Positions 1 through 64,000 of a stretch of 64,000 nt of DNA are shown here, in pieces (within the stretch, counting starts at the first letter, position 1; the number at the start of each line of letters is the position of its first letter). The translations under genes and the position numbers were made by a program. Source of the DNA: Elusimicrobiota bacterium (lineage in GTDB: Bacteria; Elusimicrobiota; Elusimicrobia; Elusimicrobiales; UBA9959); assembly GCA_009773155.1 (NCBI GenBank), contig WOVA01000016.1, positions 25,507-89,506 on the forward strand, given 5' to 3'. The notes beneath the pieces are model-generated. The model did no database searches, was not told where the DNA came from, and worked only from the letters and a program-made list of their open reading frames with translations.

Positions 1-1
1 C

Positions 2-2098
<2,097 letters not shown>

Positions 2099-2104
2099 AC
2101 CGAC

Positions 2105-3586
2105 ATGGAAAAAATCGCGTATATAAGCGTGCACGATAAGAGCGGGATGGCCGAGTTCGCGCACGGCCTGACCGGGCTGGGCTACGAGGTGTGGTCGTCG
2201 GGTTCGACGCTCAAGCTGCTGAGGCAGGCCGAGATAGACGTGGAGGAAGTGCCGGACTCCGCGCCGCTGGCCTCCGAAGTGGTCAAGGCCCTCGCCGGCG
2301 GCCGCGCGGCCATCGAAAAGCCCTATCTTGTCGTCTGCAACCTCTACCCCATCGCCAAGATAGTCCGCCAGGACGCCTTCACGCTGGAGGAACTGCCGGA
2401 TTACCTCGACGTCTCCAATTCCGCCGTCATACGCGCGGCCGCCCGCTCTTTCCACGACACCGCCGTCGTCTGCGACCCCGCCGATTACAGCGCCGTGCTC
2501 GACGCCCTGCGCGAGTTCGGCGGGCTGCCGGAAGAGCGCCTGCGCGCGCTGGCCGCCAAGGCCTGGGGCTACTGCGCCTATTACGACGCCACCGTGGCCC
2601 AGTACCTCAGCCCGTCGGCCGCGGCCGCGCTGCCGCCCGAGCTGTCCATGGCCCTGAAGAAGGTGTGTGACCTTTCCTATGGCGAGAACCGGCATCAGAA
2701 AGCCGCTTTTTACTCGCTCAGCGGCGCGCGGCCCTGGGGGCTCAACGCGGCCACGGTGTTTCAGGGTTTCCCGCTGAACCTCAACCATTATCTCGACCTC
2801 GACTGCGCCTTCGAACTGGCCGCCGAGTTCGAGGAGCCCGCCTGCGCCGTGGTGAAGCACCGCTCGCCCTGCGCCGCGGCCTGCGCCGTCTCGCCGGCCG
2901 AAGCTTTCCGGGCCGCCTTCCGCGCGGACCCGCGCGGCGCTTTCGGCGGCACCGCGGCTTTCAACCGCCCGGTGGACGCCGAGGCCGCCCAGGCCATCTC
3001 GGGCGAGCTGGTGGAGAGCGTCATCGCGCCGGAATATTCCAAAGAAGCGCTGGAGATACTCCGGCTCAGGGAAGATCTGCGCATAACCGCCATGCCTTCG
3101 GCCCTGCTTTCCGCGGGCGAAGCCGGGGTCCACAAAATTTCGGGCGGCCTGCTGATAGAGGAGAGCGATTCGGTGACCGAGCCGCCGGCCCCCAGGATAG
3201 TGTCCAAGCGCAAGCCTTCGGCCATCGAATACACCTCGCTGTCGCTGGCCTGGCGGGCGGCCAAGCACGCGCGCACTTACGCCATCGCGCTGGCGCAGGG
3301 GCAGGCCACGGTGGCCATAGGCTCCGGCCAGCCTTCCACGCTCGACAGCTTCAGGCTGGCCGCGATGAAAGCCAAAGAGAAGCACCCGATAATAGACCCG
3401 CATGACCCCGTGGTACTGGCGGCCGACGCGCCGCTGCCGCTCAATACGCTGGCCGAGGCGCTGAACTTCGGCGTCAAGGCGGTGATGCAGCCGGGCGGCT
3501 GGGTGGAGGACGCCGCCTGCGTGGAGCTCTGCAATTCCAAAGGCGCGGCCATGGTCTTCACCGGGCTGCGCCACGTCAGGCACTGA
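2105..3586 (+). CDS. purH: Bifunctional AICAR formyltransferase / IMP cyclohydrolase
   Basis: MGS-like N-terminus (ISVHDKSG...STLKLL). The C-terminus QPGGWVEDAACVE...FTGLRHVRH matches the PurH C-terminal signature (QPGGS.RD...RHFRH). Confidence 0.94.
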   Translation: MEKIAYISVHDKSGMAEFAHGLTGLGYEVWSSGSTLKLLRQAEIDVEEVPDSAPLASEVVKALAGGRAAIEKPYLVVCNLYPIAKIVRQDAFTLEELPDYLDVSNSAVIRAAARSFHDTAVVCDPADYSAVLDALREFGGLPEERLRALAAKAWGYCAYYDATVAQYLSPSAAAALPPELSMALKKVCDLSYGENRHQKAAFYSLSGARPWGLNAATVFQGFPLNLNHYLDLDCAFELAAEFEEPACAVVKHRSPCAAACAVSPAEAFRAAFRADPRGAFGGTAAFNRPVDAEAAQAISGELVESVIAPEYSKEALEILRLREDLRITAMPSALLSAGEAGVHKISGGLLIEESDSVTEPPAPRIVSKRKPSAIEYTSLSLAWRAAKHARTYAIALAQGQATVAIGSGQPSTLDSFRLAAMKAKEKHPIIDPHDPVVLAADAPLPLNTLAEALNFGVKAVMQPGGWVEDAACVELCNSKGAAMVFTGLRHVRH

Positions 3587-3602
3587 GAGTTTACCTGGAA
3601 AT

Positions 3603-3632
3603 AAAAAGAGCCGCGGCGCCGCGGCTCTTTTT
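3603..3632. terminator. Bidirectional rho-independent terminator between convergent purH and kbl
   Basis: aaaaagagccgcgg-cg-ccgcggctcttttt: a GC-rich perfect stem flanked by an A-run and a T-run. Confidence 0.7.
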
Positions 3633-3649
3633 ATTTAAGGGGCAGGAGG

Positions 3650-4843
3650 TCAGCTTATGATCCCCAGCTCCTTGCCGCATTTGCGGAACTTTTCCACGGC
3701 GAACTCCAGGTCCTTGATCGTGTGGCCCGCCGTGACTATGGTGCGCAGGCGCTCACGCCCCTTGGGCACCGTGGGGAAGCCCAGCGGCAGGGCGAAGACG
3801 CCTTCATCGAAGAGCTTCTTTGAAAGTGCCACGGCCTTCTCCATGCTGCCTATCATCACGGGCGTTATCGGGGTCACCGACGCGCCGGTGTCGAAGCCGG
3901 CCTTCTTCATCTCTTCCTTGAAGAAGGCGGTATTGTCCCAGAGCCGCTTGAGGTACGACGGGTCATTAAGCAGTATGTCCAGCACGGCCAGGCACGAGGC
4001 CGCCACCGACGGCGGCTGCGAGCTGGAGAAAAGGAACGGCCTGGCCACGGAGCCCAGGTAATCGCGCAGGTCCCGCGTGGTGGCCGCGTAGCCGCCGACG
4101 GCCGCGAAGGCCTTGGACAGCGTGCCGATCTGTATCTCGACCTTGCCGTCGAGGCCGAAGTGGCTGACCGTGCCGCGGCCTTCCCTGCCTATGACGCCGC
4201 TGGCGTGCGCGTCGTCCACCATTACGAAGGCGCCGTAGCGGCGGCAGACGTCCACCACCTCGTCGAGGTTGGCGACGTCGCCGTCCATGGAGAAGACGCC
4301 GTCGGTCACCACCATCTTGCGCCGGGCCTTGCGGGCCTCGGGGGATTCGAGTATTTCGGTAAGGTGCTTTATGTCCTTGTGCCGGTAGATCCTGCGGGGG
4401 GACCTGGCCAGCCGCGCGCCGTCTATGATGGAGGCGTGGTTGAGCTCGTCGGAGATGAGCAGGTCCTGGTCGGTGGACATCAGCGACTGGCAGACGGCCA
4501 CGTTGGAGGTGAAGCCGCTCTGGAACAGTATCGAGGCCTCGGAGTGCTTGAACGCGGCGAATTTCTCCTCGAGTTCCTTGTGGATCGACATCGTGCCGAT
4601 TATGGTGCGCACGGCGGCCGAGCCCACGCCGTATTTCTCTATGGCCTCTATGGCGGCCTTCTTGACCTTGGGGTCGTTGGCCAGCGCGAGGTAGTTGTTG
4701 GAGGTCAGGTTGACGACTTTCTTGCCGTCGATGACCGAGACCGGCTCCTGGGCCGATTCCAGCACGCGCGGCCGCAGTAAGCGGCCTTCCTTCCGGAGCG
4801 CCTCCACTTCCTCCCCGGCGAATTTGAGAGTCTCGAAACCCAT
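3650..4843 (-). CDS. kbl: Glycine C-acetyltransferase (2-amino-3-ketobutyrate CoA ligase)
   Basis: Alpha-oxoamine synthase family with PLP-lysine motif GTLSKA. It lies directly downstream of tdh. Start chosen at ATG 4843 (MGFETL) because AAGGAGG lies a few nt upstream; the ORF track start at 4861 is less likely. Confidence 0.9.
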   Translation of the reverse strand: MGFETLKFAGEEVEALRKEGRLLRPRVLESAQEPVSVIDGKKVVNLTSNNYLALANDPKVKKAAIEAIEKYGVGSAAVRTIIGTMSIHKELEEKFAAFKHSEASILFQSGFTSNVAVCQSLMSTDQDLLISDELNHASIIDGARLARSPRRIYRHKDIKHLTEILESPEARKARRKMVVTDGVFSMDGDVANLDEVVDVCRRYGAFVMVDDAHASGVIGREGRGTVSHFGLDGKVEIQIGTLSKAFAAVGGYAATTRDLRDYLGSVARPFLFSSSQPPSVAASCLAVLDILLNDPSYLKRLWDNTAFFKEEMKKAGFDTGASVTPITPVMIGSMEKAVALSKKLFDEGVFALPLGFPTVPKGRERLRTIVTAGHTIKDLEFAVEKFRKCGKELGIIS

Positions 4844-4873
4844 CGTTCCCTCCTTAAGCATAGCGTCCTCCGG

Positions 4874-5914
4874 CTACGGTTTGAGTATGACCTTCCCGCA
4901 TTTCTTCCCGCGGGAGGTTATCAGCGTGAAAGCCTTGCGGTAATCGGCGAAAGGCAGAGTGTGCGTCACGGCGGGGCGTATGTCCACGGCGCCCGACTTG
5001 AGCAGGTTCTCCATGCGGTACCAGGTGGCGAAGATCTCGCGGCCCGAGATGCCGTAGAGGCGGGCCCCCTTGAAGGCCAGTCCGCCGGCGTAGTCCAGCG
5101 AGGGGTTGGTTTCGGGGATCCCGAAGGCGGTGAACCGCCCGCCGGGTCTGAGCGCCTTGAGGCCCAGGTCTATGGCGCGGTGCTCGCCCGACATCTCCAG
5201 TACCGCGTCCACGCCGCCGCGTCCGCCGGCCGCTTTGAGGACCTTCTCAAGGGCGCCTTTGGCGCCGGGATCAATTATCGTGTCGGCGCCCATCTTTTTC
5301 GCCAGCGTCCTGCGGTAGGCCGAGCCCTCCAGCGCTATGACGGGCTTGGCCCCGCTGGCCTTGGCTATCGCTATGGCGAAGAGGCCCTGGGGGCCGCAGC
5401 CCGTAACCAGCGCGGACCGGCCCACCACGTCCTCCACCTGCACGGCGTGCACGGCGTTGCCGAAAGGCTCCAGCAGGGCGCCCAGTTCTTTAAGGCTCTC
5501 GTCGTTATGCTTCCAGGCGCAGCGCGCGGGCAGGCGGGCGTACTCGGCCAGCCCCCCGTCCAGGTCCAGGCCGAGTATCTTCAGGTTGGAACAGACATGG
5601 CGCTGGTCGTTGCGGCACTGGTAGCACTGGCCGCAGAAAATATGGGATTCGGCGGAGACGAAGTCGCCTTTTCCGAAGCCTTTGGCGAGCTCGCCTATCT
5701 CCACCACCTCGCCGCAGAACTCGCGGCCGAGCACGCGGGGGAGCTTCATGCGGCCCTTTATCCAGCCTTTCCAGGACCAGGCCGCTAGGTCGGCCGGCGA
5801 GATGGAGGCGCTGTGCACGCGCACCAGAAGTTCGTCGGGGGCTATCCGCGGTAGCGGTACCTGCGCGAGCCTGGCGCCGGCGGAGGGGGAGGTTTTGACT
5901 ATGGCTTTCATCAT
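4874..5914 (-). CDS. tdh: L-threonine 3-dehydrogenase (Zn-dependent MDR family)
   Basis: Zn-ADH fold motifs (GREFCGEV, CGQCYQCRN, GCGPQG). Forms the classical tdh-kbl operon pair. Confidence 0.88.
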   Translation of the reverse strand: MMKAIVKTSPSAGARLAQVPLPRIAPDELLVRVHSASISPADLAAWSWKGWIKGRMKLPRVLGREFCGEVVEIGELAKGFGKGDFVSAESHIFCGQCYQCRNDQRHVCSNLKILGLDLDGGLAEYARLPARCAWKHNDESLKELGALLEPFGNAVHAVQVEDVVGRSALVTGCGPQGLFAIAIAKASGAKPVIALEGSAYRRTLAKKMGADTIIDPGAKGALEKVLKAAGGRGGVDAVLEMSGEHRAIDLGLKALRPGGRFTAFGIPETNPSLDYAGGLAFKGARLYGISGREIFATWYRMENLLKSGAVDIRPAVTHTLPFADYRKAFTLITSRGKKCGKVILKP

Positions 5915-6012
5915 CTCGGGATCTCCTTGGAAAAATCGCGGCCGCTTACCCCAATTCTACAAAATAAAAAATGTTTTCACGGGCCGGATTTTTTGGTACA
6001 TTATAAGCGGAT

Positions 6013-6417
6013 ATGGAGACCGCGGAAAGAACGAATGAAACGACTCGCTCCAGGGCCTCGGTGGACAGGCTTTTCCTGCTGCCCAAGAACCCCTCGGAGA
6101 TGTTCGCCTGCTGGCAGTGGACGGCGGCGAAGATAGAGCTTTTCTCCTCCGGTTTCTTCGCTCCCGAAGTGACGGTGGCCGTCCTGCGTCAGCCCGGAGG
6201 CGAGGCGATCGGCGAGTACCGCTGCCGCTGGGACGCGCAGCGGCTCTATGTTTCCGTACCCGCGGGCGGCGGCTCTTTTCTGGTAGAACTGCGCGCCGAC
6301 ACCGCCGAGGGCCGCCGCGAGCTGCTGCTGACCAGCGAGCCGGCTTCTTCGCCGGCCGGAACGGCGCCCTGTTCCCCGTCCTCCACCAGCGGCGAGTTCT
6401 ACAGGAAGAGCGTATGA
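6013..6417 (+). CDS. Small DUF4912-like protein preceding the GH57 gene
   Basis: The motif DRLFLLPKNPSEMFACWQW resembles the DUF4912 N-terminal signature as I recall it. Its stop overlaps the GH57 start (ATGA at 6414-6417). Confidence 0.5.
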   Translation: METAERTNETTRSRASVDRLFLLPKNPSEMFACWQWTAAKIELFSSGFFAPEVTVAVLRQPGGEAIGEYRCRWDAQRLYVSVPAGGGSFLVELRADTAEGRRELLLTSEPASSPAGTAPCSPSSTSGEFYRKSV

Positions 6418-8012
6418 GCGCCAAAGGCTCCCTCATACTGGTCCTTCACGCGCACCTGCCTTACGTGAACCATCCCTCCAGCCCCGATTTTCTGGAGGAG
6501 AGCTGGTTCTTCGAGGGCGTGGTCGAGACCTACATCCCCATTATAACGATGCTGGAGAATCTGGCAAAAGACGGGATAAAGGCCGGCCTTACCATTTCCA
6601 TTTCTCCCACGCTGGGCGCGATGCTGGAGAACGAGAGCCTCGAAGGCAAGCTCATCGCCTACGTGGATTCGCGCCTCGCCCTGCTCGAGAAGGAAGCCGA
6701 GCGGGCCGGCGACCAGGAGCCCCTGGCCAGAACCGTGCGCCTCTACCAGCGCGTCTACGAGCAGGCCGCCGAGCTGCTGCACCGCTACAGCGGCGACATC
6801 ATAACGCCGCTCAAGCAGTTCCAGGCCGCCGGGCAGATAGAGATCATCACCACTTCCGCCACGCACGCCGTGCTGCCGCTGCTGTCGCGCCCCGAGGCCC
6901 TGCGCGCGCAGATCGCCGTGGCGGCCGAGGACTACGAGGACCGCTTCAACCGCAAGTCCTCCGGCTTCTGGCTGCCGGAATGCGCCTACGACAAGAGGCT
7001 GCAGACCTATCTCAAGCTCTCCGGCTTTAATTTCGTCTTCCTGGAATCGCACGGCGTGCAGTTCGGCTCGCCGCCTGCGCCGAGCGGCGTCTATTCTCCC
7101 TACCGCACGCCCAACGGGTTATCGGTGTTAGGGCGCGACTGCGAGTCGTCGAAAGAGGTCTGGAGCGCGCGTTACGGCTACCCCGGCGACCCGGCCTACC
7201 GCGAGTTCTACCGCGACGTAGGCTACGACGGCGACGAGGAGTATCTCAGGCCCTGGCTGGCCGGCCAGCGGCGGCCCCTGGGCCTCAAGTACCACCGCAT
7301 CACCGGTTCGGTGGACCTGGCGAAGAAGGAACTTTACGACCCCGACGCCGCGCTGGAGCGCGTCGAGGCGCACGCGGCCGATTTCCTGGCCAAGAGGCTG
7401 GCGCAGGTGGAGGCCATCGCCGCGAGCGGCGTGGCCAGGCCCGTGATAACCGGCTGCTACGACGCGGAGCTTTTCGGCCACTGGTGGTTCGAGGGCCCGG
7501 CTTTCCTGGAGTCGGTGATCCGCCGCATCAGGCAGGACCGCCTGCCCGTGCAGCTGGTGACGCCCACGGAGTATCTCAATTCCTGCCAGGAGCCGCCGGA
7601 GCTGGAGCCCGAGCTCTCGTCCTGGGGAGAGAACGGCTATTTCGACCCCTGGCTGAACCAGTCCAACGATTCCATCTACGCGCCGATACTGGGCGCGACG
7701 GAGCGCATGGTGGAGATGGCCAACCGCTTCCGCAGCCACGACCTGACGCACGTGTCCAGCCGGGCGCTGAATCAGGCGGCGCGCGAGGTGCTGCTGTCCC
7801 AGTCCTCGGACTGGCCGTTCCTGCTCTACATCAATTCCCACTCCAAGTACGCGGGCGACCGCGTGCGAGGGCACTGCCGCAACGCCGAGGAGCTGCTGTC
7901 GCAGGTCCTCGAAAAGCGCGTGGACGAGCGGGCCCTCGGCGCGCTCGAACGCGACCACTCCCTCTTCCCTCGCCTCGACTTCCGCATCTTCTCCTCCGCC
8001 TCCGAGTTCTAA
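6414..8012 (+). CDS. Glycoside hydrolase family 57 1,4-alpha-glucan branching enzyme-like protein
   Basis: The N-terminus LILVLHAHLPYVNHP is typical of GH57 branching enzymes. The ORF-track extension 6117..6413 is Arg-rich junk that overlaps the previous gene. Confidence 0.85.
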   Translation: MSAKGSLILVLHAHLPYVNHPSSPDFLEESWFFEGVVETYIPIITMLENLAKDGIKAGLTISISPTLGAMLENESLEGKLIAYVDSRLALLEKEAERAGDQEPLARTVRLYQRVYEQAAELLHRYSGDIITPLKQFQAAGQIEIITTSATHAVLPLLSRPEALRAQIAVAAEDYEDRFNRKSSGFWLPECAYDKRLQTYLKLSGFNFVFLESHGVQFGSPPAPSGVYSPYRTPNGLSVLGRDCESSKEVWSARYGYPGDPAYREFYRDVGYDGDEEYLRPWLAGQRRPLGLKYHRITGSVDLAKKELYDPDAALERVEAHAADFLAKRLAQVEAIAASGVARPVITGCYDAELFGHWWFEGPAFLESVIRRIRQDRLPVQLVTPTEYLNSCQEPPELEPELSSWGENGYFDPWLNQSNDSIYAPILGATERMVEMANRFRSHDLTHVSSRALNQAAREVLLSQSSDWPFLLYINSHSKYAGDRVRGHCRNAEELLSQVLEKRVDERALGALERDHSLFPRLDFRIFSSASEF

Positions 8013-8926
8013 AGCTTGAAGGGGCGGCCGGAGACGGTCTCCCAGGCCTTGCGGAAATCGTCTGGGACGGGGCAGACTATCTTAGTCGGCCGGCCCGTGG
8101 AGGGATGGGGGAACTGGAGGCGCAGGGCGTGCAGCAGCATGCGCGCCGCCGGCGGGCCGCCGTAGATAGCGTCGCCGATGATCGGGTGCCCGGCGTGGGA
8201 GATGTGGACGCGTATCTGGTTGGTGCGGCCCGTCTCGGGGCGGATGTCCACCAGGCAGGCCTTGCCCGCGCGCTCGAGCACCTTGAAATTAGTGACCGCG
8301 TCGCGCCCGTACTCCCAGACCTTTATCTTGCGCGACCCCGTCGGCCTGCCCATCGGCGCGTCCATCGTCCAGGCGTCGGACTCCGGGTCGCCCGCGGCCG
8401 CGCCTATGTAGAGCTTGCTTATCTCCCTGTCGCGGAAGGCCCCCGAGAAATATTCGGCCGCCGCCGCGGTCCTGGCTATGAGGATCAGGCCGCTGGTCTC
8501 GCGGTCCAGCCGGTGCACCAGGCCGAACCTGGGAACCGACGCCAGCTCCGGTCTTTCCTTCGCCAGTATGGAGATGAGCGTTTCCTCCCCCAGCAGCGCG
8601 GCGCGCGGGTCGCGCTCCCAGTTTGAGTCGGTAGGGTGGACGCAGAGGCCCGCCGGCTTATCGATGGCCATTATGCCGGCGTCCTCGCTGATCAGCATGC
8701 CGGGCAGCCGGGCCGGGGTTTCCTTTCCCTCGCCAGGCATGGAAATGGTGACCTCGTCGCCGGTCTTGAGCGGCGCCGCCGGCTTGACGGCGCGGCCGTT
8801 GACCCTGACCAGCCCCTCGGAGATCAGGCGCTTCACGAATTCCCGGGAAAGATCCTGCTCCTGGGTTTTGACGAACAGGTCCAGCCTGGTTCCCGCTCCC
8901 GAATAGACGAGTTTTTTATTTTCCAT
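8009..8926 (-). CDS. rluD: RluA-family 23S rRNA pseudouridine synthase (RluD-like)
   Basis: N-terminal S4 domain (RLDLFV...VRVNG) and catalytic motif GLVHRLDRETSGLILIA. Confidence 0.82.
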   Translation of the reverse strand: MENKKLVYSGAGTRLDLFVKTQEQDLSREFVKRLISEGLVRVNGRAVKPAAPLKTGDEVTISMPGEGKETPARLPGMLISEDAGIMAIDKPAGLCVHPTDSNWERDPRAALLGEETLISILAKERPELASVPRFGLVHRLDRETSGLILIARTAAAAEYFSGAFRDREISKLYIGAAAGDPESDAWTMDAPMGRPTGSRKIKVWEYGRDAVTNFKVLERAGKACLVDIRPETGRTNQIRVHISHAGHPIIGDAIYGGPPAARMLLHALRLQFPHPSTGRPTKIVCPVPDDFRKAWETVSGRPFKL

Positions 8927-9707
8927 CTTTGTTTCTCCGCGCCGAAAATGCCAGCCAGGCCGCCGCGGCGGCTGCCGCGGCCAGCGATATCAGCTGGGCC
9001 TGAGACAGGCCGGCCAGCGGGCCGCCTCTGTCGTCGCCGCGCAGGAACTCGAGCGAGAACCTGAGCATCGAATATAGCAGAACGTAGAGCGCCGTCAAGG
9101 AGCCCGCGCGCGGCGCCGTCTTTCGCCGCCAGGCGAAATGAAGGAGCCCGAAGATAATGAAGTTGCCGAGCGACTCATAGAGCTGCACCGGGTGCAGCGG
9201 CACGCCGAGCAGCGAGGGCTCCACCAGGCACAGCGGGTCGGTGAAGGCCAGGCCGGGCGCGCCGCCGGCCGGCGCGCCGTGGCAGCAGCCGGCCATCAGG
9301 CAGCCGAGCCGGCCGAAGCCGTGCGCCAGCGCCAGGGCCGGGGCGGCGAAATCGGCCGCGGCCGCGAAAGCCGCTTTATGTCTGCGAGCCCAGTACCAGA
9401 GCGCCGCGGCGCCGCCGGCCAGGCCGCCGTAAAAGACGAAGCCGTACTGCAGGCTCTTCAGCGCGTCCAGGACGCCGTCCCGGCCGCCGCCGAAAGAGTC
9501 CCAAAAAGTGACAATGAAAAGCAGCTTGCCGCCGAGCAGGCCGCCCAGCAGCGCGAAGAAGGAGAGGTCCGATACGCTTTCTTTGGACGCGCCTATCCTG
9601 CCGCGAACGGAGAGCAGGTAGAGGTAGGCCGCCAGGTAGCCGGTCATGGCCAGCAGGCCGTAAGCGGGAAGTTTGAAGAAGCCGAGATCGAGTATATACG
9701 GGTGCAT
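8916..9707 (-). CDS. lgt: Prolipoprotein diacylglyceryl transferase
   Basis: Multi-TM protein with the Lgt signature HPVQLYESLGNF and the GRLGC motif. Confidence 0.9.
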   Translation of the reverse strand: MHPYILDLGFFKLPAYGLLAMTGYLAAYLYLLSVRGRIGASKESVSDLSFFALLGGLLGGKLLFIVTFWDSFGGGRDGVLDALKSLQYGFVFYGGLAGGAAALWYWARRHKAAFAAAADFAAPALALAHGFGRLGCLMAGCCHGAPAGGAPGLAFTDPLCLVEPSLLGVPLHPVQLYESLGNFIIFGLLHFAWRRKTAPRAGSLTALYVLLYSMLRFSLEFLRGDDRGGPLAGLSQAQLISLAAAAAAAAWLAFSARRNKDGK

Positions 9708-9724
9708 GAACTTGAATTTTCCTG

Positions 9725-10354
9725 TCAGGAATTCTTCTTTATGAAAGCCGCGGCGTCGCGCAGGTCGCGGAGGGGGGAGAACTTTATCCCCTTCGCGCGG
9801 CAGAGGCCGCGCAGCCTCCCCGCGGCGTAGACCTTGTCCGCCAGCCCGGCCGCGCGCAGGTCGCTGGGCGCGTCGCCGCAGAAGAGCACGGCGAAGCCGC
9901 GGTCACGGTAATGCTTCACCCTGTCGGCCTTGAAAGACGGAAGGGTCTTTCCGGCCAGGTCCTCGTAACGCAACTCCCAGCAGCCGCCGTTCCCGCGGGT
10001 CCTGCCGAAAGAGGAGCGCGCCTTCACTCCCCAGGCCTTGAGCAGCGGCCGCGCGTAGATATCGGCGCCGCCGCTGACTATGTCGAAAGGGACGCGCCTG
10101 TCGGCGCAGAACCGTGAGAAGGCCGTCAGGCCGCGCCGCGGCTCGATCGAGCGCCCGATGAAGAGTTCTATCTCCGCCCGCGAGGCTTTCAGCCTGGCGA
10201 AGCCGCGAGCCATCCATTTTTCCACCGACTGTCCCGGCGCGTAGGAGCGTTCGATGTCCGCCGCCGTGAAGACGCCGAACTCCATCAGTATCGCGTCCCC
10301 CACGTCGGAGAGCGTCAGCGTCCCGTCGAAATCGGAGACCACGGCCCATTTCAT
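9725..10354 (-). CDS. HAD-IB family phosphatase (MtnX-like)
   Basis: HAD motif I (VVSDFDGTLT) and a C-terminal GD.PSD motif (FCGDAPSD). Confidence 0.7.
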   Translation of the reverse strand: MKWAVVSDFDGTLTLSDVGDAILMEFGVFTAADIERSYAPGQSVEKWMARGFARLKASRAEIELFIGRSIEPRRGLTAFSRFCADRRVPFDIVSGGADIYARPLLKAWGVKARSSFGRTRGNGGCWELRYEDLAGKTLPSFKADRVKHYRDRGFAVLFCGDAPSDLRAAGLADKVYAAGRLRGLCRAKGIKFSPLRDLRDAAAFIKKNS

Positions 10355-10365
10355 TCTTAAAGCCT

Positions 10366-10998
10366 TTATAGCGCCGCCGAGAGAAAAGCGTCGCCGCCCT
10401 TGGCGGCCAGCTTGATATAGATGTTGTGCAGCTTCTGCGCCCTTATTGTGGTGGTGGAGCCGTTATAGGCGTGCCCGGGCCAGACGACCGTGTCTTCGGG
10501 CAGGGCGGCCAGTTTCAGCAGGCTCTGGCGCATCTGCTCCGGGTCGGCGCCGGGCAGGTCCACGCGGCCTATCTCTCCCACGAAAAGCGTGTCGCCGGTG
10601 AAGACGGCGCCCGGGCCCAGGAAGGAGCAGGAGCCGGGCGTATGCCCCGGCGTGTGGATCACCTTGAGCTTGAGCGCGCCCGCCTCCAGCGCTTCGCCGT
10701 CGGCCACCGGCAGCAGGCGGGACTTGTCCAGCGCCCCGGCCATATGATCGTCGGCCGGGTGCAGCGCCGCCTGCAGGCCCTCGTAACGCTCCAGGAACCA
10801 GGCCGCCGCGTTGATATGGTCGGGATGACCGTGAGTCAGAACGATGAGCGCCGGCTTGAGGCCAAGGGCGAGCAGCTCTTTCTCTATCTTCGCCCCTTCC
10901 CAGCACGGGTCTATGACGGCGCAGTCGGGCCCGTCGCCCGCCCAGGCCAGGTAGCAGAAATTATCCATCGGACCTGCGCCGATCTGCTTCACGTTCAT
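10366..10998 (-). CDS. MBL-fold metallo-hydrolase (hydroxyacylglutathione hydrolase-like)
   Basis: THGHPDH metal-binding motif. Start set at MNVKQIG (ATG 10998), which overlaps the ftsB stop as ATGA. The longer ORF-track N-terminus runs across ftsB and the palindrome repeats. Confidence 0.8.
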   Translation of the reverse strand: MNVKQIGAGPMDNFCYLAWAGDGPDCAVIDPCWEGAKIEKELLALGLKPALIVLTHGHPDHINAAAWFLERYEGLQAALHPADDHMAGALDKSRLLPVADGEALEAGALKLKVIHTPGHTPGSCSFLGPGAVFTGDTLFVGEIGRVDLPGADPEQMRQSLLKLAALPEDTVVWPGHAYNGSTTTIRAQKLHNIYIKLAAKGGDAFLSAAL

Positions 10999-11300
10999 TG
11001 GTCCCTCTCTTTCTCGGAAGGCGGCGGGAAGCGGAACTCTATCTCCCCTTCCTTGAGCATTCCCAGTTCCCTGCGCGCGTTGTACTCCACGCTCTCGGTC
11101 CTGGCGGTCTCCGCCGCGGAACTTTTCAGCTCCGCGCTTTCGGTCTTGAGCTCGGCCAGGCGCCGCTTCATCTTGAAGACCTCCAGCTTGTTGGAGACAA
11201 GGGAGCGGAAACCCGGATTGGCCAGCAGCAGGACGGCCGCGGCCAGCGCAAGCAGCGTCAGCCCCGTCCTCCTGGTGATAACGGCGTCTTTTTGTTTCAT
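10995..11300 (-). CDS. ftsB: Septum formation initiator (FtsB/DivIC family)
   Basis: About 100 aa with an N-terminal TM (LTLLALAAAVLLL) followed by a coiled coil (KLEVFKMKRRLAELKTESAELK). Lies downstream of eno, as in many bacteria. Start at MKQKD (11300). Confidence 0.65.
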   Translation of the reverse strand: MKQKDAVITRRTGLTLLALAAAVLLLANPGFRSLVSNKLEVFKMKRRLAELKTESAELKSSAAETARTESVEYNARRELGMLKEGEIEFRFPPPSEKERDQ

Positions 11301-11335
11301 CCCGGAAAATAGAGGGGGCGGCCGGAGGCGGTACC

Positions 11336-11398
11336 GGGACACCATGCCGCATGGTGTCCCCCGCTGATACACCATGCCGCATGGTGTCCCCCGCTGAT
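11336..11398. repeat. GGGACACCATGCCGCATGGTGTCCC palindrome, tandem pair (30-nt unit x2)
   Basis: The unit acaccatgccgcatggtgtcccccgctgat occurs at 11339-11368 and again at 11369-11398, in the eno-ftsB spacer. Confidence 0.9.
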
Positions 11399-11417
11399 GG
11401 CCGCCCCGTGGCGGACT

Positions 11418-12704
11418 TTACTTCTTGAAGCGGAAGGCCGCGTCCTTGGCGTACCTGGCCTTCTTGCCCAGCTCCTCCTCGATGCGGATGAGCTGGTTGT
11501 ACTTGCAGAGGCGCTCGCTGCGGCACGGCGCGCCCGTCTTGATGGCGCCGGCGTTGACGGCGACGGCGAGGTCCGCTATGAAGGCGTCCTCGGTCTCGCC
11601 CGAGCGGTGAGAGATCACGGTGGCGTAATCGGCCTCGTGCGCCATATTGATGACGCGAATGGTCTCGGTCAGCGAGCCGATCTGGTTGAGCTTGATGAGG
11701 ATGGCGTTGGCGATGTCCTCCTCGATGCCCCGCTTGAGGCGCTCGGGGTTGGTGACGAATAGGTCGTCGCCGACGATGCGGGCTTTCTTGCCCAGCTGCT
11801 TGGTGAAATGCTCCCAGCCTTCCCAGTCGTCCTCGGCCAGCGGGTCCTCGTAGGAGATGATCGGAAAATGCTTCTTCCAGTCCGCGTAGCGGGCCGTCAG
11901 CTGCTCGGCCGTCAGGTTGGCGCCCTCGAACATATAGCTGCCGTTCTTGTAGAACTCGCTGGCGGCGGAGTCGAAGGCTATCTGCACTTCCTTGAACGTG
12001 TAGCCGGCCTCCCTGATGGCCTTCGCGATGGTCTCGATCACGGCCTCGTGGGTGAAGATCTTGGGGGCGAAGCCGCCTTCGTCGCCGACCGCCGTGGTAT
12101 AGCCGCCCTTGGAGAGGATGGCCTTGAGCGTGTGGTAGACTTCCGCGCCCACGCGGATGGCGTCGGAGAACCTGGCCGCGCCCGTCGGGACGATCATGAA
12201 CTCCTGTATGTTGATGCCGCTGTCGGCGTGCTTGCCGCCGTTGACGATGTTGAGCATCGGGGCGGGCAGCAGGAAGTCCTTGTGCTTTATGCCGTAGGCC
12301 TTGCGGATATAGGCGTAGAGCGGCAGCCTGGCCGACTGCGCGGCCGCGCGGGCCAGCGCCATGGAGACGGAGAGGATGGCGTTGGCGCCCAGCTTGCTCT
12401 TGGTCTGCGTGCCGTCGAGCTCTATCATCTGGTCGTCGATCTTCTCCTGCTCGGCCTTGAGCCCGATGAGCTCGGGGGCGATGAGCCTGGTGACGTTCTC
12501 GACGGCTTTGAGCACGCCCTTGCCGCGGTAGCGCTTGCCGCCGTCGCGCAGTTCCAGCGCCTCGTGGGTGCCGGTGGAGGCGCCGCTGGGAACGGCGGCG
12601 CGGCCGAAGGAGCCGTCGGCCAGCAGCACGTCGGTCTCCACCGTGGGAAAGCCGCGGGAATCGAGTATCTCGCGGGAGACTATTTTTTTGATCTTGGCGT
12701 CCAT
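11418..12704 (-). CDS. eno: Enolase
   Basis: Full-length enolase ([13 protein letters not shown]..., [20 protein letters not shown]). Confidence 0.97.
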
Positions 12705-12741
12705 TGTGTTAATTCTCCTTGGGGCTGTGCCCCGTTGCTAT

Positions 12742-14238
12742 TTAAAACTTGCCGTCGGCTATCTTTTTGCCGGCGTCCGTCAGCTTGTTCAGTTTGTCCT
12801 GCGAAGAGGCCTCGGCGTAGATGCGCACCACCGGCTCGGTGCCGGAGGGGCGCAGGCCCAGCCAGGACCCGTCGCGCATGATGAACTTGAAGCCGTCGGT
12901 GTGGTCTATGCGCCAGACCGAGGAGCCGCCGATATTGAGAGGCGGCTTGGAATTCAGCCTGGCCGCCAGGGCCGGCATGTCCGCGTCCGGGCCCAGGCGC
13001 AGGTTTACGCGCGTATTGAGGAAAGTCCCGACGCGTTTGCGCAGGTCGGCCAGCACCTTGCCGAGCGGCTTGCGCTCGTAGGCGTAGAGCTCGGCCAGCA
13101 GCATGCAGGCCAGGATGCCGTCCTTCTCCGGCACGTGGTTCATGATCGACAGCCCGCCCGACTCCTCTCCGCCGATGAGGAACTGGCCGGTGCGCAGCAT
13201 ATTGCCGACGTACTTGAAGCCGACCGGGGTCTCGCGGACCTCCAGGCCGTGGCTCTTGGCCACGGCGTCGGCGAAATGTGAGGTCATGACCGAGCGGGCG
13301 ACCTTGCCCTTCATGCCGCGGTTGCGGACCAGATGGTCCAGCAGCAGCGCCAGCACGTCGTTGGGGGCTATCCAGGTGCCGTCGGAATCTATGACGCCGA
13401 AGCGGTCGCCGTCTCCGTCGCAGGCCAGGCCCAGGGCGAGCTTGCCCTTCAGCACTGCCTGCCTCAGCCCGGCCAGGTTCCCGGCGTCGGTGTCCGGCGG
13501 CTTGCCGCCGAACATGACGTCGCGGTTCTCGCGCAGCGGCACCACCGAGGCTCCCATCTTTTCCAGCGCCGGCCGCAGGTAGGTGCGGGCCGTGCCGTAG
13601 ATGGAGTCGGCCGCCACCTTGAGGCGGGCCTTCTTCAGCGCGCCGGCGTCGAGCAGCGAGTAGAGCTGGGTGAAGTAGGAGTGGTGGAAGTCCTCTTCCT
13701 TGACCAGCCCGGCGTTCTTGGCCTGGGTGAAGGGGATGAACTTGTCGCAGGCGGCTATGGTAAGCGACGAGGCCCTGGTCTCTATGTCGTTGGTGACCTC
13801 CGGGATGGCGGGGCCGCCCCAGTAAGGCGTCCATTTGAAGCCGTTGTAGTTGGCCGGGTTATGGCTGGCGGTTATCATGACGCCGCCGGCCGCGTTGGAG
13901 CGCATGACCGTCCAGGCCACCACGGGGGTGGGGGTCTCTTCCGGAGAGAAGAGCACGTTCACTCCCTCGGCGGCGAAGACCTCGGCCGCGTTGCGGGCGA
14001 ATTCCTCCGACATGTAGCGGGTGTCGTAGCCGACCACGGCCAGCGGCGAGTCGGGCGCCTTGACGCCCTTTTTTTCCAGGTGCAGCAGGTATTCCTCGCC
14101 CCTGTAGCCGTAATCCTTGTTGTCCCTGGCGTGCTGGGCCGCGGCGTGAGAGGCCCTTTTCAGATTGCTAAGCGTGAACTCCTCGGCTATGACGGCGCGC
14201 CAGCCGGAAGTCCCGAATTTGATGGCGGTGTTGCTCAT
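12742..14238 (-). CDS. Phosphoglucomutase/phosphomannomutase family protein
   Basis: Active-site loop ITASHNPANYNGFK and metal loop GLACDGDGDR. Start set at MSNTAIKFGTSGWR (14238). Confidence 0.86.
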   Translation of the reverse strand: MSNTAIKFGTSGWRAVIAEEFTLSNLKRASHAAAQHARDNKDYGYRGEEYLLHLEKKGVKAPDSPLAVVGYDTRYMSEEFARNAAEVFAAEGVNVLFSPEETPTPVVAWTVMRSNAAGGVMITASHNPANYNGFKWTPYWGGPAIPEVTNDIETRASSLTIAACDKFIPFTQAKNAGLVKEEDFHHSYFTQLYSLLDAGALKKARLKVAADSIYGTARTYLRPALEKMGASVVPLRENRDVMFGGKPPDTDAGNLAGLRQAVLKGKLALGLACDGDGDRFGVIDSDGTWIAPNDVLALLLDHLVRNRGMKGKVARSVMTSHFADAVAKSHGLEVRETPVGFKYVGNMLRTGQFLIGGEESGGLSIMNHVPEKDGILACMLLAELYAYERKPLGKVLADLRKRVGTFLNTRVNLRLGPDADMPALAARLNSKPPLNIGGSSVWRIDHTDGFKFIMRDGSWLGLRPSGTEPVVRIYAEASSQDKLNKLTDAGKKIADGKF

Positions 14239-14363
14239 GCCATGAAATATAGCAAAAAACCTTTTTGAAAGCAAAAAAGAGAGCATGGCCCGGAATTTTG
14301 GATATAATATGTCTGAATGCACCATAAGAACGCCTTTCTGGTCCTGGGCCGACTGGGGGAGCG

Positions 14364-14819
14364 GTGAACAAGCGTCTCTCATCCAAGGCGACGCAGTACC
14401 TGCTGGACGCCTCCAACTTCGCGCGCCGTTTTCCCGGCGGTCATGGGTTCTCGGCGGACCTGGCGGAGGCCGAGTTCCTGGGCTGGATAGAGGATTTGAC
14501 CGGCCTGCCGGCCTTCGCCTCCTCCGGCTTCAGGGTCTATTTCGACGGGCCTTTCCGGGAGCTGCGGTTACGGGGACACCATGCCGCATGGTGTCCCCGT
14601 AACCGGGACCAGGTCAGCGTGACTTTCAACGAGGGGCGCACCGCCGACGAAGCGCTGCTGGAGACCGGGGAATTCCTGCTTTCCTGCGGCGTGCGCGCGC
14701 TGCTGGTCACCTCGGACAGGGGGCTGCAGTCGGCGGCCGGGGTGCGCGGCATCGGCTGGCTGAGCTGCGAGGATTTCTACAAGTTATGCCGTGCCGAGCT
14801 GCGCCGGGAAAGCCGTTGA
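14364..14819 (+). CDS. YacP/Rae1-like NYN-domain protein carrying an in-frame palindrome insertion
   Basis: Blocks align by eye with B. subtilis YacP: YLLDASNF / LLVDGYN, VYFDG / VVFDA, VSVTFNEGRTADE / VEVIFTKENETADE, LVTSD / VATSD. GTG start. Confidence 0.6.
   Translation: MNKRLSSKATQYLLDASNFARRFPGGHGFSADLAEAEFLGWIEDLTGLPAFASSGFRVYFDGPFRELRLRGHHAAWCPRNRDQVSVTFNEGRTADEALLETGEFLLSCGVRALLVTSDRGLQSAAGVRGIGWLSCEDFYKLCRAELRRESR
14566..14604. repeat. 39-bp perfect palindrome of the GGGGACACC family, inside the NYN-domain CDS
   Basis: ggttacggggacaccatgc-c-gcatggtgtccccgtaacc. It spans 13 codons, roughly the RLRGHHAAWCPRNR stretch. Confidence 0.92.
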
Positions 14820-15041
14820 AAATGATAGAATCTGTCCTGTATCGCGTATAACCCGCGCGAATACCTTCGTAGTGAGCGCGGGTTCCTCTCAGGAGGGGTT
14901 CAGTGAATTTTCCACGTCTCTGATGGCGCGGAAAATTCACGACGATGAAATGGGGAACCTGGGTTCCCCTTGTAGAAGGGCCGAGCGGAGTATTCCTTTC
15001 GGAGCGAGGATCACCCGACCGAAGGGAGGGCCCGGAAGAGA

Positions 15042-15125
15042 GCCCGGGTGCTGTAACTGGTAGCCAGAGCTGACTTAAAATCAGCTGGAGTATCCTCCGT
15101 GCGGGTTCGAGTCCCGCCCCGGGCA
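15042..15125 (+). tRNA. tRNA-Leu (anticodon TAA)
   Basis: Hand fold: acceptor GCCCGGG/CCCGGGC, anticodon stem GCTGA/TCAGC with loop CTTAAAA, long variable arm (GGAG/CTCC), T-arm GCGGG-TTCGAGT-CCCGC, discriminator A. Confidence 0.9.
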
Positions 15126-15159
15126 TGAATTTAAGCGCTTTCGAAAGGAGAAAGTCATC

Positions 15160-15798
15160 ATGAATTTAGCCCCCGCCGGCTGGAAGATACTGATCGTGAC
15201 CATAGCGATAACGGGCCTGGGCGGCCTGGTCGCCTACTGGTGCAGGTGGTGCGGCGTGCCGCTGCTGGTACTGGGCCTGCTGCTCACGGCCTTCTCGGCC
15301 TACTTCTTCCGCGACCCCGAGCGGGACAGGACCTTCGGCCCCGACGACATAATCTGCCCCGCGGACGGCACCGTCCTCAGCGTGGGCCGCGAGGACGACC
15401 CCGGGGTCCTGGTCGTGCGCATCTTCCTCTCGGTCTTCAACGTGCACGTCCAGCGTGCCCCGCTGGCCGGGACGGTGGAGAAGATAAAGTACGAGAAAGG
15501 CGCTTTCGCCGTGGCCTATAAGCCCGAGGCCAGGGTCAACGAACGCAACCTCATAAGGATAAACGGCGGGAACGGCCGCTGGGCCGGCGTAGAGCAGATC
15601 ACCGGCGCCATCGCCAGGCGCATAGCCTGCTATGTGAAAGAGGGGCAGGCCGTGTCGGGCGGCGAGCGCATAGGCATGATCTATTTCGGTTCCCAGGTCG
15701 CGGTTTACCTGCCCAAGGGCTCGCGCGCGCTGGTGAAGGCGGGAGACAAGGTCGCCGGCGCCGAAACCATCCTCGGTATCTGGAAGGCTGAACGATGA
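15160..15798 (+). CDS. psd: Phosphatidylserine decarboxylase proenzyme (short type)
   Basis: N-terminal TMs, the FFRDPER motif, and a C-terminal self-cleavage-type motif IYFGSQV. Lies upstream of pssA and overlaps it. Confidence 0.85.
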   Translation: MNLAPAGWKILIVTIAITGLGGLVAYWCRWCGVPLLVLGLLLTAFSAYFFRDPERDRTFGPDDIICPADGTVLSVGREDDPGVLVVRIFLSVFNVHVQRAPLAGTVEKIKYEKGAFAVAYKPEARVNERNLIRINGGNGRWAGVEQITGAIARRIACYVKEGQAVSGGERIGMIYFGSQVAVYLPKGSRALVKAGDKVAGAETILGIWKAER

Positions 15799-16595
15799 CC
15801 GAAGAGAAGAAACGCATAGACATGGCCAGGCTCAAGAAGACCGGCGCGGTGGTGCTGCCGTCGCTGTTCACGATAGCCAACATGGCTTTCGGTTTCTTCT
15901 CCATACTGGCGGCCTCCGAGCGCGACTTCGTCCTGGCCGGCTGGTTCATAATCGCGTCCATCGTCATGGACATGCTGGACGGGCGCATCGCCAGGCTGGT
16001 GCACGGCGAGAGCTCCTTCGGCGTGGAGATAGATTCCCTTTCCGACTGGATCTCCTTCGGCATCGCGCCCGCCTACCTGATGTACAATTTCGTGCTCAAG
16101 GATTACGGCTACTGGGGTTACCCCGTGGCTTTCCTATACGTGCTCTGCGGCGCGCTGCGCCTGGCGCGCTACAACGTGAAGTCCCACTTCGGCGGCGACG
16201 CCGCCGGCCCCAACTTTCAGGGCCTGCCCATACCCGGCGCGGCGGGCATACTCGGTTCCATAGTGCTGGCCTACAGCATGCTCGAGACCGAGAGCGGCTT
16301 CCGCAGCATCAGCGCGGTGATGAAACAGATGCCGCACGTCTACGCGGCCATACCGTTCATCATGATCGGTCTCTCTCTGCTGATGGTCTCGACGGTGCCC
16401 TACGCCGCCTTCAAGAAGGACGGCGCGGTGCGTCCCGGTTCCATCAAGGGTATGCTACTCATCTTGGCGGTACTCTTCCTCATCATAAGGTACCCGCAGG
16501 ACGGCCTGTTCATTTTTTTCTCCGTCTACGCCCTCTCGGGCGTGGTCATCGGCCTGGTGCGGGCGCTTACGCCCGCCTGCAGGCAGCAGAATTAG
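15795..16595 (+). CDS. pssA: CDP-diacylglycerol--serine O-phosphatidyltransferase
   Basis: CDP-alcohol phosphatidyltransferase motif (DMLDGRIAR...GVEIDSLSD) in a multi-TM protein. Confidence 0.9.
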   Translation: MTEEKKRIDMARLKKTGAVVLPSLFTIANMAFGFFSILAASERDFVLAGWFIIASIVMDMLDGRIARLVHGESSFGVEIDSLSDWISFGIAPAYLMYNFVLKDYGYWGYPVAFLYVLCGALRLARYNVKSHFGGDAAGPNFQGLPIPGAAGILGSIVLAYSMLETESGFRSISAVMKQMPHVYAAIPFIMIGLSLLMVSTVPYAAFKKDGAVRPGSIKGMLLILAVLFLIIRYPQDGLFIFFSVYALSGVVIGLVRALTPACRQQN

Positions 16596-16629
16596 CCCGG
16601 CCGCCCGCCGGGCGGGTGAGCCGCCTCTC

Positions 16630-17274
16630 ATGGAAAAACCTTTCTCCAGGTTCCAGCATCAGAGCGGACTGGCCGCGCGCCTGCGCGAGCTGGGCGGAGA
16701 GGAAGCTACCAGTTTCCTGAACCAGAAAGAATCATTCATAAGCGCCCTGCGCGCGGCGGAGGAGCCGCTCGCCGCGCTGCAGCTGGAGTCCTGCCGCGAA
16801 GCCTGCGACCGGTTCCTCGTAAAGCTCGGCAAGGGGCGCGCCACGCCCGAGTTCGTAGCCGAGTTCAAGGACCCGCTGGACAAGCTGCTGTCGTCTAAGG
16901 ATTTCGCTCTGATGGAAGGAGGACTGCCTGGCGGTCCCGAGGTCGTGCGCTCGCGGCTGGCGGCGCTGCGGCCGCTGTCCATAGCCGGGGGCGAGCGCAC
17001 CGGGACGCTGCGCGACTCCGGGGCGGAGAGGCTGTTGTCCGAGGCCTACCGCAGGCTCGGTTTCGATTCGCTCGAGCGGGAACTGTCCGGCCGGTCCGGC
17101 GACCAGGCCTACGACGCCGTCCTGCTCAAGGCGCGGCGCGGCGTGGCCGATTACTGCAGGCTCTACCAGGTCGTGCCCTCGCCGGAGGATACTCTCCCGG
17201 CCTTCTCTCTCTCCAGGATAGACGCCGTCCTAGGCGCCTGCTACCGGCTGCTCTCGCGGCTGCGCGGGGTCTGA
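16630..17274 (+). CDS. Hypothetical protein
   Basis: A 214-aa ORF in an otherwise empty slot, with codon usage like its neighbours. I recognise no motif. Confidence 0.5.
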   Translation: MEKPFSRFQHQSGLAARLRELGGEEATSFLNQKESFISALRAAEEPLAALQLESCREACDRFLVKLGKGRATPEFVAEFKDPLDKLLSSKDFALMEGGLPGGPEVVRSRLAALRPLSIAGGERTGTLRDSGAERLLSEAYRRLGFDSLERELSGRSGDQAYDAVLLKARRGVADYCRLYQVVPSPEDTLPAFSLSRIDAVLGACYRLLSRLRGV

Positions 17275-17284
17275 AAAAGTTCCG

Positions 17285-18766
17285 TCAGGGCTTGCGGGGG
17301 AAAAGAGGCGCGGCCCGCTGCGGTTCCACGCCTCCCCGGGTGCCGCCCATGCCCATCTGCATCCTGGCGGAGGTATCTGGCATGAAGGGATAGATCCAGC
17401 CGGCGATCAGCCGCAGACACCAGACCATGTCCTTAAGGAAAGCTTCCAGCGCGGCCGGGTCGGTCCTGGCCAGCTCCCCCGGCTTCCGGGAGTCTATGCC
17501 GCTGTTCAGTTCTTCGACGGCGTCCCGGATCCTGTCCAGCGCCGAGGAGAACCTAAGCTCCTCGATGTCCAAAGCGATGTCCGCGTCCAGCGCGCGCAGC
17601 CGCGCGAAAGTCCTGGCGCTCTCTTCCTCGGGCTTATCAGGCAGTTTGCTGTCGAGATACCTGCCGGTCAGTTCTATCACGCGGGAGAAGAGGCCGCCGA
17701 GGCCGTCGGCCAGGTCCGAATCGTAGCGCTGCCGGAGGGCTTCGGTGGAAAAAACCCCGTCCTGGCCGAACGGGACCTCCCGGAAGAGGAAATAGCGCAG
17801 GGCGTCCGTGCCGTATTCCTTTATCGCTTCGGCCGGGCTTACCGCGGCGTCTCCCTGCCCGGCCGTCTCATCGCCCTCTATCGTCCACCGGCCGTGAGCG
17901 TAGACCTTGCCGGGCAGCGGCAGGCCCAGCGCCATCAGCATGGCCGGCCAGGCGACGGCGTGGGCGCGAAAGAATTCTTTCCCGGCCAGGTGGACGTCGG
18001 CCGGCCATAGGGAGCGGAACTCCGCCGTCTCCCTGTCCGCCTGCCAGCCGGCGCCGGTGAGATAGCCGAGCAGCGCGTCGAACCAGGCCTGCACGGTGTG
18101 CTTCAGGTCGGAGCGCACGGGGACGCCCCAGGCCGCTCCGGCGCGCGAGACCGGGATGTCCCGCAGACCCGACCTGACGAGATCGATTATTTCCGCGGCC
18201 CTGTGCTTCGGCGCCAGAAAGCCGGGGTGGGCGGCGTAATGCTCCAGCAGGGGCTTCTGGTATTTGGAGAGCCTGAAGAAATAAGTATCTTCGCTGACGG
18301 CCTCCGCCTTCTTCCTGTGCACGGGACAGAGTCCTCCTTCCGGCAGTTCCGTTTCGCCGTAGAAGTCATCGCAGGAGGCGCAGTAGTATCCCGAATAGGA
18401 GCCGGGGTAGATGTCGCCGGAGGCCAGCATCCGTTCGAAGGCGTCCTGCACCCCGCGCTCATGGTCCGGTCCGGTGGTGCGTGTGAAGCGGTCGTAATTA
18501 ACGTTGAGCAGCTTCCAGGCCCGCTCGAAGTCGGCCGAGATACCGTCGGCCCAATCCTTCGGCGCGCTGCCGCGCGCTGCGGCGGTACGCGCCACATCGG
18601 CGCCGTGCCCGCCTGTGCCGGTCTGGAAAAACACCTCGGTCCCGCGCGCCCGCAGGTGGCGGGCCAGCACGTCGGCGGCCAGCGTGGTGTAGGCGTGATC
18701 TATGTGCGGGCGGTGGTTTACGCGGTAGAGCGGGGTGGTGACGAAGAATTTTTTCGGCTCAGGCAT
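17285..18766 (-). CDS. metG: Methionine--tRNA ligase
   Basis: The N-terminus FFVTTPLYRVNHRPHIDHAYTTLAADVLARH matches the MetRS HIGH region. A Cys-rich insertion (CASC...CPVH) is present. Confidence 0.9.
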   Translation of the reverse strand: MPEPKKFFVTTPLYRVNHRPHIDHAYTTLAADVLARHLRARGTEVFFQTGTGGHGADVARTAAARGSAPKDWADGISADFERAWKLLNVNYDRFTRTTGPDHERGVQDAFERMLASGDIYPGSYSGYYCASCDDFYGETELPEGGLCPVHRKKAEAVSEDTYFFRLSKYQKPLLEHYAAHPGFLAPKHRAAEIIDLVRSGLRDIPVSRAGAAWGVPVRSDLKHTVQAWFDALLGYLTGAGWQADRETAEFRSLWPADVHLAGKEFFRAHAVAWPAMLMALGLPLPGKVYAHGRWTIEGDETAGQGDAAVSPAEAIKEYGTDALRYFLFREVPFGQDGVFSTEALRQRYDSDLADGLGGLFSRVIELTGRYLDSKLPDKPEEESARTFARLRALDADIALDIEELRFSSALDRIRDAVEELNSGIDSRKPGELARTDPAALEAFLKDMVWCLRLIAGWIYPFMPDTSARMQMGMGGTRGGVEPQRAAPLFPRKP

Positions 18767-19775
18767 CGGCCCGTTCCAGGTTGCGCAGGCTGATGCCGGC
18801 CCTGGCGCATTCCATCACGGCCGTCTCCACGGTTATGGAGGGGCTGGCGTTGCGGCCCAGGCAGCGCTTGAGCTCGAAAAGCCCGTCGAGGAGCCTGGTC
18901 ATGGAGGCCTTCTCCGGCCCTTCCGCCGTGCGCCAGCGCGCGGCCGAGCGGGTGACCAGGATATTGAGTATCAGGCGGGCGGTCTCGCGGGCCGTCGCCA
19001 GCTCGCGGCCCAGCTTGTCGGCCACGCGGAAAGGGGCCATCGGGTCCAGGTGGTTGAGGTCGGAAAGTTTCTCCAGCACCGCGCGCAGGTCCAGCGCGCG
19101 CTTGACCGAGCCGAAGGAGAGGCCGGCCAGGTTGTCGGCCTCGGCCAGCTCCAGGCCCTCGCGCCCCAGCACCTCGGCCACCTCGCGCCTGGCCAGGCCG
19201 CGGAAATTAACGGTGTGGCAGCGCGAGAGTATCGTCGGCAGCAGCGAGGCCCTGTTGGAGGCTATCAGGATGAAGGCCGTGTCCGGCGGCGGCTCCTCGA
19301 GCATCTTGAGTATGGCGTTCTGCGCCTCCACGGTCATGGAGGAGGCGTCGTTGATCACGAATATCTTCCAGGGCGAGAGTATGGGGCTGGAGTAGGCGCT
19401 GCGGGAGAGCTCGCGCACGGTGTCTATCTTTACGCTGCGCTGCTTCTCCTCGTCCTCGCCCAGCAGGTGCGCCTGCCAGGCGGCGTCCACCAGGCGGCAG
19501 TCGGGGTGGATGTTCTTGCCCAGCTGGAGGCAGGAGGGGCATTTGCCGCAGGCCCGGCCCGGCTCGCGGGGGGCGGGCTCGGCCGCGCCGAACAGTCCGC
19601 CCTCGTCGGCCGGCTCGCCGGTGCAGTTGAGCCCCGCCGCGAATTCCATGGCGGCCAGCCGCTTGCCTGTCCCCTCCTGGCCGTAGAAGATCATGGCCGG
19701 CGGCACGCGGCCGGAGGCGGCCAGCGCCCTCAGCGCGGCCCTCTCGCGTTCATGGCCCAGTATTTCCTTGAACAT
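18759..19775 (-). CDS. holB: DNA polymerase III subunit delta-prime
   Basis: AAA+ clamp-loader pattern (GHERERAAL...IFYGQEGTGKRLAA...C..C..C), SRC-like motif TILSRC, and the tmk-holB-metG context. Confidence 0.85.
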   Translation of the reverse strand: MFKEILGHERERAALRALAASGRVPPAMIFYGQEGTGKRLAAMEFAAGLNCTGEPADEGGLFGAAEPAPREPGRACGKCPSCLQLGKNIHPDCRLVDAAWQAHLLGEDEEKQRSVKIDTVRELSRSAYSSPILSPWKIFVINDASSMTVEAQNAILKMLEEPPPDTAFILIASNRASLLPTILSRCHTVNFRGLARREVAEVLGREGLELAEADNLAGLSFGSVKRALDLRAVLEKLSDLNHLDPMAPFRVADKLGRELATARETARLILNILVTRSAARWRTAEGPEKASMTRLLDGLFELKRCLGRNASPSITVETAVMECARAGISLRNLERADA

Positions 19776-20404
19776 CAGCGCGTCCTAAAACCCTTTTTGC
19801 GGAGCAGGGCGTTCACGGCGGAGCGGACCTGCCCGTGCACGGCCTCTATCGCCGCGGCCGCGTTCACGCGGACGACGCCGGGCCTGGCCGCCAGTTTCTT
19901 GTAAGCCCTGTTGACCTTCAGCCTGAAAGAGGCCGTCTGCAGTTCCATCCTGTCGCTGCCGCGGCATTCGCGCCGCTTGAAAACGCTGTCGGGCACGTCG
20001 AAGACTATGGTCAGGTCGGGCTTCAGGCCCATGGTGGCTATGCGGTTGAGCGTCTCCACCGTCTTCAGGTCCAGGCCGCGCCCGTAGCCCTGGTAGGCCG
20101 TCGTGGACATCGTATAGCGGTCGGAAACTATTATTTCGCCGGCTTTCAGCGCCGGCATTATGACTTTCAGCGTGTGCTTGGCGCGCGAGGTCTCGTAAAG
20201 GAAAAGTTCGGTGAGCGGTTCTATCTCGCTCTTGGGGTCCAGCAGTATGGCGCGTATCTTCTCGGAAAGATATGTCCCGCCGGGCTCGCGCGTCAGGCGC
20301 ACCTTGCGGCCCAGGCCGGTCAGCCAGTCCCGGAGCATGGCTGCCTGGGTGGATTTGCCGGAGCGGTCCGGGCCTTCGAGTACGATGAAAATCCCCCGTT
20401 TCAT
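19775..20404 (-). CDS. tmk: Thymidylate kinase
   Basis: P-loop FIVLEGPDRSGKST and the DRY motif (VSDRY). Start at MKRGIF (20404); the ORF-track extension crosses a palindrome repeat. Confidence 0.92.
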   Translation of the reverse strand: MKRGIFIVLEGPDRSGKSTQAAMLRDWLTGLGRKVRLTREPGGTYLSEKIRAILLDPKSEIEPLTELFLYETSRAKHTLKVIMPALKAGEIIVSDRYTMSTTAYQGYGRGLDLKTVETLNRIATMGLKPDLTIVFDVPDSVFKRRECRGSDRMELQTASFRLKVNRAYKKLAARPGVVRVNAAAAIEAVHGQVRSAVNALLRKKGFRTR

Positions 20405-20471
20405 TATTATATGATAGCAAAAAGGGAAAACCCCGGTTTTGCCGGGGTTTTCGGCGCGGCCGCGGCCGAAC

Positions 20472-20497
20472 GGGGCACCATGCCGCATGGTGTCCCC
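20472..20497. repeat. GGGGACACC-family palindrome copy (intergenic, tmk / rpoN-like divergent spacer)
   Basis: ggggcaccatgccgcatggtgtcccc. The left arm lacks one A. It is followed by ccccgatgccgg, as in the 50.5 kb copy. Confidence 0.8.
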
Positions 20498-20521
20498 CCC
20501 CCGATGCCGGCGCTGGTAAAT

Positions 20522-20530
20522 TGTTATAAT
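20522..20530 (+). promoter_or_regulatory. Possible extended -10 promoter (TGTTATAAT) for the rpoN-like gene
   Basis: An exact TGnTATAAT lies about 27 nt before ATG 20557. No good -35 was found. Confidence 0.3.
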
Positions 20531-20556
20531 TTTAGCGGGGGAAAAACCCCGACGAT

Positions 20557-21654
20557 ATGAGAAAAAAACGCTCTCTCGGGCTGGAGCTTTCGGCCAGGGG
20601 CTCCCTGGAGGCCACGCTGCGCGCGGCCAGGATGATGGCGGCCGGCGAGGACGAGTTCCTGGCGCTGGAGCGGGCGGTGGAAGAGGACCCTCTTTTTAAA
20701 AAGCTGGTACGCCCGCCGGGCGGCGCGTCGCCGGCCGTGCGGCGCCGCAGGCCGGGCGGGGTGAATTTCGCCTGGAACCGCGCCCTGGGCCAGGACATGC
20801 TCGTCGAACCGGGGGAAGTCCCCGCCGGCGGCATGCTGGAAGGGCGCGAGGCCGCCCTGGCCCTTATAAAACGCATTGGCGCCGGGAATTTCGAGAGGTA
20901 TTTTCTTTCAGACGAGCCTGTACCGGCCGGGCGCAGTGCTTCCGGCACCGACAGCGGCGAAAGCCGCCCTGATCCGTCCGCGGAGGCCGCCGCGGCCTGC
21001 GGGCTCGCCCCGGCGGAGTTCGCCGAAGTCAGGGCTTTCACCGCCTCTTTCCTGGCGGCTCATGAGCGGCTGCAGCTGAAGCCCGTCGACCGCCCTTTCG
21101 CCGCCGTGGCGGCCGTCGCCGCCGGGCCGCGCGGCCCGGAACTTTCCTATCTTTCCTCGCGCTACGCGCGCGGGACCTACGACGTGGACCTGGCCGCCCT
21201 GCGCGGGCTGGGGGCCTCGGGCCTGATCTCCTCCGACGAAAAGCGCCGCCTCCGGCCGCTGCTGGCCGCCCTGCGGTCGCTCAACAGCAAGAAGCGCGGG
21301 CTGACGCTGCTGCTGCCGGCCCTGGCCGAGCGCCAGGCCGATTTCCTGCTGGGCCGCATCCCGTCGCCCAGGCCGCTGTCGATGACGGCCCTGGCCGCCG
21401 ACCTGGGCCTGAGCGCGGGCAGCGTCTCGCGGCTCGCCGCCGGGCGCAGCCTGCTCCTTCCCTCCGGTGAGGAAATAACCATACGCTCCCTGTTCCCGGG
21501 CAAGGGCTCCCGCTCGATTGACAGGATAAGGGATATATTGATACAAAAAGGCGGGGATAAACTGACCGACGACGAGGTCGCCGCCCGGCTGCGCGGGAAA
21601 TACGGGCTCAAACTCTCCCGACGCACGGTCAACCATTACAGGGGACGTATCTGA
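20557..21654 (+). CDS. rpoN: Short, divergent RNA polymerase sigma-54-like factor
   Basis: Region-I-like N-terminus (LGLELS...LEATL...DEFLALERAVEEDPLF). C-terminal HTH (PLSMTALAADLGLSAGSVSRLAAGR) and an RpoN-box-like LSRRTVNHYRGRI. At 365 aa it is shorter than typical RpoN. Confidence 0.68.
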   Translation: MRKKRSLGLELSARGSLEATLRAARMMAAGEDEFLALERAVEEDPLFKKLVRPPGGASPAVRRRRPGGVNFAWNRALGQDMLVEPGEVPAGGMLEGREAALALIKRIGAGNFERYFLSDEPVPAGRSASGTDSGESRPDPSAEAAAACGLAPAEFAEVRAFTASFLAAHERLQLKPVDRPFAAVAAVAAGPRGPELSYLSSRYARGTYDVDLAALRGLGASGLISSDEKRRLRPLLAALRSLNSKKRGLTLLLPALAERQADFLLGRIPSPRPLSMTALAADLGLSAGSVSRLAAGRSLLLPSGEEITIRSLFPGKGSRSIDRIRDILIQKGGDKLTDDEVAARLRGKYGLKLSRRTVNHYRGRI

Positions 21655-22751
21655 AAAAACAGGAATCACAATCGCAAGCGCTGCAGCACAGCCTTTTCCG
21701 GTCGGTCTTCAACGAGTCGACCGAGAGGTTCCTGGTGCTCGACGCCGCCGGCGTCATCCGGCTGGCCAATGACAGCGCCCTGGAGCTGCTCGGCTATAAA
21801 GAAAGCGAAGTGGTCGGCCAGGGCGTCGCGAAGCTGGTGCTGGAGAAGGACGCGGCCGAGCTGGAAGGCTTCCTGAAAGCCGTATCCGAAAGCGGCGAGC
21901 TGCGCAACTATAAATTCTACTTCCTCACCTCGCGCCAGAGCATCATCCGCCTCTTCATCAGCATAAAGGCCCTGAGGGACGAGGACGGGAAGCTCGAGGG
22001 CTTCAGGCTGGCCCTCTCGCTGGTCTATCCCGACGAGTGGGCGGCCCTGCGCGACCCGCATTTTTTCCAGGGCGTCGCCAGGAAGCTCGGCCGCCTGACC
22101 TCCGTGGGCCAGCTCACGTCCATCTTCGCCCATGATATCAAGAACCCGCTGCACGTGATACTTTCCACCTCCGAACTGATGCTCTCCTCCGGCGAGCTGC
22201 CGGCGGAATCCCGCGAGAGCCTGGAACTCATCGAGCGCAACGCCCAGCGCGCCTCGCGCATAGTCAAGACCCTGCTCGATTTTTCGCGCAGCGGCATCTG
22301 CCAGCTGCGCCCCTGCTCGGTTAACGATATCGCCGAGCATTGCATCGGGCTTCTCGCCAGCTCGCTGAAGACCTCCAGGATCTCGGTCAAGAAGGAACTC
22401 GGACAGGCGCCCAAGGTGTTCCTGGACCCGCATTACCTCAACAGCGTGGTCTACAATCTGCTCAACAACGCGGCCGAGGCCCTCGGCCCCGACGGGGGCG
22501 AGATAGTCGTCGCCTCCGGCGAGAACACGCCGGGGGAAGCCTTCCTGCGCATAACGGACAATGGCCGCGGCATGGAGCCCGGCGTCCTCTCGTCGGTATT
22601 TCAGCCCTTTTTCACCACCAAGGAGAACGGCACCGGGCTGGGGCTGTACCTGGCCAGGCAGGTCATGAACGAACACAGCGGCCGCATCACGCTCGACTCC
22701 AGGCCCGGCAAAGGCACGTCGGTGACGCTCTTCTTCACCAAGCTGGCCTGA
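21651..22751 (+). CDS. PAS-domain sensor histidine kinase (start uncertain)
   Basis: PAS (LFRSVFNESTERFLVLDAAGVIRLAN), H-box SIFAHDIKNPL, and ATPase N/G boxes (NLLNNAAEA, DNGRGM, GTGLGL). PAS residues extend upstream of the first GTG (21735). The only in-frame candidates are CTG 21651 and CTG 21681. Confidence 0.85.
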   Translation: MKKQESQSQALQHSLFRSVFNESTERFLVLDAAGVIRLANDSALELLGYKESEVVGQGVAKLVLEKDAAELEGFLKAVSESGELRNYKFYFLTSRQSIIRLFISIKALRDEDGKLEGFRLALSLVYPDEWAALRDPHFFQGVARKLGRLTSVGQLTSIFAHDIKNPLHVILSTSELMLSSGELPAESRESLELIERNAQRASRIVKTLLDFSRSGICQLRPCSVNDIAEHCIGLLASSLKTSRISVKKELGQAPKVFLDPHYLNSVVYNLLNNAAEALGPDGGEIVVASGENTPGEAFLRITDNGRGMEPGVLSSVFQPFFTTKENGTGLGLYLARQVMNEHSGRITLDSRPGKGTSVTLFFTKLA

Positions 22752-22772
22752 GCCCCGCCCCCCCATACATCC

Positions 22773-24141
<1,369 letters not shown>

Positions 24142-24146
<5 letters not shown>

Positions 24147-24202
24147 ATTTTTTTCTACAAAATATTGTAGAATAAAATCTACAATGTGGAATAAAGTCTA
24201 CA
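24142..24202 (+). promoter_or_regulatory. Putative enhancer (UAS): three TGTAGA-N6-TCTACA palindromes
   Basis: TGTAGA 24142 / TCTACA 24154 / TGTAGA 24166 / TCTACA 24178 lie on a 12-bp lattice, plus TGTGGA 24185 / TCTACA 24197. The array sits about 80-140 bp upstream of the sigma-54 promoter and starts at the activator stop codon. Confidence 0.6.
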
Positions 24203-24249
24203 CTCACCCTTGTAACAAGTTTTTCACAGTCCCAACAGGAAGCGAAAAT

Positions 24250-24277
24250 ATCCCGTCCGTCAGGCGGGATTTTTTAT
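24250..24277 (+). terminator. Rho-independent terminator after the activator gene
   Basis: The hairpin tcccgtcc-gtca-ggcggga is followed by TTTTTT. Confidence 0.65.
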
Positions 24278-24278
24278 T

Positions 24279-24293
24279 TGGCAACTTTGTTGC
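24279..24293 (+). promoter_or_regulatory. Sigma-54 (-24/-12) promoter
   Basis: TGGCAACTTTGTTGC fits TGGCAC-N5-TTGC with GG and GC correctly spaced. It lies about 75 nt upstream of ATG 24369, which has a GGAGG RBS. Confidence 0.75.
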
Positions 24294-24368
24294 TACTACT
24301 TTTTTCGGGGAACATCGATTTTTCGGTCATCGCTTGACTGGTTTTAATAGTTAGTGGAGGAATAGCTT

Positions 24369-25787
24369 ATGAAACGGATCATTAATCTCCTGACGGCCGC
24401 GGCCCTCTCTTCGCTCCTGTCCCTGCCCGCCTACGCCGCCCCGCTGCTGATAAACTACCAGGGCCGGCTGATAGACACCGCCGGGAACCCGCTGATCGTA
24501 ACAAACCAGCCCATAACTTTCAGGATCTACGACGCTCTTACGGGCGGCAATCTCCAATGGACCGAGAACCAGAGCATAACTCCGGACAACGGCATCTTCA
24601 ATGTCTCGCTCGGAAGCGTCAGCTCTCTCCCCGCCCCGGTCTTTTCCTCCGACGACCGGTACCTCGAGGTCCAGATCGGCGCCGACTCCCCGCTTTCGCC
24701 GCGCACCCGGCTACTCTCCGTTCCCTACGCCGTTTACGCCGCCAATATAGGATCTCCTTCCAGTTCCATCAATGTTTCCACTCATATGGTCCTTTCCGGC
24801 GGCCAGCTCCGCTTCGGTAATTTTGCCTCCGCTCCCTCGGTCGCCGTCGGCGCCGGCGCGATGTATTATAACACCACCAATAACCAGCTCTATTACCACA
24901 ACGGCACGGCCTGGACAGCCCTGGCGGCCGGCGGCATCAGCCCGCTGACCGACAACGGTGACGGCACCGTTACCCTAAACGTGCCTGCCAACAGGGTCGG
25001 CCTTGGAAAAGCGCCCGCCGAAAAGTTGGACGTGGCCGGTAATATCAAGGCCGATTACGGCCTTATATCCGCGACCGCCGCGGTCAGCGGCGCGGTCTAT
25101 GTGGGCTCCGGCGCGAACATCAGCACGATAACGCCGACGGGATTCTTCGGCAGCGGCGCGGGGCTGCTTAACGTGCCGGTGGGCGACAATACGGTGACGT
25201 CGGCCAAGATAGTGGACGACAGCATAATGAACGCCGACATCAACGCGTCGGCCGCGATAGCCAAGAGCAAGCTGGCGGCTTTGAATATAGTGAACGCGGA
25301 CGTGGACGCGGCGGCCGCGATAGCCCCGTCGAAGATAGCGGGCACGGCGGCCATACTGGGCGCGAATACGTTTACCGGCGCGCAGACGTACGCCGCCGGT
25401 TCGTCGCTGGCGGCGGCGGCCGCACAGCCTGGCGTGGCGGTGTCGACGGCGGTCTTCATCGGCACGGGCGCGAACATCAGCACGATAACGCCGACGGGAT
25501 TCTTCGGCAATACAATACACGCTTCCAGCGCCACGCTGACGGGTGACGCGGAAGTCCGCGGCTTGATTAAGGCCGGCTCCACCCCGGCGGCCATAACCGA
25601 TGTCTCCGGCAATGTCTTGGCCTCCAAACTGATCGGGGCAATACCACAAGCTGTCACTGTGTTCGTCTCCGCTGATTGTGAGGCTTTAACCCCAGGGACT
25701 GTGGCACAGTTCTGCTATAACAGCACTTCGTTTATTCTTAATGTTTCGACTAGCACGAATCTCGGAGGCTTTGCTCCGTTGCATTAG
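24369..25787 (+). CDS. Secreted fibre/adhesin-like repeat protein (uncharacterised)
   Basis: Signal peptide MKRIINLLTAAALSSLLSLPAYA. The protein is Ala/Gly/Ser/Thr/Asn-rich with no TM. It has the motifs INYQGRL and MYYNTTNNQLYYHNGTAWTAL and the internal repeat G.GANISTITPTGFFG. Confidence 0.7.
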   Translation: MKRIINLLTAAALSSLLSLPAYAAPLLINYQGRLIDTAGNPLIVTNQPITFRIYDALTGGNLQWTENQSITPDNGIFNVSLGSVSSLPAPVFSSDDRYLEVQIGADSPLSPRTRLLSVPYAVYAANIGSPSSSINVSTHMVLSGGQLRFGNFASAPSVAVGAGAMYYNTTNNQLYYHNGTAWTALAAGGISPLTDNGDGTVTLNVPANRVGLGKAPAEKLDVAGNIKADYGLISATAAVSGAVYVGSGANISTITPTGFFGSGAGLLNVPVGDNTVTSAKIVDDSIMNADINASAAIAKSKLAALNIVNADVDAAAAIAPSKIAGTAAILGANTFTGAQTYAAGSSLAAAAAQPGVAVSTAVFIGTGANISTITPTGFFGNTIHASSATLTGDAEVRGLIKAGSTPAAITDVSGNVLASKLIGAIPQAVTVFVSADCEALTPGTVAQFCYNSTSFILNVSTSTNLGGFAPLH

Positions 25788-25819
25788 TGATAGACCTAAG
25801 CATCCCTCGCCGGCTAATT

Positions 25820-28003
25820 ATGGGCTACAAAAAAGGCGGCATGATACTATTGACTTTCCTTGTCGGCGGCTTGTTCGCCGTCCAGGGGGTTTCTTTTGCC
25901 GCTAACACCCTGGAGACGCGGGCGGTCACGGGCGGGCTGGGGATCTCGTCGGGCACGGCGAAGATACTTGAGTCGGTGATAGGCGAGCTCTCCGGGCCGG
26001 CGCCGACGGGGTCCGTGCGCAAGGTCCTCTCGGGTCACGCCCGGACCAGCCACAGCCCGGGCGCGCTCTACGACATCGCGGTGACCACGCAGCCGGTGGA
26101 CGAAGGGCAGGTGCGGATAACCTTCACCACGCCCGGCCGCGCCGGCTTCCGCGGGCAGCTTTCCTTCGTGGAAGTCAAGATAGCCACCTACGCCATCACC
26201 GCGGCTAATTACGAGGCGATAACTTCGTCGCTGACGCTGACGGCGCTGAGCACCGGCACGGCGGGTCTGACCACTTATTATCACCTGGTCCCCGGGCCGA
26301 CCTATTACGCCGCCGGGCGCGCCCGCGACGCGGCGGGCATGAAGAGCCGCCTCTCGCCGACGCCGACGTTCCTGACCTCGGCCATAGCGCCGGCCCCGGT
26401 CACCTCCATTACTATCGTCAACTCAACCTACGGCGCCGTTAATATCACCTGGAACGTGACCGGCGACGACGGTTTGATCGGCGACCTGACCACCGGCTAT
26501 TTCCGCATAGCTTATTCCAGCGTGCCGGCGGAAGCGGCCCTTTTCAGTTCCGCCAATTACACCACCCAGCTTTCCACCAGCGCGCTGGCCGGCTCCACCC
26601 AGTATCACCGGCTCTCCGGCCTGCAGGGTAATGTGACCTATTACGCCGCCGTCTTCATCGGCGACGAGGTGACCGTCTACGGCGGACTCGGGACCATCGC
26701 GCAGGTTGTCACGATGGCTTATCCGCCGATCCAGTCCGGCTTCTCAAATCTTTCCAGCGACGGGTTCACGGTCAGTTATACGGCCAACAACTACCCCGGC
26801 GCGCAGTACTATATCCAGACGTCCAGCGACCCCGCTTTCTCCTATGCCACGAATTCCGGCTGGATCACGACAAGCTCGGCGTCCTTCTCCGGGCTCAACA
26901 CCAACCAGACTTACTATGTGCGCGGCAAGGCGCGCAATTCGCAACTGGTGGAAACCCAGTATGCGGACCTCGGCAGCGTCTCGCTGACACTCAACGTTTC
27001 AAAGCCCAAGCCGCCGCCCCTGAAGGGGGAGGCCTCCGGCTCCACCATAATCCTTTCCTGGGACCAGGTGGTCTACAACATAGCCGGCGGCACTACCACC
27101 ATAGCCGCGTACGACATCTACTACAGCACCGGGGTCAACGGGGCGGAGAATTTCATCGAGGCCGTCTCCAGCTCGGTGTTCACCAGGACTTACACGCCTC
27201 CCGCGGCGCGCTGGTACTATGTGAAGGCGCGCGACCAGTACAGCCTGCGCAGCGATCCGTCCATATGGGTGAAGAGTACGCTCGACGTGGCGCGCGTGGT
27301 GGCCGCCGACCTCCGCGCCGTGGCGGATATGCCGCCGGACGCGGGCTACCAACTCGCCGCCTCCGGCCTTACGCTGCGGATATCCCACCAGAGCCAGTAC
27401 GAGACCGGGCTTGTGCAGGCCTCGTATAAGGTCTCGCTGCTCGACAATAACGGCAACGAGCGCGTGGGCCTGGACCTGCCGTCCGCGGCCGTCGTGACTA
27501 TGCCCACCACCCGGACCGGCGCCGTGACCATAACCGGCTACTCGCCGTCGATCTCCTATTCCGTCTACGATTACGCCGTCTTCTACTACAACGGCGTGGA
27601 GGACGTGAACATCGGCGGCGCGGTGGACCCGAACTCCGGCACCGTCAGCGTCTCCACAAAGAAGACGGGCGTCTTCAAGGTAAAGCAGGTTATAAGGCCT
27701 TCCTCCTTCAGGATAACCCAGACCGTGCCGCGCAAGATCTTCACGCCCAACGGCGACGGGATCTGGGACGAGTTCAACATCGTCTACGACAACCCGGAGG
27801 GGCTCTCCATCTCCGACGCCAAGGTTTATGACCTCTCCGGGGCCGAAGTGGCGTCGCTGCGCGCCGGCACCTATAATACCAGCGCCTCGCTGTCGTGGGA
27901 CGGCCGGCGGAAGGGCGGCGACAAGGCGGCGGCCGGCATCTATGTCTACCAGTTTAAGGCCGGGTCAAAGTACCATAACGGCACGATGGTGCTGGCGCGG
28001 TGA
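25820..28003 (+). CDS. Large secreted FN3/Ig-like repeat protein with T9SS-type-B-like (gliding-motility C-terminal) domain
   Basis: Signal/TM segment MILLTFLVGGLFAVQGVSFA and repeated beta-rich modules (..YY.RGKARN.., WYYVKARD). The C-terminal IFTPNGDGIWDEFNIVY...GIYVYQFKAG resembles the PNGDG.ND C-terminal sorting domain. Start ATG 25820 is preferred over GTG 25787. Confidence 0.75.
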   Translation: MGYKKGGMILLTFLVGGLFAVQGVSFAANTLETRAVTGGLGISSGTAKILESVIGELSGPAPTGSVRKVLSGHARTSHSPGALYDIAVTTQPVDEGQVRITFTTPGRAGFRGQLSFVEVKIATYAITAANYEAITSSLTLTALSTGTAGLTTYYHLVPGPTYYAAGRARDAAGMKSRLSPTPTFLTSAIAPAPVTSITIVNSTYGAVNITWNVTGDDGLIGDLTTGYFRIAYSSVPAEAALFSSANYTTQLSTSALAGSTQYHRLSGLQGNVTYYAAVFIGDEVTVYGGLGTIAQVVTMAYPPIQSGFSNLSSDGFTVSYTANNYPGAQYYIQTSSDPAFSYATNSGWITTSSASFSGLNTNQTYYVRGKARNSQLVETQYADLGSVSLTLNVSKPKPPPLKGEASGSTIILSWDQVVYNIAGGTTTIAAYDIYYSTGVNGAENFIEAVSSSVFTRTYTPPAARWYYVKARDQYSLRSDPSIWVKSTLDVARVVAADLRAVADMPPDAGYQLAASGLTLRISHQSQYETGLVQASYKVSLLDNNGNERVGLDLPSAAVVTMPTTRTGAVTITGYSPSISYSVYDYAVFYYNGVEDVNIGGAVDPNSGTVSVSTKKTGVFKVKQVIRPSSFRITQTVPRKIFTPNGDGIWDEFNIVYDNPEGLSISDAKVYDLSGAEVASLRAGTYNTSASLSWDGRRKGGDKAAAGIYVYQFKAGSKYHNGTMVLAR

Positions 28004-29109
28004 GCGGAGATATTATGGAAAGGGACGAAAATAAAGTTTCTCTCCTCGCGGCCGCGGCGGCGCTGCTCTTTCTCTCCGCCGCCTCAGCGCGCGCCTCGTT
28101 CACCGATTCGGGTTACGCGGCCCGCCAGGCCGCGATGGGCCAGGCTTTCACCGCCATCGCCGACGACTCCGGCTCGGTGCCCGCCAATCCAGCGGGGCTC
28201 GTGAATCTCTCCGGTCCCGAGCTCACCGCCGTCTACGGCAAGCTCTACCAGGGCCTCTCCGACAATTCCGACATCGGCCGCGGCTATTTCGGCTTCGCTT
28301 CTCCGGTGAAGCGCTGGCTGCCCGGCGCCGCGGCTTTCAGCTGGGACGAGACCCGCCTGACGGAAGCCTACGCCGAAACCTCCTTCTCGGTCTCCTACGC
28401 CACCCGCGCCTGGCGCGGCCTGGCGACCGGCCTGACGCTCAAATACCTGCGCAAGGGCTACGAATCCGATTCTTACACGGCGGTTGACCCGCTTTTCAGC
28501 GGCGGCTACTCCAAGGCCGCCCTGGGCGTAGACCTCGGCGCGCATTACCGGCTCTCGCCGAAATATACGTTCGGCCTGCTGCTGCGCAATATCAACCGCC
28601 CCGACCTGGGCATAGGCGGGAAGGACGCGCTGCCGGCGCAGGGCAGGCTCGGCGCGGCCTACTGGCTGCGCAACGGCGTGGTCAGCCTGGACGCCGGCTT
28701 CGGCGAGGATTTCGAGCTGGCCCTGGGCGCCGAATACGTCCTTCACCACAAGTACCCGCTGCGCCTGGGGCTCAACGTAAACGACGACGCGCGCCGCAAC
28801 GTGAGCTTCGGCCTCGGCGCCAGGATGGCCTCTTTCGGCCTCGATTATTCCTTCACCCTGCCGATAGGCGGCGTGCAGGACATCTCGGGCTCGCACCTGC
28901 TGGCTTTCTCCATGCGCTTCGGCCGGGCCGACGCCGGCTTCTACGCGGCGCAGGCCGATCCCGCCGCCGCGGCCCAGCTGCGGGACGCGCTCGCGGCCCT
29001 CAAGGCCGCCGAGCAGCGCGAGCGCGATCGCGAGCGGGAGATCCTGGACCTGGAGCGCCGGCTGCTGGAGAAGCAGCGCGCTGTCGGCGGGCCGGCGCCC
29101 TCCCGATGA
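28000..29109 (+). CDS. Outer-membrane beta-barrel protein (PorV/PorQ- or PorP/SprF-like), C-terminal coiled coil truncated by a frame change
   Basis: Signal peptide LLFLSAASARA. The motif AAMGQAFTAIADDSGSVPANPAGL resembles that family. Alternating beta-strand pattern ending ...GSHLLAFSMRF, then a coiled coil (EQRERDREREILDLERRLLEKQ), with the stop at 29107-29109. Confidence 0.7.
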   Translation: MSGDIMERDENKVSLLAAAAALLFLSAASARASFTDSGYAARQAAMGQAFTAIADDSGSVPANPAGLVNLSGPELTAVYGKLYQGLSDNSDIGRGYFGFASPVKRWLPGAAAFSWDETRLTEAYAETSFSVSYATRAWRGLATGLTLKYLRKGYESDSYTAVDPLFSGGYSKAALGVDLGAHYRLSPKYTFGLLLRNINRPDLGIGGKDALPAQGRLGAAYWLRNGVVSLDAGFGEDFELALGAEYVLHHKYPLRLGLNVNDDARRNVSFGLGARMASFGLDYSFTLPIGGVQDISGSHLLAFSMRFGRADAGFYAAQADPAAAAQLRDALAALKAAEQRERDREREILDLERRLLEKQRAVGGPAPSR

Positions 29110-29485
29110 ACCCAAAGTTATTATCCCGTCGACCGAAGTCCCCGGCGAATCCATACGCGCGCTCGAGGAGACCCTGAACGCGCTCAAGGGCGAACTGGAG
29201 AAGGCCAGGCTCGAGAGCGAATCCTTCAAGACCCGCGTCAGCGGCCTCGAGGAGCGGCTTAAGACCGCGCCCAGGCCCTCGGCGCCTGCCGTCAGGCCCG
29301 CGGCCCCGGCCCCCGCGCCGGCGGCCAGGCGTTCCTACGAGGCGCAGAAAGGCGATACGCTGCAGAGCGTCGCCGAGAAAGTCTACGGCGACGCCTCGCG
29401 CTGGCCGGAGATCTACAGGGCCAACGCCGCGTCGCTCGGCCGCGGCGGAGAAGTGAAGCCCGGCCAGGTCCTGGTCATCCCCTGA
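29108..29485 (+). CDS. Coiled-coil + LysM domain reading frame without a start codon (probable frameshifted 3-prime part of the preceding gene)
   Basis: The +1 frame is open from 28868 to TGA 29483-29485 and encodes ...IRALEETLNALKGELEKARLESESFKTRVSGLEERL...YEAQKGDTLQSVAEKVYGDASRWPEIYRANAASLGRGGEVKPGQVLVIP (LysM). No in-frame ATG, GTG or TTG occurs before the domain. Confidence 0.6.
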   Translation, partial: EPKVIIPSTEVPGESIRALEETLNALKGELEKARLESESFKTRVSGLEERLKTAPRPSAPAVRPAAPAPAPAARRSYEAQKGDTLQSVAEKVYGDASRWPEIYRANAASLGRGGEVKPGQVLVIP

Positions 29486-29619
29486 CCGGGACCGAGGCCG
29501 GCGCTTTATCAGGGATTTCCCTTTTTAGTAACATTTGCGAAACACGCCGGGTGTAAATTATAGGCGCCGGTACTCCGCCCCGCCGGCGGCAAGGACGGGG
29601 CAGGTGCGGAAGAAAGCAA

Positions 29620-29642
29620 GGACACCATGCGGAATGGTGTCC
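29620..29642. repeat. GGACACC-family palindrome copy upstream of the giant coiled-coil gene
   Basis: ggacaccat-gcgga-atggtgtcc, about 40 nt before ATG 29682. Confidence 0.75.
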
Positions 29643-29681
29643 CCACCCGGCGGAACGATGTTTTTTTTACGGACTTTAACT

Positions 29682-32600
29682 ATGAACGACAAATGGGACG
29701 AATCTTCGCTTAACGAGCAGGCGATAACCGACCTGGAGACGGCCAAGCTCGCGCTGCGCTGGGCGCTGGACAAGCTCCGCGCCAACCAGGAAGAGTCGCT
29801 CAAATCCCGCCAGACGCTGCAGGAGAAAGCCTCGCAGGTCTCCTTCCTCGAGAACCAGGTCAAGGCCAAGAACGCCGAGATGGAGCGGCAGCAGCGCGCG
29901 CAGGAGGAGGAGATCAAGTCCCGCCAGGAGAGCCTGGAGTACCAGTTCAGGTCCCGCCTGGAGCGCCTGACCGAGCGCGAGAAGGAACTCGAGGATAACG
30001 CCGCGAAGCTGGAGGGCTCCTTCAAGGCCCGCGAGCAGAAGCTCACCGACGACTTCCAGAAAAAATCCGAGGAACTGCGCGGCCGCTGGGGCCAGGTGGA
30101 GGCCGAGATCTGGCAGCTGCGCCAGGAGCAGCTGGCCAAGCAGCAGGAGTTCGAGAAGCTTTACGCCGAGCGCCTCTCGGCCGAGCAGAAGCGCGCCCGG
30201 GAAGAGTCGGAGAACTCCCGCGCGGAGATGGAGAGAAATTACGGGTCCCGCGTGCAGGAGCTGGAGAAGCGCGAGCACACGCTGGGCGAGGAGCTCAAGA
30301 AACAGGAAGCGGTGATGAAGTGGGCCCGCGACAGCTGGCAGAAGGACGCCGACGAGCGGGAGAAGAAGCTCAAGGTCCGCGAGCTGGAGATAGAGAAGAA
30401 ACTGCTCGAGAAAGAGCAGGAGATAGACGATTACAAGGTCAAACTGGGCCTGCTCAACAAACAGCTGACCGACCTGCCCGAGGCCGTGCGCAAGCGCGAC
30501 GAGGAACTGGAGCGCTACCGCGGCGCGCTGGACAGCCTGGAAGGCGTGATCAGGACCCTGGAAGGGGAGAAGAGAGCCCTCGCCCAGGATTCCGATTCCA
30601 GGCAGTCCCGCCTGGCCGAGGCGCTCGAGGCCGAGAAGGCCCGTTTCAAGGACCTCGAGAACGAGATCCCCAGGCGCCTCAAGATAGCCATAGAGCACGA
30701 GCGCGCCCGGCTGCAGGAGAAGGTCTCCGAGGTGGAGAAGAACTTCGGCCTGGACCTGCGCAAGAAGCAGGAAGAGGCGGACTACCTCGAGCGCAATCTC
30801 AAAACTTTCGAGGAGACCATAAAGACCCTGCAGGCCGAGCGCGAAGGGTTCGCGCAGAAGACCGAGCAGCTGCAGACCCAGCTCAATATCCGCTCCGAGG
30901 AGACCTCCTTCCGCGAGCGGCAGCTGCAGTCGGAGTACGAGGTCCGCCTCAGGGTGGAGCTCGAGAAGCAGAGCCGCGGCCTGCGCTCGGAGATAGAGAC
31001 CGCGCAGCGCATCTACGAGGACAATCTGCGCCTCAAGATCGAGGAGATCGCCCACCTGCGCAAGGAGATGGAGACCCTGGCCGGCGAGAAGTCCGACCTG
31101 TCCTCCTCCTCCTCCGAGCTGCGCCGCCAGGTGGAGGCCCAGAAGGATAAGTACGAGCGCGACCTGGCCTCGACCAGGGCCGCCCTCAAGGAGAGCCACG
31201 ACGCCGAGCTGGGCCGCCGCATGGAGGAGGAAACGGCGAAGCACGAGCAGGCCCGCGCGGCGCTGCAGAAGGATTTTTCCGCCCAGCTGGAGGGCCTCAA
31301 CCTTATAGTCGCCGAGCGCGAGGCGGAGCTCAACCGGTTCAAGAACGAGGTCCAGCGGATGTCCGCCGAAAAGGCCGAGGCTATTGCGCGGGAGAAGGAC
31401 AAGGCGCGCCAGGACCTGGAGCTGCAGGCGAAGGCGTTCGCCGAGACCGAGAAGATATACCAGGAGAAGCTGCAGCAGTCCGCGCGCAATATCGAGGCCG
31501 TCCGCGTCGAGAAGGAAGAGACCATACTGCGCGAGAAGGACCGCCTCGAGCGTATCTACGCCGAGCGCGAGAAGGATTACGAGGATCAGCTGGCCCGCAG
31601 GGACCAGGAGGTCGTGCGGCTGCGCGAGGACCTGCTAAAGTCGGCCCATGAGCGGGAGACGGTTCTTCGCGAGGTTTCGGCGGAGCGCGACGCGCTGCGC
31701 CAGAAGCTCAGGGAAGCGCATGACGCCGCCGCCCGTGCGGAAGCGCTCAAAGAACTGGAACTGGAGCGCGCCCGCCAGGCCGAGAAGGACAAGTCGGCCG
31801 ACATCCTCGACAAGCGCGACAAGGAGCTGGCCGCGCTGGCAAGGACCAAGGACGAGCAGGACGCCGCCTACCGCCGCTCGCTGGAGGATTTCCGGGCCAG
31901 GCTCTCCGAAGCCGTGGGCAAGATGGAAGAGCTTAAGGCCGTGGCCGAGGAACGCCAGACCCGCGTCTCCGCGCTGCAGGTGGAGATCTCCGAGGCCAGG
32001 CGCCAGCATAACGACGAGCATATGGCGGTGTCCGGCCGGCTGGCCGACAGGGAAAAGCAGCTCAAGTCCCTGCGGATGGACTATGATTCGCTCAAGGCCA
32101 ATTCGGCGGCCGTCACCCAGGAGTCGCAGAAGCAGATTGGCGAGGCGCTGATGCGTCTCAAGGCCGCCGAAGAGCACCGCGGCGCTTCCGAGAAGGCTCT
32201 TTCCGAAAGCCGGCGCGAGATAGATATGCGCAGGGTAGAGCTTTCCAAGAAAGAGGACGAACTGCTAAAGCTGCACTCCGACCTGGAGAGCTCGCGCAAC
32301 TCCGCAGCCCGGACAGTGGAGGAATCGCGCGGCCGCGAAACTTCCCTCAAGAGCCGGCTGGAGGTGCTCGAGTCCGAGCTGGCCGGCCGCTCTTCGCTGG
32401 CGTCGGACCTTACCGCCGAGCTGAAAGCGCGCAACGCCGAGCTTTCAAAGGCGGGGGAAGAGAAGTCCCGCCTGGAGCAGGAGCTCAACGTCAGGCTCTC
32501 GGAATTCAAGCAGCAGCTTGAGTCGGAGCGCAAGGAGTTCCGCCTGTCCTACGAGCGGCTCAACCGCGAATTCGCCGACCGGGAAAAGGCCCTGATCGGG

Positions 32601-33413
32601 GAGGTCAACGCCCTCAGAGGCCAGTTGACTTCCGGCGAGTCACTGGCCCAGGACCTGAAGTCCCGGCTCGAGAGCGCGGAGGCGGCCGGGCCCGGGATGA
32701 AGGCGCGCATAGACGAACTGCAGAAGAAGATCAGGAACATGGAAGAGGCGTCCTCGGGCCTCGCCGAGAGCCTGCTGGCGGCCAAAGAGAGCGCCTCCGC
32801 CGCCGCGGCCCGGATAGAGAAGCTCTCCGCCCAACTGGAGGACGAGAAGAAGCGCCGCTCCTCGCTCGAAGCCGCCAACGAGACGCTCTCCTCGGAACTG
32901 CGCAGGAAACTCGAGGAGTTTTCGGCGGCCTCCTCGTCCGTCAAGGACCTTTCCGGCCGCCTGGCCCGGGCGCAGGAACTATGTGAGACGGAAAAGCGAA
33001 AGCGGGAGGAGACGGAAGTCTATTCCCAGACCTCCGCTTCCGCCCTCCAGGAGAAGGAAGTGGAACTGTCCGACCTGAAGTTCTCCATGAAGGAGCTGTC
33101 TTCCAGGGTCAATAAACTCCAGTCCCTCTACGAGGCCGAGAAGCTCAAGCGCGAGGAGACCGAGGTTTATTCCCAGACCTCGGCCAGCGCCCTGCGCGAG
33201 AAGGAAGACGAGCTCAAGGGCCTCGGGAAGCGCTGCGCGCGGCTGGAATCCGAACTCAACGCCTCCAGGAAAGAGGCGGGTTCCGCGTCGGTCGAGGCGG
33301 CCAGGCTGGCCGGCGAGATCGAGGAGCTCCGGCGCGTCAAGGAAGAGTACGAAAAGAGCCGCAGGCTGGCGGAAAAGCTCAAAGATAAGCTCAAGCTATG
33401 GAAGAAGGAATGA
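29682..33413 (+). CDS. Giant coiled-coil-rich protein (about 1240 aa), no enzymatic domain recognised
   Basis: Almost entirely E/K/R/Q/L/A heptad-like sequence with no TM or signal peptide. Start set at MNDKWDES (29682; ATG 29658 is also possible). The ORF-track TTG 29535 start would read through a palindrome repeat. A C-terminal duplicated block EK.KREETEVYSQTSASAL.EKE.EL is present. Confidence 0.8.
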   Translation: MNDKWDESSLNEQAITDLETAKLALRWALDKLRANQEESLKSRQTLQEKASQVSFLENQVKAKNAEMERQQRAQEEEIKSRQESLEYQFRSRLERLTEREKELEDNAAKLEGSFKAREQKLTDDFQKKSEELRGRWGQVEAEIWQLRQEQLAKQQEFEKLYAERLSAEQKRAREESENSRAEMERNYGSRVQELEKREHTLGEELKKQEAVMKWARDSWQKDADEREKKLKVRELEIEKKLLEKEQEIDDYKVKLGLLNKQLTDLPEAVRKRDEELERYRGALDSLEGVIRTLEGEKRALAQDSDSRQSRLAEALEAEKARFKDLENEIPRRLKIAIEHERARLQEKVSEVEKNFGLDLRKKQEEADYLERNLKTFEETIKTLQAEREGFAQKTEQLQTQLNIRSEETSFRERQLQSEYEVRLRVELEKQSRGLRSEIETAQRIYEDNLRLKIEEIAHLRKEMETLAGEKSDLSSSSSELRRQVEAQKDKYERDLASTRAALKESHDAELGRRMEEETAKHEQARAALQKDFSAQLEGLNLIVAEREAELNRFKNEVQRMSAEKAEAIAREKDKARQDLELQAKAFAETEKIYQEKLQQSARNIEAVRVEKEETILREKDRLERIYAEREKDYEDQLARRDQEVVRLREDLLKSAHERETVLREVSAERDALRQKLREAHDAAARAEALKELELERARQAEKDKSADILDKRDKELAALARTKDEQDAAYRRSLEDFRARLSEAVGKMEELKAVAEERQTRVSALQVEISEARRQHNDEHMAVSGRLADREKQLKSLRMDYDSLKANSAAVTQESQKQIGEALMRLKAAEEHRGASEKALSESRREIDMRRVELSKKEDELLKLHSDLESSRNSAARTVEESRGRETSLKSRLEVLESELAGRSSLASDLTAELKARNAELSKAGEEKSRLEQELNVRLSEFKQQLESERKEFRLSYERLNREFADREKALIGEVNALRGQLTSGESLAQDLKSRLESAEAAGPGMKARIDELQKKIRNMEEASSGLAESLLAAKESASAAAARIEKLSAQLEDEKKRRSSLEAANETLSSELRRKLEEFSAASSSVKDLSGRLARAQELCETEKRKREETEVYSQTSASALQEKEVELSDLKFSMKELSSRVNKLQSLYEAEKLKREETEVYSQTSASALREKEDELKGLGKRCARLESELNASRKEAGSASVEAARLAGEIEELRRVKEEYEKSRRLAEKLKDKLKLWKKE

Positions 33414-36049
33414 CCTCCTCCTCCGGACTGGAAGGCCTGGACGCCGAAATAGACCGCCTCCTGGAGGAAGTGCAATCCAAGGAGAAAGTTTATTCCGCGC
33501 GCGTAGCGCTGCTTGAAGGCGAGCTCAAGCGCCGCGACGGGGAGGTGCACACCCTCTCGGCCAGGCTGGCCGAGTCCGAGAAGACGTGGTTCGCGCGGGA
33601 GCGCGAGCTCAAGGAGAAAGGCCGCTCGCTGAAGGAGGTCCTTGCCGAGCGCGACGCGGCCGCCGCCGACCTTACCCTCAAGGCGGAGGAACTGACGAAG
33701 AAGATCGCCTCCCTCGAAAAGAGCCTGGAGAAGGAACTCACCGCCAACAGGGAGAAGGAAGTCTACATACAGAGCGCCAAGTCGGCGGTAAAGGGGCGCG
33801 ACGCCGAGGTGGAGAAGACCTGGCGTATGCTGGAGGAGGCCCGCTCCGAGATAGCCTCCTGGAAGGCGCAGACCTCCGAGCGCGACTCGCGCCTGGAGGC
33901 CGCCGCCGCCGGGAACCAGGCCCTCGCGCTGGAGATACAGAAGCTCAACAATTCGCTGCAGCAGGCGGCGCAGGGGTTCCGGCACAAGCTGGACATGGTA
34001 AGGAAGGAAGCCGAGTCCGCCGTGCTGGAGAAGTCCTCCGCGCTGGTCCGCGTCAGCGCGGCCGAGGAGGCCATGAATGAGCGGGCCGCCTCCATGGAGA
34101 AGCTGGCCGTCAGGGCCAGGCAGCTGGAAGAGACCCTCGCCGTGCGCGAATCCCGGCTGGCCGAGCTGGAGGACAGGCTTAAATTTTTCGAAACGGTCCC
34201 GCAGTCGGCGGAGAAGGCTTCCGCCGAGACCGCGGCGCTGCGCCGCAAGGAGCGTCTGGTCTCCGAACTGACGTCACGGGTGGCCTCGCTGGAGAAGGAC
34301 CTGACTTCCGTGGAGGAGGACCGGGCGCGGCTGGCCGAGCGCATGCACGTCTCCGAGGCGGAACTGCGCGCCGCCCGCGAGGAGCTGGCCGGCTCGACCG
34401 CCAGGTTAAGGGCGCTGGAGTCGGAGCGCGACTCGTTCAAGAAACTTTCGGCGGAGGCCCAGGAGATGGCCGCCGCCATCTCGGAGAAGTCCGGGCGCGA
34501 GGATACCGAGAAACTCTCTAAAATAGGCGAGAGCCTGCGCCAGGAGCACGTCCGCTACAGTCAGGCGCTCTCGCGGGCCGAGGAACTCGCCACCCGCTAC
34601 GCCGCGCTCGAGGCCGATCACGAGGCGCTGAAAAAACGCCACGACGATTCCGTGGCGGAGAAGGCGGTGGAGATAGAGAAGCTGCGCTCCGACCTGGCCC
34701 AGGCCGAAGCGGAAGGCGCCAGGCGCCTGTCCGAACTGGCCGAGACCGACCGCCGCCGCTACCACGAGCTCGCGGGCGAGATGCAGCAGCTCAGCTCCCG
34801 CCTCGCGGAGAAGGAGATGGAGCTGGAGGCCGCCCGCTCCGGCCACGAGGCCATAAAGGCCGAATGCGCCCGCCTGCGCGAGCACGAGCGCGAACTGCAT
34901 AAGAATTACGAGCGCCAGCTCAAGGACGACAACCGCCAGCTGGAGGAGGCCCGCGCGGCCGCCGCCAGGCTGGAGGGGGAAATGCACGCCATCCATTCCC
35001 GGGAGTCCGCCCTGAAGGCGGAGGCCGCGGCGCTGAAAGCCGAGATAGAGGTCTCCAAAAAAGAGAAGAACACGGCCGCTTCTTCCGGCAAAAAGCTCAG
35101 GGAGCTGGAGTCACGGCTGGAGGAAAAGAACGACGAACTGTCCGAGGCGCGCAAGAGCCTCTCCAAGATCTCGACGGAGAAGGCGCGCTGGCACGAGCGG
35201 GAGCGCAAGCTGGCGGAGGACGGCCGCGGCGGCAAGGCCAAAGCCGAACTGGCCGACGCCGAGCGCCGCCTGGCCGCCAAGGAGCAGGAACTGTCCGGGG
35301 TCTCCGACAGGCTGGAGGCCGCCGCCGCCGAGATCTCCGGCCTGCGCGCCGCGAGGGAGAGCTTCAGGAGCAGGCCCGCCCCGGGCGCCTCGACGGACCT
35401 GCAGGAGCTGGTCGCCGGCATCGCGCACCAGATCTCCAATTCCGTCAGCATAATACGCAGCCACGCCGAGTACTGCCTGGAGGCGCCTAAAGAGTCAGAT
35501 CTCAAAGAGCCGCTGGGCGCGATAGTGCGCAGCATAGTCACCCTGCAGAAGCGCATCGAGGAAATAGCCGACTTCTCCAGGCCCGTTCTGCTGCAGCGCA
35601 AGACCGTCGGGCTCGGCGACATAGCCAGGGAGGCCCTGGCCTTCGCCGCCAACGCGCAGGGGCAGGTCCCTTTCCAGTCCAGGGTCTCCGCCCCTAAAGA
35701 CCTTCCTCCGCTGCGCGTGGACCAGGTCCGCCTGCAGGAGGCCCTGGAGCATGTCCTGACCAACGCCGCCGAGTCGCTCGGCAAGGACGGGCGGATAGTG
35801 GTGGACATACGCCGTTCGTCGGGCGGCCAGGTCATAAAAGTGTCCGACACGGGACAGGGAGTAGAACCCAAGAACCTGCCGGCGGTCTTCGAACCTTTCT
35901 TTTCCACCAGGCCAGGCAAGCTGGGTCTGGGGCTGGCGATAGCCAAGAATATCATCAAGTCGCACGGCGGAGAGATCAAGCTCTCCAGCGAGTTCGGCCG
36001 CGGAACGCAGGCCGAGATCTTCCTCCCGGACGCTCCGGAAGAGGACTAA
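33398..36049 (+). CDS. Histidine kinase with about 620-aa N-terminal coiled coil
   Basis: Overlaps the previous gene (ATGA at 33410-33413). Long coiled coil, then H-box LVAGIAHQISNSVSII and an HATPase (LTNAAESL, SDTGQGV, GKLGLGLAIAKNII.HGG). No TM segment seen. Confidence 0.85.
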   Translation: MEEGMTSSSGLEGLDAEIDRLLEEVQSKEKVYSARVALLEGELKRRDGEVHTLSARLAESEKTWFARERELKEKGRSLKEVLAERDAAAADLTLKAEELTKKIASLEKSLEKELTANREKEVYIQSAKSAVKGRDAEVEKTWRMLEEARSEIASWKAQTSERDSRLEAAAAGNQALALEIQKLNNSLQQAAQGFRHKLDMVRKEAESAVLEKSSALVRVSAAEEAMNERAASMEKLAVRARQLEETLAVRESRLAELEDRLKFFETVPQSAEKASAETAALRRKERLVSELTSRVASLEKDLTSVEEDRARLAERMHVSEAELRAAREELAGSTARLRALESERDSFKKLSAEAQEMAAAISEKSGREDTEKLSKIGESLRQEHVRYSQALSRAEELATRYAALEADHEALKKRHDDSVAEKAVEIEKLRSDLAQAEAEGARRLSELAETDRRRYHELAGEMQQLSSRLAEKEMELEAARSGHEAIKAECARLREHERELHKNYERQLKDDNRQLEEARAAAARLEGEMHAIHSRESALKAEAAALKAEIEVSKKEKNTAASSGKKLRELESRLEEKNDELSEARKSLSKISTEKARWHERERKLAEDGRGGKAKAELADAERRLAAKEQELSGVSDRLEAAAAEISGLRAARESFRSRPAPGASTDLQELVAGIAHQISNSVSIIRSHAEYCLEAPKESDLKEPLGAIVRSIVTLQKRIEEIADFSRPVLLQRKTVGLGDIAREALAFAANAQGQVPFQSRVSAPKDLPPLRVDQVRLQEALEHVLTNAAESLGKDGRIVVDIRRSSGGQVIKVSDTGQGVEPKNLPAVFEPFFSTRPGKLGLGLAIAKNIIKSHGGEIKLSSEFGRGTQAEIFLPDAPEED

Positions 36050-36063
36050 GTCCCGAGGAAAAC

Positions 36064-37236
36064 ATGGCCAAGATACTGATCGTCGACGACGAACCAGACA
36101 TGAGGCTGGCGATAAAGAACGTCCTGCGCCTGAGGGGGCACGAAGTCTCCGAGGCCCAGGACGGTCCGTCCGCGCTGGCCGCGCTGGAGGGCGAGAAGCC
36201 CGACCTGGTCCTGCTCGACATCAGGCTGCCCGGCATGGACGGCATAGAGCTGCTGGAGCGCATACGCAAGATGAGCCGCTCCCTGCCGGTGGTGATGATA
36301 ACCGGGTACGGCCACATACAGTCGGCCGTCGACGTGATGAAGCTCGGAGCCAACGAGTACCTGCAGAAACCTTTCGAGAACTCGCAGCTGGTGGATACTG
36401 TGAAGCGCTTCACTTCCGGGCGCAAGCCCGCGCCGGCGGCCGCCGCAGGGGACATCCCGCCTCATGATGGCGGGGACGCCATGCCGCAGGGCGTCGCCAA
36501 ACCTCTCTTTACCCCGGCCAGGCTGCTGGCCCTGGCCGCCGCCGCCGCCGCCCTGCTTCTTTTTTTCCGCTGGTCCGACGGCCGGCGCAATTACGCCGCG
36601 GCTTACGAGTCGGCCGGGGCCAACGTGTCATCCCTGGTCTGGCGCGGCGGGGACCTCTGGGTCTCCGACTGGCTGGAGCAGAGCCTCTACCGCTACGCGC
36701 CGCGCGGCGGCAAGCTCGCCCTTGCCGAGAAAGTCGCGCTGCCGGGCACCCATATCACCGGCTTCGCCTTCGGCGACGACGCCCTCTACATCTGCGATTC
36801 CTGGGCCGGCGTGGTGCAGGAACGTACGCTGGAGAAGGGGTTCCCGGTGGCCAGGAACCACGACCTGCCGGGCAAGATAACCTCGCTTTTCTTTGACGGC
36901 AAATATCTCTGGACCTGCGATTCGGAGGGCGTGGTCTCGCGCCGGAGGACCGGGGAAGACCTGCCGGTGGAGGCGGAGTTCCGGCTGGCGCATAAGCCCG
37001 ACCAGATCTATAAGGACTCCGGCGCCTTCTGGTCGGTGGTCTCCTCGAGCGGCAGGCTCTACCGCCACCGGCTCGACGACAAACTTTCGGTGGAGGCGGT
37101 CTTTACGGCCGGCGACCCCGGCGCCGACAGGCCCCTGTCGGCCTTTACCTGGAGCAAGGGCAGGCTCTGGCTGGCCAGGGAGGGCGGCAAGAGCATAGGG
37201 GAGTACGGCCCCGGGATATTGAAAGAAACCGACTGA
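36064..37236 (+). CDS. Response-regulator receiver fused to a TM helix and a C-terminal beta-propeller-like repeat domain
   Basis: REC (KILIVDDEPDMR...DLVLLDIRLPGMDG...KLGANEYLQKPF), TM LLALAAAAAALLLFF, then five repeats of the type [LF].W..G.LW..D (SLVWRGGDLWVSDW, ALYICDSW, YLWTCDSEG, AFWSVVSSSG, RLWLAREGG). Confidence 0.85.
   Translation: MAKILIVDDEPDMRLAIKNVLRLRGHEVSEAQDGPSALAALEGEKPDLVLLDIRLPGMDGIELLERIRKMSRSLPVVMITGYGHIQSAVDVMKLGANEYLQKPFENSQLVDTVKRFTSGRKPAPAAAAGDIPPHDGGDAMPQGVAKPLFTPARLLALAAAAAALLLFFRWSDGRRNYAAAYESAGANVSSLVWRGGDLWVSDWLEQSLYRYAPRGGKLALAEKVALPGTHITGFAFGDDALYICDSWAGVVQERTLEKGFPVARNHDLPGKITSLFFDGKYLWTCDSEGVVSRRRTGEDLPVEAEFRLAHKPDQIYKDSGAFWSVVSSSGRLYRHRLDDKLSVEAVFTAGDPGADRPLSAFTWSKGRLWLAREGGKSIGEYGPGILKETD
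36472..36498. repeat. Degenerate GGGGAC-family palindrome inside the response-regulator linker
   Basis: ggggacgccatgccgcagggcgtcgcc (arms gacgcc/ggcgtc) encodes GDAMPQGVA between the REC domain and the TM. Confidence 0.5.
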
Positions 37237-37255
37237 ACCGAAAGGCAGGAAAAAT

Positions 37256-37293
37256 AAAACCCCACCCCCGCCATATGGCGGGGATGGGTTTTT
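37256..37293. terminator. Bidirectional rho-independent terminator ending the locus (convergent with the pilin-like gene)
   Basis: aaaaccccacccccgcc-atat-ggcggggatgggttttt. Confidence 0.78.
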
Positions 37294-37308
37294 GTCTCGC
37301 GACAGCGC

Positions 37309-37734
37309 TTAGTTTATCAGGTCTCTGCCGCAATTCGCGGGGCAGGTCGGAGTCGCGCTCGCGTAGGGGTAGGTGATCACATAGTTGCCGTAAGTCGCGG
37401 GAGCGGCCCCTACCCTGGTGGCGGTCGCTCCCGTGGCGGTAAGAGCTAAACTGTATATTTTCTGGACGCATGCGCTTGTGCCCGTGCATTCCGCTCCGCC
37501 GGCGGTCTTGAAGGTAACGTCCAGCTCGTCCCAGTTGGTACTGAAGACCGACTTCCTTGCGTAATACCGCTCCTGCGCGGCTTTGATAGCGGCGAAAGCG
37601 GACAGCGCTTCGGATACCCTGGCGCGCTCCACCACCTTGAAGTACTGCGGTATGGCCATGGAGGCCAGGATACCGATGATCAGCACGACGACGAGAAGCT
37701 CGATAAGAGTGAAGCCCTTGCGTATTTTTTGCAT
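37309..37734 (-). CDS. Type IV pilin-like / pseudopilin protein (prepilin N-terminal cleavage-methylation domain)
   Basis: MQKIRKGFTLIELLVVVLIIGILASMAIPQY is a class-III signal peptide with G/F cleavage and Glu+5. Confidence 0.88.
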   Translation of the reverse strand: MQKIRKGFTLIELLVVVLIIGILASMAIPQYFKVVERARVSEALSAFAAIKAAQERYYARKSVFSTNWDELDVTFKTAGGAECTGTSACVQKIYSLALTATGATATRVGAAPATYGNYVITYPYASATPTCPANCGRDLIN

Positions 37735-37841
37735 TTCTTCCGTTTCTCCTTTTGCTTATGCGGACTGCCGTACGGTTCAAAGCGTTCCCCCGGAGTTGCG
37801 CGCGCCCCTCTAAAGCGGAACCGCGGTGACGGCTTAACTGA

Positions 37842-37870
37842 ATCTTAATAAAAAGGCGCCGGAAAATCAA
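37842..37870 (-). promoter_or_regulatory. Possible sigma-70 promoter for the pilin-like gene
   Basis: Minus strand reads TTGATT, a 17-nt spacer, then TAAGAT. Confidence 0.35.
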
Positions 37871-37898
37871 GGGGGGGGACTCCGGCCCCTGAAATCTT

Positions 37899-37970
37899 TG
37901 CGCCCGGCGCGATTCGAACGCGCGGCCACCCGCTTAAAAGGCGGATGCTCTACCACTGAGCTACGGGCGC
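37899..37970 (-). tRNA. tRNA-Lys (anticodon TTT)
   Basis: Hand fold of the reverse complement: GCGCCCG-TA-GCTC-AGTGGTA-GAGC-A-TCCGC-CTTTTAA-GCGGG-TGGCC-GCGCG-TTCGAAT-CGCGC-CGGGCGC-A. Confidence 0.92.
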
Positions 37971-37975
37971 ATATT

Positions 37976-38066
37976 GGGGACGTTGTTTAGTTGTTTAGTT
38001 TTCCGTCCGGGTGGACGGATACGGGTTTCCTGCCTCCCGAAAACTAAACAACTAAACAACGTCCCC
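37976..38066. repeat. Long-hairpin palindromic element, copy 2 (28-bp arms, about 35-nt loop)
   Basis: ggggacgttgtttagttgtttagttttc ... gaaaactaaacaactaaacaacgtcccc. It differs from copy 1 by a C-to-G change in the left arm and the complementary G-to-C change in the right arm. The loop is unrelated to the copy 1 loop. Confidence 0.85.
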
Positions 38067-38089
38067 ACTGATTATACAAAAATTGTAGA

Positions 38090-38899
38090 ATGTCGCATAA
38101 CATGACGACGAACAGGCGGTACAGGGTCAAGGTCCGGTTCAAGGTGCGCAAGCGCGGCCTCGGCCTGGCCGGCGCCGTAGCGCTGGCGGTATTCCTGTCC
38201 GTCTCCGCCGTCTACGGCGTCAGGATAGCGTGGGACTGGGTCTCGCCCCGTTTCAGCCGGGGCCTGGTCAAGTTCAAACTGGAGCGCGCGGTGGTGGAGG
38301 TGCCGGCCAAAAGCGTGGAGACCTGGATAGCGTCCCACCTGTCGTCCCGGCGGGGGGAAGAGTGGACCTCCGCCGACCGCGACCGCTTTCTGGAGAGAGT
38401 GGAGAAGCGCTACCCCTACCTCAGCGAGCCGAAGCTCTCCCGCAACTTTCTGACCGGCTCGCTGCGCTTCCGCGCCGGCGTGGAGACCGTCGTCGCCCCC
38501 GTGACGCGCGCCGGAGCCTCCTGCTATCTGGGCGAGAGCGGCCGCCTCTTCCCGGAGATATACCCCGAGGCCGTCCCCGGCGGCATCAGCGCCGCGCTGC
38601 CGGCCTCGCCCGACGCCTTCCCGGACGCCGCGCGCTTCCTGTCCCGCCTCAACGCCCTTTCGGGCCTTTTCGACAGCCGCCCCGTTTCCCTGTCCTGCCC
38701 CTCGGCGGAGGGCCCCTGCAAACTGGCCCTCTCCGACGGCAGCGAGGTGCTCTGGGGCGGGTTTGAATTCACGCGCGCAAAAATATTAAGATTGAACGAG
38801 ATTTTGGAGAGATCGGCTGCCAGGCTCAAGGGTCCCTATAAGGTGGACCTGCGTTATTTCGAAGACGGCAGGGCCGTGGTTTCGGCGTCAGCCCGATAA
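38090..38899 (+). CDS. ftsQ: Cell division protein FtsQ-like
   Basis: Basic N-terminus, a single TM (LGLAGAVALAVFLSVSAVYGV), and a periplasmic POTRA-like region. Lies immediately upstream of ftsA-ftsZ. Confidence 0.7.
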   Translation: MSHNMTTNRRYRVKVRFKVRKRGLGLAGAVALAVFLSVSAVYGVRIAWDWVSPRFSRGLVKFKLERAVVEVPAKSVETWIASHLSSRRGEEWTSADRDRFLERVEKRYPYLSEPKLSRNFLTGSLRFRAGVETVVAPVTRAGASCYLGESGRLFPEIYPEAVPGGISAALPASPDAFPDAARFLSRLNALSGLFDSRPVSLSCPSAEGPCKLALSDGSEVLWGGFEFTRAKILRLNEILERSAARLKGPYKVDLRYFEDGRAVVSASAR

Positions 38900-38922
38900 A
38901 CCTGTTCTATCCGGAGACTTCT

Positions 38923-40155
38923 ATGGCTAAACCCGAAATCATCGCCGGCCTCGACATGGGCAGCGGCAAAGTTACCTGCGTCCTGGCCTCCCACGACCCC
39001 GCCGCCGGCAAGGTGCGGATAATCTCCGGCGCCAGCGTGCCCTGCAAGGGCCTCAAGGGCGGCGTAGTGGTCAGCATCCCCGAGACCACCAAGGCCGTCG
39101 CCCTGGCCATGGAAGAGGCGGAGGAGAAGGGCGGCGAGGTCATCCGCGAGGTCCTGATGGGCGTGCGCGGCACCCATATCACCACCTACAACAACCGCGG
39201 CGCCTACAATATCGCCCGTACCGACCGGGAGATCACCGCCGACGACGTGGCCAGCGTGATAGAGAGCGCCAAGGCCATCCCGATGTCCAGCGACAGGGAG
39301 ATCCTGCACGTGGTGCCGCAGGGTTTCTCTCTCGACAGGCAGAAGGGCGTGCCGAATCCCGTCGGCATGGAAGGGTCCCTGCTCGAGGTGGGCGTGCACA
39401 TCGTAACCGCTTCCAGCTCGCACATCAATAATCTCATGCGCGCGGTCTCGCAGGCCGGCTTCCGCGTGGTGGACACCGTCTACAGCCTGCTCGCGCTGGG
39501 CGAGGTGGTGGTCTCCCCCGAGGAGAAGGACCTGGGCTGCCTGCTCATCGACGTCGGGGACCAGTCGGTCTCCGTCGGCAGTTACTACGAGGGCAGCCTG
39601 CGCTTCAGCCGCGAGCTGGGCATAGGCGGCTACCACGTGACCCGCGACATCGCCTACGCGCTGCACACCTCCATGAGCGCCGCGCAGGCCATAAAGGAGA
39701 AGCACGGCGCCGTGCTCTCCTCGCTGGTGGACGACGAGGGGGCCATCAGCGTGGTCGGCCTCGACGGCCGCAACAAGCGCGAGATAAAGCCGCGCGAGCT
39801 GCTGGACTACATCCAGCCGCGCGTGGAGGAGATCTACGGCAAGGTGAACTCCGCGCTGCAGAACTGCAACTACGCCTTCCCCGGCGGCGCCGTGCTGACC
39901 GGCGGCGGCTCGCTGCTGCGCGGCATGCCCGAGGCGGCCGAGCAGATGCTGGAGCTGCAGCAGTCGCGCCTGGGCCTGCCCCGTCCCGATTTCATCGACG
40001 GCCCGCCGGAGTACATGACCCACGAGTACACCACCGCGGCCGCGCTGGTCTGCTACCCGTTCATCAGGTCCTGGCCGGGCGACGAGGGCCGCGCGGGCGC
40101 CACCTCGGGCGGCGTCTTCAGGCGGGTCAAGCGCCTGCTGCAGAACATGATCTGA
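38923..40155 (+). CDS. ftsA: Cell division protein FtsA
   Basis: Actin-fold phosphate motifs (IIAGLDMGSGKV, LLIDVGDQSVSV, AVLTGGGSLL). Confidence 0.93.
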   Translation: MAKPEIIAGLDMGSGKVTCVLASHDPAAGKVRIISGASVPCKGLKGGVVVSIPETTKAVALAMEEAEEKGGEVIREVLMGVRGTHITTYNNRGAYNIARTDREITADDVASVIESAKAIPMSSDREILHVVPQGFSLDRQKGVPNPVGMEGSLLEVGVHIVTASSSHINNLMRAVSQAGFRVVDTVYSLLALGEVVVSPEEKDLGCLLIDVGDQSVSVGSYYEGSLRFSRELGIGGYHVTRDIAYALHTSMSAAQAIKEKHGAVLSSLVDDEGAISVVGLDGRNKREIKPRELLDYIQPRVEEIYGKVNSALQNCNYAFPGGAVLTGGGSLLRGMPEAAEQMLELQQSRLGLPRPDFIDGPPEYMTHEYTTAAALVCYPFIRSWPGDEGRAGATSGGVFRRVKRLLQNMI

Positions 40156-41303
40156 TGCCCAGGATTAACTGCATAGAGGAAAGCCGGGAGCACGAAGCCG
40201 TCATAAAAGTGATAGGCGTCGGCGGCGGCGGCGGCAACGCCGTCAACCGCATGGTGCAGTCCGGCATACGCGGCGTGGATTTCATCGCCCTCAACACCGA
40301 CGCCCAGGCGCTGCGCATGAACTCCGCCCCGGTGCGCATACAGATAGGGGAGAAAGTGACCGAGGGCCTCGGCGTGGGCGGCGACCCGGCCGTAGGCCAG
40401 CAGGCCGCCATGGAGTCCGAGGAGCAGATAAAGGACATCGTCCGCGACGCGGACCTCATTTTCGTCACCGCCGGCATGGGCGGCGGCACCGGCACCGGCG
40501 GCGCGCCCGTGGTGGCGCGCGTGGCCAAGGAGACCACCAACGCTCTCGTCGTGGGCGTGGTCACCAGGCCCTTCGGTTTCGAGGGCAAGAAGCGCCAGGA
40601 CCAGGCCGAGGCCGGCATCCGCGAACTGCGCGCCCACGTGGACTCGCTGCTGATCATCCCCAACGAACGGCTGATGGAGATCGTGAGCCGCGACACCACC
40701 ACCCCCGAGGCCTACCGCCTGGCCGACGACGTGCTGCGCCAGGCCATACAGGGCATCTCCGACGTGGTGACCCGAGCCGGGACGATAAACGTGGATTTCG
40801 CCGACGTGCGCAAGATCATGACCAAGTCCGGCGAGGCGCTGATAGGCATAGGCAAGGCCGAAGGGCCGGACCGCCACATGGAGGCCGCCAGCCTGGCCAT
40901 ACACTCGCCCCTGCTCGAGAACGTCGTGATGGAGGGCGCGCGCGGCATACTGGTCTACTTCACCTCTTCCAAGGACCTGCGCCTCTTCGAGATAAACGAG
41001 GCGATGGATTACATCAAGAAGTCGGCCAGCTCGGACGCGATGATAAAGTACGGCCAGGCCTACGACGATACGCTGGGCGACAGCATCGTCATCACGGTGG
41101 TCGCGACCGGCTTCCCGTCCAACCACAGGCGCGTGCGCGAGCTGGGGCCGGGCCGACACCAGGGCGCCCGCCGGCCGCCGGCGCCCGGCGTGGAGTACGA
41201 GGCGGACCCTTCGCTGCTGCAGCCGCCGCCTTTCCTCTCCGAAGACGAGGATATAGACAAGCCCGCTTTCATCCGCGCCGGCGGCAAGAGGATCCTCAAG
41301 TAA
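40155..41303 (+). CDS. ftsZ: Cell division GTPase FtsZ
   Basis: GVGGGGGNAVNRM and the tubulin signature GMGGGTGTGGAPVVA. The start overlaps the ftsA stop (TGATG). Confidence 0.97.
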   Translation: MPRINCIEESREHEAVIKVIGVGGGGGNAVNRMVQSGIRGVDFIALNTDAQALRMNSAPVRIQIGEKVTEGLGVGGDPAVGQQAAMESEEQIKDIVRDADLIFVTAGMGGGTGTGGAPVVARVAKETTNALVVGVVTRPFGFEGKKRQDQAEAGIRELRAHVDSLLIIPNERLMEIVSRDTTTPEAYRLADDVLRQAIQGISDVVTRAGTINVDFADVRKIMTKSGEALIGIGKAEGPDRHMEAASLAIHSPLLENVVMEGARGILVYFTSSKDLRLFEINEAMDYIKKSASSDAMIKYGQAYDDTLGDSIVITVVATGFPSNHRRVRELGPGRHQGARRPPAPGVEYEADPSLLQPPPFLSEDEDIDKPAFIRAGGKRILK

Positions 41304-41313
41304 GGAGCCAAGT

Positions 41314-42402
41314 ATGGCCATAGACCTGAAACTGCTGCTGAAAGTGATGGTCCAGAACAAGGCGTCGGACACGCATATCCGCGCCGACTCCCCGGTCTTC
41401 CTGCGCATCAACGGCGTGATGACGCCCGTGAACGGCTCCAGTATGACGGCCGCGGAAGTGGAGGCTATGATAAAGCCCCTCTTCAACGACCGCCATAAGC
41501 GTATCTTCGAGCAGATGAACGAGGTGGACTTCTCCCAGGACGGCGGCGACCTCGGCCGCTTCCGCTTCAACGCTTTCATGCAGAAGGGCAGGATGTGCGT
41601 GGCCATACGCCATATCCCGCGCGCCATCCCCACGTTCGAGGAACTCAAGATGCCCGTGGAGTCCATCAGGAAGCTGCTGCAGAACGAGCGCGGCCTCATT
41701 CTGGTGACCGGCATCACCGGCTCGGGCAAGACCTCCACGCTGGCCGCGATGATAGAGCATCTCAACAGCGAGTGGGAAGGGCATATCCTGACCATCGAGG
41801 ACCCGGTGGAGTTCGTCTTCACCGAGAAGAAGTGCATCATCAGCCAGCGCGAGATAGGCGCCGACACCACCGATTTCGTGCAGGCGCTGCGGGCCGCGAT
41901 GCGCCAGGACCCGGACATCATCCTGGTCGGCGAAATGCGCGACCTGGAGACGACGCAGGCGGCCATCACCGCGGCCGAGACCGGCCACCTGGTCCTCGCC
42001 ACGCTGCATACGGTCAACGCCGTGCAGACCCTCTCACGCATAATCGATCTGTTCCCGCCGCATCAGCAGGCCCAGGTGCGCATGCAGCTTTCCGAGACGC
42101 TCAAGGGTATAGTCTCGCAGCGTCTGATCTCCAGCACCAAAGGCGGCCGCATCCCGGCCGCCGAGGTCATGGTGGTCACGCCGCACGTCAAGAAGATGAT
42201 CGCCGACAACAACCTGGACCAGATCAACCAGGCCATAGCCAAGGGCGGCTTCTACGGCATGCAGAGCTTCAACCAGTCGCTGGTCAGGATGCACAAGGAG
42301 GGGCTGGCCAGGCTGGAGGATATAGTCCAGGCCGCCACCAATCCCGACGACGTGCTGCTGGCCGTCAAGGGCATCGAGCAGGATATAGACGGCAAGAAGT
42401 AA
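41314..42402 (+). CDS. pilT: Type IV pilus retraction ATPase PilT
   Basis: ASDTHI motif, Walker A GITGSGKTST, Asp/His boxes, and PilT-type AIRAAMRQDPDIILVGEMRD. Confidence 0.93.
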   Translation: MAIDLKLLLKVMVQNKASDTHIRADSPVFLRINGVMTPVNGSSMTAAEVEAMIKPLFNDRHKRIFEQMNEVDFSQDGGDLGRFRFNAFMQKGRMCVAIRHIPRAIPTFEELKMPVESIRKLLQNERGLILVTGITGSGKTSTLAAMIEHLNSEWEGHILTIEDPVEFVFTEKKCIISQREIGADTTDFVQALRAAMRQDPDIILVGEMRDLETTQAAITAAETGHLVLATLHTVNAVQTLSRIIDLFPPHQQAQVRMQLSETLKGIVSQRLISSTKGGRIPAAEVMVVTPHVKKMIADNNLDQINQAIAKGGFYGMQSFNQSLVRMHKEGLARLEDIVQAATNPDDVLLAVKGIEQDIDGKK

Positions 42403-42423
42403 AACGGTACAAAGGGGTGTGAC

Positions 42424-43143
42424 ATGTTCGCTGAAGGCTATATCGGCATCGCGGGTATCATAGGCGTGGGCAAGTCCACGCTGACCATGGAGCTGGCCAA
42501 AGCGCTCAACTTCGAGCCGGTGCTGGAGGAGGTGGGCGGCAATCCCTACCTGGAGCGCTTCTACGGCGACATGAAGCAGTACGGCACGATCATGCAGATC
42601 TGGCTGCTCAATCACCGCTTCCGCCAGCACCGCGAGTTCGTCAGCCGCATCAGCCTGGGCAAGATCCGCGGCGTGGTGCAGGACCGCACGATCTGGGAGG
42701 ACACCATCTTCGCGCGCATGCTCAACCGCCACCCGGACAAGATCATCTCGGACATGGATTACAACACCTACCTCGACCTCTTCGACAATATGGTCCTGCG
42801 CGAGATGGTGTTCCCGCAGCTGATGATCTTCCTCGACTGCCGCGTCGAGACCGCGCTCAAGCGCATCAGCGAGCGCGGCCGCAACATGGAGAAGGCCATC
42901 GACCCGGCCTACCTCCGGAGCCTGCAGGAGAACTACTACGAGTTCATTTCGGAGATGGAGGACGCCGGCGTCCGCATCCTCCGCCTCAACTGGGAGAATT
43001 TCCACTCGATAAGCGAGGTGGCCCGCCTGGTCCACGAGTACTCGCTCAAGCCGTCCTCGTTCACCAAGTGGGTGCGCCCGCTGCGCAAGCTGGGCATCGA
43101 TAACGAGGCCAACATCCCCAAGAAGGTGCCGGTGGCGCAGTGA
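42424..43143 (+). CDS. Deoxynucleoside kinase
   Basis: P-loop IGIAGIIGVGKSTL, plus ERF and DR(T) motifs of the dNK family. Confidence 0.83.
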   Translation: MFAEGYIGIAGIIGVGKSTLTMELAKALNFEPVLEEVGGNPYLERFYGDMKQYGTIMQIWLLNHRFRQHREFVSRISLGKIRGVVQDRTIWEDTIFARMLNRHPDKIISDMDYNTYLDLFDNMVLREMVFPQLMIFLDCRVETALKRISERGRNMEKAIDPAYLRSLQENYYEFISEMEDAGVRILRLNWENFHSISEVARLVHEYSLKPSSFTKWVRPLRKLGIDNEANIPKKVPVAQ

Positions 43144-43832
43144 GCCGGCCCAGGGGAATAATCATAGCGATAGACGGTCCCGCCGGGGTGGGGAAATCCA
43201 CCATCGGCAGGCTGGCCGCGTCCCGGCTGGGCTATGAGTTCTTCAGCACCGGCCGCATGTACCGCGCCCTGGCGCTCAAGGCGCTGGAGGCCGGGCTGGC
43301 CGTCGGCGACGGTCCCGCCCTGGCCGCGCTGGCCGGCCGCCTGCGCTGGGAGTTCCGCGACTCGGCGGGGCCGGAGCACGACATGTACGTCGACGGCGCG
43401 CTGATGGGCGACCGGCTTTCCGAAGAAAAAGTGAGCCGGGCCTCCAGCGCGGTGGCCAGGCTCAGGGAAGTGCGCGACTTCATGCGCGACCGCCAGCGCG
43501 AGGCCGGCCGGGACGGCGGCGTCATCATGGAAGGCCGCGATATAGGCACCAACGTCTTCCCCGACGCCGAGCTCAAGATCTACCTGGACGCCTCGCCCGA
43601 GGCGCGCGCCGCGCGCCGCGTCGGCCAGCTGCGCGAGCTGGGCCAGCCCGCCGACTACGGCGAGATACTCGATTTCATAAAGAAGCGCGACGCGCAGGAT
43701 TCCGGCCGCGAGCACAGCCCGCTGAAAAAGGCGGACGACGGCCATTACCTCGACTCCACCACGCTCACCCGGGACCAGGTGGTCGAAGAGATAGTTCGCC
43801 TCCACGCGGCCGCGGCGGGCGGCGGCCGCTGA
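43140..43832 (+). CDS. cmk: Cytidylate kinase
   Basis: IIAIDGPAGVGKST...STGRMYRA...MEGRDIGT. Confidence 0.93.
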   Translation: MSRPRGIIIAIDGPAGVGKSTIGRLAASRLGYEFFSTGRMYRALALKALEAGLAVGDGPALAALAGRLRWEFRDSAGPEHDMYVDGALMGDRLSEEKVSRASSAVARLREVRDFMRDRQREAGRDGGVIMEGRDIGTNVFPDAELKIYLDASPEARAARRVGQLRELGQPADYGEILDFIKKRDAQDSGREHSPLKKADDGHYLDSTTLTRDQVVEEIVRLHAAAAGGGR

Positions 43833-44425
43833 TGTTCGCCGGTCCCTTCCTGGCCTTCGTCCGCCTGCTGATGCGGCTGCTCTACCGGATCGAGGTGAGC
43901 GGCCTGGAGAAGGTCCCCGCCTCCGGCGCCGTAATACTGGCCTGCAACCACCTCTCCAATATCGACCCGCCCGCGCTGATGTCCTTCGTCAAGAAGGCCC
44001 GCCCCGACGCCTGCATAATAGCCAAGAAGGAGCTGTTCGCCGTGCCGGTGTTGGGTTCCGTCATACGGGCCCTGGGCGCCTTCCCGGTGGACAGGCGGCG
44101 CGAGGGCGGCGACCTGGGGGCGATGCGCGCGGCGCTGGGCGTGCTCAGGGCCGGCCGCCTGCTGGCCATCTTTCCCGAGGGGACCCGGGCGAAGGGAAAG
44201 AAACTGGAGCCCAAGGCCGGGGTGGCCATGCTGGCCCACCGCGCCGGCGCCCCCGTCCTGACCGCCCGGGTGTTCAACAGCGAAAACGCCGCCAAATTAG
44301 GTAAAATAAAGGTTAAGTTCGGCAGCCTGATGACTTTCGAGCCGTCCGGAGAGGACCCCAAAAAAGACTACCTGGAGTTTTCCAGGACCGTCATGGACGG
44401 CATATTCGCGATAACGGAGGACTGA
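43832..44425 (+). CDS. plsC: 1-acyl-sn-glycerol-3-phosphate acyltransferase
   Basis: NHLSNIDP (H..D box) and the FPEGTR box. Confidence 0.85.
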   Translation: MFAGPFLAFVRLLMRLLYRIEVSGLEKVPASGAVILACNHLSNIDPPALMSFVKKARPDACIIAKKELFAVPVLGSVIRALGAFPVDRRREGGDLGAMRAALGVLRAGRLLAIFPEGTRAKGKKLEPKAGVAMLAHRAGAPVLTARVFNSENAAKLGKIKVKFGSLMTFEPSGEDPKKDYLEFSRTVMDGIFAITED

Positions 44426-44432
44426 GATCGCC

Positions 44433-45620
44433 ATGGAAGAGAACAAAGATACGCAGCATGAACCGGAGACCGCCGCGCCGGCCGCGGAGGAGGAAATGTC
44501 CATGGCGGACCTGCTCAAGGAGGGGGAAGCCGTCTCTTCCAAACTCTACGGGCGGGATATAGTCGAGGTTACGGTGGTGCAGGTCACCGCCGACGCCGTG
44601 CTCGTCAATATAGGAGAAAAGAAAGAGGGCATAATACCGCTCTCCGATTTCCAGGACAAGAAGCCGCCGGAGCCCGGCGCCGTCATACAGGCCGTCCTGG
44701 AGAAGAAGGGCGGCGAGGGCCGGCCCACGATACTTTCCCATAAGCGCGCCCACGAGCGCGTGGCCTGGCAGGAATGCGCCAGGGCCTTTACGGCCAAGGC
44801 CCGGCTGAAAGGCCGCGTCGCCGCCAAGGTGAAGGGCGGCTACGTGGTGGACGTGGACGGCCTGCGCGGTTTCATGCCGCTCTCGCTCTCCGAGATAGGC
44901 GGCGCGCACAGGCATTACCTGCCCGACAACGCCAAGGTGAAGTTCTACATAACCGATTTCTCCGCCGCTGAGCACAAGCTCATCGTCTCGCGCCGGCAGG
45001 TGCTGGAGGAGGACGAGAACGCGCGCAGGGGCGAGGTGCTCGCCGAGATCAAGACCGGCGAGATAATACGCGCCGTGGTCTCCAAGGTCGTCGCCGACGG
45101 CGCCTTCCTGCGCTTCCAGGGCATAGAGGGCTTCGTGCGCCTCTCCGACGTCTCCTGGCGCAAGCCGGAGGAGGACCTTAAGACGCTCAAGCGCGGCCAG
45201 CGCGTCAAGGCCAAGATCCTCTCCATAGACCGCGAGACCGAGAAAATCTCCTTCGGCCTCAAGCACCTGATGCCCAACCCCGTCGACACGCTCAAGCAGC
45301 GCTTCGCCTACAGGTCCATAGTCACCGCCAAGGTCGTCTCCGTTTCGCCCGACGGGGCCAAGGTTACCGTCGGCGAGCGCGTCGAAGGCTTCCTCCCCGC
45401 CGCCGAGTACGGCCACGAGGCCGTCCCGGCCGAAGGCGGGCAGGTGAAGGCGGCCGTCATAGGCGTAAACGCCCAGGATTACACGCTGACGCTTTCCGTC
45501 AGGAGCGTGGAGGCCATAGAGGACCGCAAGCGCATGGCGCAGTACCTCAAGGGCGCGCCTACGCTGACCCTCGGGCAGATCCTGCTCGAGAGCTCGGAGG
45601 ACGAGGGTGAGAACGGCTGA
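44433..45620 (+). CDS. rpsA: 30S ribosomal protein S1 (four-S1-domain form)
   Basis: Repeated S1 OB-fold modules (G.V..V...GA.V...G..GF.P.S). The cmk-rpsA neighbourhood is conserved in many bacteria. Confidence 0.9.
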   Translation: MEENKDTQHEPETAAPAAEEEMSMADLLKEGEAVSSKLYGRDIVEVTVVQVTADAVLVNIGEKKEGIIPLSDFQDKKPPEPGAVIQAVLEKKGGEGRPTILSHKRAHERVAWQECARAFTAKARLKGRVAAKVKGGYVVDVDGLRGFMPLSLSEIGGAHRHYLPDNAKVKFYITDFSAAEHKLIVSRRQVLEEDENARRGEVLAEIKTGEIIRAVVSKVVADGAFLRFQGIEGFVRLSDVSWRKPEEDLKTLKRGQRVKAKILSIDRETEKISFGLKHLMPNPVDTLKQRFAYRSIVTAKVVSVSPDGAKVTVGERVEGFLPAAEYGHEAVPAEGGQVKAAVIGVNAQDYTLTLSVRSVEAIEDRKRMAQYLKGAPTLTLGQILLESSEDEGENG

Positions 45621-46485
45621 GGCCGCGCCCTCCGCGTCCCGGGCCCTCGTTTCCCGCAACCGGGTAACTTCGGCCCTCGCCGCGGCGCTCGCCGCGGCGG
45701 GTATCTACGCCGCATTCTCCGGCCACACCGCCGACGACGAAGCGTTTGAAAAACGTCTGGCCCGCGCCGAGGCCAGGATAGCCAGCGACCCTTCCGACAT
45801 AAAGGCCCTCTACGAATCCGGCCAGCTGAAGTTCCTCAAGGGGCCTTCCGCCTACGCGGCCGCCGCCGCGGACTTCGAGCGGGCGCGCGAAGGCGGTCTG
45901 TCCGAACCGAAACTTTTCTATTACCTGGGCGCCGTCTACCAGGGCCTGGGCCTCTACGATTTCGCCGGGGACGAGTACCGGCGCTACCTCAATAACAGCC
46001 CCGGCGACCTTGATACGCGCCTGTCGCTGGCCAAGATCGCCTATCTGAAGGGCGATTACGCCGCCGCGGAGTCCATGTACGCGGAGCTGGCCTCAGCCCG
46101 GCCCCGGGACCCTGTGGTGCTGGAGAACCAGGCCCTGGCCGCCTGGAAGAACGAGAGCGCCTGGGCCGAACCCCTGGCCGCGCTGCGCGCCCTGGGGGAG
46201 ACCCCCGCGGGCCGCGCCGATTTCGTAGAGGGCATCATAATCCACGGCTCGGGCGACCACGCCCGCGCCGCGGAGTTGCTGGCCCGCGCCGCCGCCTCGC
46301 CGGACGCCGGCGCCGACCTGCCCGATATCTGGCGCCGGCTTGCCGATTCCCGCCGCCGCCTCAAGGACGACGAGGGGACCATGGCCGCGCTGCGCTCGCT
46401 GCTGCTCCTCGAGCCCGGCGACCGCGAGGCTTCGGCGCTGCTCTCGCGCCTGGAGAAAGCCGCGGCCAGGAAGAAGAAAAAGTAA
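45607..46485 (+). CDS. TPR-repeat membrane-anchored protein
   Basis: N-terminal TM (ALAAALAAAGIYAAF) followed by TPR-like A..Y..G.Y..A repeats. Confidence 0.7.
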   Translation: MRTAEAAPSASRALVSRNRVTSALAAALAAAGIYAAFSGHTADDEAFEKRLARAEARIASDPSDIKALYESGQLKFLKGPSAYAAAAADFERAREGGLSEPKLFYYLGAVYQGLGLYDFAGDEYRRYLNNSPGDLDTRLSLAKIAYLKGDYAAAESMYAELASARPRDPVVLENQALAAWKNESAWAEPLAALRALGETPAGRADFVEGIIIHGSGDHARAAELLARAAASPDAGADLPDIWRRLADSRRRLKDDEGTMAALRSLLLLEPGDREASALLSRLEKAAARKKKK

Positions 46486-46502
46486 CCGTTCCCGGGGGAC
46501 CC

Positions 46503-49313
46503 CTGTCACACAGCCGCAAGCTATTTTATGCCCTGACGCTGGCGCTCCTCTGCCCGGCCGCGGCCCTGGCCGACAATAAGGTCATAATCAGGGACTTCGA
46601 CTGGAAGGTCTATTCCACCGACCATTTCGACGTCCATTATTACGCCGAGTCCGAGGGTTGGCACCGCTTCGCCGCCGCCGTGCTGGAGGACGCCTACCGG
46701 ACCACCGGGCTCTCGCTCAACCCCAAACTGGACAAGCGCATTCCCTTCTTCCTCTACGCCTCCATAAACGACATGCAGCAGTCCAATATCGCCGATACCG
46801 GCGACGGCGTGGGCGGCGTGACCGAGGCCTTCAAGGACCGCTTCATGGTCTGGTCGGACGGCTCGCGCGAATGGCTGGAGGACGTCATCCGCCACGAATT
46901 CGCCCACGAGGTGCAGTTCAGCCTGCTTATCGACGGTTTCTGGAAGTCCGCACGCATACTCAAGCTCTACATCTACCCGCTCTGGATGATGGAGGGCATC
47001 GCGGAGTACGCGACCGGCGACCGCGACCTGGCCGTGGAGGAGATGTATATACGCGACGCGGCCGCCGACGGGCGCCTGACCGAGCTGTGGAGGCTCAACC
47101 AGTTCTCCCACCTCAAGCCCCACCAGGTGACCTACGCCTACAAGCTCGGCGGCCAGGCGGTGCGTTTCCTCGCTGAGCAGTACGGCGAAGACCGCGTGGG
47201 CAGGATGCTGGAGCTCTATCGCACCCGCTACGACGCCTCGTCGGTGCTGCTGCCGCTGGTCGGGGCCGACATCTTCGGGTTCGACAGCAGGTTCCGCGAG
47301 CGCACCACCCAGAAGTTCCTGGCCCAGGCGGAGCGCGAGGGGTTGCGCGGGCCGGAGGCCTGGGCCCCGCCGCGCACCGCCAACAAATATCCGGGTATAC
47401 CGGAGTTCAACCTCAGCCCCGCCCGCGCGGCGGGGACGCTGGCCTGGCTCTCTACGGAAGAAGGCCATCCGCCCGTGGTGAAGGCGCTCCGGCCCGGCGA
47501 TAAAAAAGCGCGGGTCCTGCGCGGCCTCTCCGCCGGCGCGGAGAACATCCCCTACGGCCGCTTCACCAAGCCGCTGCGTTCGCTCTCGCTCTCTCCGGAC
47601 GGGCGCTGGGCCGTTTTTTCCGGCCAGCGCAACCACCGCGAGGGTATTTACGCCTGGGACCTGGAGACCGGCCGCTCGGCGCGCCTGGGCCCCGAAGGCC
47701 TGGAGGAAACCCGCCAGCCGCATTTTTCCCCCGACGGGAAGCGGCTGGTCTTCGTCGGCATGAAAGGCGGCTTCAACGACCTCTACGAGATGGATTTCCA
47801 CGGCCTGGAAAAAGTGCGGGCCGCGCGCCGGCTGACCGAAGACCGGGACGACGAGTCCTCGCCCACCTTCGCGCCGGACGGTGCGATATACTTCTCCTGC
47901 GAATTGCCGGTCTCGTCGGCGCCCGTCCGGGGTCTCTGCTCGCTGGCGCCGGGGGGAGAGAAGAAAGTCGAGCTGACGCTGGACGGCAGCGTCTACGATC
48001 CTGCGGTCTCGCCCGACGGCTCCAGGGTTATCTTCACCTGCGACAGGGAGAATATCTTCGACCTCTACGAGTACGAGCCGGCCTCGGGCGCGGTGACCCG
48101 GCTGACGCGCTCGCTGGGCGGCTCCTTCACCCCTTCCTACGGCGAAGGGGGGGAGATAGTCTTCGCGGCCTTCCGCGGCGGCGAGATGAACGTCCATTCC
48201 GGCCCCCGTGAAAATTTCCTCTCCGAGGTCGTAGTGCCGCCGGCAGACGGTACGGGGACACCATGCGCCATGGTGTCCCTTCCTGATGCCTTCGGCGTAT
48301 ACCGGCCCTACCGCTTCAGAGCCTCCACGGACCTGTTCTTCCCGGCCTTCCTGTTCTCCTCGCCCGGCGGGCTTTTCTGGATGAACTACTGGCAGGCCTC
48401 CGACATGCTGGGCGACCACAAGGCCGGGCTCTTCCTCACCTATAATTCCGGCGCTCCCTACCTCAGTTACCAGTTCGACTACACCTACGGCCCGCACAGG
48501 ACGCGGTTCTATTTCTCGGCTGCGGGCCTGTCCTCCGAAGGGAACAAGGACGCGCTGTCGCTGGAATACGACAAGCGCTGGTCGAGGCAGATAGCGGGCG
48601 CCTCGTATCCTTTCGACCGCTATAACGGCGCCCTGCTCTATCTGATACGCAAGAATGAGAAGACCGAATACACCGACGTAGACTATGCCTACAGGAACGA
48701 CGTGCGCGCGGCGCAGCTGGCTTACTTCCGCGACACCGCCAACGGCGTCTACCTGCTGGCCAACCGCGGCTCGCGCCTGCAGCTGAGCTGGATAAAAGCC
48801 GTCGAAAAGTTCGGCGGCAACAGGCGCTACGACGCCTATGTCGGCGAGCTGACCAAATTCTTCCCGCTGAGCAAGCAGGCCACGCTGGTCAACCGCCTTT
48901 TCGCGGCCGAGAGCTTCGGCCGGGACCGCGACGCTTTCGACTACGGCGGCCTGTCCGGCGTGCGCGGCTACGCCCGCCGCAACGGGGCCAACGAGGCCGG
49001 GCGGGTGCTGGTCAACAACCTGGAGTGGCGCTTCCCTCTCTTCGAGGACCTCAACTATTATATGTGGTATATGTTCCCCGATTTTTATTTCAAGACCATC
49101 TTCGCCAAGGTTTTCGTCGACTCGGCCGTCCCGCTTCAGCCCCAGGGGTCCTGGCGGTTCAGCGCGGACGACGCGATAACTTCCGTGGGTTTCGGCGTGA
49201 ACGTGCACACCTTCATCCTGCAGGCTTTCCCGCTGGTGCTGAGCCTGGATTACGCGCGCCGGCTGGACGACGGAGGGTACATAGTGTATTTCTACCTGGG
49301 CCCGCTTTTCTGA
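46503..49313 (+). CDS. Composite outer-membrane protein: HExxH peptidase-like module + PD40/TolB-like propeller repeats + Omp85/BamA-like C-terminal barrel (start uncertain, possibly CTG)
   Basis: VIRHEFAHEVQF (HExxH), PD40 repeats (SPDGRWAVFSG, FSPDGKRLVF, FAPDGAIYF, VSPDGSRVIF), and the barrel end ...IVYFYLGPLF. The signal-peptide-like SHSRKLFYALTLALLCPAAALA is encoded in-frame upstream of the first ATG (46680). The only in-frame candidate start there is CTG 46503. Confidence 0.8.
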   Translation: MSHSRKLFYALTLALLCPAAALADNKVIIRDFDWKVYSTDHFDVHYYAESEGWHRFAAAVLEDAYRTTGLSLNPKLDKRIPFFLYASINDMQQSNIADTGDGVGGVTEAFKDRFMVWSDGSREWLEDVIRHEFAHEVQFSLLIDGFWKSARILKLYIYPLWMMEGIAEYATGDRDLAVEEMYIRDAAADGRLTELWRLNQFSHLKPHQVTYAYKLGGQAVRFLAEQYGEDRVGRMLELYRTRYDASSVLLPLVGADIFGFDSRFRERTTQKFLAQAEREGLRGPEAWAPPRTANKYPGIPEFNLSPARAAGTLAWLSTEEGHPPVVKALRPGDKKARVLRGLSAGAENIPYGRFTKPLRSLSLSPDGRWAVFSGQRNHREGIYAWDLETGRSARLGPEGLEETRQPHFSPDGKRLVFVGMKGGFNDLYEMDFHGLEKVRAARRLTEDRDDESSPTFAPDGAIYFSCELPVSSAPVRGLCSLAPGGEKKVELTLDGSVYDPAVSPDGSRVIFTCDRENIFDLYEYEPASGAVTRLTRSLGGSFTPSYGEGGEIVFAAFRGGEMNVHSGPRENFLSEVVVPPADGTGTPCAMVSLPDAFGVYRPYRFRASTDLFFPAFLFSSPGGLFWMNYWQASDMLGDHKAGLFLTYNSGAPYLSYQFDYTYGPHRTRFYFSAAGLSSEGNKDALSLEYDKRWSRQIAGASYPFDRYNGALLYLIRKNEKTEYTDVDYAYRNDVRAAQLAYFRDTANGVYLLANRGSRLQLSWIKAVEKFGGNRRYDAYVGELTKFFPLSKQATLVNRLFAAESFGRDRDAFDYGGLSGVRGYARRNGANEAGRVLVNNLEWRFPLFEDLNYYMWYMFPDFYFKTIFAKVFVDSAVPLQPQGSWRFSADDAITSVGFGVNVHTFILQAFPLVLSLDYARRLDDGGYIVYFYLGPLF
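48255..48279. repeat. GGGACACC-family palindrome copy inside the Omp85-like CDS
   Basis: gggacaccatg-cgc-catggtgtccc. The extended 46-nt unit 48245..48290 encodes DGTGTPCAMVSLPDA between the propeller and barrel parts. Confidence 0.88.
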
Positions 49314-49340
49314 CCTATGTTTTATGATAAAATCCTAACT

Positions 49341-50420
49341 ATGAAACACATACTGACTTTTATTTCCCCACTGCTCCTGGCGGGCGCTCTCTTTGTCCCG
49401 GCCGCGGCCCAGACCGCGCCGGCAAAAAAAGCCGCCTCGCCGGCCCCCAAAGCCGCCGCGCCGGCCCCAAAAGCCGCCCCCGCGGCCAAGAAGGCGGCCG
49501 CCGCCGCGCCTAAAGCGGCGCCCGCGGTAGCGGCGTCCACCCCTACCCCGAAAACGCCTTTCGAGGAAGCCACGGACAACCTGAAAGCGGCCGACGCCGC
49601 CACCCGCCGCCAGGGCGCCGACGCGCTGGGCCGCCTGCGCGACGGCAAGGCCGAGCCGCTGCTCCTGAAAGCGCTCTCCGACGAGAGCGCGCCGGTCCGC
49701 GCGGCCGCGGCCGACTCTCTGGGCATGCTCAGGTCGCGCGGAGCCGTGCCGGTACTGGCGAAGATGCTGACGGACGACAAGGACCCTTCCGCCAGACAGG
49801 CGGCGGCCATCTCCCTTTCCTATATCGGCGATCCCGCGGCCGGCGACGCGCTGGTGAAAGCGCTCAAGGACGAGGCTCCCGGCGTGCGCTACGCCGCCGC
49901 GCGCACCCTCGGCGTCATCCGCTACGCCAAGGCGGAGGACGCGCTGATAGTTTTCCTCGACGGGAAGGACCTTAATATGCGCCGCGGCGCCGCCGCCACG
50001 CTGGGCCAGCTGCGCTCCGTCAAGGCGCTGGACGGCCTCTACGTCGCGGTCCGCGACGAAGACAGGTTCCTGCGGCTGGAGTCGGTCAAGGCCATAGGAG
50101 AGATAGGCGACAAGGCCGCCGTTCCCGCCCTGTCCAAGGCCCTCGCCGACAAAGACCAGAGCGTGAGCATAGAAGCCGCGCTCGCGCTGGCTAAACTGGG
50201 CAGCGACGAGGGGCTCAAGGCCGCCTACGAACTGATAAAGTCTCCCGAGATGCCCGTAAAGCAGCAGGCGGCTAATGTCATAGCCCTGATGGGCAATGAG
50301 AAGAGCGTTAAGGTCCTCGACGAGGTCTACGCCGCGGAGAAGGACGAGAATTCGAAGATGCTCATAGATTACGCCAGGCAGAGGCTCGCCGCCCGCCTGC
50401 GGCTGCAGAAACAGCAGTAG
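49341..50420 (+). CDS. Secreted HEAT-repeat (PBS-lyase-type) protein with Ala/Pro/Lys-rich N-terminal region
   Basis: Signal peptide MKHILTFISPLLLAGALFVPAAA, an AKKAA/APKAA low-complexity tract, then repeated ..VR..AA.ALG....A.P.L...L.D units. Confidence 0.8.
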   Translation: MKHILTFISPLLLAGALFVPAAAQTAPAKKAASPAPKAAAPAPKAAPAAKKAAAAAPKAAPAVAASTPTPKTPFEEATDNLKAADAATRRQGADALGRLRDGKAEPLLLKALSDESAPVRAAAADSLGMLRSRGAVPVLAKMLTDDKDPSARQAAAISLSYIGDPAAGDALVKALKDEAPGVRYAAARTLGVIRYAKAEDALIVFLDGKDLNMRRGAAATLGQLRSVKALDGLYVAVRDEDRFLRLESVKAIGEIGDKAAVPALSKALADKDQSVSIEAALALAKLGSDEGLKAAYELIKSPEMPVKQQAANVIALMGNEKSVKVLDEVYAAEKDENSKMLIDYARQRLAARLRLQKQQ

Positions 50421-50446
50421 GCCCGTCCGGGCCTCCCCACAGCGAT

Positions 50447-50815
50447 ATGGCAAAGAAGTCCCGCAAGCGCGCCAAGGCCGCCCAGGAGAAGGGCGCCGCC
50501 GCGCGCGGCGCGTATTTAACCGGCACGCCCTTAGACGGTACGGGGACGCCATGCGGCAGGGTGTCCCCCGCCGATGCCGGGGGGGAGATAAGCGGCGCGG
50601 GCTGGCTGATAGTGGCCGTTTCGGTCATCACCGCCGTCGTCGGCTACTTCCTGCTCTCCAAAGCCGCTCCCGAAGGCCGCGACCTCTACTCCAATCTCTC
50701 TCCTTTCGTGATCCTGGCCGGCTATATAGGCGTAGCCGTGGGAATAATGTGGCCGGGACGGCGGGGGGAGGGGGAGGAATACCCTGCTTCCGCCGGCGAA
50801 AAGTTCCCGGCCTGA
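50447..50815 (+). CDS. Small hypothetical membrane protein (two TM helices) containing a palindrome-derived segment
   Basis: Basic N-terminus, then two TMs (GWLIVAVSVITAVVGYFLL, FVILAGYIGVAVGIMW). Residues DGTGTPCGRVSPADA are encoded by the repeat. Confidence 0.5.
   Translation: MAKKSRKRAKAAQEKGAAARGAYLTGTPLDGTGTPCGRVSPADAGGEISGAGWLIVAVSVITAVVGYFLLSKAAPEGRDLYSNLSPFVILAGYIGVAVGIMWPGRRGEGEEYPASAGEKFPA
50542..50568. repeat. Degenerate GGGGAC-family palindrome copy inside the small membrane-protein ORF
   Basis: ggggacgccatgcggcagggtgtcccc. By hand alignment, the extended unit 50533..50578 matches 48245..48290 at 39 of 46 positions. Confidence 0.65.
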
Positions 50816-50917
50816 TTTCACCCCTTTTTTTGCTTCTTTTCCCCTCTTTTTCATTAAAATTGCCGTAGCCGGTCTTTTCCGGATACCCTGAAAAGCGCCT
50901 TCCGGCTTTGCTCACAT

Positions 50918-51328
50918 ACCATGAAACCCCCGTGCCCGGGTCCGCCGGGCTTTCCGGGGCCTTTCATGGTATTTTTTTTCTCCTCCTAAATTCCGCCGTC
51001 CCGCCCCTGCCCCTGGTCTGGCCGCCTGTATTGCCTCCAGGGCCTTTCATGGTGTTTTCGATCGCGGTCTTTTTCGCCTCCCCCCGGCCCTCCCTTTGCC
51101 TGTTCGGCTTTCATGGTATTTTTAAACTTCCGGTTTTTCAGGCTGCTTCCGGGCTCTTTCCAGGGTCCTGGGCGGGCAGCTCTTTCATGGTATTTTCAGC
51201 CTGGCGGGGGGAGAGGGCCTATTCGGGCGTATAGGCCCCCCGGCCTTTCCAGGGTTTCCGGAAAGTTGGCAAGTTTTTGGCTTCTTTGGATCCGCGGCCC
51301 ATGAAAGCCGGGGGAGGTCTTTCATGGT
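50918..51328. repeat. Iteron-like array: 7 copies of CTTTCATGG(T) plus 2 CTTTCCAGGGT variants at irregular spacing
   Basis: Forward copies at 50961, 51044, 51108, 51182 and 51319. Reverse copies at 50918 and 51299. Variants at 51156 and 51245. The flanks favour GGCCTTTCATGGTATTTT. Confidence 0.8.
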
Positions 51329-51583
51329 TTTTTTGAAGTCGCGATTTTGAGCCTCCTGGCCGGATCTCTTGGTTTCAAGTTTTCAAAAAGTTGGCAACTT
51401 TTTTGGAAATTCCGCGGCCGGTCACCAGTAACCAGCTGGCAGGGCATATATAAGGAGACTGCTATTAATAAAAAACTATATTTTGTATTAGGGTTTCTCA
51501 AAAAAGCATTATAAAACAATGCTTTTCGTAAAAACATTAAAACCAATTATAACTTCACCCCAACCCCGCAAAGGGGATGTTCT

Positions 51584-51611
51584 AGTTAACATAATATATC
51601 TTATCGTAAGT
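51584..51611 (-). other. dif-like XerC/XerD recombination site candidate
   Basis: The minus strand reads ACTTACGATAA-GATATA-TTATGTTAACT. By hand alignment from memory, the XerD arm matches E. coli dif at 10/11 (TTATGTTAAAT), and the whole site matches B. subtilis dif (ACTTCCTAGAATATATATTATGTAAACT) at 23/28. It is embedded in an AT-rich tract. Confidence 0.6.
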
Positions 51612-51927
51612 TGGGGATAGGGGACGCTGATTACTAAATGACTAACCGGTATGTGGATCCGGAGCCTTGCGGATCGGCCTGTTCCCGGCTGTTTTGTTGG
51701 CTGGATGCGTCGGAGCCGCCGGAGCCCTTTCGGTCAGGCCGGGCGCAGTGCTCCCGGCACCGACTGCGGGCATTGCCGCCCTGTTCCGGGCTCGCGGCGG
51801 CTTGGTGGTATTTGGTTGCTGGCTTTTCCCCGGATCTCCGGGGCTTCTGGCGGGCTGTTTTTGGGCTTTCCGGGGTTCTTCCGGGGTCGTTCTGGTTGGC
51901 CCCGGGCCTGCTCTTTTTGGCCGATTC

Positions 51928-52431
51928 TCAGCCCTCGCTGTCGGCTATTTTCTTGAGCTTCATGGCCGCGCCCCAGGCCTTCTCCATGCCTCGCTGGGTT
52001 ATGGCGTAGGTCCGGCCGCGCTTGCTGCCGCTGGCCGTTATCAGGCCTTCTTTGATGTACCGGGCTATCAGCCTGTCCAGCCTGTCCGGGGCATAGCCGG
52101 AGGCTTTTATGGCCCTGGACAGGGTTATGGCTCCGGTCTCCTGCCTGCCTTCCAGCAGCCTGTAGGCGGCCGACAGGGCCAGGAAAGCCTCTTCCGGGGC
52201 TATCTCCGGGCTCTTGTTGCGCAGCTGCAGCAGGCCTGCCTTGGTCACGGTTATGGCCTGCCAGAGCCCCGGCTCCTGGCCGGGCTCCGCGGGCCTGGAC
52301 GCTGTCGTCCGGCCGGGGCCGGAAATCTCTTCAATAAAACCGCGCTTCTCGTTTATTATGAAATCCAGCGGGCCCTCGGCCTCGAATTCGGCGCCGGAAG
52401 GGTGTTTAATCCTGAGCTTATAGTTTTCCAT
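51928..52431 (-). CDS. Hypothetical protein with C-terminal winged-helix-like DNA-binding region
   Basis: 167 aa. The C-terminal RLDRLIARYIKEGLITASGSKRGRTYAITQRGMEKA resembles MarR/PadR-type wHTH recognition-helix-plus-wing patterns. It is the only credible ORF in the 50.8-52.7 kb island. Confidence 0.6.
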   Translation of the reverse strand: MENYKLRIKHPSGAEFEAEGPLDFIINEKRGFIEEISGPGRTTASRPAEPGQEPGLWQAITVTKAGLLQLRNKSPEIAPEEAFLALSAAYRLLEGRQETGAITLSRAIKASGYAPDRLDRLIARYIKEGLITASGSKRGRTYAITQRGMEKAWGAAMKLKKIADSEG

Positions 52432-52479
52432 AGTATTTCCCTGCCAGTTCTTAGCTTCTTAACAGTCACCTATGTCATT

Positions 52480-52508
52480 ATTCTATCTTATGCGTTGTTA
52501 TATGTCAA
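52480..52508 (-). promoter_or_regulatory. Sigma-70-type promoter for the wHTH gene
   Basis: The minus strand reads TTGACA, a 17-nt spacer, then TAGAAT. A second TTGACATAT box and the inverted repeat CATATGGC-N12-GCCATAT lie just upstream (52509-52545). Confidence 0.55.
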
Positions 52509-52720
52509 TATATGGCAGACACATGACGGCCATATGTCAACAGGTTGTGGATAGCTTTGGGGATATCCCGGGTCACGGGGCGGTTCTCATTGGGAAAAAG
52601 TGGGTATCCGGGGGGCGTCGGAGGCGTCTCCGGGTGCCTGATATGCACAGGAATCGGGCTGTATTTTGGGCTCCCGGGGGCGGGAGGCCTGTGTGACCTG
52701 GGTTACAGGGGCCGGAAGGG

Positions 52721-54028
52721 CTAGAAACGGGCCTGTACGTAGGCTGAGATAAGCTTTGACTTGTCGTCGGTGGGGTAGAGGCCGCCGGGGGTGAAGACGG
52801 CGTAAACGCCCTTTAGAACGAGGTCCTTGTCTATCGGCCAGGCCACGGCCAGGTCCAGCTCGGTGCCCAGCTGCCGGTTGCCGCTGTTTATGTTCTTGGA
52901 GGCCCGGTACTTGAAATAGTCCACCGAGAGCACCAGCCGCTTATACGGCATATCGGCGCCGAGATTGATCACATTGAGACCCGAAACCCCCTCGGGCATG
53001 CCGTTGACCGTGCCGGAGGTCTTGATAGTGTCGTAGAGGCTGGCGCCCATTATGGCGCCGTAGCCGCCCCGCTCCAGGCCGCCGTCGCTTTTCGAGCCGA
53101 AGGAGGGGAAAAAAGCCTTGTCCTTCCCCCCCGCGGCGTGGGGATTGCCGCTGGACCGGCCATAGGCCAGGCGGAAGCGGGAGGAGCCGAAGAAGCCGAG
53201 CGGCTGGTTCCACGACCCCTTCATCATAAAGGCCGCGCCCTCGTACTCCACTTTGGTGCCGTCGGTCTTCTTGCCCGAGCCGCCCTGCATGACGAACTCG
53301 CCGTCGAACTCCAGCTGGCTGCGGCTCATGAAATAGCGTACGCCGGTATAACTGCGGTTCCTGGACGAGGCGGTATAATCCAGCGCCGTTACATTGGAGG
53401 CGGTATTCTCCCGGAAGTAGTAGAACTGCCAGACGCCTTCGTCGGAGGGATGGTACAGGCTGGCGCCAAAAACGGTGTAGGCCGCCGTGGACTTGTAGGG
53501 CCGGAAGGCGAAGAGGCCGGTCTTGAGGCCGAAGAGGCTGTCGGCTTCCAGCCGCGCGCCGGGGAAGCCCTGGTCGTTCGACGAGAGGGTAATGCCCTGG
53601 CCCAGCCTGAAGTCCTGCCGGCCCAGCGTGGCCGTCAGGCCGCGGCGGCCGAAATTGTAGATCTTCACATACGCGTTGCGGACGAAAGGCGAGCCGTTTA
53701 TACTGCTGTACCTGGCTGCGCCGTCCTGGAACTGCGGCGCGCCGATGGTGCTGGAGGCACCGCCGGTGCCCATGCTCTGGAATACTACGCCCAGGTCCAT
53801 GGTGGAGATGGGCCGGCGCGGCAGGGTTATGCCCTTGACCACGAAGCCCAGCGAGGTGTGCTCGGTATAGATGGTCTCGCTGTTGCGGGCGTTTATATAG
53901 AGGAGGTCCTCGTAGGACGAGGCCTTCACGCGTATGTCGGAGACTATGTCCAGCTTGACGGCATTGGCATTGCCGGAAAGGGCGAAAAGGGATGCCAGTG
54001 CCGAGGAGATAACGATATGCCGCTTCAT
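52721..54028 (-). CDS. Outer-membrane beta-barrel protein (alginate-export/porin-like)
   Basis: Signal peptide MKRHIVISSALASLFALSGNANA, an aromatic-rich alternating strand pattern, and a C-terminal ...YVQARF. Confidence 0.75.
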   Translation of the reverse strand: MKRHIVISSALASLFALSGNANAVKLDIVSDIRVKASSYEDLLYINARNSETIYTEHTSLGFVVKGITLPRRPISTMDLGVVFQSMGTGGASSTIGAPQFQDGAARYSSINGSPFVRNAYVKIYNFGRRGLTATLGRQDFRLGQGITLSSNDQGFPGARLEADSLFGLKTGLFAFRPYKSTAAYTVFGASLYHPSDEGVWQFYYFRENTASNVTALDYTASSRNRSYTGVRYFMSRSQLEFDGEFVMQGGSGKKTDGTKVEYEGAAFMMKGSWNQPLGFFGSSRFRLAYGRSSGNPHAAGGKDKAFFPSFGSKSDGGLERGGYGAIMGASLYDTIKTSGTVNGMPEGVSGLNVINLGADMPYKRLVLSVDYFKYRASKNINSGNRQLGTELDLAVAWPIDKDLVLKGVYAVFTPGGLYPTDDKSKLISAYVQARF

Positions 54029-54161
54029 CGGGATTTATTATAACAAAATAGCCGGGGAGTTTCCGGTGAAACTCCCCCCGCGCATAGCGCGGGCACTCCG
54101 TGCGGCATACATCCTCTCGTCCTGTCGCGCATAGCGCTCCGGACTCGACCCGCTGCGCGGG

Positions 54162-54193
54162 TAACTTTAAGTCCCGCAGGGGACTTAAAGTTA
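54162..54193. repeat. Perfect 14-bp-arm hairpin
   Basis: taactttaagtccc-gcag-gggacttaaagtta, preceded by a second small palindrome acccgc-tgc-gcgggt (54148-54162). Confidence 0.7.
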
Positions 54194-54195
54194 GG

Positions 54196-54232
54196 AATAA
54201 AAACCCCGGGGTTTTGAGGCCCCGGGGCTTTT
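54196..54232 (-). terminator. Probable terminator region downstream of porin gene 54254..55612
   Basis: The minus strand reads aaaagccccggggcctcaaaaccccggggtttttatt: GC palindromes followed by a T-run. Confidence 0.5.
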
Positions 54233-54253
54233 ACTCTTAGAACCTTGCGGTTA

Positions 54254-55612
54254 TCAGAACTTGACGTTGAACGCCGCGCCCAGCACGGAGGTCGCATCAT
54301 CTCTCGCGATGGTGGAGTTCCTCGTCGCGAAGTCATCATCGGGCATGAACGTGGCGTAGTACGCTTTCACGCCGACATCCTCGCTGTGCTGCCAGTTGGC
54401 GCACAGATTGAACTCGGAGCCGTAGGCATCATAGGCCTTCGCGGTGCCGAGGAGCTTCTTGGTAGGCGAGAAGCTGAAGAGCTTGGCCTTGAGGGTCAGC
54501 TTCTCCATCGCTTCGGGGTTCCATTTAGCGCCGATATTCCAGGTCTTCAGGTTGGCGATGCCTTCCCCGCCGACGGGGAGGTGGCCGCCGCCCCAGATGA
54601 TGCCGGGGCGATAGTCGCCGTTGATGCTCTGGAACGACTTGACCTCATTGTCGGTGGTGATGGTGTCGCCGGTGCCGCGGGCGAATTCGCCATTGAAAGC
54701 CAGCTTGCCTATGACGTCCATCTCATAGCCGGCGTTGAACTTCATCCCCCTGCCGGTAAAGTCGCCCTTGGTGGCGATGCCGGTCATAAGGCCCGCATCG
54801 GAGACGTTCTCGTTATAGGTGCCCACGTTTTTGGCGAGTTCAACCCCGTAGGTGAAGCCGTAGAACTTAGCGTTGACCTTGGCACCGATAACGCCGAGCG
54901 TGGTGTCGGGCCCGGCGGCAACGCCGGACTGCCTGTCCTGGCGGTAGTGGTAGCCGCCCAGCTTTATGTCGTCAGCCAGGTCATAGCCGGCGACGACGCC
55001 CCAGATATGCGTATCAGTGTCAGCCGCGGCCTGCCCTTGAGCGGCCCTAAACATCAGGGCGTGCAGGTTCAGCTTGTCGGCCTTATACCAGCCGGTCCAG
55101 CCGTCCGTGGCGGCAACGCTGAGCTGGTTGGTCTGCGCGATGTGGTCCACTTTGTAGGGCCAGCTCTGAGGGCCGTAATAGACGACCAGGTCGCCCTCAT
55201 TGCCGTAGTACTGGCGGCCGAGCTTGTGGTCCATGCCGAACACTCCCTTGAGGTTCATATAGGCCTGCTCAACCACGAGCTGACCAAGAATACCGGTCGA
55301 GCCCGCGGTCGGGGGGACCGGATTGGATTCTATATTGCCAATCCTTTCATTCCCGGCACCGTACTGGCGGTTATTTTTGACCAGGGACACGACTGCGTCC
55401 ACATCGTCATTGAGGTCGAAGCCCATGTTCACCTGAACGCGGACGTCCGTGTCGTTCCGCTTGTCATTGACGGTCTTGTTGAAGTCGGTGTTGCGCTTCT
55501 GCCAGCTATTGACCTCCACCTTACCGTCGTACTTGAAGTTCTTGAGCAGCTCGGCGCCGGCGATGTTGCCAGTAAGCGCGATCAGCGCAAGTATCGCTAT
55601 CAGTTTTTTCAT
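54254..55612 (-). CDS. Outer-membrane porin-like beta-barrel protein
   Basis: Signal peptide MKKLIAILALIALTGNIAGA, Gly/Tyr/Asp-rich strand pattern, and a C-terminal ...AAFNVKF. Confidence 0.8.
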   Translation of the reverse strand: MKKLIAILALIALTGNIAGAELLKNFKYDGKVEVNSWQKRNTDFNKTVNDKRNDTDVRVQVNMGFDLNDDVDAVVSLVKNNRQYGAGNERIGNIESNPVPPTAGSTGILGQLVVEQAYMNLKGVFGMDHKLGRQYYGNEGDLVVYYGPQSWPYKVDHIAQTNQLSVAATDGWTGWYKADKLNLHALMFRAAQGQAAADTDTHIWGVVAGYDLADDIKLGGYHYRQDRQSGVAAGPDTTLGVIGAKVNAKFYGFTYGVELAKNVGTYNENVSDAGLMTGIATKGDFTGRGMKFNAGYEMDVIGKLAFNGEFARGTGDTITTDNEVKSFQSINGDYRPGIIWGGGHLPVGGEGIANLKTWNIGAKWNPEAMEKLTLKAKLFSFSPTKKLLGTAKAYDAYGSEFNLCANWQHSEDVGVKAYYATFMPDDDFATRNSTIARDDATSVLGAAFNVKF

Positions 55613-55968
55613 TTACTCTCCTCCTGTCTTGTCGTAAGCCCCCGTTTCCGGGGCCTTCTCAATGCCTGTGCCCCTTTTGGGGGCCTACGGCCTTGTGAGT
55701 TCGGTCAGAAGCCTGCTTTCGGGCTGCAATCGCGGCTTTCGGCCTGCGGCTTCGTCGCTCGTCGCTTACATACCCTTGCGGTGTATGCTCGCTCCTCGCT
55801 TCTCGCCTCGGCTCGAAATCCACGATTTCGCTTCCGAGTGCGGCTTCCGACAGAACTCCTAGGAGAAGCGCCTTAAATCTGGCGCTCCGCTCCCCCCCAA
55901 TTACTCCCCGGGGCTGGCGGACCCTCCTGTACTGCGAGTGGAAGGCCTCCTTTACAGAGCATGGTAAT

Positions 55969-55995
55969 ACTATAAAAAACCCAAAACCCTGTCAA
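55969..55995 (-). promoter_or_regulatory. Possible sigma-70 promoter about 350 nt upstream of the porin start
   Basis: The minus strand reads TTGACA, a 15-nt spacer, then TATAGT. The spacer is short, so confidence is low. Confidence 0.3.
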
Positions 55996-56076
55996 GTATA
56001 TGTTCAGTACTTTCAGTACATATGACTTATATGTCCCATTATGCCAAAGAGTGGCGAGCCGCCCGGAGCCGGCGGC

Positions 56077-56108
56077 AATAAAAAAGCCCGGCCGGGGGCC
56101 GGGCTTTT
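56077..56108. terminator. Rho-independent terminator after the TPR/YfgM-like gene (bidirectional shape)
   Basis: aataaaaaa-gcccggcc-ggg-ggccgggc-tttt. Confidence 0.75.
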
Positions 56109-56127
56109 CGGAGGCGCGGGGGCCTTG

Positions 56128-56796
56128 TTACCTGGGCTGGGCGGGAGCGGCCTGGCCGGTCTTCTGCTTGGCGGCCTCGGACCAGGAGGTCTCGGGGTAG
56201 AGTATGGCGATCTTTTCGTAGGTGGACCTGGCTCCTTCCCTATCGCCCAGCTTTTCCTGCACCGCGGCCAGCGAGAAGTGGACTTCGGGCGCCAGCATGT
56301 GGTCGGAATATTTGGCCAGGAAGTCGCGGTAGTCGGCGGCGGCCTCGGCGGTTAGCGCCAGGGCCTCGCGGCTCTTGCCGGCGTTGTAGATGGCGAAGGG
56401 GCGCATGTAGGCGGGGCCGTTGACGAGCTTCTTGTACTCCTCCAGCGCCTCCTTGTACTTCTCCTGGCGGAAGAGGATGTCGCCCTTGCTCATCACGGCG
56501 TAAGGCGCGGCGTCGGAGCGGGCGAAGCCGGCGGCGACTTCGTCGAGCTTCTTTTCGGACTCGGCGTAGGCGCCGGAAAAGCCCGTCTGCTGCGCGATGA
56601 AGAGCTGCTTCCAGGCGGTGTCGTTGATCTGGCTGTAGTGCAGGTAGAACCAGGCGCCCAGTATCGCGGCGGCGATCAGCACCACCGAGCCCGCGACGAC
56701 GGCCTCGCGCTTTTCCTTTACGAAGGTCACGACCTGGTCGGTCCTGCTGACTCTTATCTGGGGCTCGCCGCTGGAGATCCAAGTGGATGAAGGCAT
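56128..56796 (-). CDS. Membrane-anchored TPR-like protein (YfgM/UPF0070-like)
   Basis: N-terminal TM (VVAGSVVLIAAAILGAWFYL) followed by TPR-like helices. Confidence 0.6.
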   Translation of the reverse strand: MPSSTWISSGEPQIRVSRTDQVVTFVKEKREAVVAGSVVLIAAAILGAWFYLHYSQINDTAWKQLFIAQQTGFSGAYAESEKKLDEVAAGFARSDAAPYAVMSKGDILFRQEKYKEALEEYKKLVNGPAYMRPFAIYNAGKSREALALTAEAAADYRDFLAKYSDHMLAPEVHFSLAAVQEKLGDREGARSTYEKIAILYPETSWSEAAKQKTGQAAPAQPR

Positions 56797-56822
56797 AATT
56801 CTCCGTTTTACCGGTTGAAAAC

Positions 56823-56897
56823 TGGTGCCCCCGAGAGGAATCGAACCTCTATTTGGAGTTTAGGAAACTCTCGTCCTATCCGTTGAACGACGGGGGC
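56823..56897 (-). tRNA. tRNA-Arg (anticodon CCT), CCA encoded
   Basis: Hand fold: GCCCCCG...AGAGT-TTCCTAA-ACTCC...AGAGG-TTCGATT-CCTCT-CGGGGGC-ACCA, with one A-C mismatch at the top of the anticodon stem. Confidence 0.88.
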
Positions 56898-56907
56898 GGC
56901 TAACGCG

Positions 56908-57444
56908 CTAATATTTTATCAAAGATTCGACGGGGTAGCCAGAGAGCTTGCCGCGGCCGTTGAGGAAGCCCAGTTCTATGAGCATGGCCACCGCCTCCAC
57001 TTTGCCGCCGAGCTTCTCCACCAGGCCGCAGACTCCCCTGGCCGTGCCGCCGGTGGCCAGCACGTCGTCGACGACTAGTATCCGCTCGCCCGGGTTTATC
57101 GCGTCCTCGTGGATCTGCAGCGTGTCCTGGCCGTATTCCAGGTCGTAGGTCACCGAGACGGTCTTATAGGGCAGCTTGCCCTTCTTGCGCACGGGCGTGA
57201 ACCCCGCGCCCAGCGCCAGCGCCACGGGCGCCGCGAAGATGAAGCCGCGGGCCTCCATGCCGATGACCTTGGTTATCCCTTTCCCTTTATACGGCTCGGC
57301 CAGCAGCTTGATGGCCCGGGCGAAGAGCGCCGGGTCGTTGAGCAGCGGGGTGATGTCCTTGAACATGATGCCGGGCTTGGGGAAGTCCGGCACGTCGCGG
57401 ATGGCGGCTTTTATCGACTCGATCGCTTCCGTCGTCGCGTTCAT
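56908..57444 (-). CDS. apt: Adenine phosphoribosyltransferase
   Basis: DFPKPGIMFKDITPLL and the PRPP motif ILVVDDVLATGGTA. Only the last 178 codons of ORF 56908..58029 belong to this gene. Confidence 0.95.
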   Translation of the reverse strand: MNATTEAIESIKAAIRDVPDFPKPGIMFKDITPLLNDPALFARAIKLLAEPYKGKGITKVIGMEARGFIFAAPVALALGAGFTPVRKKGKLPYKTVSVTYDLEYGQDTLQIHEDAINPGERILVVDDVLATGGTARGVCGLVEKLGGKVEAVAMLIELGFLNGRGKLSGYPVESLIKY

Positions 57445-58544
57445 TATTTCTTCCCCTTTTCCTGCTTGCGCGGCACATAGGGCTTGGTGGGTATGGCGTC
57501 GCCCAGCAGGTCGGTCTTCTGCTTGGGCTGGTTCCAGCCGGGCTGTATGTTGGTGGGCCCGCCCTTGTTGGACATCTCGATGAGGCCCATGCGGGCCGCC
57601 ACGCGGCGCAGGCGCAGCAGCGCGCGCTCCTCTATCTGGCGCACGCGCTCGCGCGAGAGGCTCAGCTTCTGGCCTATCTCGTTGAGCGTCATCGCGGTCT
57701 GGCCGGTGAGGCCGTAGCGCAGTTCCACTATCATGCGCTCGCGCTCGCCTATCTCCACCAGCGCGTCTTTGAGCTCGTCGTGGAGGCGCAGTATGGAGAT
57801 GAGGTTGTCGGGCGTGCCGGCGTTGTGGTCCTGCAGCGTGTCGCCGACCGTGTCGGAGCCGTCGTCGTGGCCCAGCGGGGTCTCGATGGACGAGAGGCCG
57901 GTCATGACCTCGGAGGCGTTGAGGGCGGTGCGCACCTGGTTGGCGGTCCAGTGCATCTGCTTGGCCATCTCGGCCAGTGTCGGATCGCGGCCCAGCTTGC
58001 CGTGCATGCAGTCCCACTGCTTGAGCCACTTGCGCAGCGCGGTCCAGGCGTGCGGCGGGACGCGTATGGTGCGCGAGGTCTCCTCGACGGAGCGGCGGAC
58101 GTACTGCTCCACCCAGTACGAGGCGTAGGTGGAGAAGCGGTAGCCTTTGCGGATATCGAACTTGTCGATGGCGTGGAGCAGGCCGAGGTTGCCCTCTTCG
58201 ACCAGGTCCATCAGGTCGGCGCCGGGGTAAAGGAAGCGCTTGGCTATGGGGATGACCAGCTTGAGGTTGAGCTCCAGCAGGCGCTGCTTGGCGCGGCGGT
58301 CGCCGCGCTTGACGCGCTTCCAGAGGTCGTGCGTCTCTTCGCGCGAGATCTTGTGGTCGATGGTGCTGATCTTGCGGATGTACTGGTTGGTGGAATCTAT
58401 GTTGATGGCGCTGAGCTTTTCCTTGGGGATGCCCTTCTTCTCTTCGCCCTCGGGCGCGCCGGGTTCCTTCTCTTCGGAGGCGGTCTCTTCTTTCTCCTCT
58501 CTTTCCTCTTCTTTCTCTTCCTGCTTGTCGTCTTTAACGTGCAT
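57444..58544 (-). CDS. RNA polymerase sigma factor, sigma-70 family (RpoD/RpoS-like)
   Basis: Region 2 (DLVEEGNLGLLHAIDKFD...GYRFSTYASYWVEQ), region 3, and region 4.2 (LTLNEIGQKLSLSRERVRQIEERAL). The N-terminus is acidic. Confidence 0.9.
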   Translation of the reverse strand: MHVKDDKQEEKEEEREEKEETASEEKEPGAPEGEEKKGIPKEKLSAINIDSTNQYIRKISTIDHKISREETHDLWKRVKRGDRRAKQRLLELNLKLVIPIAKRFLYPGADLMDLVEEGNLGLLHAIDKFDIRKGYRFSTYASYWVEQYVRRSVEETSRTIRVPPHAWTALRKWLKQWDCMHGKLGRDPTLAEMAKQMHWTANQVRTALNASEVMTGLSSIETPLGHDDGSDTVGDTLQDHNAGTPDNLISILRLHDELKDALVEIGERERMIVELRYGLTGQTAMTLNEIGQKLSLSRERVRQIEERALLRLRRVAARMGLIEMSNKGGPTNIQPGWNQPKQKTDLLGDAIPTKPYVPRKQEKGKK

Positions 58545-58559
58545 GTTGCGTGGACCTCT

Positions 58560-58829
58560 TTACTTGATCTCGAAATTGTCGCCGCCCGTCCGCGTCTCCG
58601 GCACTTCGTGCTGGGCGAGCCCCGTGACCCTGGCCCAGTCGTGGCCGCCCTTTATCTCCGCCAGCAGCCGCTCCAGCTTGTCGGCGGGGCCCTGCGCCTC
58701 GCCCTCCACGTCGCCGCCGGGCAGATTGCGCACCCAGCCCGAGAGCTTCAATTCCAGCGCCGAGTCGCGCACGAACCACCGGAAGCCGACTCCCTGCACC
58801 CTGCCGCTGGCTTTGAAATATACGCGCAT
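58560..58829 (-). CDS. acyP: Acylphosphatase
   Basis: MRVYFKASGRVQGVGFRWFV...GWVRN signature. Start at 58829. Confidence 0.85.
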   Translation of the reverse strand: MRVYFKASGRVQGVGFRWFVRDSALELKLSGWVRNLPGGDVEGEAQGPADKLERLLAEIKGGHDWARVTGLAQHEVPETRTGGDNFEIK

Positions 58830-58908
58830 CTTTACCGGGGAAATAATACTAAAAACAGCCCTTGCGGGCAAGGGCTATTGACAAGGCAATGGGGGAGGAA
58901 ATCAGCGA

Positions 58909-58982
58909 TCGGGGCGGTGAGATTTGAACTCACGATCTCTCGCACCCGAAGCGAGCGCTCTAGCCAGCTGAGCCACGCCCCG
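58909..58982 (-). tRNA. tRNA-Pro (anticodon CGG)
   Basis: Hand fold: CGGGGCG-TG-GCTC-AGCTGGCTA-GAGC-G-CTCGC-TTCGGGT-GCGAG-AGATC-GTGAG-TTCAAAT-CTCAC-CGCCCCG-A. Confidence 0.9.
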
Positions 58983-58996
58983 ATCGTGGAATTATT

Positions 58997-60145
58997 TTAG
59001 CATGTTTTCCGGCCCTTTTCCAAAGAGGGCCGGTAGAGCTCTTCCAGTACGCGGGCGGCTATATCGCGCGCGGCGCGGGGGCGGGAGTGGGCGGTCATCG
59101 CTTTCTTCATGGGGTCGAGCATGGCCGGGTCGCCGGCGGCTTTTTTTACCAGCTGCGCCAGGCCGGCGGCGGTGTCGGCTTTGAGCGCCAGCTGGCGGCG
59201 GGCCAGGAAGTCGGCGTTGCGCTCCTCCTGGCCGGGCAGCGGGGCGAAGATGAACAGCGGCTTTATCAGCGCCAGCGACTCGGCGGCCGTTACGCCGCCG
59301 GGTTTTCCCGCCACTATGTCGGCGGCGGCCAGGTGAGGCGAGGTGTCGCGGCAGTAATTGAAGACGCGCGCGTGCCGCTTCCCCCCCAGGAATTTTTCCA
59401 GCCGCGCGGCGAGGCGGCGGTTCTCGCCGCAGAGCACCAGCAGCTGTATCCTGCCCAGCAGCGGCCTGAGCGCGGCGGCCGCCTCTTCCAGCTCGCCCAG
59501 GCCCTTGCTGCCGCCGGCCAGCAGGACGGTGAAGAGGCGCGGGTCCAGGCCCAGCGAGAGGCGCTCGGCCTCGCGGCTGCGCGGCGCGGCGAAGCCCCTG
59601 CGCACGGGTATGCCGCAGGGGAAGATCTTTTCCGCGGGGGCGCCGTTCTTTTTGAGGTCGTCGGCGCCGGCGCGGTCGTGGGTGAACCAGGCCTTCACCC
59701 CTTTGCCGGGCCAGTAGGAGTGGGCGCGGAAATCGGTGATGACGGCGAAGACCGGGCCGTTGAGCGTGAGGCCGCCGTCGCCGGAGAGCATCTGGCAGGC
59801 CAGGGCGTGGGTAGAGATGACGGCTTTGACGCCCTTGCGGTGCAGGTACGACGAGAGCCGGCGAGTGTAATAAGGAAGCACCGCGCCGCGTATGCTTTTG
59901 GCCGCCATCGAGAGCAGGCTGTTGTCGTAGGCGCAGGACCAGAGGGCCGGCGTTTTCCTGAGCATCTGCAGGTAGGCGCGCGCGACGAAAGGTCCGAAGG
60001 ACGGGAACACCGCAGAGAGATTTACATGGACGGGCTCTACCAGCTCGGGCGGCAGCTCCTCGGCTATGGCCTGCGCGGCCGAGGAATGGCCTGACGGCTC
60101 ATAGCCGTAGATGAGGGCCGCTTTGAGCGGGCGGTGGCGGGGCAT
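58997..60145 (-). CDS. MGDG-synthase/GT28-like glycosyltransferase (diacylglycerol glycosyltransferase-like)
   Basis: The N-terminal GYEPSGHSSAAQAI resembles the MGDG_synth domain start. The C-terminal GT-B half has GKPGGVTAAESLA. Confidence 0.75.
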   Translation of the reverse strand: MPRHRPLKAALIYGYEPSGHSSAAQAIAEELPPELVEPVHVNLSAVFPSFGPFVARAYLQMLRKTPALWSCAYDNSLLSMAAKSIRGAVLPYYTRRLSSYLHRKGVKAVISTHALACQMLSGDGGLTLNGPVFAVITDFRAHSYWPGKGVKAWFTHDRAGADDLKKNGAPAEKIFPCGIPVRRGFAAPRSREAERLSLGLDPRLFTVLLAGGSKGLGELEEAAAALRPLLGRIQLLVLCGENRRLAARLEKFLGGKRHARVFNYCRDTSPHLAAADIVAGKPGGVTAAESLALIKPLFIFAPLPGQEERNADFLARRQLALKADTAAGLAQLVKKAAGDPAMLDPMKKAMTAHSRPRAARDIAARVLEELYRPSLEKGRKTC

Positions 60146-60160
60146 GGGCTAATTTATACA

Positions 60161-60198
60161 AAATAAAAGCGCCGGCGGGCATCATTTCCCGCCGGCGC
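60161..60198 (-). terminator. Rho-independent terminator after ahpC
   Basis: The minus strand reads gcgccggcggg-aaatgatg-cccgccggcgc followed by TTTTAT. Confidence 0.75.
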
Positions 60199-60213
60199 AG
60201 GGGAGGAATCGGC

Positions 60214-60825
60214 TTATTTCAGTTCTTCGTGCACCTTGCCCACCAGCTTCTCGGAGGGCTTGAGCGTCCGCTCGCCGGGCTTCCACTTGGCGGGGCAGAC
60301 CTCCTGCGGATTCTTATAGACATGGGCGAAGGCCTTCATCTTTCTGACCAGCTCGTCCATATCGCGGCCGACATTGCTGAAGTTGACCTCGGAGCCCACC
60401 AGGACGCCCTCGGGGTTTATGATGAAGGTGCCGCGGTAGGCCAGGCCGCTCTTGTAGTCGTATGTGCCAAGCGCCTTCGCCAGCGTGCCTTTCACGTCGG
60501 AGCCCATGGGGTACTTCACGTCCTTGAGCAGGCGCTCCTGTCCCTGCCAGCCCATGTGGGTGAACTTGGTGTCGATGCTGACCGAGACCACCTCGGCGCC
60601 CAGGCCGGCGAGCTCCCGGTGCTTGCAGGCCAGGTCGGCCAGCTCCGTAGGGCAGACGAAGGTGAAGTCGGCGGGGTAGAAGACCAGCACGGTCCAGCGC
60701 TTGTCCTTGACCGCGTCGGCCAGGCGGAAATGGCCGAACTTCACGGCCGCCGGATCGAAGGTCTCAAGCTCGAAGTCGGGGACCCTGTCGCCTACGGTTA
60801 ACGCTTTTTCTTTTTCTTCGCACAT
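60214..60825 (-). CDS. ahpC: 2-Cys peroxiredoxin (AhpC/Prx1 family)
   Basis: FYPADFTFVCPTEL peroxidatic Cys motif and a C-terminal resolving Cys (EVCPAKW). Confidence 0.92.
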   Translation of the reverse strand: MCEEKEKALTVGDRVPDFELETFDPAAVKFGHFRLADAVKDKRWTVLVFYPADFTFVCPTELADLACKHRELAGLGAEVVSVSIDTKFTHMGWQGQERLLKDVKYPMGSDVKGTLAKALGTYDYKSGLAYRGTFIINPEGVLVGSEVNFSNVGRDMDELVRKMKAFAHVYKNPQEVCPAKWKPGERTLKPSEKLVGKVHEELK

Positions 60826-61280
60826 GGTTTTGTCCTCCTTCCGGACGCTTTGGACGTTTGGGATTTTTTGGCCGCGCAGCGGCGGCAGCAGCCGCGGAAA
60901 ACGGTTTCGGAGTGGACGGTGCGGAAGCCGCCGCAGCTCCGCGGCTCCGGCGGGCGCGGCGCGGGACGTTTGATGTCGGCCACTTCGCCGCAGGACAGAC
61001 AGAACAGGTGGGCGTGGACGCCCAGGTCGGGATCGAAGCGCAGCCTCTCCGGGTCGAACCGCAGCTCCGCCAGGCGGCCCAGCGCCACCAGCTTCTGGAG
61101 GTTGTTGTAGACCGTGGCCAGCGAGAGGCCGGGGAAGCGGCGCCTGAGCGCGGCGTGGAGGCGCTCGGCCGACGGGTGCGAGCGGTTCCCCTCCAGCAGG
61201 GCCTCCAGCGCGTCGCGCTGCGGCGTGCGGCGCGCGGCGTGGGCTTTGGCGGGTATCGCTGGTTTTGGACGGCTCTTCAT
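60798..61280 (-). CDS. perR: Fur-family regulator (PerR-like by context)
   Basis: Winged helix (HPSAERLHAALRRRFPGLSLATVYNNLQKL), CxxC pairs (CLSCG, CCRRC), and a position immediately upstream of ahpC. Confidence 0.8.
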   Translation of the reverse strand: MKSRPKPAIPAKAHAARRTPQRDALEALLEGNRSHPSAERLHAALRRRFPGLSLATVYNNLQKLVALGRLAELRFDPERLRFDPDLGVHAHLFCLSCGEVADIKRPAPRPPEPRSCGGFRTVHSETVFRGCCRRCAAKKSQTSKASGRRTKPCAKKKKKR

Positions 61281-61281
61281 G

Positions 61282-61352
61282 TTGACTTTTCCCGTAAGGT
61301 AAATTAGAATAATTATTGTTTAGTAAATGTTACTAAATTAGAATCATTATTT
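61282..61352 (+). promoter_or_regulatory. Tandem duplicated promoter/operator modules in the perR-copZ divergent spacer
   Basis: P1 is TTGACT-17-TAGAAT (61282-61310) and P2 is TTGTTT-17-TAGAAT (61316-61344). Each -10 is overlapped by a Fur/PerR-box-like 7-1-7 element: TTAGAATAATTATTG at 61304-61318 and TTAGAATCATTATTT at 61338-61352. Confidence 0.55.
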
Positions 61353-61366
61353 CAAGGATTCAAAAC

Positions 61367-61570
61367 ATGAAGACCGTGATCAAAATAAGCGGGATGACGT
61401 GCGGGGGCTGCGCCGCGGGCGCTAAAAAGGCGGCGGAGTCGGTGCCCGGCGTGAATTCGGCGGAGGTCAGTCTGGAGCGGGCGGAGGCGGAGCTGCGATA
61501 CGACGGCAAAGCGGAGACGCTGGAAGACGTGAAAAAGGCCCTGGGCCGCGCCGGCTTTACAGCCGGCTGA
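61367..61570 (+). CDS. copZ: Heavy-metal-associated (CopZ-like) metallochaperone
   Basis: GMTCGGC metal-binding motif in a 67-aa ferredoxin-like protein. Confidence 0.85.
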   Translation: MKTVIKISGMTCGGCAAGAKKAAESVPGVNSAEVSLERAEAELRYDGKAETLEDVKKALGRAGFTAG

Positions 61571-61602
61571 CCCAGGGCCTCGTCGGGCCCGTATCACGAA
61601 TT

Positions 61603-62844
61603 TCAGGCGGCGGGATTCTCCACGCGGCCGATGAACAGCACCAGGCCGGTCTTGTTCTCCAGTATCAGGAACAGGAAGGGCCGGTCGGCGCGGAATAATT
61701 CGAAATCCATCTGTATCGACTTCAGGCCCATGGCCACGCCGGTGGCGGCGGCGGCCTCGGTGCCCTCTTCGTTGACCTCCACGAAAGCCTGGTGGAAGGC
61801 CTTCTGTATGTAAAGGTCCTGGGTGCCGTCCATGCCGGAGAAATCCGCGGCGTCGGTGAAGGCGAGCTTCAGCCCCATGGCGGGCAGGCGCTCGGCCAGG
61901 CTGTACTTGGCGCTGAACTTGAACCTGGGCAGGAACGCTTTCACGTCGCGCAGGTCCATCGCCTCGCGCCAGTCGGCGAGCTTCTTCGCCGAGAGCACTT
62001 CTTCCACCTCGGCCAGGCTCTTTCCCTCGCGCGGCAGTACCGCCATCATCGACAGTGAGCCGCCGGCGTAAGGCAGGTCCACCACGGAGGCCAGGTCGTC
62101 GGCGGTGTAGAGGCGCTTCTTCTGGCCCGGGTGGGCCATCATCTTAACCTTCACCGGCTCCCCCGCCTTGACGAAGAAGTCGGCGTCGGAGGTCATGCCA
62201 GCCTCGAAAGGATGCTGCCAGGTGCCCTTGAAATAGACGGCGCTGGCCAGGACCAGGCGGGTCAGCGCGGTAAGCGACTTAGGCGGGAAGAGGTCCTTTA
62301 TCTTGCCTTCGGTCTTCTTCCCGGTCCAGTCGTTTATCTCCTTGCGGGCGGCCTCGGCGTCCTTGCTGAAGTCGACGACGGAGGACTGCGCGCCGTAGGA
62401 TTTCTTCAACTTGGAGAGATATTCAGCCTTGAACTTATAGCCGCGCTGCGGCCAGATGCTGTTGGCCAGCGTCAGTTTGGCCGTGCCCTTGCCGGCCTCC
62501 AGCGCCCCGGCCGCGGCCTCGAAGCTTTCCGCCAGGCCCTTGGCCGGGGCCGGGAAGCCGAAGACCTGCGTGAACTCGTCCGCGGTGGGGCCCTTGGCGC
62601 CCTCGCGGGTCATGGCGAAGGCGGAGGTGATGCTGTAGGGCGAGAAGAAGATATTGCCGTTCTCGGGCGCCAGCGAGCGGTAGAGCTTTATGGCGAAGTC
62701 GTTGTTATAGGGGGCCAGGGCCGGTACGGCCGGCGCGGCGGCCGCGGCGCCTGCCTTCTTATCCTCAGCCACCTTGCCCGCGCAGGCAAAAGCCGCAAAA
62801 ACCGTCAAAAAAACCACCGCCATCACTATCTTATTGCTGATCAT
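61603..62844 (-). CDS. Serpin-family protease inhibitor, secreted or lipoprotein
   Basis: FFSPYSITSAFAM start of the serpin core and the reactive-centre hinge EEGTEAAAATGV. Signal peptide MISNKIVMAVVFLTVFAAFACAG; start at 62844 is preferred. Confidence 0.9.
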   Translation of the reverse strand: MISNKIVMAVVFLTVFAAFACAGKVAEDKKAGAAAAAPAVPALAPYNNDFAIKLYRSLAPENGNIFFSPYSITSAFAMTREGAKGPTADEFTQVFGFPAPAKGLAESFEAAAGALEAGKGTAKLTLANSIWPQRGYKFKAEYLSKLKKSYGAQSSVVDFSKDAEAARKEINDWTGKKTEGKIKDLFPPKSLTALTRLVLASAVYFKGTWQHPFEAGMTSDADFFVKAGEPVKVKMMAHPGQKKRLYTADDLASVVDLPYAGGSLSMMAVLPREGKSLAEVEEVLSAKKLADWREAMDLRDVKAFLPRFKFSAKYSLAERLPAMGLKLAFTDAADFSGMDGTQDLYIQKAFHQAFVEVNEEGTEAAAATGVAMGLKSIQMDFELFRADRPFLFLILENKTGLVLFIGRVENPAA

Positions 62845-62862
62845 ATTAGTCCTTTCCTTTTC

Positions 62863-62953
62863 AATTGGGGACACAATACCTATTTCCCCGCTATTTTTTT
62901 ATGCCTATGCTGTAAGCGTTTTTATGCCTGAAATAGGTATTGTGTCCCCAATT
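62863..62953. repeat. Long inverted repeat (24-bp perfect arms, 43-nt loop) with GGGGAC...GTCCCC core
   Basis: aattggggacacaatacctatttc ... gaaataggtattgtgtccccaatt. The loop carries aggcataaaaa twice. It lies between tRNA-Pro(GGG) and the serpin start. Confidence 0.85.
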
Positions 62954-63003
62954 GGCTCCCAATTGCTCCCCTGTCACTATACAAAAAAGTTCGACCTTCC
63001 TCA

Positions 63004-63075
63004 TCGGGGCGCCGGGGATTGAACCCGGAGTCTCTCGCACCCCAAGCGAGCGCTCTACCATTGAGCCACGCCCCG
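63004..63075 (-). tRNA. tRNA-Pro (anticodon GGG)
   Basis: Hand fold: CGGGGCG-TG-GCTC-AATGGTA-GAGC-G-CTCGC-TTGGGGT-GCGAG-AGACT-CCGGG-TTCAATC-CCCGG-CGCCCCG-A. Confidence 0.9.
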
Positions 63076-63157
63076 GTGAGGAAGGTCGAAAACGTCGAGG
63101 CGTTATTCTATCAAAAACGGGACCCGTCTCAAAATCGCGCGCGCCGCCCGCGCGCCG

Positions 63158-63508
63158 TCAGAGGTCCTTCATTATCTGGCGCAGCTCTTTCTTTATCTCG
63201 TCGAGCAGTTCCGCCGTTTTAACGTCGGAGGCCGGCGGGACGAACGACTGCTTCTTCTCGGGTTTGGCCTTGCCGCGGGTGTAGAGCACCTTCCTGGCGC
63301 CGCGCAGCGAGTAGCCCTTGAGCAGGACCAGGTCCTTGATCTCGTTGACGGTCTCCAGGTCCTTCTGCGTGTAGCGGCGGTGGCCGCTGGCCAGGCGCAG
63401 CGGGCGCAACAGCCTGAACCGGGACTCCCAGTACCTGATGGTGTGCGGGGCGATGCCGGTCTTGCCGGCTATCTCGTTTATCGTGAGGTAATTCTTTTCC
63501 GTACCTAT
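63158..63508 (-). CDS. MerR-family transcriptional regulator (start codon unresolved)
   Basis: The HTH NYLTINEIAGKTGIAPHTIRYWESRFRLLRPLRLASGHRRYT is encoded upstream of the first TTG (63409). There is no in-frame ATG, GTG, TTG or CTG. The 5-prime end abuts the hup stop. Confidence 0.72.
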   Translation of the reverse strand: MGTEKNYLTINEIAGKTGIAPHTIRYWESRFRLLRPLRLASGHRRYTQKDLETVNEIKDLVLLKGYSLRGARKVLYTRGKAKPEKKQSFVPPASDVKTAELLDEIKKELRQIMKDL

Positions 63509-63771
63509 ATCCCTATCAGGATCTTTCTGGACGGCTTGAAGCGGATGCTCTTGCGCGGGCCCACCATGACCTTCTGATTGGTCTTGGGGTTGCGCATCTG
63601 GCGCGGCTGGCGCTCCTTCACGCGGAACGTGCCGAAATTGGAGATGACCACCTTCTCGTTGGAGCGCAGGGCGGCGGCCATCATCTCGAAGATGCGGTGC
63701 ACGGCCATCTTGGCGTCCTTCTCGGTGGTAAGGTGGCGGCCGATCTCTTTTATGATGTCATGCCTGTTCAT
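63505..63771 (-). CDS. hup: HU/IHF-family DNA-binding protein
   Basis: 88 aa with GTFRVKERQPRQMRNPKTNQKVMVGPRKSIRFKPS, a beta-arm with the conserved RNP.T motif. Confidence 0.9.
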   Translation of the reverse strand: MNRHDIIKEIGRHLTTEKDAKMAVHRIFEMMAAALRSNEKVVISNFGTFRVKERQPRQMRNPKTNQKVMVGPRKSIRFKPSRKILIGI

Positions 63772-64000
63772 CGTCCTGCTCCTCTTCTTCTCCGCGTCTG
63801 TCGTCGCGCGCGCCCTTGCCGGGGCCGCCGGGCGGGCCCGGCTCTTTAAGCAGCTGCGAGATTATGTCGTTGGGCTTGAGGCTCTTGAGGTCCTCGCGGA
63901 ACTTGACCACCTCGTCCTCGGTGATCGGCTTGGAAAGCACCTGCGTTTTCGCGAAGACGGCCTCGGAGACCAGGATGGGGCAGCCGAAGCGCACGGCCAT
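63758..64000 (-). CDS. Bifunctional-nuclease (DUF151)-like protein, 5-prime partial (continues right of window)
   Basis: AVRFGCPILVSEAVFAKT resembles the C-terminal part of the BFN domain. It has an acidic tail. The ATG at the window edge is probably internal. Confidence 0.55.
   Translation of the reverse strand: MAVRFGCPILVSEAVFAKTQVLSKPITEDEVVKFREDLKSLKPNDIISQLLKEPGPPGGPGKGARDDRRGEEEEQDDEQA

Follow-up and report, generated by a model that had tools for sequence, protein, structure and literature searches.

Two-component systems usually consist of a ligand-sensing kinase and a cytoplasmic regulator, which in most cases binds DNA. In Myxococcus xanthus, FrzS and AglZ have a receiver domain joined to a long coil that is used for localisation, and the coiled-coil-rich cytoskeletal proteins of bacteria include crescentin, FilP and Scy, the latter two of which carry 51-residue repeats. 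The regulator PorX is cytoplasmic and has an enzyme-like output domain. Regulation of a histidine kinase by a coiled-coil scaffold has been described for PodJ–PleC of Caulobacter crescentus (PMC8980812), a kinase-like protein is found on a coiled-coil cytoskeletal assembly in the PsmA–DivIVA polarisome of Streptomyces (PMC12963549), and the PorY/PorX two-component control of type IX secretion has been reviewed (PMC5445135; PMC12398890). The locus described here lies in a 64,000-nt stretch of an Elusimicrobia metagenome-assembled genome (MAG), hereafter the window, and belongs to a clade of Elusimicrobiota that departs from the usual two-component layout at both ends: input comes solely from a rod that reaches ~1500 residues, and the output is predicted to be extracytoplasmic. 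A literature search on Elusimicrobia coiled-coil proteins, coil-only kinases and membrane-anchored response regulators returned nothing directly relevant and, as far as the searched literature shows, neither a REC–TM–periplasmic output nor a length-variable rod as input has been described previously.

The locus consists of two giant coiled-coil genes, of which the second (CC-HK) ends in a histidine kinase core, followed by a response regulator gene and a terminator:

29682–33413, forward strand: CC1, 1243 aa (open reading frame and translation).
33398–36049, forward strand: CC-HK, 883 aa.
36064–37236, forward strand: response regulator, directly 3′ of CC-HK and followed by the terminator.
37261–37288, no strand assigned: bidirectional intrinsic terminator, with a 12-pair stem, 10 G–C pairs and T-runs on both strands.

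That two overlapping giant coil genes are encoded here, as an earlier sequence-only reading had proposed, proved correct. The start of CC1 is M50 of the long open reading frame, in agreement with the N-termini of all orthologues, and long antisense frames (e.g. 29676–31244, minus strand) were rejected as mirror images of GAG/CTC-rich coding DNA, homology support being found on the forward strand throughout. The regulator gene has a GAGGA Shine–Dalgarno sequence 14 nt past the CC-HK stop codon, the terminator is shared by this gene set and a pilin gene running towards it, and CC1, CC-HK and the regulator are co-transcribed as a predicted operon. A scan for sigma-70 promoters upstream of CC1 gave no site. 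Pilin and PilT genes lie near the operon, and are also found at loci that have no kinase.

CC1 is a rod. The sequence is composed to ~67% of E, K, R, Q, L and A, with 0.2% proline, and no hydrophobic segment was found in either protein (maximum KD19 0.66 and 0.93, respectively). For residues 1–520 of CC1, AF2 predicted helices at 18–282, 292–326 and 331–519, modelled as isolated long helices (pTM 0.23). The proteins had been read as nearly uninterrupted heptads; whilst helix throughout is upheld, heptad regularity was overstated for CC1, where a hydrophobic periodicity of 3.3–3.9 residues is significant in 56% of windows, as against 69% of those in the N-terminal part of CC-HK. On the evidence of AF2, periodicity and Pfam, CC1 is a long segmented coil with no catalytic domain, as is the case for CCRP/intermediate-filament-like rods. 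A Pfam search with CC1 returned no family, and a PDB profile search nothing below E 0.002. Its homologues form 73 clusters, from Elusimicrobia only and at 36–54% identity, and just 18 proteins among 1.84 billion representatives match it at E<=1e-30. Conservation is concentrated in the following region:

29682–31181, forward strand: conserved N-terminal region of CC1 (aa 1–500), median pairwise identity 75–84% among orthologues.

This region has 34 invariant columns, and its long AF2 helices are broken at residues 283–291 and 327–330. At its tip lies a head motif (aa 6–32, DESSLNEQAI.DLETAKLALRWALDKLR), which is also the N-terminus of unsplit giant kinases, and for which a PDB search gave nothing meaningful.

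Coils of this length give weak profile matches to the coiled-coil arms of SMC, Rad50, JetC and LmuB, which could be taken to place CC1 and CC-HK among SMC/Rad50/MukB-like proteins, M-protein-like proteins or the anti-phage systems Wadjet and Lamassu. This is extremely improbable: the scores are 20–52 bits against cut-offs of 300–1087 and cover coil segments only, and Walker A/B head, hinge, signal peptide and wall anchor were all absent. Taken individually, SMC scored 52 bits against 567 and Rad50 22.8 against 1087, with no ABC head halves or hinge; a PADLOC search for anti-phage defence gave nothing beyond 16–22-bit matches, which fall on the coil arms of JetC and LmuB; and for an M-protein-like surface coil, the CC1 N-terminus is acidic, with the maximum KD19 of 0.66 given above and no signal peptide or anchor. 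The families that would have spoken against the sequence-only reading (Smc/MukB, M-protein and chemotaxis proteins) thus do not apply, a chemotaxis domain also being absent.

Towards its C-terminus, CC1 carries a set of repeats and then runs into the kinase gene:

32814–33254, forward strand: three tandem 49-residue (7-heptad-length) repeats, aa 1045–1091, 1095–1141 and 1143–1191.
33398–33413, forward strand: 16-nt overlap of CC1 and CC-HK, ATGGAAGAAGGAATGA.

The repeat HMM matches the three copies with domain values of 5e-06, 8e-20 and 4e-22, that at 1045–1091 being the weakest. A duplicated block with divergence at synonymous sites had already been noticed in this part of the gene, and it corresponds to copies 2 and 3, which cover a nucleotide repeat (32985–33067 and 33132–33214) with 77% identity; of its 27 codons, 13 are unchanged, with synonymous differences in 10 and non-synonymous ones in 4. 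Orthologues of CC1 have from none to seven copies, almost confined to loci with a kinase: among loci with at least 5.5 kb downstream, 20 have both repeats and kinase, 9 have neither, and 4 and 1 are mixed, counts that are not corrected for phylogeny. The same 16-nt overlap, of the form ATGGAAGAnnnnnTRA, is found at 23 species-level loci, the TG of the kinase ATG being supplied by the Trp codon in the CC1 tail (..LWKKE*), and the WK tail is missing from most CC1 genes that have no kinase downstream. Coupling of the two genes through an ATGA overlap had been suggested. An ATGA is present at 33410–33413, yet the conserved CC-HK start is the ATG at 33398, giving 16 nt of overlap; tight coupling itself is supported by the conserved overlap, by natural fusions and by paralogous docking ends. 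A possible programmed −1 frameshift at this overlap was set aside: no slippery heptamer is present, and in the window the kinase frame is closed just 5′ of the ATG.

The input side of CC-HK is composed of a rod and a short linker:

33398–35362, forward strand: coiled-coil input region of CC-HK (aa 1–655), with no TM segment.
35354–35398, forward strand: Gly/Pro-rich linker from the rod to the DHp helix, ..SFRSRPAPGASTD..

Searches of CC-HK found no PAS, GAF, HAMP or TM, and TM segments and sensor domains are absent from 27 distinct orthologues, such that the coil as sole input, first remarked on for this one protein, is a trait of the family. The rod is made up of a conserved head (aa 1–50), degenerate 49-aa units (~50–140), a hypervariable spacer and a conserved proximal coil, with segment identities of 58%, 27–34% and 60%. 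Orthologous kinases span 442–1574 aa, the rod varying about six-fold (~220 to 1350 aa) between conserved ends; lengths of CC1 and kinase are weakly correlated (rho 0.32, p 0.11). The N-terminal ~150 aa of CC-HK is, as judged by sequence comparison, paralogous to the repeat and tail region at the CC1 C-terminus (hhalign probability 91.8%, E 7e-7, against 20.5%, 1.1% and 0.5% for controls; BLASTP E 3e-4).

One explanation of such an input region is that the coil is itself the sensor, with tension, temperature, ionic strength or filament assembly state being passed along the helices to switch the DHp. The coil is the sole input region, its last ~100 residues before the core are 60% identical, and long helical linkers carry signals in other kinases. 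However, a conserved Gly/Pro segment, kept across the family as RGQSAGAPGYxPDFEELVAGVAHQ or in another form as RPAPGAS, breaks the helix about 9–20 residues ahead of the His; the spacer that would have to transmit the signal is poorly conserved as well as variable in length; the rod is cut into two polypeptides here; and one relative (L064, 219 aa) has no rod at all. We regard a sensing coil as very unlikely. The linker and the free spacer length instead suggest that the rod acts as a tether or scaffold and not as a helical signal wire, and it is on these two points that the proposal of signalling by mechanical state gives way to one of tethering or scaffolding.

In some relatives the two genes are one. 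Unsplit kinases of other Elusimicrobiota have the CC1 head motif, a coil of ~1400–1500 aa and a kinase core of the H-Q type. That at locus L062 is 1776 aa long, with a head motif 37% identical to that of CC1 (E 2e-6), an HATPase_c match of 70 bits and an H-Q box, and its gene overlaps the regulator gene by 1 nt; that at L063 is 1657 aa. In P0283, residues 1–466 of CC1 (35% identity, E 4e-67) are joined to a CA domain with 42% identity to that of the window; P0307, a further unsplit form, has 625 aa and is followed by a regulator 38% identical to the window's. CC1 and CC-HK are best read as a split giant kinase because of these single-protein relatives and the paralogy of the CC-HK N-terminus with the CC1 C-terminus; CC1, once proposed to be a separate filament partner that the kinase senses, forms, in sister lineages, the far portion of the rod that belongs to the kinase itself. 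We consider there to be about an even chance that the pair is a split giant coiled-coil histidine kinase, specific to Elusimicrobiota and working as a scaffold or tether in inside-out signalling. Evolution has lengthened, shortened, split and removed the rod while keeping its two ends, and the split/fused series predicts a docking interface at the 49-residue repeats.

The rod ends in a kinase core:

35399–35581, forward strand: DHp/HisKA domain (aa 668–728), Pfam HisKA 28.7 bits against a gathering score of 26.9.
35426–35428, forward strand: phospho-acceptor His677, in an H-Q-I-S-N box.
35720–36034, forward strand: HATPase_c domain (aa 775–879), Pfam 79.7 bits.

The core aligns over 210 residues with ZraS (PDB 9jfj, E 5e-30), including its AGVAHEIRN segment, and His677 corresponds to the His of ZraS and of HK853. 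All of the ATP-binding boxes are present: N (LTNA), G1 (DTGQG), F (FEPFF) and G2 (GLGLGL). A canonical HisKA and HATPase_c core had been claimed, and both domains are indeed there; the H-box is not canonical. In HisKA kinases, the acidic residue at H+1 of the H-E/D-x-x-N/T motif is the catalytic base. In CC-HK this acidic residue is lacking: H+1 is Gln in the window kinase and 26 orthologues and Arg in one Endomicrobiales relative, and across 59 aligned sequences it is E or D in 57 and Gln in 2, one of these being the window kinase. As a consequence of the Gln, autophosphorylation may be weak or absent. Alternatively, CC-HK could be a pseudokinase, or act only as a phosphatase, and serve as a structural partner of CC1, like PsmA of Streptomyces, and the fused relatives P0283 and P0293, which have a CA domain and no recognisable H-box, would fit with this. 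The His, the Asn at H+4 and the full set of ATP-binding boxes are nevertheless kept, a REC domain with all five catalytic residues always adjoins, and orthologues share 72% identity in the core, a sign of selection on an enzyme. We regard this alternative as quite unlikely.

The partner of the kinase is an unusual response regulator, with a REC domain (aa 1–117), a disordered linker (122–146), a TM helix (151–175) and a beta-propeller (178–388). The REC domain at 36064 had been picked out from the start and scores 118 bits in Pfam, with catalytic residues D8, D9, D52, T80 and K102 present. In the AF2 model (pLDDT 90.8) the propeller fold is close to that of 5-bladed bacterial glutaminyl cyclases (TM 0.71–0.73, 13–15% identity), and the single predicted TM helix (maximum KD19 1.95 at aa 148) would place it on the far side of the membrane. 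More than 100 homologue clusters share this REC–TM–propeller architecture. In ~30 loci a co-oriented REC gene adjoins the kinase, as befits a cognate two-component pair. The sequence-only reading had overlooked that the output is predicted to be extracytoplasmic, as well as the association with outer-membrane genes described below.

Upstream of CC1 lies a set of genes that co-occur with the kinase:

24369–29486, forward strand: upstream co-occurring gene set (Pfam and NCBIfam matches).
24369–25787, forward strand: secreted fibre-like protein resembling Bdellovibrio MAT-fibre.
25787–28003, forward strand: CHU_C/type-B-CTD fn3 surface protein (Pfam/NCBIfam).
28000–29109, continued in a shifted frame at 29102–29486, forward strand: PorV/PorQ-like outer-membrane barrel with a C-terminal LysM (Pfam/NCBIfam).

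The fibre-like gene is preceded by a sigma-54-like promoter and adjoins a gene for an NtrC-type activator; a sigma-54 consensus scan gave 13 matches against 22 expected, hence no overall enrichment, and only the match at 24279 is well placed. The barrel scores 86.6 bits with NCBIfam NF033709 (PorV/PorQ; cut-off 90), and its relatives match PorP_SprF weakly. Of 33 loci with adequate flanks, 20 have both the kinase and a PorV-like gene and 10 have neither, with the kinase alone in 3 and the PorV-like gene alone in none (uncorrected for phylogeny), and outer-membrane and LysM/CTD genes adjoin the kinase–regulator pair in five independent arrangements, distant lineages included. The cassette is accompanied by an outer-membrane barrel of the PorV/PorP-like LysM type, as well as by surface proteins of the CHU_C (type-B CTD) kind.

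Two readings of this context were weighed, which differ in what the cassette would serve. By the first, it regulates a surface adhesin or fibre apparatus in the manner of PorY/PorX, made up of type-B CTD cargo, a PorP/PorV-like adaptor and possibly type IV pili, with the nearby fts genes being incidental. In every arrangement seen, the kinase and regulator have CHU_C/type-B CTD proteins and PorV/PorP/SprF-like barrels as neighbours, and the promoter and activator of the MAT-fibre-like gene, together with the pilin and PilT genes, are compatible with such a role; on the other hand, the PorV-family score is just under its cut-off, the window was seen to contain no core type IX secretion genes, the output domain of the regulator is unrelated to that of PorX, and the pilin and PilT genes occur also where the kinase is absent. 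We consider this reading rather unlikely.

By the second, which we judge unlikely, CC1 is a divisome scaffold, and the kinase and regulator couple the state of the Z-ring or septum to remodelling of the outer membrane and peptidoglycan, with a Tol-Pal-like function. In all Elusimicrobiales loci, with or without the kinase, an FtsQ-like gene, ftsA and ftsZ follow 1–6 kb downstream of CC1; in P0375 a distant coil with the head motif continues into a POTRA fragment of FtsQ type, directly 5′ of DUF1290 and ftsA; and the partners include the peptidoglycan-binding LysM outer-membrane barrel and the periplasmic propeller. P0375 may, however, reflect a deletion or a misassembly, and between the operon and the fts genes stand the convergent pilin gene and the terminator. 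Moreover, the whole region (psd-pssA-metG-holB-tmk ... cmk-S1-TPR) is syntenic, so the adjacency to fts genes may be inherited gene order only, and in L059, L061, L062, L063 and L064 the kinase and regulator are found away from them. Similarity to the division protein ZapB was rejected, with an hhalign probability of 0.4% for a ZapB query sequence; weak ZapB Pfam matches are confined to distant short relatives (26.9 bits against 31.5). Whatever CC1 does, few lineage-specific proteins encoded at the ftsQAZ locus of this nearly uncultured phylum match it in conservation, and ~10 species keep it alone, with kinase, regulator and outer-membrane genes absent at the locus. Because of this persistence, its conserved 500-aa N-terminal region must have a role that is independent of the kinase, and for that role the split-kinase model must be said to leave no explanation.

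The mechanism that we consider most likely is a kinase controlled by a scaffold or tether that sends an inside-out signal to the envelope. After coupled translation, the kinase dimer would dock through its N-terminal repeat units on the C-terminal repeats of CC1, a putative interaction that would restore a rod with a length of well over 100 nm. At the distal end of this rod, the conserved head may bind a cellular partner or assemble into a scaffold, and the rod would then set the place and local concentration at which the kinase core meets the membrane-anchored regulator. Phosphorylation of the REC domain at Asp52 could alter the state or the partners of the periplasmic propeller, and this inside-out signalling would tune an outer-membrane, peptidoglycan or surface-protein apparatus. 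A more specific version, possible and offered tentatively, is that of an envelope-spanning inside-out machine, in which a cytoplasmic coiled-coil ‘ruler’ of >100 nm, in one polypeptide or split, reads a positional or cytoskeletal cue at its distal head and relays it via the membrane-anchored regulator to a periplasmic propeller that controls an outer-membrane, peptidoglycan or surface-protein complex. If the scaffold or tether model is confirmed, it would mean that a sensor domain can give way to an element that serves as a scaffold or sets distance, and that phosphorylation can be relayed outward to the envelope.

Compared with known systems, the resemblance to ZraS/AtoS/NtrB-type kinases is restricted to the core, where DHp and CA domains (210 residues), the His, the N, G1, F and G2 boxes and the Asn at H+4 are shared; CC-HK differs in having Gln and not Glu at H+1 and no TM or periplasmic sensor, and its regulator is not a sigma-54 activator. 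With crescentin, FilP and Scy, CC1 has in common a long enzyme-free cytoplasmic rod with short breaks and a region built of repeats (49 residues in CC1), but homology to them was not detected (Pfam Filament 13 bits against 40), and CC1 is tied to a kinase both genetically and evolutionarily. FrzS and AglZ likewise join a two-component domain to a very long coiled coil; there the coil is on the receiver side, with no kinase domain, whereas in CC-HK it is on the kinase side. PorY/PorX is similar in having a regulator that does not bind DNA and a link with CTD cargo and PorV/PorP-type outer-membrane proteins, although here no core type IX secretion genes were identified and the output is a beta-propeller past a TM helix. 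PsmA is a kinase-like protein that attaches to a coiled-coil assembly by an N-terminal dimerising region, yet it is a hybrid pseudokinase without the H-box His, whilst CC-HK keeps the His and an adjacent cognate regulator, and both architecture and phylum differ. In PodJ–PleC, a coiled-coil-rich scaffold recruits the kinase and sets its activity, tying signalling to the site of scaffold assembly, as is proposed here; the sequences are unrelated, however, and PleC is a membrane kinase with PAS sensors through which PodJ acts, whereas in CC1/CC-HK the kinase is sensor-less, the scaffold is, in evolutionary terms, a part of the kinase, and the two genes overlap.

The tandem coiled-coil genes and the regulator gene behind them form a feature that is real, conserved and lineage-specific, and together they constitute a two-component system of new form. 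The two overlapping coiled-coil genes and the regulator with a REC domain proposed in the sequence-only reading are all confirmed.

Features of the CC1/CC-HK/regulator unit
29682-33413, + strand: CC1, the first coiled-coil gene (1243 aa)
33398-36049, + strand: CC-HK, the second, coiled coil plus histidine kinase core (883 aa)
36064-37236, + strand: response regulator (390 aa, REC by Pfam)
37261-37288: strong bidirectional terminator, closing the unit

The CC1 start was set at 29682 because the N-termini of all orthologues are conserved there, and a Shine-Dalgarno sequence (GAGGA) is found 5' of the regulator gene. The ATGA overlap previously noted between the coiled-coil genes is present, but it corresponds to a secondary Met, and the conserved overlap is 16 nt: at every one of the 23 loci compared, the kinase starts with an ATG 16 nt upstream of the CC1 end in the pattern ATGGAAGAnnnnnTRA, the TG of this ATG coming from a Trp codon in the CC1 tail ..LWKxx* and the kinase N-terminus reading MEE/MED. 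This tail is mostly missing from CC1 genes without a kinase. Very long, Leu-rich antisense ORFs (up to 522 aa; e.g. 29676-31244, minus strand) cover 29.5-36 kb and were rejected as genes, being artefacts of composition opposite a Glu-rich coding strand; over 30-36 kb the AT skew is strongly positive, at 0.25-0.36.

The N-terminal regions of CC1 and CC-HK contain ~67% E+K+R+Q+L+A and 0.2% Pro, and no hydrophobic segment was found in them. The AF2 model of CC1 1-520, computed from 54 homologues, consists of three helices (18-282, 292-326 and 331-519; pLDDT 80, pTM 0.23), and a hydrophobic periodicity of 3.3-3.9 residues reached significance in 56% of the windows along CC1 and in 69% of those along the kinase rod, the 49-residue repeat region giving no such signal. 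What had been described as nearly uninterrupted heptads are indeed helical rods, but strict heptads are interrupted. Pfam identified HisKA (28.7 bits) and HATPase_c (79.7 bits) as the only domains of CC-HK, in agreement with the suggested lack of a sensor domain, and found none in CC1. No signal peptide was detected in the coiled-coil proteins, and a PDB profile search gave no match. SMC, Rad50, JetC and LmuB were rejected as families, with matches of 16-52 bits that are far under the cut-offs and confined to the coil.

A search of 5.8 billion proteins placed CC1 homologues in 73 clusters (36-54% identity), every one from Elusimicrobia, and an exhaustive CC1 profile search of 1.84 billion representatives returned only 18 proteins at E<=1e-30. 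Among the compared orthologues CC1 residues 1-500 are 75-84% identical, a remarkable figure for a coiled coil, and the C-terminal half is variable. The variable part closes with tandem 49-residue units (..F.EE+KKR.E.ELLAQT..SAL+EK.EE..), present in 0-7 copies across orthologues and in three in the window; two of these three account for the duplicated block reported near the CC1 C-terminus. This block shows 10 synonymous and 4 non-synonymous differences over the 27 codons compared, and is therefore under purifying selection.

Kinase length varies from 442 to 1574 aa across the family, with no TM segment in any member. Conservation is two-ended, identity being 58% in the head (aa 1-50), 27-34% in the middle, 60% in the last 100 coil residues and 72% in the core, and all members have a Gly/Pro-rich linker immediately before the DHp helix. 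The core resembles that of ZraS (PDB 9jfj, E 5e-30). Its description as canonical holds for the His, for Asn at position H+4 and for each of the ATP-binding boxes, but not for H+1, which is Gln in all family members; of 59 aligned sequences 57 have E/D here, and the two with Gln include the kinase of the window. The H+1 residue excepted, CC-HK and the regulator qualify, as judged from sequence, as a HisKA two-component pair. In the AF2 model of the regulator (pLDDT 90.8), REC occupies residues 1-117 and is joined through a disordered linker to a TM helix (151-175), beyond which residues 178-388 fold into an all-beta domain. This domain can be superposed on 5-bladed glutaminyl cyclases of bacteria (TM 0.71-0.73, 13-15% identity). 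Since REC is cytoplasmic and is followed by the TM helix, the predicted propeller must be extracytoplasmic. This architecture is common to >100 clusters, nearly all labelled Elusimicrobia and one from Endomicrobiales.

Profile comparison revealed the kinase N-terminal ~150 residues to be homologous to the last ~125 of CC1 (probability 91.8%, E 7e-7; control segment pairs 20.5%, 1.1% and 0.5%), and BLASTP between these ends gave E 3e-4. At another Elusimicrobiota locus (L062) a single 1776-aa protein opens with the head motif of CC1 (73 aa aligned at 37% identity), continues as ~1540 aa of coil and ends in DHp (H-Q) and CA domains; its gene shares 1 nt with that of the regulator, after which come genes for a LysM protein and a beta-barrel porin. 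A 1657-aa equivalent lies downstream of CHU_C proteins and a LysM protein at L063. Among distant relatives, P0307 is a shorter fused version (625 aa), its next gene encoding a regulator 38% identical full-length to the window's, and in P0283 a CA domain is fused to the counterpart of CC1 residues 1-466 (35% identity, E 4e-67). In an Endomicrobiales relative the coil is short and the box is H-R, and the kinase of locus L064 has DHp + CA only. Because fused forms occur in distant Elusimicrobiota, the best reading of CC1 and CC-HK is as putative products of the fission of one giant coiled-coil kinase or, in an equivalent reading, as a pair tolerating fusion; the fused relatives are classical Rosetta-stone evidence, drawn from sequence, for physical and functional coupling. 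Within 6979-9008 of L064 (GCA_021730935.1), the gene of this H-Q kinase (219 aa) overlaps an upstream one for a polytopic membrane protein with a spermine-synthase-like domain, which may be an alternative input partner.

Synteny was compared across 54 species-level loci. Group 1 has the order fibre protein, CHU_C (type-B CTD) protein, PorV-like LysM barrel, CC1, CC-HK and regulator, with a pilin gene (minus strand), an FtsQ-like gene, FtsA, FtsZ and PilT 3' of the regulator; in group 2, CC1 stands by itself between tmk/holB and the pilin-fts genes. Well-flanked loci had both kinase and barrel (20), neither (10), kinase only (3) or barrel only (0), and both 49-residue repeats and kinase (20) or neither (9). 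The type IV pilin gene (37309-37734, minus strand) is convergent with the regulator gene, a PilT-family ATPase (41314-42402, 433 bits) lies immediately 3' of ftsZ, and the pilin-ftsQAZ-pilT order is kept in all Elusimicrobiales loci. At the place of ftsQ, ahead of ftsA and ftsZ, 38090-38899 encodes a conserved bitopic protein of 269 aa, in which one TM helix lies between a basic N-terminal tail and a periplasmic domain; it matched no Pfam or NCBIfam model and may be a highly divergent FtsQ. At L060 (8001-10481, GCA_003505215.1) a single 826-aa ORF carries a CC1-type head motif and ~600 aa of coil running into an FtsQ-type POTRA domain, of which the second half is present, with DUF1290 and ftsA directly 3'; GC is uniform with no other open frame, and the ORF could reflect a genuine fusion, a deletion or misassembly.

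The PorV/PorQ-like barrel ORF from 28000 ends at 29109, and a shifted frame (29102-29486) adds a short coil and LysM; orthologues have all three in a single protein of 458-489 aa, so that 28000-29486 looks frameshifted, either through an error of assembly or as a pseudogene. In the public annotation the gene is placed at 28030-29262, which fits neither frame cleanly. Further upstream, 24369-25787 encodes a secreted fibre-like protein (472 aa, rich in Ala/Gly/Ser/Thr) with a weak N-terminal match (40 bits, cut-off 60) to the 'mosaic adhesive trimer' fibre family of Bdellovibrio. GC falls from ~0.65 to 0.575-0.61 at 24001-26000, spanning this gene, and at 50001-56000. A sigma-54-type promoter match (24279-24294, TGGCAACTTTGTTGCT, 1 mismatch) lies 75 nt 5' of the fibre-like gene and just 3' of an NtrC-type REC-AAA+-HTH activator gene (22773-24146); a 365-aa protein containing a Sigma54_DBD domain is encoded nearby (20557-21654). 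Transcription of the surface-protein operon may depend on sigma-54.

Coupled translation would make CC1 and the kinase together, and the kinase may dock via its paralogous N-terminal units onto the CC1 repeat array, restoring a long rod whose conserved distal head would bind a partner or build a scaffold. Because the linker is flexible and spacer length is free, the rod is proposed to be a tether governing the site at which kinase core and membrane-bound regulator come together; phosphorylation would then change the propeller in the periplasm, which in turn would act on the surface apparatus of barrel-LysM and CTD proteins that accompanies the cassette. The original interpretation is partly supported: its coil-only input and CC1 coupling are retained, whilst a tether and fission of one kinase are favoured over signalling by filament assembly or mechanical state. 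Division or envelope is one candidate for the process served, in keeping with the adjacency of the CC1 locus to ftsQAZ and a POTRA fusion in the distant relative P0375; distant cassettes, however, do not adjoin fts genes, a point that weakens the division reading. Control of a surface adhesin or fibre is a second candidate, to which the CTD cargo with PorP/PorV adaptors and the sigma-54-like promoter at 24279 point.

No description of coil-only kinases of the CC-HK kind, or of REC-TM-periplasmic regulators, was found in the searchable literature. By analogy and without homology, the system closest in working would be PodJ-PleC, a scaffold-regulated kinase (PMC8980812), and a similar working may be seen, again without homology, in PsmA, a kinase-like protein of the DivIVA polarisome (PMC12963549).

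Follow-up and report, generated by a model that had tools for sequence, protein, structure and literature searches.

The window, by which we mean the whole 64,000-nucleotide stretch of Elusimicrobiota DNA that was analysed, encodes a response regulator that appears to be tied through the inner membrane to a folded periplasmic domain. The gene (36064..37236, + strand) specifies 390 amino acids, in which a receiver (REC) domain, a disordered linker, a predicted single transmembrane helix and a five-bladed beta-propeller follow each other; the original prediction had named the same parts, and Pfam, AlphaFold2 and Foldseek agree with it. Judging from the sequence, we think it likely that the receiver is cytoplasmic and the propeller periplasmic, with the helix running N-in/C-out. 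As the best explanation of the whole we tentatively propose that the protein is a phosphorylation-regulated joint which connects a cytoplasmic coiled-coil scaffold to an envelope anchor.

The reading frame had been predicted at exactly these positions, and this was borne out; it starts with ATG. An AGGA motif stands 6 nt 5' of the ATG, the GC content of the three codon positions is 0.65/0.47/0.86 (GC3 0.86), which matches the pattern of real genes in the window, and NCBI holds an identical protein. We found about 110 full-length homologues, nearly all of them from Elusimicrobiota metagenome-assembled genomes (MAGs), in which the four-part layout is kept. In public records they carry generic or mistaken names ("FlrC", "sigma-54-dependent"). 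An identity as a sigma-54 activator or FlrC was rejected, since only the receiver aligns and neither Sigma54_activat (AAA+) nor HTH_8 is matched; these labels are over-annotations. For comparison, the genuine NtrC-type gene of the window (22773-24146) has both the AAA+ sigma-54 domain and the HTH. A profile search of the genome contigs with the full-length alignment gave only generic receiver proteins among the matches listed, and the propeller alignment (A2) is too divergent for pattern scanning.

The receiver (residues 4-113; 36073..36402, + strand) matches Pfam Response_reg (PF00072) with an E-value of 2.7e-34 and 118 bits against a cutoff of 30.2, and AlphaFold2 models it as a (beta-alpha)5 fold with pLDDT > 93. 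It had been described as complete, and D8, D9, D52, T80 and K102 are indeed all present; the domain also carries Y99. These five residues are invariant or nearly so in 39 aligned homologues: the phospho-acceptor D52 (codon 36217-36219) and K102, like P103, never vary, and conservation of D8 and D9 is at least 90%. The best sequence matches of the receiver are NtrX (7e-30) and NtrC (1e-25), both far below the equivalog cutoffs. Behind the receiver, the linker (residues 118-147; 36415..36504, + strand) is rich in Pro, Ala and Gly (7 A, 6 P and 5 G of 30 residues), and its pLDDT is only about 38-49 across residues 121-147. Neither its length nor its sequence is conserved: it has about 30 residues here and takes up about 30-70 alignment columns among the homologues. 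To go by the structural model, rigid conformational coupling across such a disordered, length-variable linker is unlikely.

The gene of the partner histidine kinase (33398..36049, + strand; 883 aa) ends 14 nt before the start of the response regulator. About 650 residues of coiled coil are followed by HisKA (Pfam, 1.4e-6) and HATPase_c (2.9e-22), and this core is AtoS/ZraS-like (AtoS 5e-47, ZraS 3.5e-37; both far below the equivalog cutoffs). The kinase has no membrane segment (maximum Kyte-Doolittle hydropathy, KD, 0.93) and no sensor domain that could be recognised by Pfam or hydropathy. Wherever a related locus has upstream sequence, a kinase core lies directly 5' of the receiver, even in distant loci that share only 27-38% propeller identity, and we regard it as very likely that kinase and receiver are a cognate pair. 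In the sequences of receiver and kinase core the pair resembles NtrC/AtoC/NtrX receivers and AtoS/ZraS kinases, whereas the AAA+ sigma-54 domain and the HTH_8 of NtrC-type regulators are both missing from the present protein.

The predicted transmembrane helix occupies residues 148-168 (LFTPARLLALAAAAAALLLFF; 36505..36567, + strand), and its hydrophobic stretch is LLALAAAAAALLLFF (residues 154-168). The most hydrophobic 19 residues of the protein (148-166) have a mean KD of 1.95, with a runner-up of 1.04, and AlphaFold2 lets a helix span residues 151-175. One hydrophobic 19-residue segment is found in 39 of 39 aligned homologues (KD 1.57-3.03); its sequence varies, as one would expect of a span that faces lipid. 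Furthermore, 207 of the 216 single-propeller relatives have a hydrophobic segment at most 60 aa upstream of the propeller, and the K+R counts flanking the helix in these relatives differ between the N-flank (3.1) and the C-flank (2.0; Wilcoxon p = 3e-17). The median gap between the end of the helix and the start of the propeller is 7-8 aa. Since the partner kinase has no membrane segment, the receiver would have to be cytoplasmic. That the propeller lies outside the cytoplasm had been inferred from the first reading of the sequence, and this topology is likely in view of the conserved hydrophobic segment, the positive-inside charges and the soluble kinase.

We also considered "short TM-propeller" proteins as a free-standing signal-anchored module. 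This idea is partly withdrawn, as some of these proteins are gene-call fragments: P0218 (247 aa) is the C-terminal portion of a 430-aa REC-TM-propeller protein, in locus L128 this gene is broken into two ORFs, and P0130 is located at a contig end.

The propeller (residues 176-388; 36589..37227, + strand) is predicted to be periplasmic and membrane-proximal. Five repeats and a propeller-like fold had been proposed for it, and the repeats indeed turn out to be blades of 38-44 residues, with the motifs LWVSDW, LYICDSW, LWTCDSEG, FWSVVSSSG and LWLAREGG. AlphaFold2 models five four-stranded blades within 213 residues (about 21 strands, pLDDT 95.8, pTM 0.91), and five-bladed structures are matched in the PDB. 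The best fold matches found by Foldseek are the type I glutaminyl cyclases 3mbr, 3nol and 3nok, with a query-normalised TM-score (TMq) of 0.76-0.78. Type I glutaminyl cyclases are five-bladed propellers (PMC7948796). A six-bladed NHL/SGL propeller was rejected, since five blades are modelled and the HMMs of these families score weakly: SGL reaches 17.6-20.3 bits and stays below its cutoff of 26.3, and of 21 members six match NHL and one matches Vgb_lyase, none shown to reach the curated cutoff. A profile search against the PDB matched Vgb lyase with 3.6e-6. By these scores, the relation of the propeller to the NHL/SGL/Vgb-lyase families is a remote one and not membership.

The 5' end of the kinase gene is overlapped by the 3' end of a gene for a giant coiled-coil protein (29682..33413, + strand; about 1243 aa from M50, the listed ORF starting at 29535). 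We found neither a Pfam match nor a membrane segment in this protein; its N-terminal head motif, LETAKLALRWALDKLR, is kept in relatives. In one locus (L003), coiled coil and kinase form a single protein of 1776 aa. Moreover, some sister proteins in Elusimicrobiota are direct fusions of a long cytoplasmic coiled coil with the helix-propeller unit and have no kinase or receiver nearby. The head motif occurs at residues ~7-49 of six such coiled-coil-TM-propeller fusions (E 3e-10 to 7e-7), a similarity which is short (about 35 residues) and lies within coiled-coil-rich sequence. These comparisons point to the helix-propeller unit as a modular envelope anchor, with the receiver as the regulated joint. 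A pseudo-receiver in the coiled-coil forms of about 690 aa is no more than a lead: hhalign against the receiver profile gives a collinear alignment, but with P = 0.005 and a probability of 7%.

In the region 24369-37236 we see no strong terminator on the + strand, and the genes overlap or nearly abut. A terminator follows only after the response regulator, namely a bidirectional intrinsic one (37261..37288) with a 12-pair stem and T-runs on both strands, which separates the response regulator from a convergent pilin gene. The head of this putative operon encodes two secreted proteins (24369..28003, + strand), one of 472 aa and one of 738 aa, the latter with fn3/CHU_C/FlgD_ig signals in Pfam; both have signal peptides, and their synteny is conserved. 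Next comes a secreted TraF_2-like beta-barrel protein with a signal peptide and a C-terminal coiled coil (28000..29109, + strand; Pfam TraF_2 E 2.8e-4), and in another reading frame a LysM (peptidoglycan-binding) segment (29153..29491, + strand; tblastn E 2.6e-14 against the L003 LysM protein). This segment probably belongs to the barrel protein, which would be split here by a frameshift; in the three relatives that were read (L088, L095 and L105) the LysM frame continues from the upstream coiled-coil segment, and a LysM match is found in 17 related loci.

The genes for the secreted proteins and for the barrel/LysM protein are conserved in the cluster, and distant homologues and fused forms are also adjoined by LysM or BBP2_2 barrel genes. 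The convergent neighbour is a type IV pilin gene (37309..37734, - strand; Pfam N_methyl E 5.5e-9). Its synteny is restricted to closer relatives, in which ftsQAZ are neighbours as well; the distant homologues L003, L004 and L117-L125 do not share the pilin synteny, and the adjacency to fts genes is also lost in distant homologues. The synteny comes from a single phylum, and shared ancestry rather than function may be partly behind its conservation.

In the reading that we prefer, the protein would be a bitopic inner-membrane response regulator whose cytoplasmic receiver takes phosphate on D52, the donor being the soluble coiled-coil histidine kinase whose gene ends 14 nt before. After the receiver would come a floppy linker of about 30 residues, the N-in/C-out helix and the propeller, which would lie right against the membrane on its periplasmic side, and the helix-propeller unit would serve as a modular envelope anchor. 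Since this anchor is fused to a coiled coil in the sister proteins and the same head motif is found on a separate protein here, the kinase-receiver pair would take the place of a covalent joint. Phosphorylation would then most likely decide whether scaffold and anchor are coupled, or else how anchors cluster, and this would work through docking or dimerisation of the receiver and not through a conformational push across the membrane. On the other side, the propeller probably holds a periplasmic partner from the same operon, the candidates being the secreted proteins and the outer-membrane barrel protein with its coiled coil and peptidoglycan-binding LysM segment. Both the regulated tether and the identity of its partner are what we infer from these data. 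One can go further and imagine a two-component "clutch", where the kinase-receiver pair stands in for a covalent bond that held the periplasmic propeller anchor to a giant cytoplasmic coiled-coil cytoskeleton, and phosphorylation reversibly links this scaffold with the peptidoglycan/outer-membrane layer, perhaps where the cell divides or at the pilus; this is conceivable, and we are rather doubtful about it.

According to the original prediction, phosphorylation would act across the membrane to control the propeller, which would be the output domain, a claim that is weakened by the disordered linker and is not supported as stated. Potentially, phosphorylation of the receiver could alter the oligomeric state of the protein and so switch an activity of the periplasmic propeller, be it binding, partner sequestration or catalysis. 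Architecture and topology would fit such an inside-out output, and since the kinase lies in the cytoplasm and lacks a sensor in the periplasm, the signal plausibly originates inside the cell. NtrC-type receivers, the closest sequence relatives, change their dimer state on phosphorylation. A precedent is LapD, an inside-out receptor in which a cytoplasmic signal acts on a periplasmic event (PMC3032553). On the other hand, the floppy, length-variable linker disfavours rigid coupling and leaves only clustering to carry the signal. The fused relatives have the same propeller without any phosphorylation module, therefore its role needs no switch, and a conserved set of catalytic-type Glu or His residues is missing from the homologue alignment. 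We consider this reading unlikely.

We would give a similarly low weight to an outside-in co-sensor, or localised CheY-like regulator. Here, the propeller would sense or bind something in the periplasm, in the manner of PknD or the Bacteroides hybrid two-component systems, and control the position or clustering of the receiver. The receiver would either feed back on the sensor-less kinase, serving it as scaffold or phosphate sink, or act on a target in the cytoplasm, for instance the pilus or division machinery. The pilin genes and ftsQAZ that adjoin in closer relatives are in line with such a reading, but distant homologues lose both adjacencies. Extracytoplasmic propellers are known sensor domains, and Reg_prop is weakly matched in two of 21 members; the fused coiled-coil forms, however, favour a structural over a sensory role. 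A kinase without a recognisable sensor domain and a flexible linker that suits a tethered, diffusible receiver also agree with this reading, whereas the kinase has no consistently linked second response regulator.

It is quite improbable that the helix does not span the membrane and is a monotopic anchor or dimerisation helix, the entire protein including the propeller being cytoplasmic. What speaks for it is that in the protein of the window only 15 uninterrupted, Ala-rich hydrophobic residues lie between R153 and R169, and therefore the membrane span depends on snorkelling of R153. However, the hydrophobic segments of the homologues are 19-21 residues long with KD up to 3.0, signal-peptide-like segments open at least 15 multi-propeller relatives that carry the same propeller type, the charges show a positive-inside bias, and the helix varies in sequence like a span in contact with lipid. 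Least of all do we expect the propeller to be an enzyme under the control of the receiver, be it a membrane-tethered type I glutaminyl cyclase or some other: although the top fold matches are bacterial and plant enzymes of this type (2iwa in addition to those above), share the five-bladed fold and cover the whole domain, the alignments of about 230 columns show 13-15% identity, Pfam Glu_cyclase_2 is unmatched in 21 members at E <= 1, a PDB-sequence profile search does not retrieve cyclases, and the propeller alignment has no invariant Glu, which is the catalytic residue of these enzymes, its conserved residues being those of the repeated D/W blade motif, so that the likeness is one of fold only.

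Several known systems share features with the protein. The PknD-type kinases of M. tuberculosis consist of a cytoplasmic Ser/Thr kinase, a linker, one transmembrane helix and an extracytoplasmic NHL beta-propeller. The plan is the same as here (cytoplasmic signalling domain, flexible linker, single helix, NHL-like propeller), but they have a kinase and six blades, while we find a phospho-accepting receiver, five blades and a two-component operon. FrzS, AglZ and RomR of Myxococcus are receiver-plus-coiled-coil polarity proteins; there, too, receivers work with long coiled-coil or scaffold proteins and not with DNA. They are soluble, whereas in the present system the coiled coils come from separate proteins and the receiver is joined to a propeller predicted to be periplasmic. 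The Caulobacter TM-LytTR regulators and the archaeal MetOD3-REC-MetOD2 proteins also combine a receiver with transmembrane segments, yet their outputs are cytoplasmic DNA-binding or helical ones, and they have no large folded extracytoplasmic domain C-terminal to the receiver. LapD is alike in that a signal from the cytoplasm would act on the periplasmic part of one and the same inner-membrane protein, a likeness of function only: it uses two transmembrane helices, a rigid HAMP relay and c-di-GMP binding where the present protein has a receiver, a disordered linker and one helix, and a Pfam search of the response regulator detected no homology (no LapD output domain, no HAMP and no degenerate GGDEF-EAL).

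The Bacteroides hybrid two-component systems, or hybrid transmembrane transcription regulators, are membrane-bound with a cytoplasmic receiver and periplasmic propeller repeats (PMC10269533). They likewise have the receiver inside and beta-propeller repeats in the periplasm, but their chain starts with a sensor propeller and continues with kinase, receiver and DNA-binding domain, whereas the present order is receiver, helix, propeller, and the chain contains neither kinase nor DNA-binding domain. Of the Y_Y_Y/kinase/AraC HTH set of these hybrids we found only the receiver, apart from the weak Reg_prop matches (E 0.33) in two of 21 members. The original prediction knew of no such response-regulator class, and our literature searches also gave no paper on a REC-TM-propeller architecture, an absence which is no proof that it is undescribed; searches for membrane-bound, anchored or transmembrane response regulators yielded nothing relevant.

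Response regulators are viewed as cytoplasmic switches that end in a DNA-binding, enzyme or protein-binding domain. A conserved family in which a membrane-crossing helix links the receiver with a folded domain in the periplasm would widen this picture, and a clutch, if true, would be a response-regulator class for mechanical or topological coupling across a membrane and not for transcriptional or enzymatic output. The sensor-less coiled-coil kinase and the coiled-coil-propeller sister fusions provide a concrete case in which an action of phosphorylation on trans-envelope architecture can be tested. They also open a first way into the function of several very large coiled-coil proteins and of a conserved envelope cluster beside ftsQAZ in the Elusimicrobiota, about whose cell biology, to our knowledge, almost nothing is known. 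On the practical side, the public "FlrC" and "sigma-54-dependent regulator" annotations are corrected.

A minor observation concerns the DNA that encodes the linker. A degenerate copy of a dispersed palindrome had been noticed there (36472..36498, + strand; residues 137-145), and it is in fact a 13+13 nt inverted repeat with 85% complementarity. It is two mismatches away from a dispersed element with copies at 11335, 14572 and 50542 in the window, of which shuffles expect none.

The response regulator gene (36064-37236, + strand) starts with ATG, has 390 codons and carries an AGGA motif 6 nt 5' of its start. Its codon-position GC (0.65/0.47/0.86) is like that of the real genes of the window (64% GC), and the ORF call, Pfam, AlphaFold2 and Foldseek confirm the predicted order of REC domain, linker, helix and five repeats. 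An identical protein is present in NCBI as a metagenome-assembled Elusimicrobia entry, labelled "response regulator FlrC". A protein search gave about 110 full-length homologues (378-417 aa, 32-88% identity), and those that are named are nearly all Elusimicrobiota. The homologues and the window protein all come from uncultured genomes, and some short relatives are gene-call fragments. Three family members (P0001, P0015, P0110) have the public labels "FlrC", "sigma-54-dependent transcriptional regulator" or "CheY-like chemotaxis protein"; FlrC or a sigma-54-dependent regulator could be ruled out, since both the AAA+ and the DNA-binding domain are absent. In one related locus (L128, 5492-6744) the REC-TM-propeller gene is broken into ORFs of 176 and 247 aa with a 22-nt overlap. 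The same 90% cluster contains an intact 430-aa counterpart (P0267), and the gene of this cluster lies in a neighbourhood with CheC/CheX/CheD and REC-PAS.

The Pfam receiver domain covers residues 4-113 (E 2.7e-34) and has D8, D9, D52, T80, Y99 and K102, so that the REC domain is indeed complete; an alignment with 39 homologues shows no variation at D52, K102 or P103. Judged by these residues, it is a working receiver and not a pseudo-receiver. The AlphaFold2 model calculated from this alignment (mean pLDDT 90.8) consists of a (beta-alpha)5 receiver, a disordered stretch (121-147, pLDDT around 40), a long helix (151-175) and an all-beta domain (178-388). Receiver and helix are joined by a Pro/Ala-rich linker whose length varies between approximately 30 and 70 alignment columns. 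Modelled separately, the C-terminal 219 residues gave a pLDDT of 95.8, a pTM of 0.91 and about 21 strands. The top Foldseek matches in the PDB are bacterial and plant type I glutaminyl cyclases (3mbr, 3nol, 3nok, 2iwa), which are five-bladed propellers (PMC7948796). The five W/F..G.LW..D-type repeats correspond to five blades, and the propeller-like fold proposed for them agrees with both AlphaFold2 and Foldseek. Sequence signals for the propeller are weak: Vgb lyase was found by profile (3.6e-6), a minority of family members match SGL, NHL or DUF6923, and the Pfam SGL score of the window protein lies under the SGL cutoff.

We then asked on which side of the membrane the propeller is found. 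In each of the 39 aligned homologues, a single 19-residue window stands out as strongly hydrophobic (mean Kyte-Doolittle hydropathy, KD, 1.57-3.03 vs about 1.0-1.5 for the runner-up), at the same position and with unconserved sequence. A propeller profile was run against 1.84 billion representative proteins; together with the homologue search, this gave a set of 216 single-propeller proteins. A hydrophobic segment lies at most 60 residues upstream of the propeller in 207 of them, with a median gap of 7-8 residues. Lys and Arg are richer on the N-terminal helix flank than on the C-terminal one (3.1 vs 2.0; N>C in 138 proteins, N<C in 28; Wilcoxon p=3e-17), which is the positive-inside signature of a predicted N-in/C-out helix. 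Moreover, at least 15 multi-propeller relatives start with a signal-peptide-like segment. Hydrophobic segments are lacking altogether in the partner kinase and in the coiled-coil protein (maximum KD 0.93 and 0.73), and the receiver must therefore be phosphorylated in the cytoplasm. The single conserved helix, the charge bias, the signal-peptide-like relatives and the membrane-segment-free kinase all support the original prediction of a cytoplasmic REC domain, and place the propeller very probably in the periplasm. By inference, there is good support for both the architecture and the topology, and the protein would be a response regulator whose C-terminal module crosses the membrane and lies outside the cytoplasm.

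The nearest known architecture is that of the PknD-type receptor kinases (kinase, linker, one helix, NHL propeller), which have a kinase where our protein has a receiver. Membrane-bound receiver proteins are known from Bacteroides hybrid systems and Caulobacter TM-LytTR regulators (PMC10269533) and from the archaeal MetOD3-REC-MetOD2 architecture (PMC5847659); in contrast to our protein, they either have their output in the cytoplasm or carry the sensor at the N-terminus. A keyword literature search for membrane-located response regulators, with classic surveys of response-regulator outputs outside its reach, found nothing relevant, and we provisionally regard the architecture as undescribed.

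Between the end of the kinase gene (33398-36049) and the response regulator there are 14 nt. The kinase has, after around 650 residues of coiled coil, the Pfam domains HisKA and HATPase_c, with an AtoS/ZraS-like core, and its gene overlaps the end of a giant coiled-coil gene (1243-1292 aa). The listed TTG start of the latter (29535-29681) is probably wrong, as all homologues start at the Met matching 29682 (MNDKWDESS...). Further upstream there are three genes for signal-peptide proteins: one of 472 aa, one of 738 aa with fn3/CHU_C signals, and a TraF_2-like beta-barrel with a coiled-coil tail (28000-29109). The barrel gene is followed in a different frame by a LysM segment (29153-29491). In three relatives read across this junction (L088, L095, L105) the LysM frame is continuous with the upstream coiled-coil segment; in the window the two are probably separated by a frameshift, and the arrangement at 28000-29491 suggests a frameshift or an assembly error. 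A bidirectional hairpin just 3' of the response regulator (37261-37288) is the only strong + strand terminator.

Window proteins were mapped onto 40 related metagenome loci and six additional ones. Wherever a locus includes upstream sequence, a kinase core immediately precedes the receiver, even in distant homologues with 27-38% propeller identity. In closer relatives the complete gene order is retained, from the secreted proteins through barrel-LysM and the giant coiled coil to the coiled-coil kinase and the response regulator, with convergent pilin(s) and then ftsQ, ftsA and ftsZ beyond it. In distant loci the pilin and fts genes are lost, while a LysM protein or a BBP2_2 outer-membrane barrel still adjoins the kinase-receiver pair. 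In the window, the convergent type IV pilin gene(s) and ftsQ-ftsA-ftsZ occupy 37309-41303, and the same order is conserved in the closer relatives L001, L088, L091, L095-L099, L104-L109, L114-L116 and L123; some relatives have an extra OmpR-type two-component pair between pilin and ftsQ.

The propeller profile also retrieved Elusimicrobiota proteins of 560-1150 aa, in which a long coiled coil is joined via a similar helix to the same propeller. An HMM of the head, built from the first 50 residues of coiled-coil proteins from response-regulator operons, matches residues 7-49 (approximately) of six such fused proteins (E 3e-10 to 7e-7), and in pairwise BLAST the N-termini of the two kinds of protein align over 38 residues at 45% identity. 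In L003, coiled coil and kinase form a single 1776-aa protein with the same head. Because of these matches, three arrangements can be told apart for the same head-and-stalk: joined to the helix-propeller, joined to a kinase that pairs with a receiver-helix-propeller, or a separate protein beside such a pair. For two fused-protein genes, read in long contigs, no kinase or receiver lies closer than 10 kb; both adjoin BBP2_2 barrels in polysaccharide-type loci. The BBP2_2 (PF10082) barrels of 557-577 aa (L003, 11964-13637; L005, 12240-13973; L006, 11827-13524) adjoin a distant response-regulator homologue and fused genes; polysaccharide-type genes are Bac_transf, a glycosyltransferase and DUF5989 in L006, and a carbamoyltransferase and DUF5989 in L005. 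L005 has tandem fused paralogues of 991 and 749 aa (6960-12250), with kinase and receiver absent nearby. In fused forms of about 690 aa (P0190, P0197, P0203, P0212, P0215, P0230, P0235) the region before the helix is collinear with the receiver domain, and the phospho-acceptor Asp is missing (KPQVLVIS where the receiver has PDLVLLD); this region may be a pseudo-receiver relic (hhalign P=0.005, 7% probability).

Given the three arrangements and the fused relatives, we tentatively favour a reading in which the helix-propeller is a modular envelope anchor, and in which the kinase-receiver contact would be a regulated joint, in place of the covalent bond of the sister lineages. Phosphorylation would control this joint between coiled coil and anchor, and could alter receiver docking, dimerisation or clustering; NtrC-type receivers alter their dimer state when phosphorylated. 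Sitting on the membrane surface, about 7 residues past the helix, the propeller would be suited to hold a membrane-proximal partner, with the barrel/LysM and secreted proteins of the operon as candidates. The original prediction had phosphorylation controlling the extracytoplasmic module across the membrane, read here as inside-out control of a periplasmic activity. Such inside-out signalling has a precedent in LapD (PMC3032553), a functional likeness: the LapD relay is a rigid HAMP, and none of the domains of our protein are found in LapD. As the linker is disordered, Pro/Ala-rich and variable in length, a rigid push through the membrane is implausible, and we consider inside-out control unlikely, a reading among several that is not the one with most support. 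An outside-in co-sensor, or a localised CheY-like role, seems similarly doubtful. It is quite improbable that the helix does not span the membrane, even though R153 breaks the span in the window protein and leaves 15 uninterrupted hydrophobic residues. Least probable of all is an enzyme such as glutaminyl cyclase, which the propeller resembles with a query-normalised TM-score (TMq) of 0.76-0.78 at 13-15% identity.

Two further observations concern the surroundings. A 27-nt palindrome, GGGGACRCCATGCSGCAKGGYGTCCCC, has four copies in the window (11335-11361, 14572-14598, 36472-36498, 50542-50568), where shuffles expect none; the degenerate copy reported in the linker (36472-36498) does fall in codons of the variable linker of the response regulator. 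Just upstream of the cluster, 20557-24146 holds a separate sigma-54 gene (Sigma54_DBD), the core of an NtrB-like kinase (approximately 22089-22736) and a complete NtrC-type activator (22773-24146); together these may serve the nearby pilin gene as a PilS/PilR-like module.

Follow-up and report, generated by a model that had tools for sequence, protein, structure and literature searches.

A REP-like hairpin repeat read in frame within unrelated protein-coding genes of Elusimicrobia

A peptide shared by two unrelated proteins of an Elusimicrobia bacterium is encoded by a repeated palindrome inserted in each of their genes, as had been claimed in an earlier examination of the DNA letters (hereafter the sequence-only reading). 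The palindrome belongs to a family of REP-like dispersed hairpin repeats whose copies reside in real genes, are present in some orthologues and absent from others, and are strongly skewed towards one reading frame. Very probably this repeat persists in genes where it is harmless, the skew being mainly the result of purifying selection on the encoded peptide; that selection produced the skew is inferred, as would be any mechanism of copying. Copies of the element have entered protein-coding genes and survive where 9-17 extra residues are harmless, i.e. in inter-domain linkers, in the residues that follow a signal peptide and in N- or C-terminal tails. Purifying selection on the encoded peptide would then skew the frame toward the antisense ASAGDTMRHGVPVP reading.

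Within the window, that is the whole 64-kb stretch of DNA that was analysed, the units located at 48245-48290 and 50533-50578 were identical at 39 of 46 positions. Their translations, ADGTGTPCAMVSLPDAF and LDGTGTPCGRVSPADAG, are read in the same codon frame, since (48243-46680) mod 3 and (50531-50447) mod 3 both equal 0; ORF phase arithmetic hence bore out the identity and the common frame described in the sequence-only reading. Both proteins have the peptide because the two copies sit in their genes in one and the same orientation and codon phase. GACGGTACGGGGAC occurred exactly twice in the window, and the palindrome pattern gave no match among 100 shuffles, which excludes chance. A profile search (nhmmer) with 40 copies from outside the window recovered the 48245 site with an E value of 6e-11 and the 50533 site with 2e-12. 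The first copy (48243-48290, plus strand) is located inside a peptidase-MA/PD40/Omp85 gene, where frame +0 gives ADGTGTPCAMVSLPDA (residues 522-537); its stem, GGGGACACCATG / CATGGTGTCCC, closes on a CGC loop with an RNA folding energy of -29.6 kcal/mol (z = -3.7). The second copy (50531-50580, plus strand) lies inside the gene of a 122-aa small membrane protein, is likewise read in frame +0 and carries a G:T wobble in one arm (GACGCC / GGTGTC).

The repeat core is a 27-nt palindrome (9 codons), GGGGACACCATG-CSG-CATGGTGTCCCC, with 12-bp arms and a 3-nt loop. Most copies in Elusimicrobia, including the two described above, are of a form specific to this group, which we call Type A (about 45-50 nt), consisting of the core plus the flanks GCAGAY-GGTAC and CGCYGATGC, with the layout GCAGAY GGTAC N GGGACACCATGCSGCATGGTGTCCC CCGCYGATGC SGC. 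The exact core was found in at least 99 genome blocks, and the core with the Type A tail on 26 metagenome contigs. Besides Elusimicrobia, the core occurs in a Hydrogenedentota/Lindowbacteria-like MAG. Copies outside Elusimicrobia were mostly intergenic, with no spanning ORF in 72 of 85 cases; at one such locus (L021) they follow the stops of rluD and gspF, and copies in other MAGs have extended, fully paired stems.

The window contains eight copies of the palindromic repeat. Two tandem copies at 11324-11399 (plus strand), formed by a direct 30-nt duplication that takes in hairpin and tail, are intergenic and lie between the stop of an upstream minus-strand gene (11418) and an ftsB/DivIC-like start (about 11290); two orthologues of this locus (L053 and L077) have a single copy, and a third (L115) carries it in another frame with respect to the genes on either side. 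A copy with the Type A 3' tail (20469-20509, plus strand; E = 3e-8) is also intergenic, preceding the real tmk start (MKRGIFIVLEG...) by about 80 nt, as is a core-only copy with imperfect arms (29618-29644, unstranded; E = 2e-6) upstream of an ATG at about 29682. Another core-only copy (14566-14604, unstranded), whose flanks lengthen the palindrome (GGTTAC...GTAACC) to an 18-bp stem with an RNA folding energy of -39.8 kcal/mol (z = -6), lies within the gene of a conserved hypothetical protein (151 aa), where a third frame is used, yielding RLRGHHAAWCPRN. Most orthologues of this protein are 142 aa long and have no element, the 27 additional nt in the window being the exact core length. Finally, a weak sequence with both arms altered, GGGGACGCCATGCCGCAGGGCGTCGCC (36472-36498, minus strand), which scored only E = 0.014, falls in the linker of a response-regulator/TM/propeller protein and reads GGDAMPQGV, a frame of the dominant type. 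Judged by its letters, this is possibly a decayed copy, an assignment that we consider uncertain; an 89%-identical orthologue of its host (P0250) has no recognisable element peptide in the hypervariable linker, and the insertion is unconfirmed at this locus. As regards other known types of element, Rfam 15 matched no family to the repeat, only five tRNAs in the window reaching the gathering score. A role as intrinsic terminator was discarded, because none of the eight window copies is followed by a T-run and several are inside ORFs that run on for hundreds of codons.

The first host gene (46680-49313, plus strand) encodes a conserved outer-membrane protein of Elusimicrobia composed of a peptidase MA domain, a TolB-like PD40 propeller and an Omp85/TamA-like barrel; its true start is probably upstream of 46680, near 46503. 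For the 877-aa ORF there is a public Elusimicrobia protein of 100% identity, together with more than 300 homologues. In the AlphaFold2 model (mean pLDDT of 84), residues 524-542 are the sole internal segment with pLDDT below 50 and overlap the element-encoded residues 522-537. This disordered segment follows the last strand of the propeller (516-518) and precedes the first of the barrel (549), and Foldseek identified a TolB-like propeller and a TamA/BamA-like barrel in the model, in agreement with the position at the propeller/barrel boundary that had been proposed for the first unit. The linker is hypervariable: the element is missing from one homologue (P0003) and from all more distant ones (more than 50), and in close relatives the same linker carries the element in the opposite orientation and frame. 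Judging from the orthologues, which have CTGCCGGAGGCC at this position, the native linker may have contributed some of the 12 nt (CTTCCTGATGCC) that end the first unit.

The second host gene (50447-50815, plus strand) encodes the 122-aa small membrane protein, in which a Lys/Arg-rich N-terminal tail is followed by transmembrane segments. Its syntenic orthologues are 110 and 109 aa long; three of them (L100, L101 and L102) lack the element, and the window has a net gain of 36 nt, or 12 codons, in the N-terminal tail. The comparison confirmed that the second unit is in this tail, which its Lys/Arg-rich composition suggests to be cytoplasmic. No filled/empty pair was clean because the flanks had also changed, which leaves the inserted unit and its mechanism without exact bounds. 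One candidate pair, L127 and L102, whose proteins are 95.7% identical, was rejected since the linker is a mosaic in which L127 resembles L100, so that no exact boundaries could be drawn. The idea that, in orthologues, the element evolves more slowly than its flanks was also considered and dropped, since no clear difference in rate emerged and the way in which copies were found confounds the comparison.

These data bear on whether the two ORFs were mis-called, the repeats being in truth intergenic, or whether the peptide is a shared protein motif or ancestral domain. High-GC DNA yields many spurious long ORFs, and some apparent N-terminal copies are truly upstream of the start, such as those of tmk and ftsB. 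Nevertheless, homologues of both hosts align on either side of the element, and a confident AlphaFold2 model spans it. Against a shared motif, the similarity is at the DNA level, including third codon positions and a perfect palindrome, and the same DNA is also found in intergenic regions and read in three different frames. For the two copies that share the peptide we thus consider these explanations refuted, and hold them to be extremely improbable.

Public Elusimicrobia DNA also supplied about 54 Type A copies for an analysis of frame usage. Orthologous sites were collapsed by hand, and most copies were called genic or intergenic by a codon-usage log-likelihood score together with ORF extent, Pfam having confirmed only about 20 hosts; a classifier based on a GC3 threshold was dropped as brittle, since it even overlooked the copy at 48255. 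About 30 of 38 independent sites were genic, in a sample skewed to young, intact copies because all of them were found through an exact core match. Genic copies were located in inter-domain linkers, just past signal peptides or in N- or C-terminal tails, and Pfam domains flank the element on both sides in HypF, amidase, PUFA/PKS synthases, an M28 peptidase with PDZ and HrpB.

At 26 of the roughly 30 genic sites the element is read in reverse-strand frame -0 (ASAGDTMRHGVPVP), encoding ASAGDTM[RP]HGVPVP, at three in frame +0 (DGTGTPC.MVSPAD) and at one as GHHAAWCP. The six-frame counts are therefore 26 / 3 / 1 / 0 / 0 / 0 (binomial p of about 8e-17 against 1/6), so that frame use is non-random, as the sequence-only reading had supposed; it had named equal use of all frames, ORF-disrupting ones included, as the contrary outcome, and the use found was strongly skewed. 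The frame shared by the two window proteins is, however, a minority one and not the preference of the family. Nor do the window copies keep to a single genic frame, as the copy at 14572 reads RGHHAAWCPR in the third frame, its insertion being confirmed by orthologues. The suggestion that stop codons drive the choice of frame also failed: translation of the consensus in six frames left five of them open, the lone stop being a TGA present only in the CGCTGAT variant, and stop avoidance cannot be the cause. The insertions found here preserve the host reading frame. In each orientation, a peptide that is small, uncharged, linker-like and rich in Gly, Pro, Ser and Ala comes from only one of the three frames, while the remaining frames are rich in Trp, Cys and His, carry charges of +4 or +5, or contain the stop. 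Selection on the peptide is the likeliest filter because the dominant frame -0 alone is without Cys and aromatic residues and has zero net charge, +0 being the next best.

Selection on the peptide explains the frame within an orientation, but it does not obviously account for the orientation relative to the host gene, which was reverse at 27 sites and forward at 3 (p = 8e-6) and is poorly explained by peptide quality alone. The +0 peptide differs from the -0 one mainly by one Cys. The proportion of genic sites is also high if most genic insertions are lost. Both facts would fit a frame-aware or strand-biased insertion, in which the element would integrate by preference at sequences of high-GC coding DNA whose codon phase and strand are fixed, the skew being there already at insertion; this could come about through microhomology of the element ends to Ala/Pro/Gly-rich linker codons, or through the strand relative to transcription or replication. 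In the same direction, Ala precedes 16 of the 26 copies in frame -0, often as Pro-Ala, and the empty site of the small membrane protein already has GACGGCGGGG, similar to GACGGTACGGGG of the element. Those preceding Ala/Pro codons are, however, partly conserved in DNA and may be the element's own. Moreover, when the phase of k-mers was tested over 270 kb of confidently coding sequence, the -0 frame did not follow from it: GCSGCA seldom falls in phase 0 (38 of 508 sense occurrences), and most CCGTC lies in phase 1, although the -0 frame calls for phase 0. Since the phase distributions of GCSGCA, CCGCSGC, GACGG and CCGTC were not predictive, microhomology to in-phase Ala/Pro codons was rejected. 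Orthologous intergenic copies in varying frames relative to the neighbour genes also argue against a bias at insertion, which we regard as unlikely to be the main source of the skew.

Selection that tolerates harmless copies has also to be distinguished from a domesticated module, kept for use by the host either as a 12-bp GC hairpin that would slow ribosomes on the mRNA where domains meet or a signal peptide ends, or as a flexible linker peptide. The hairpin is stable, the copies are non-randomly placed (domain boundaries, past signal peptides, tails) and they are kept at orthologous sites despite 10-20% flank divergence. Those sites are, however, where neutral insertions would survive; presence and absence differ among close relatives at all three loci examined, both orientations are found at one site, the host proteins and their cell compartments are mutually unrelated, and copies in other phyla are mostly intergenic. 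We thus give domestication very little credence.

Searches for the means of mobility were negative. No target-site duplication was detected among 43 distinct copies when direct repeats of 3-6 nt were considered at all offsets (best excess of 3 over expectation). A phmmer search with an IS200 TnpA query gave no match at E < 1 in the 4,796 ORFs of the element-centred loci sampled (about 1 Mb in all), and ORF clustering revealed no transposase among the protein families that recur beside elements, only sensor kinases, ABC transporters, PilB and acyl-CoA synthetases. Plasmids, phages and IMG/VR contained no element match and offered no vector for spread between phyla. A further proposal, which we rate as a long shot, is that the 27-nt core, present in at least two phyla with lineage-specific flanks, spreads without transposase or target-site duplication and has a 'coding-adapted' subfamily in Elusimicrobia, or else that the host uses the hairpin or its peptide at domain boundaries. 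The core would perhaps spread by template switching at microhomologies, the local flanks turning palindromic afterwards. If true, 'coding-adapted' flanks would make one frame a harmless linker, and a REP-type element would live chiefly in the coding sequence of a compact genome.

Read as a tolerated repeat, the element is an independent and well-sampled example, the second after Rickettsia, of selfish DNA residing within protein-coding genes, here in free-living, high-GC, uncultured hosts. Being small, abundant and variable in presence among metagenome-assembled relatives, the family is suited to asking whether the single-frame rule is insertional or selective, a question left open by the work on RPEs. 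For annotation, copies yield spurious peptide similarity between unrelated proteins, and their insertion causes length differences between orthologues that annotators should recognise; false N-terminal extensions also arise, because the tmk ORF has its first start codon in an ATG of the core.

Among known systems, REP-RAYT genomes have a RAYT gene (a Y1 HUH transposase) with REPs on its flanks; in about 1 Mb of DNA flanking the elements no RAYT was found. MITEs that form in-frame fusions, including intragenic ERIC (Delihas 2007, cited in PMC10969869), are likewise small, non-autonomous and read through within host ORFs; they have terminal inverted repeats matching an IS and target-site duplications and usually measure 100-400 bp, whereas the element is a single hairpin of at most 50 nt for which no duplication was detected. 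With REPs it shares a 20-40 bp stem-loop in high copy number, single, tandem or clustered (Di Nocera et al. 2013, PMC3733652), its 27-nt palindrome and eight copies in 64 kb agreeing with such size and dispersal. Some intragenic REPs encode short peptides, Opitutus terrae and R. conorii having the most (PMC3733652). REPs with a CGTC tag lack a dedicated transposase (PMC3733652), the same situation as in the element, for which no transposase or target-site duplication was seen; their families have 8-9 bp stems and 4-5 nt loops (PMC3733652), in contrast to its 12-bp stem and 3-nt loop. Unlike REPs with a GTAG or CGTC tag, the element has no consistent one: position-specific counts over 40 Type A copies gave RRYG next to GGTAC, with GACG (= CGTC) in a minority and no GTAG. 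REPs are mainly extragenic near gene 3' ends, whereas Type A is mostly intragenic; the core copies outside Elusimicrobia do sit just downstream of genes.

The closest likeness is to the RPEs, which are described as dispersed palindromic elements in frame within functional genes, with one conserved peptide per family and no transposase (Ogata et al. 2000, 2002, as summarised in PMC10969869 and PMC3733652). The element has in common with them its place in unrelated functional genes, the single frame, the compatibility with protein folding and the lack of a transposase, and three filled/empty orthologue comparisons support in-frame insertion here as well. Length and composition set the two apart (about 100-150 bp in RPE-1 versus 27-50 nt), as do the hosts, intracellular AT-rich alphaproteobacteria versus free-living Elusimicrobia of 64% GC, and unlike in RPEs the same core is also an ordinary extragenic hairpin in another phylum. 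RPEs form a sequence family confined to Rickettsia and its relatives; the element functions like an RPE but is not an RPE member, given its 27-50 nt and its occurrence in Elusimicrobia and a Hydrogenedentota/Lindowbacteria-like MAG. In the way it works it resembles both the Rickettsia RPEs and the intragenic REPs.

Alignment of positions 48245-48290, in the gene of an 877-aa Omp85-like protein, with positions 50533-50578, in the gene of a 122-aa small membrane protein, gave 39 identities over 46 nucleotides, and ORF translation placed both units in the same phase (producing ADGTGTPCAMVSLPDAF and LDGTGTPCGRVSPADAG, respectively), as the sequence-only reading had claimed. The first unit is centred on the hairpin GGGGACACCATG-CGC-CATGGTGTCCC and the second on the hairpin GGGGACGCC...GGTGTCCCC, in which one pair is G:T. 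In 100 shuffled sequences the palindrome pattern was never matched, and a profile made solely from copies lying outside the window matched the two units with E values of 6e-11 and 2e-12, so that their resemblance is not due to chance.

Repeat finding, fuzzy search and profile search agreed on exactly eight copies of this palindromic element in the 64-kb window (64% GC), including those in the Omp85-like gene (48243-48290) and in the small membrane protein gene (50531-50580). A tandem pair (11324-11369 and 11369-11399) is intergenic, flanked by the stop of the upstream gene and the start of a ftsB/DivIC-like gene; one copy (14566-14604) lies within a 151-aa ORF, another (29618-29644) is intergenic and upstream of a start codon, and a weak copy (36472-36498, E = 0.014) is located in a linker, with no trace of it in an 89%-identical orthologue. 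The remaining copy (20469-20509) is intergenic and precedes the genuine start of tmk (MKRGIFIVLEG) by about 80 nt. Its palindrome core contains an ATG (20486-20488) that is the earliest start codon in the longest tmk ORF (19775-20488); a spurious N-terminal extension of 36 residues, in the DTMRHG frame, results and could mislead annotation. An Rfam search of the window returned only tRNAs and nothing for the element. A second, unrelated hairpin repeat was observed at two intergenic positions, 2006-2098 and 37975-38067, the latter abutting a tRNA-Lys (37898-37971, minus strand). Its arms are AT-rich and 29 nt long (GGGGACGTTGTTTAGTT[C/G]TTTAGTTTTC plus complement), the C/G change between copies being compensated in the opposite arm; the 35-nt loops of the two copies are unrelated, and the GGGGAC...GTCCCC stem base is in common with the main element.

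Beyond the window, at least 99 blocks with the exact core were found when a single genome of each species was scanned for exact matches. Copies in Elusimicrobia MAGs mostly carry the flanks of the two window units (Type A), conserved over about 50 nt as GCAGAY GGTAC N core CCGCYGATGC SGC. The identical 23-27 nt core recurs many times in MAGs of 52-56% GC (prefixes JACRIR, CAYVDS, CAYVQZ and CAZEBC; loci L001-L099), where 72 of 85 copies had no spanning ORF and most are intergenic hairpins; copies in locus L021, for example (5388-5410 and 6565-6587), directly follow the stops of rluD and gspF. In these non-Elusimicrobia MAGs, whose phylum was taken from database labels, stems are 9-14 bp longer, with a semi-conserved inner part (TTAATTCGG or GTTATTGGG) and an outer part that varies by copy yet remains complementary (e.g., GCGCATATTCGG...CCGAATATGCGC versus CCACCCTTTATTGG...CCAATAAAGGGTGG). 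Since the nearest named relatives of RluD from the JACRIR MAG are from Lindowbacteria (78% identity), Hydrogenedentota (70%) and Abyssubacteria (64%) and not from Elusimicrobia, the core is common to more than one phylum, as labelled in the database. Plasmids, phages and IMG/VR gave no match. In locus L008, one low-complexity protein contains two copies, one Type A and one core-only (276-300 and 846-870), both read in the DTM.HGVP frame.

Both window hosts are genuine genes with homologues, into which the element was inserted. The 877-aa protein is identical (100%) to a public Elusimicrobia protein annotated as 'surface antigen (D15)', and has more than 300 homologues with peptidase-MA and PD40/Tricorn domains, some of them also with Omp85 (PF01103). 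An alignment of 51 homologues placed the element in a hypervariable linker between conserved ...PENFLYE... and ...PYRFKASTDLFFPAF. In an AlphaFold2 model (mean pLDDT 84, pTM 0.84), the sole internal segment with pLDDT below 50, residues 524-542, overlaps the element-encoded residues 522-537; the final strand of the propeller (516-518) precedes this segment and the barrel's first strand (549) follows it. Foldseek matched the propeller to TolB and the barrel to TamA/BamA. On the basis of the domain, model and Foldseek results, the earlier description of an Omp85-like protein with the unit at the propeller/barrel boundary was correct. The first ATG/GTG/TTG of this ORF is at 46680, and the stretch before it (46503-46680) encodes, in the same frame, a conserved signal peptide and the first ~55 residues of the protein (LSHSRKLFYALTLALLCPAAALADNKVIIRDFDWK...). 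Position 46503, which corresponds in the alignment to the Met of the orthologue P0003, is a CTG that follows GGGGGA. The start codon is thus non-canonical, or else the public gene call of 877 aa is too short; locus L100 shows the same arrangement.

The 122-aa protein has element-free syntenic orthologues of 110 aa (L100 and L101) and 109 aa (L102), relative to which the window gene carries a net 36 additional nucleotides in a Lys/Arg-rich tail ahead of the first transmembrane segment, in agreement with the N-terminal location first proposed. In the HEAT-repeat protein gene at 49317-50420, which is missing from L102, four to five tandem 21-nt repeats (49414-49518; CCGCGCCGGC...AAAGCCG) encode a Pro/Ala/Lys-rich stretch close to the N-terminus.

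In the six-frame translation of the 50-nt consensus, the element strand reads ADGTGTPCRMVSPADA (+0, the frame shared by the two window units), QTVPGHHAAWCPPLMP (+1) and RRYRDTMPHGVPR* (+2; RRC in the CGCCGAT variant), and the reverse strand AASAGDTMRHGVPVPS (-0), RHQRGTPCGMVSRYRL (-1) and GISGGHHAAWCPGTVC (-2), with a stop in +2 only. We then tabulated frame use in 54 Type A copies, sampled by exact core match and including 26 loci added by a second scan of metagenome contigs with the core plus Type A tail. For each, 150 nt per side were scored in six frames with a codon-usage model trained on long high-GC3 ORFs of the same loci, and gene context was assigned from codon scores, ORF extent and inspection of translations. 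This in-house scoring served for most copies; in about 20 host proteins, Pfam domains lie on one or both sides of the element (HypF, AmiC-type amidase, M28 peptidase with PDZ, HrpB, ScpB, DUF480, a GGDEF protein, PAP2, TPR proteins, and PUFA/PKS synthases with the order KS-AT-element-ACP). Identical or orthologous sites were merged by hand, as supported by flank identities, and L086 was counted with the first window copy, whose site it shares.

Among the resulting ~30 independent genic sites, 26 use -0, three use +0 (the two window copies and a HrpB helicase in L109) and one uses -2, with none in +1, +2 or -1; about eight further Type A sites are intergenic or ambiguous. Core-only copies within genes (at 14572 and in L129) supply a GHHAAWCP reading as well. 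Equal use of the six frames, the outcome that the sequence-only reading had named as its refutation, was thus not observed (p ~8e-17 with hand-merged sites), and orientation relative to the host gene was also skewed (27 reverse, 3 forward; p = 8e-6). Frame use is therefore strongly skewed, but the favoured frame is -0 and not the +0 shared by the two window units. Genic copies occur in inter-domain linkers, in N- and C-terminal tails, and directly after signal peptides (L006, L094, L119, L122 and, with a tandem pair, L037). A reverse N-terminal tail copy in L110/L121 resides in a small membrane protein (MAKK...) whose organisation resembles that of the window protein (29% identity, E = 6e-4).

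Avoidance of stop codons, the other cause put forward initially, was rejected, since five of the six frames are open. Only the -0 peptide has zero net charge and lacks both Cys and aromatic residues; +0 comes next, with one Cys, and the others contain Trp, Cys and His or have a net charge of +4 to +5. Each orientation thus offers exactly one frame resembling a harmless linker, and these two are the ones in use, which fits selection on the peptide after insertion, although such selection does not easily account for a 9:1 bias in orientation. One version of targeted insertion, through microhomology to in-phase Ala/Pro codons, might instead set the -0 frame; however, the codon phases of the end motifs, counted in confidently assigned coding sequence (270 kb), do not predict it.

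Comparison of syntenic DNA revealed four states of the Omp85-like linker: one forward copy (window), a forward copy with a partial tandem duplication (L086), a reverse copy read as ASAGDTMRHGVPVP (L100, L101, L127 and P0004) and an empty linker (L102, encoding P0003). The two forward-copy proteins are mutual closest relatives (90% identity). L127 is 95.7% identical overall to the empty L102, over the propeller end and barrel, yet across ~150 nt including the element its DNA resembles L100, and its linker region is therefore mosaic. This pattern points to transfer of the segment with the element from one lineage to another by allelic recombination. The mixed orientations may reflect repeated hits on the site, or inversion or exchange of the element by recombination.

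The 151-aa ORF (14364-14819) encodes a conserved hypothetical protein. Most orthologues have 142 aa, with FRELGFPVREPVSV in place of the FRELRLRGHHAAWCPRNRDQVSV of the window; the element is also present in two other orthologues. Compared with empty alleles, the window gene gained 27 nt, exactly the core length, so the minimal unit is a 27-nt hairpin of nine codons. The core neighbours are complementary (GGTTAC...GTAACC), and the empty site (L130, L131) reads GGTTCC / CGGTCC, a comparison of alleles suggesting that flanks were made palindromic after insertion; such a process could also account for the variable, paired outer stems in other MAGs. None of the filled/empty pairs was a clean insertion, adjacent bases being also altered, and some junctions have short shared motifs (GACGG, GGGG, TCC). 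No target-site duplication was found flanking copies, and ~1 Mb of flanks, a weak test limited to these regions, contained no IS200/Y1-like ORF or recurrent neighbour protein family. At orthologous sites, the divergence of the copies is similar to that of the flanking DNA, hence many are old residents.

A full-text search combining Elusimicrobia and palindromic repeats found no description of the element. Rickettsia RPEs are palindromic repeats present in frame within genes, with a conserved peptide for each family (PMC10969869), and GTAG- and CGTC-tagged REPs likewise reside in frame in genes of several species, the CGTC REPs without a dedicated transposase (PMC3733652). The element shares this in-frame residence and is classed with these in-gene palindromic repeats (RPEs and intragenic REPs). 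It differs from GTAG/CGTC REPs in that a tag is not consistently present, the stem is longer (12 bp) and the loop has 3 nt; compared with RPE-1, it is much shorter. The L021 copies are like classical REPs in sitting right after gene stops. Three features exceed the textbook picture of such repeats: how strongly a single frame predominates, the location of Type A copies mostly within genes, and the presence of one core across phyla with differing flanks.
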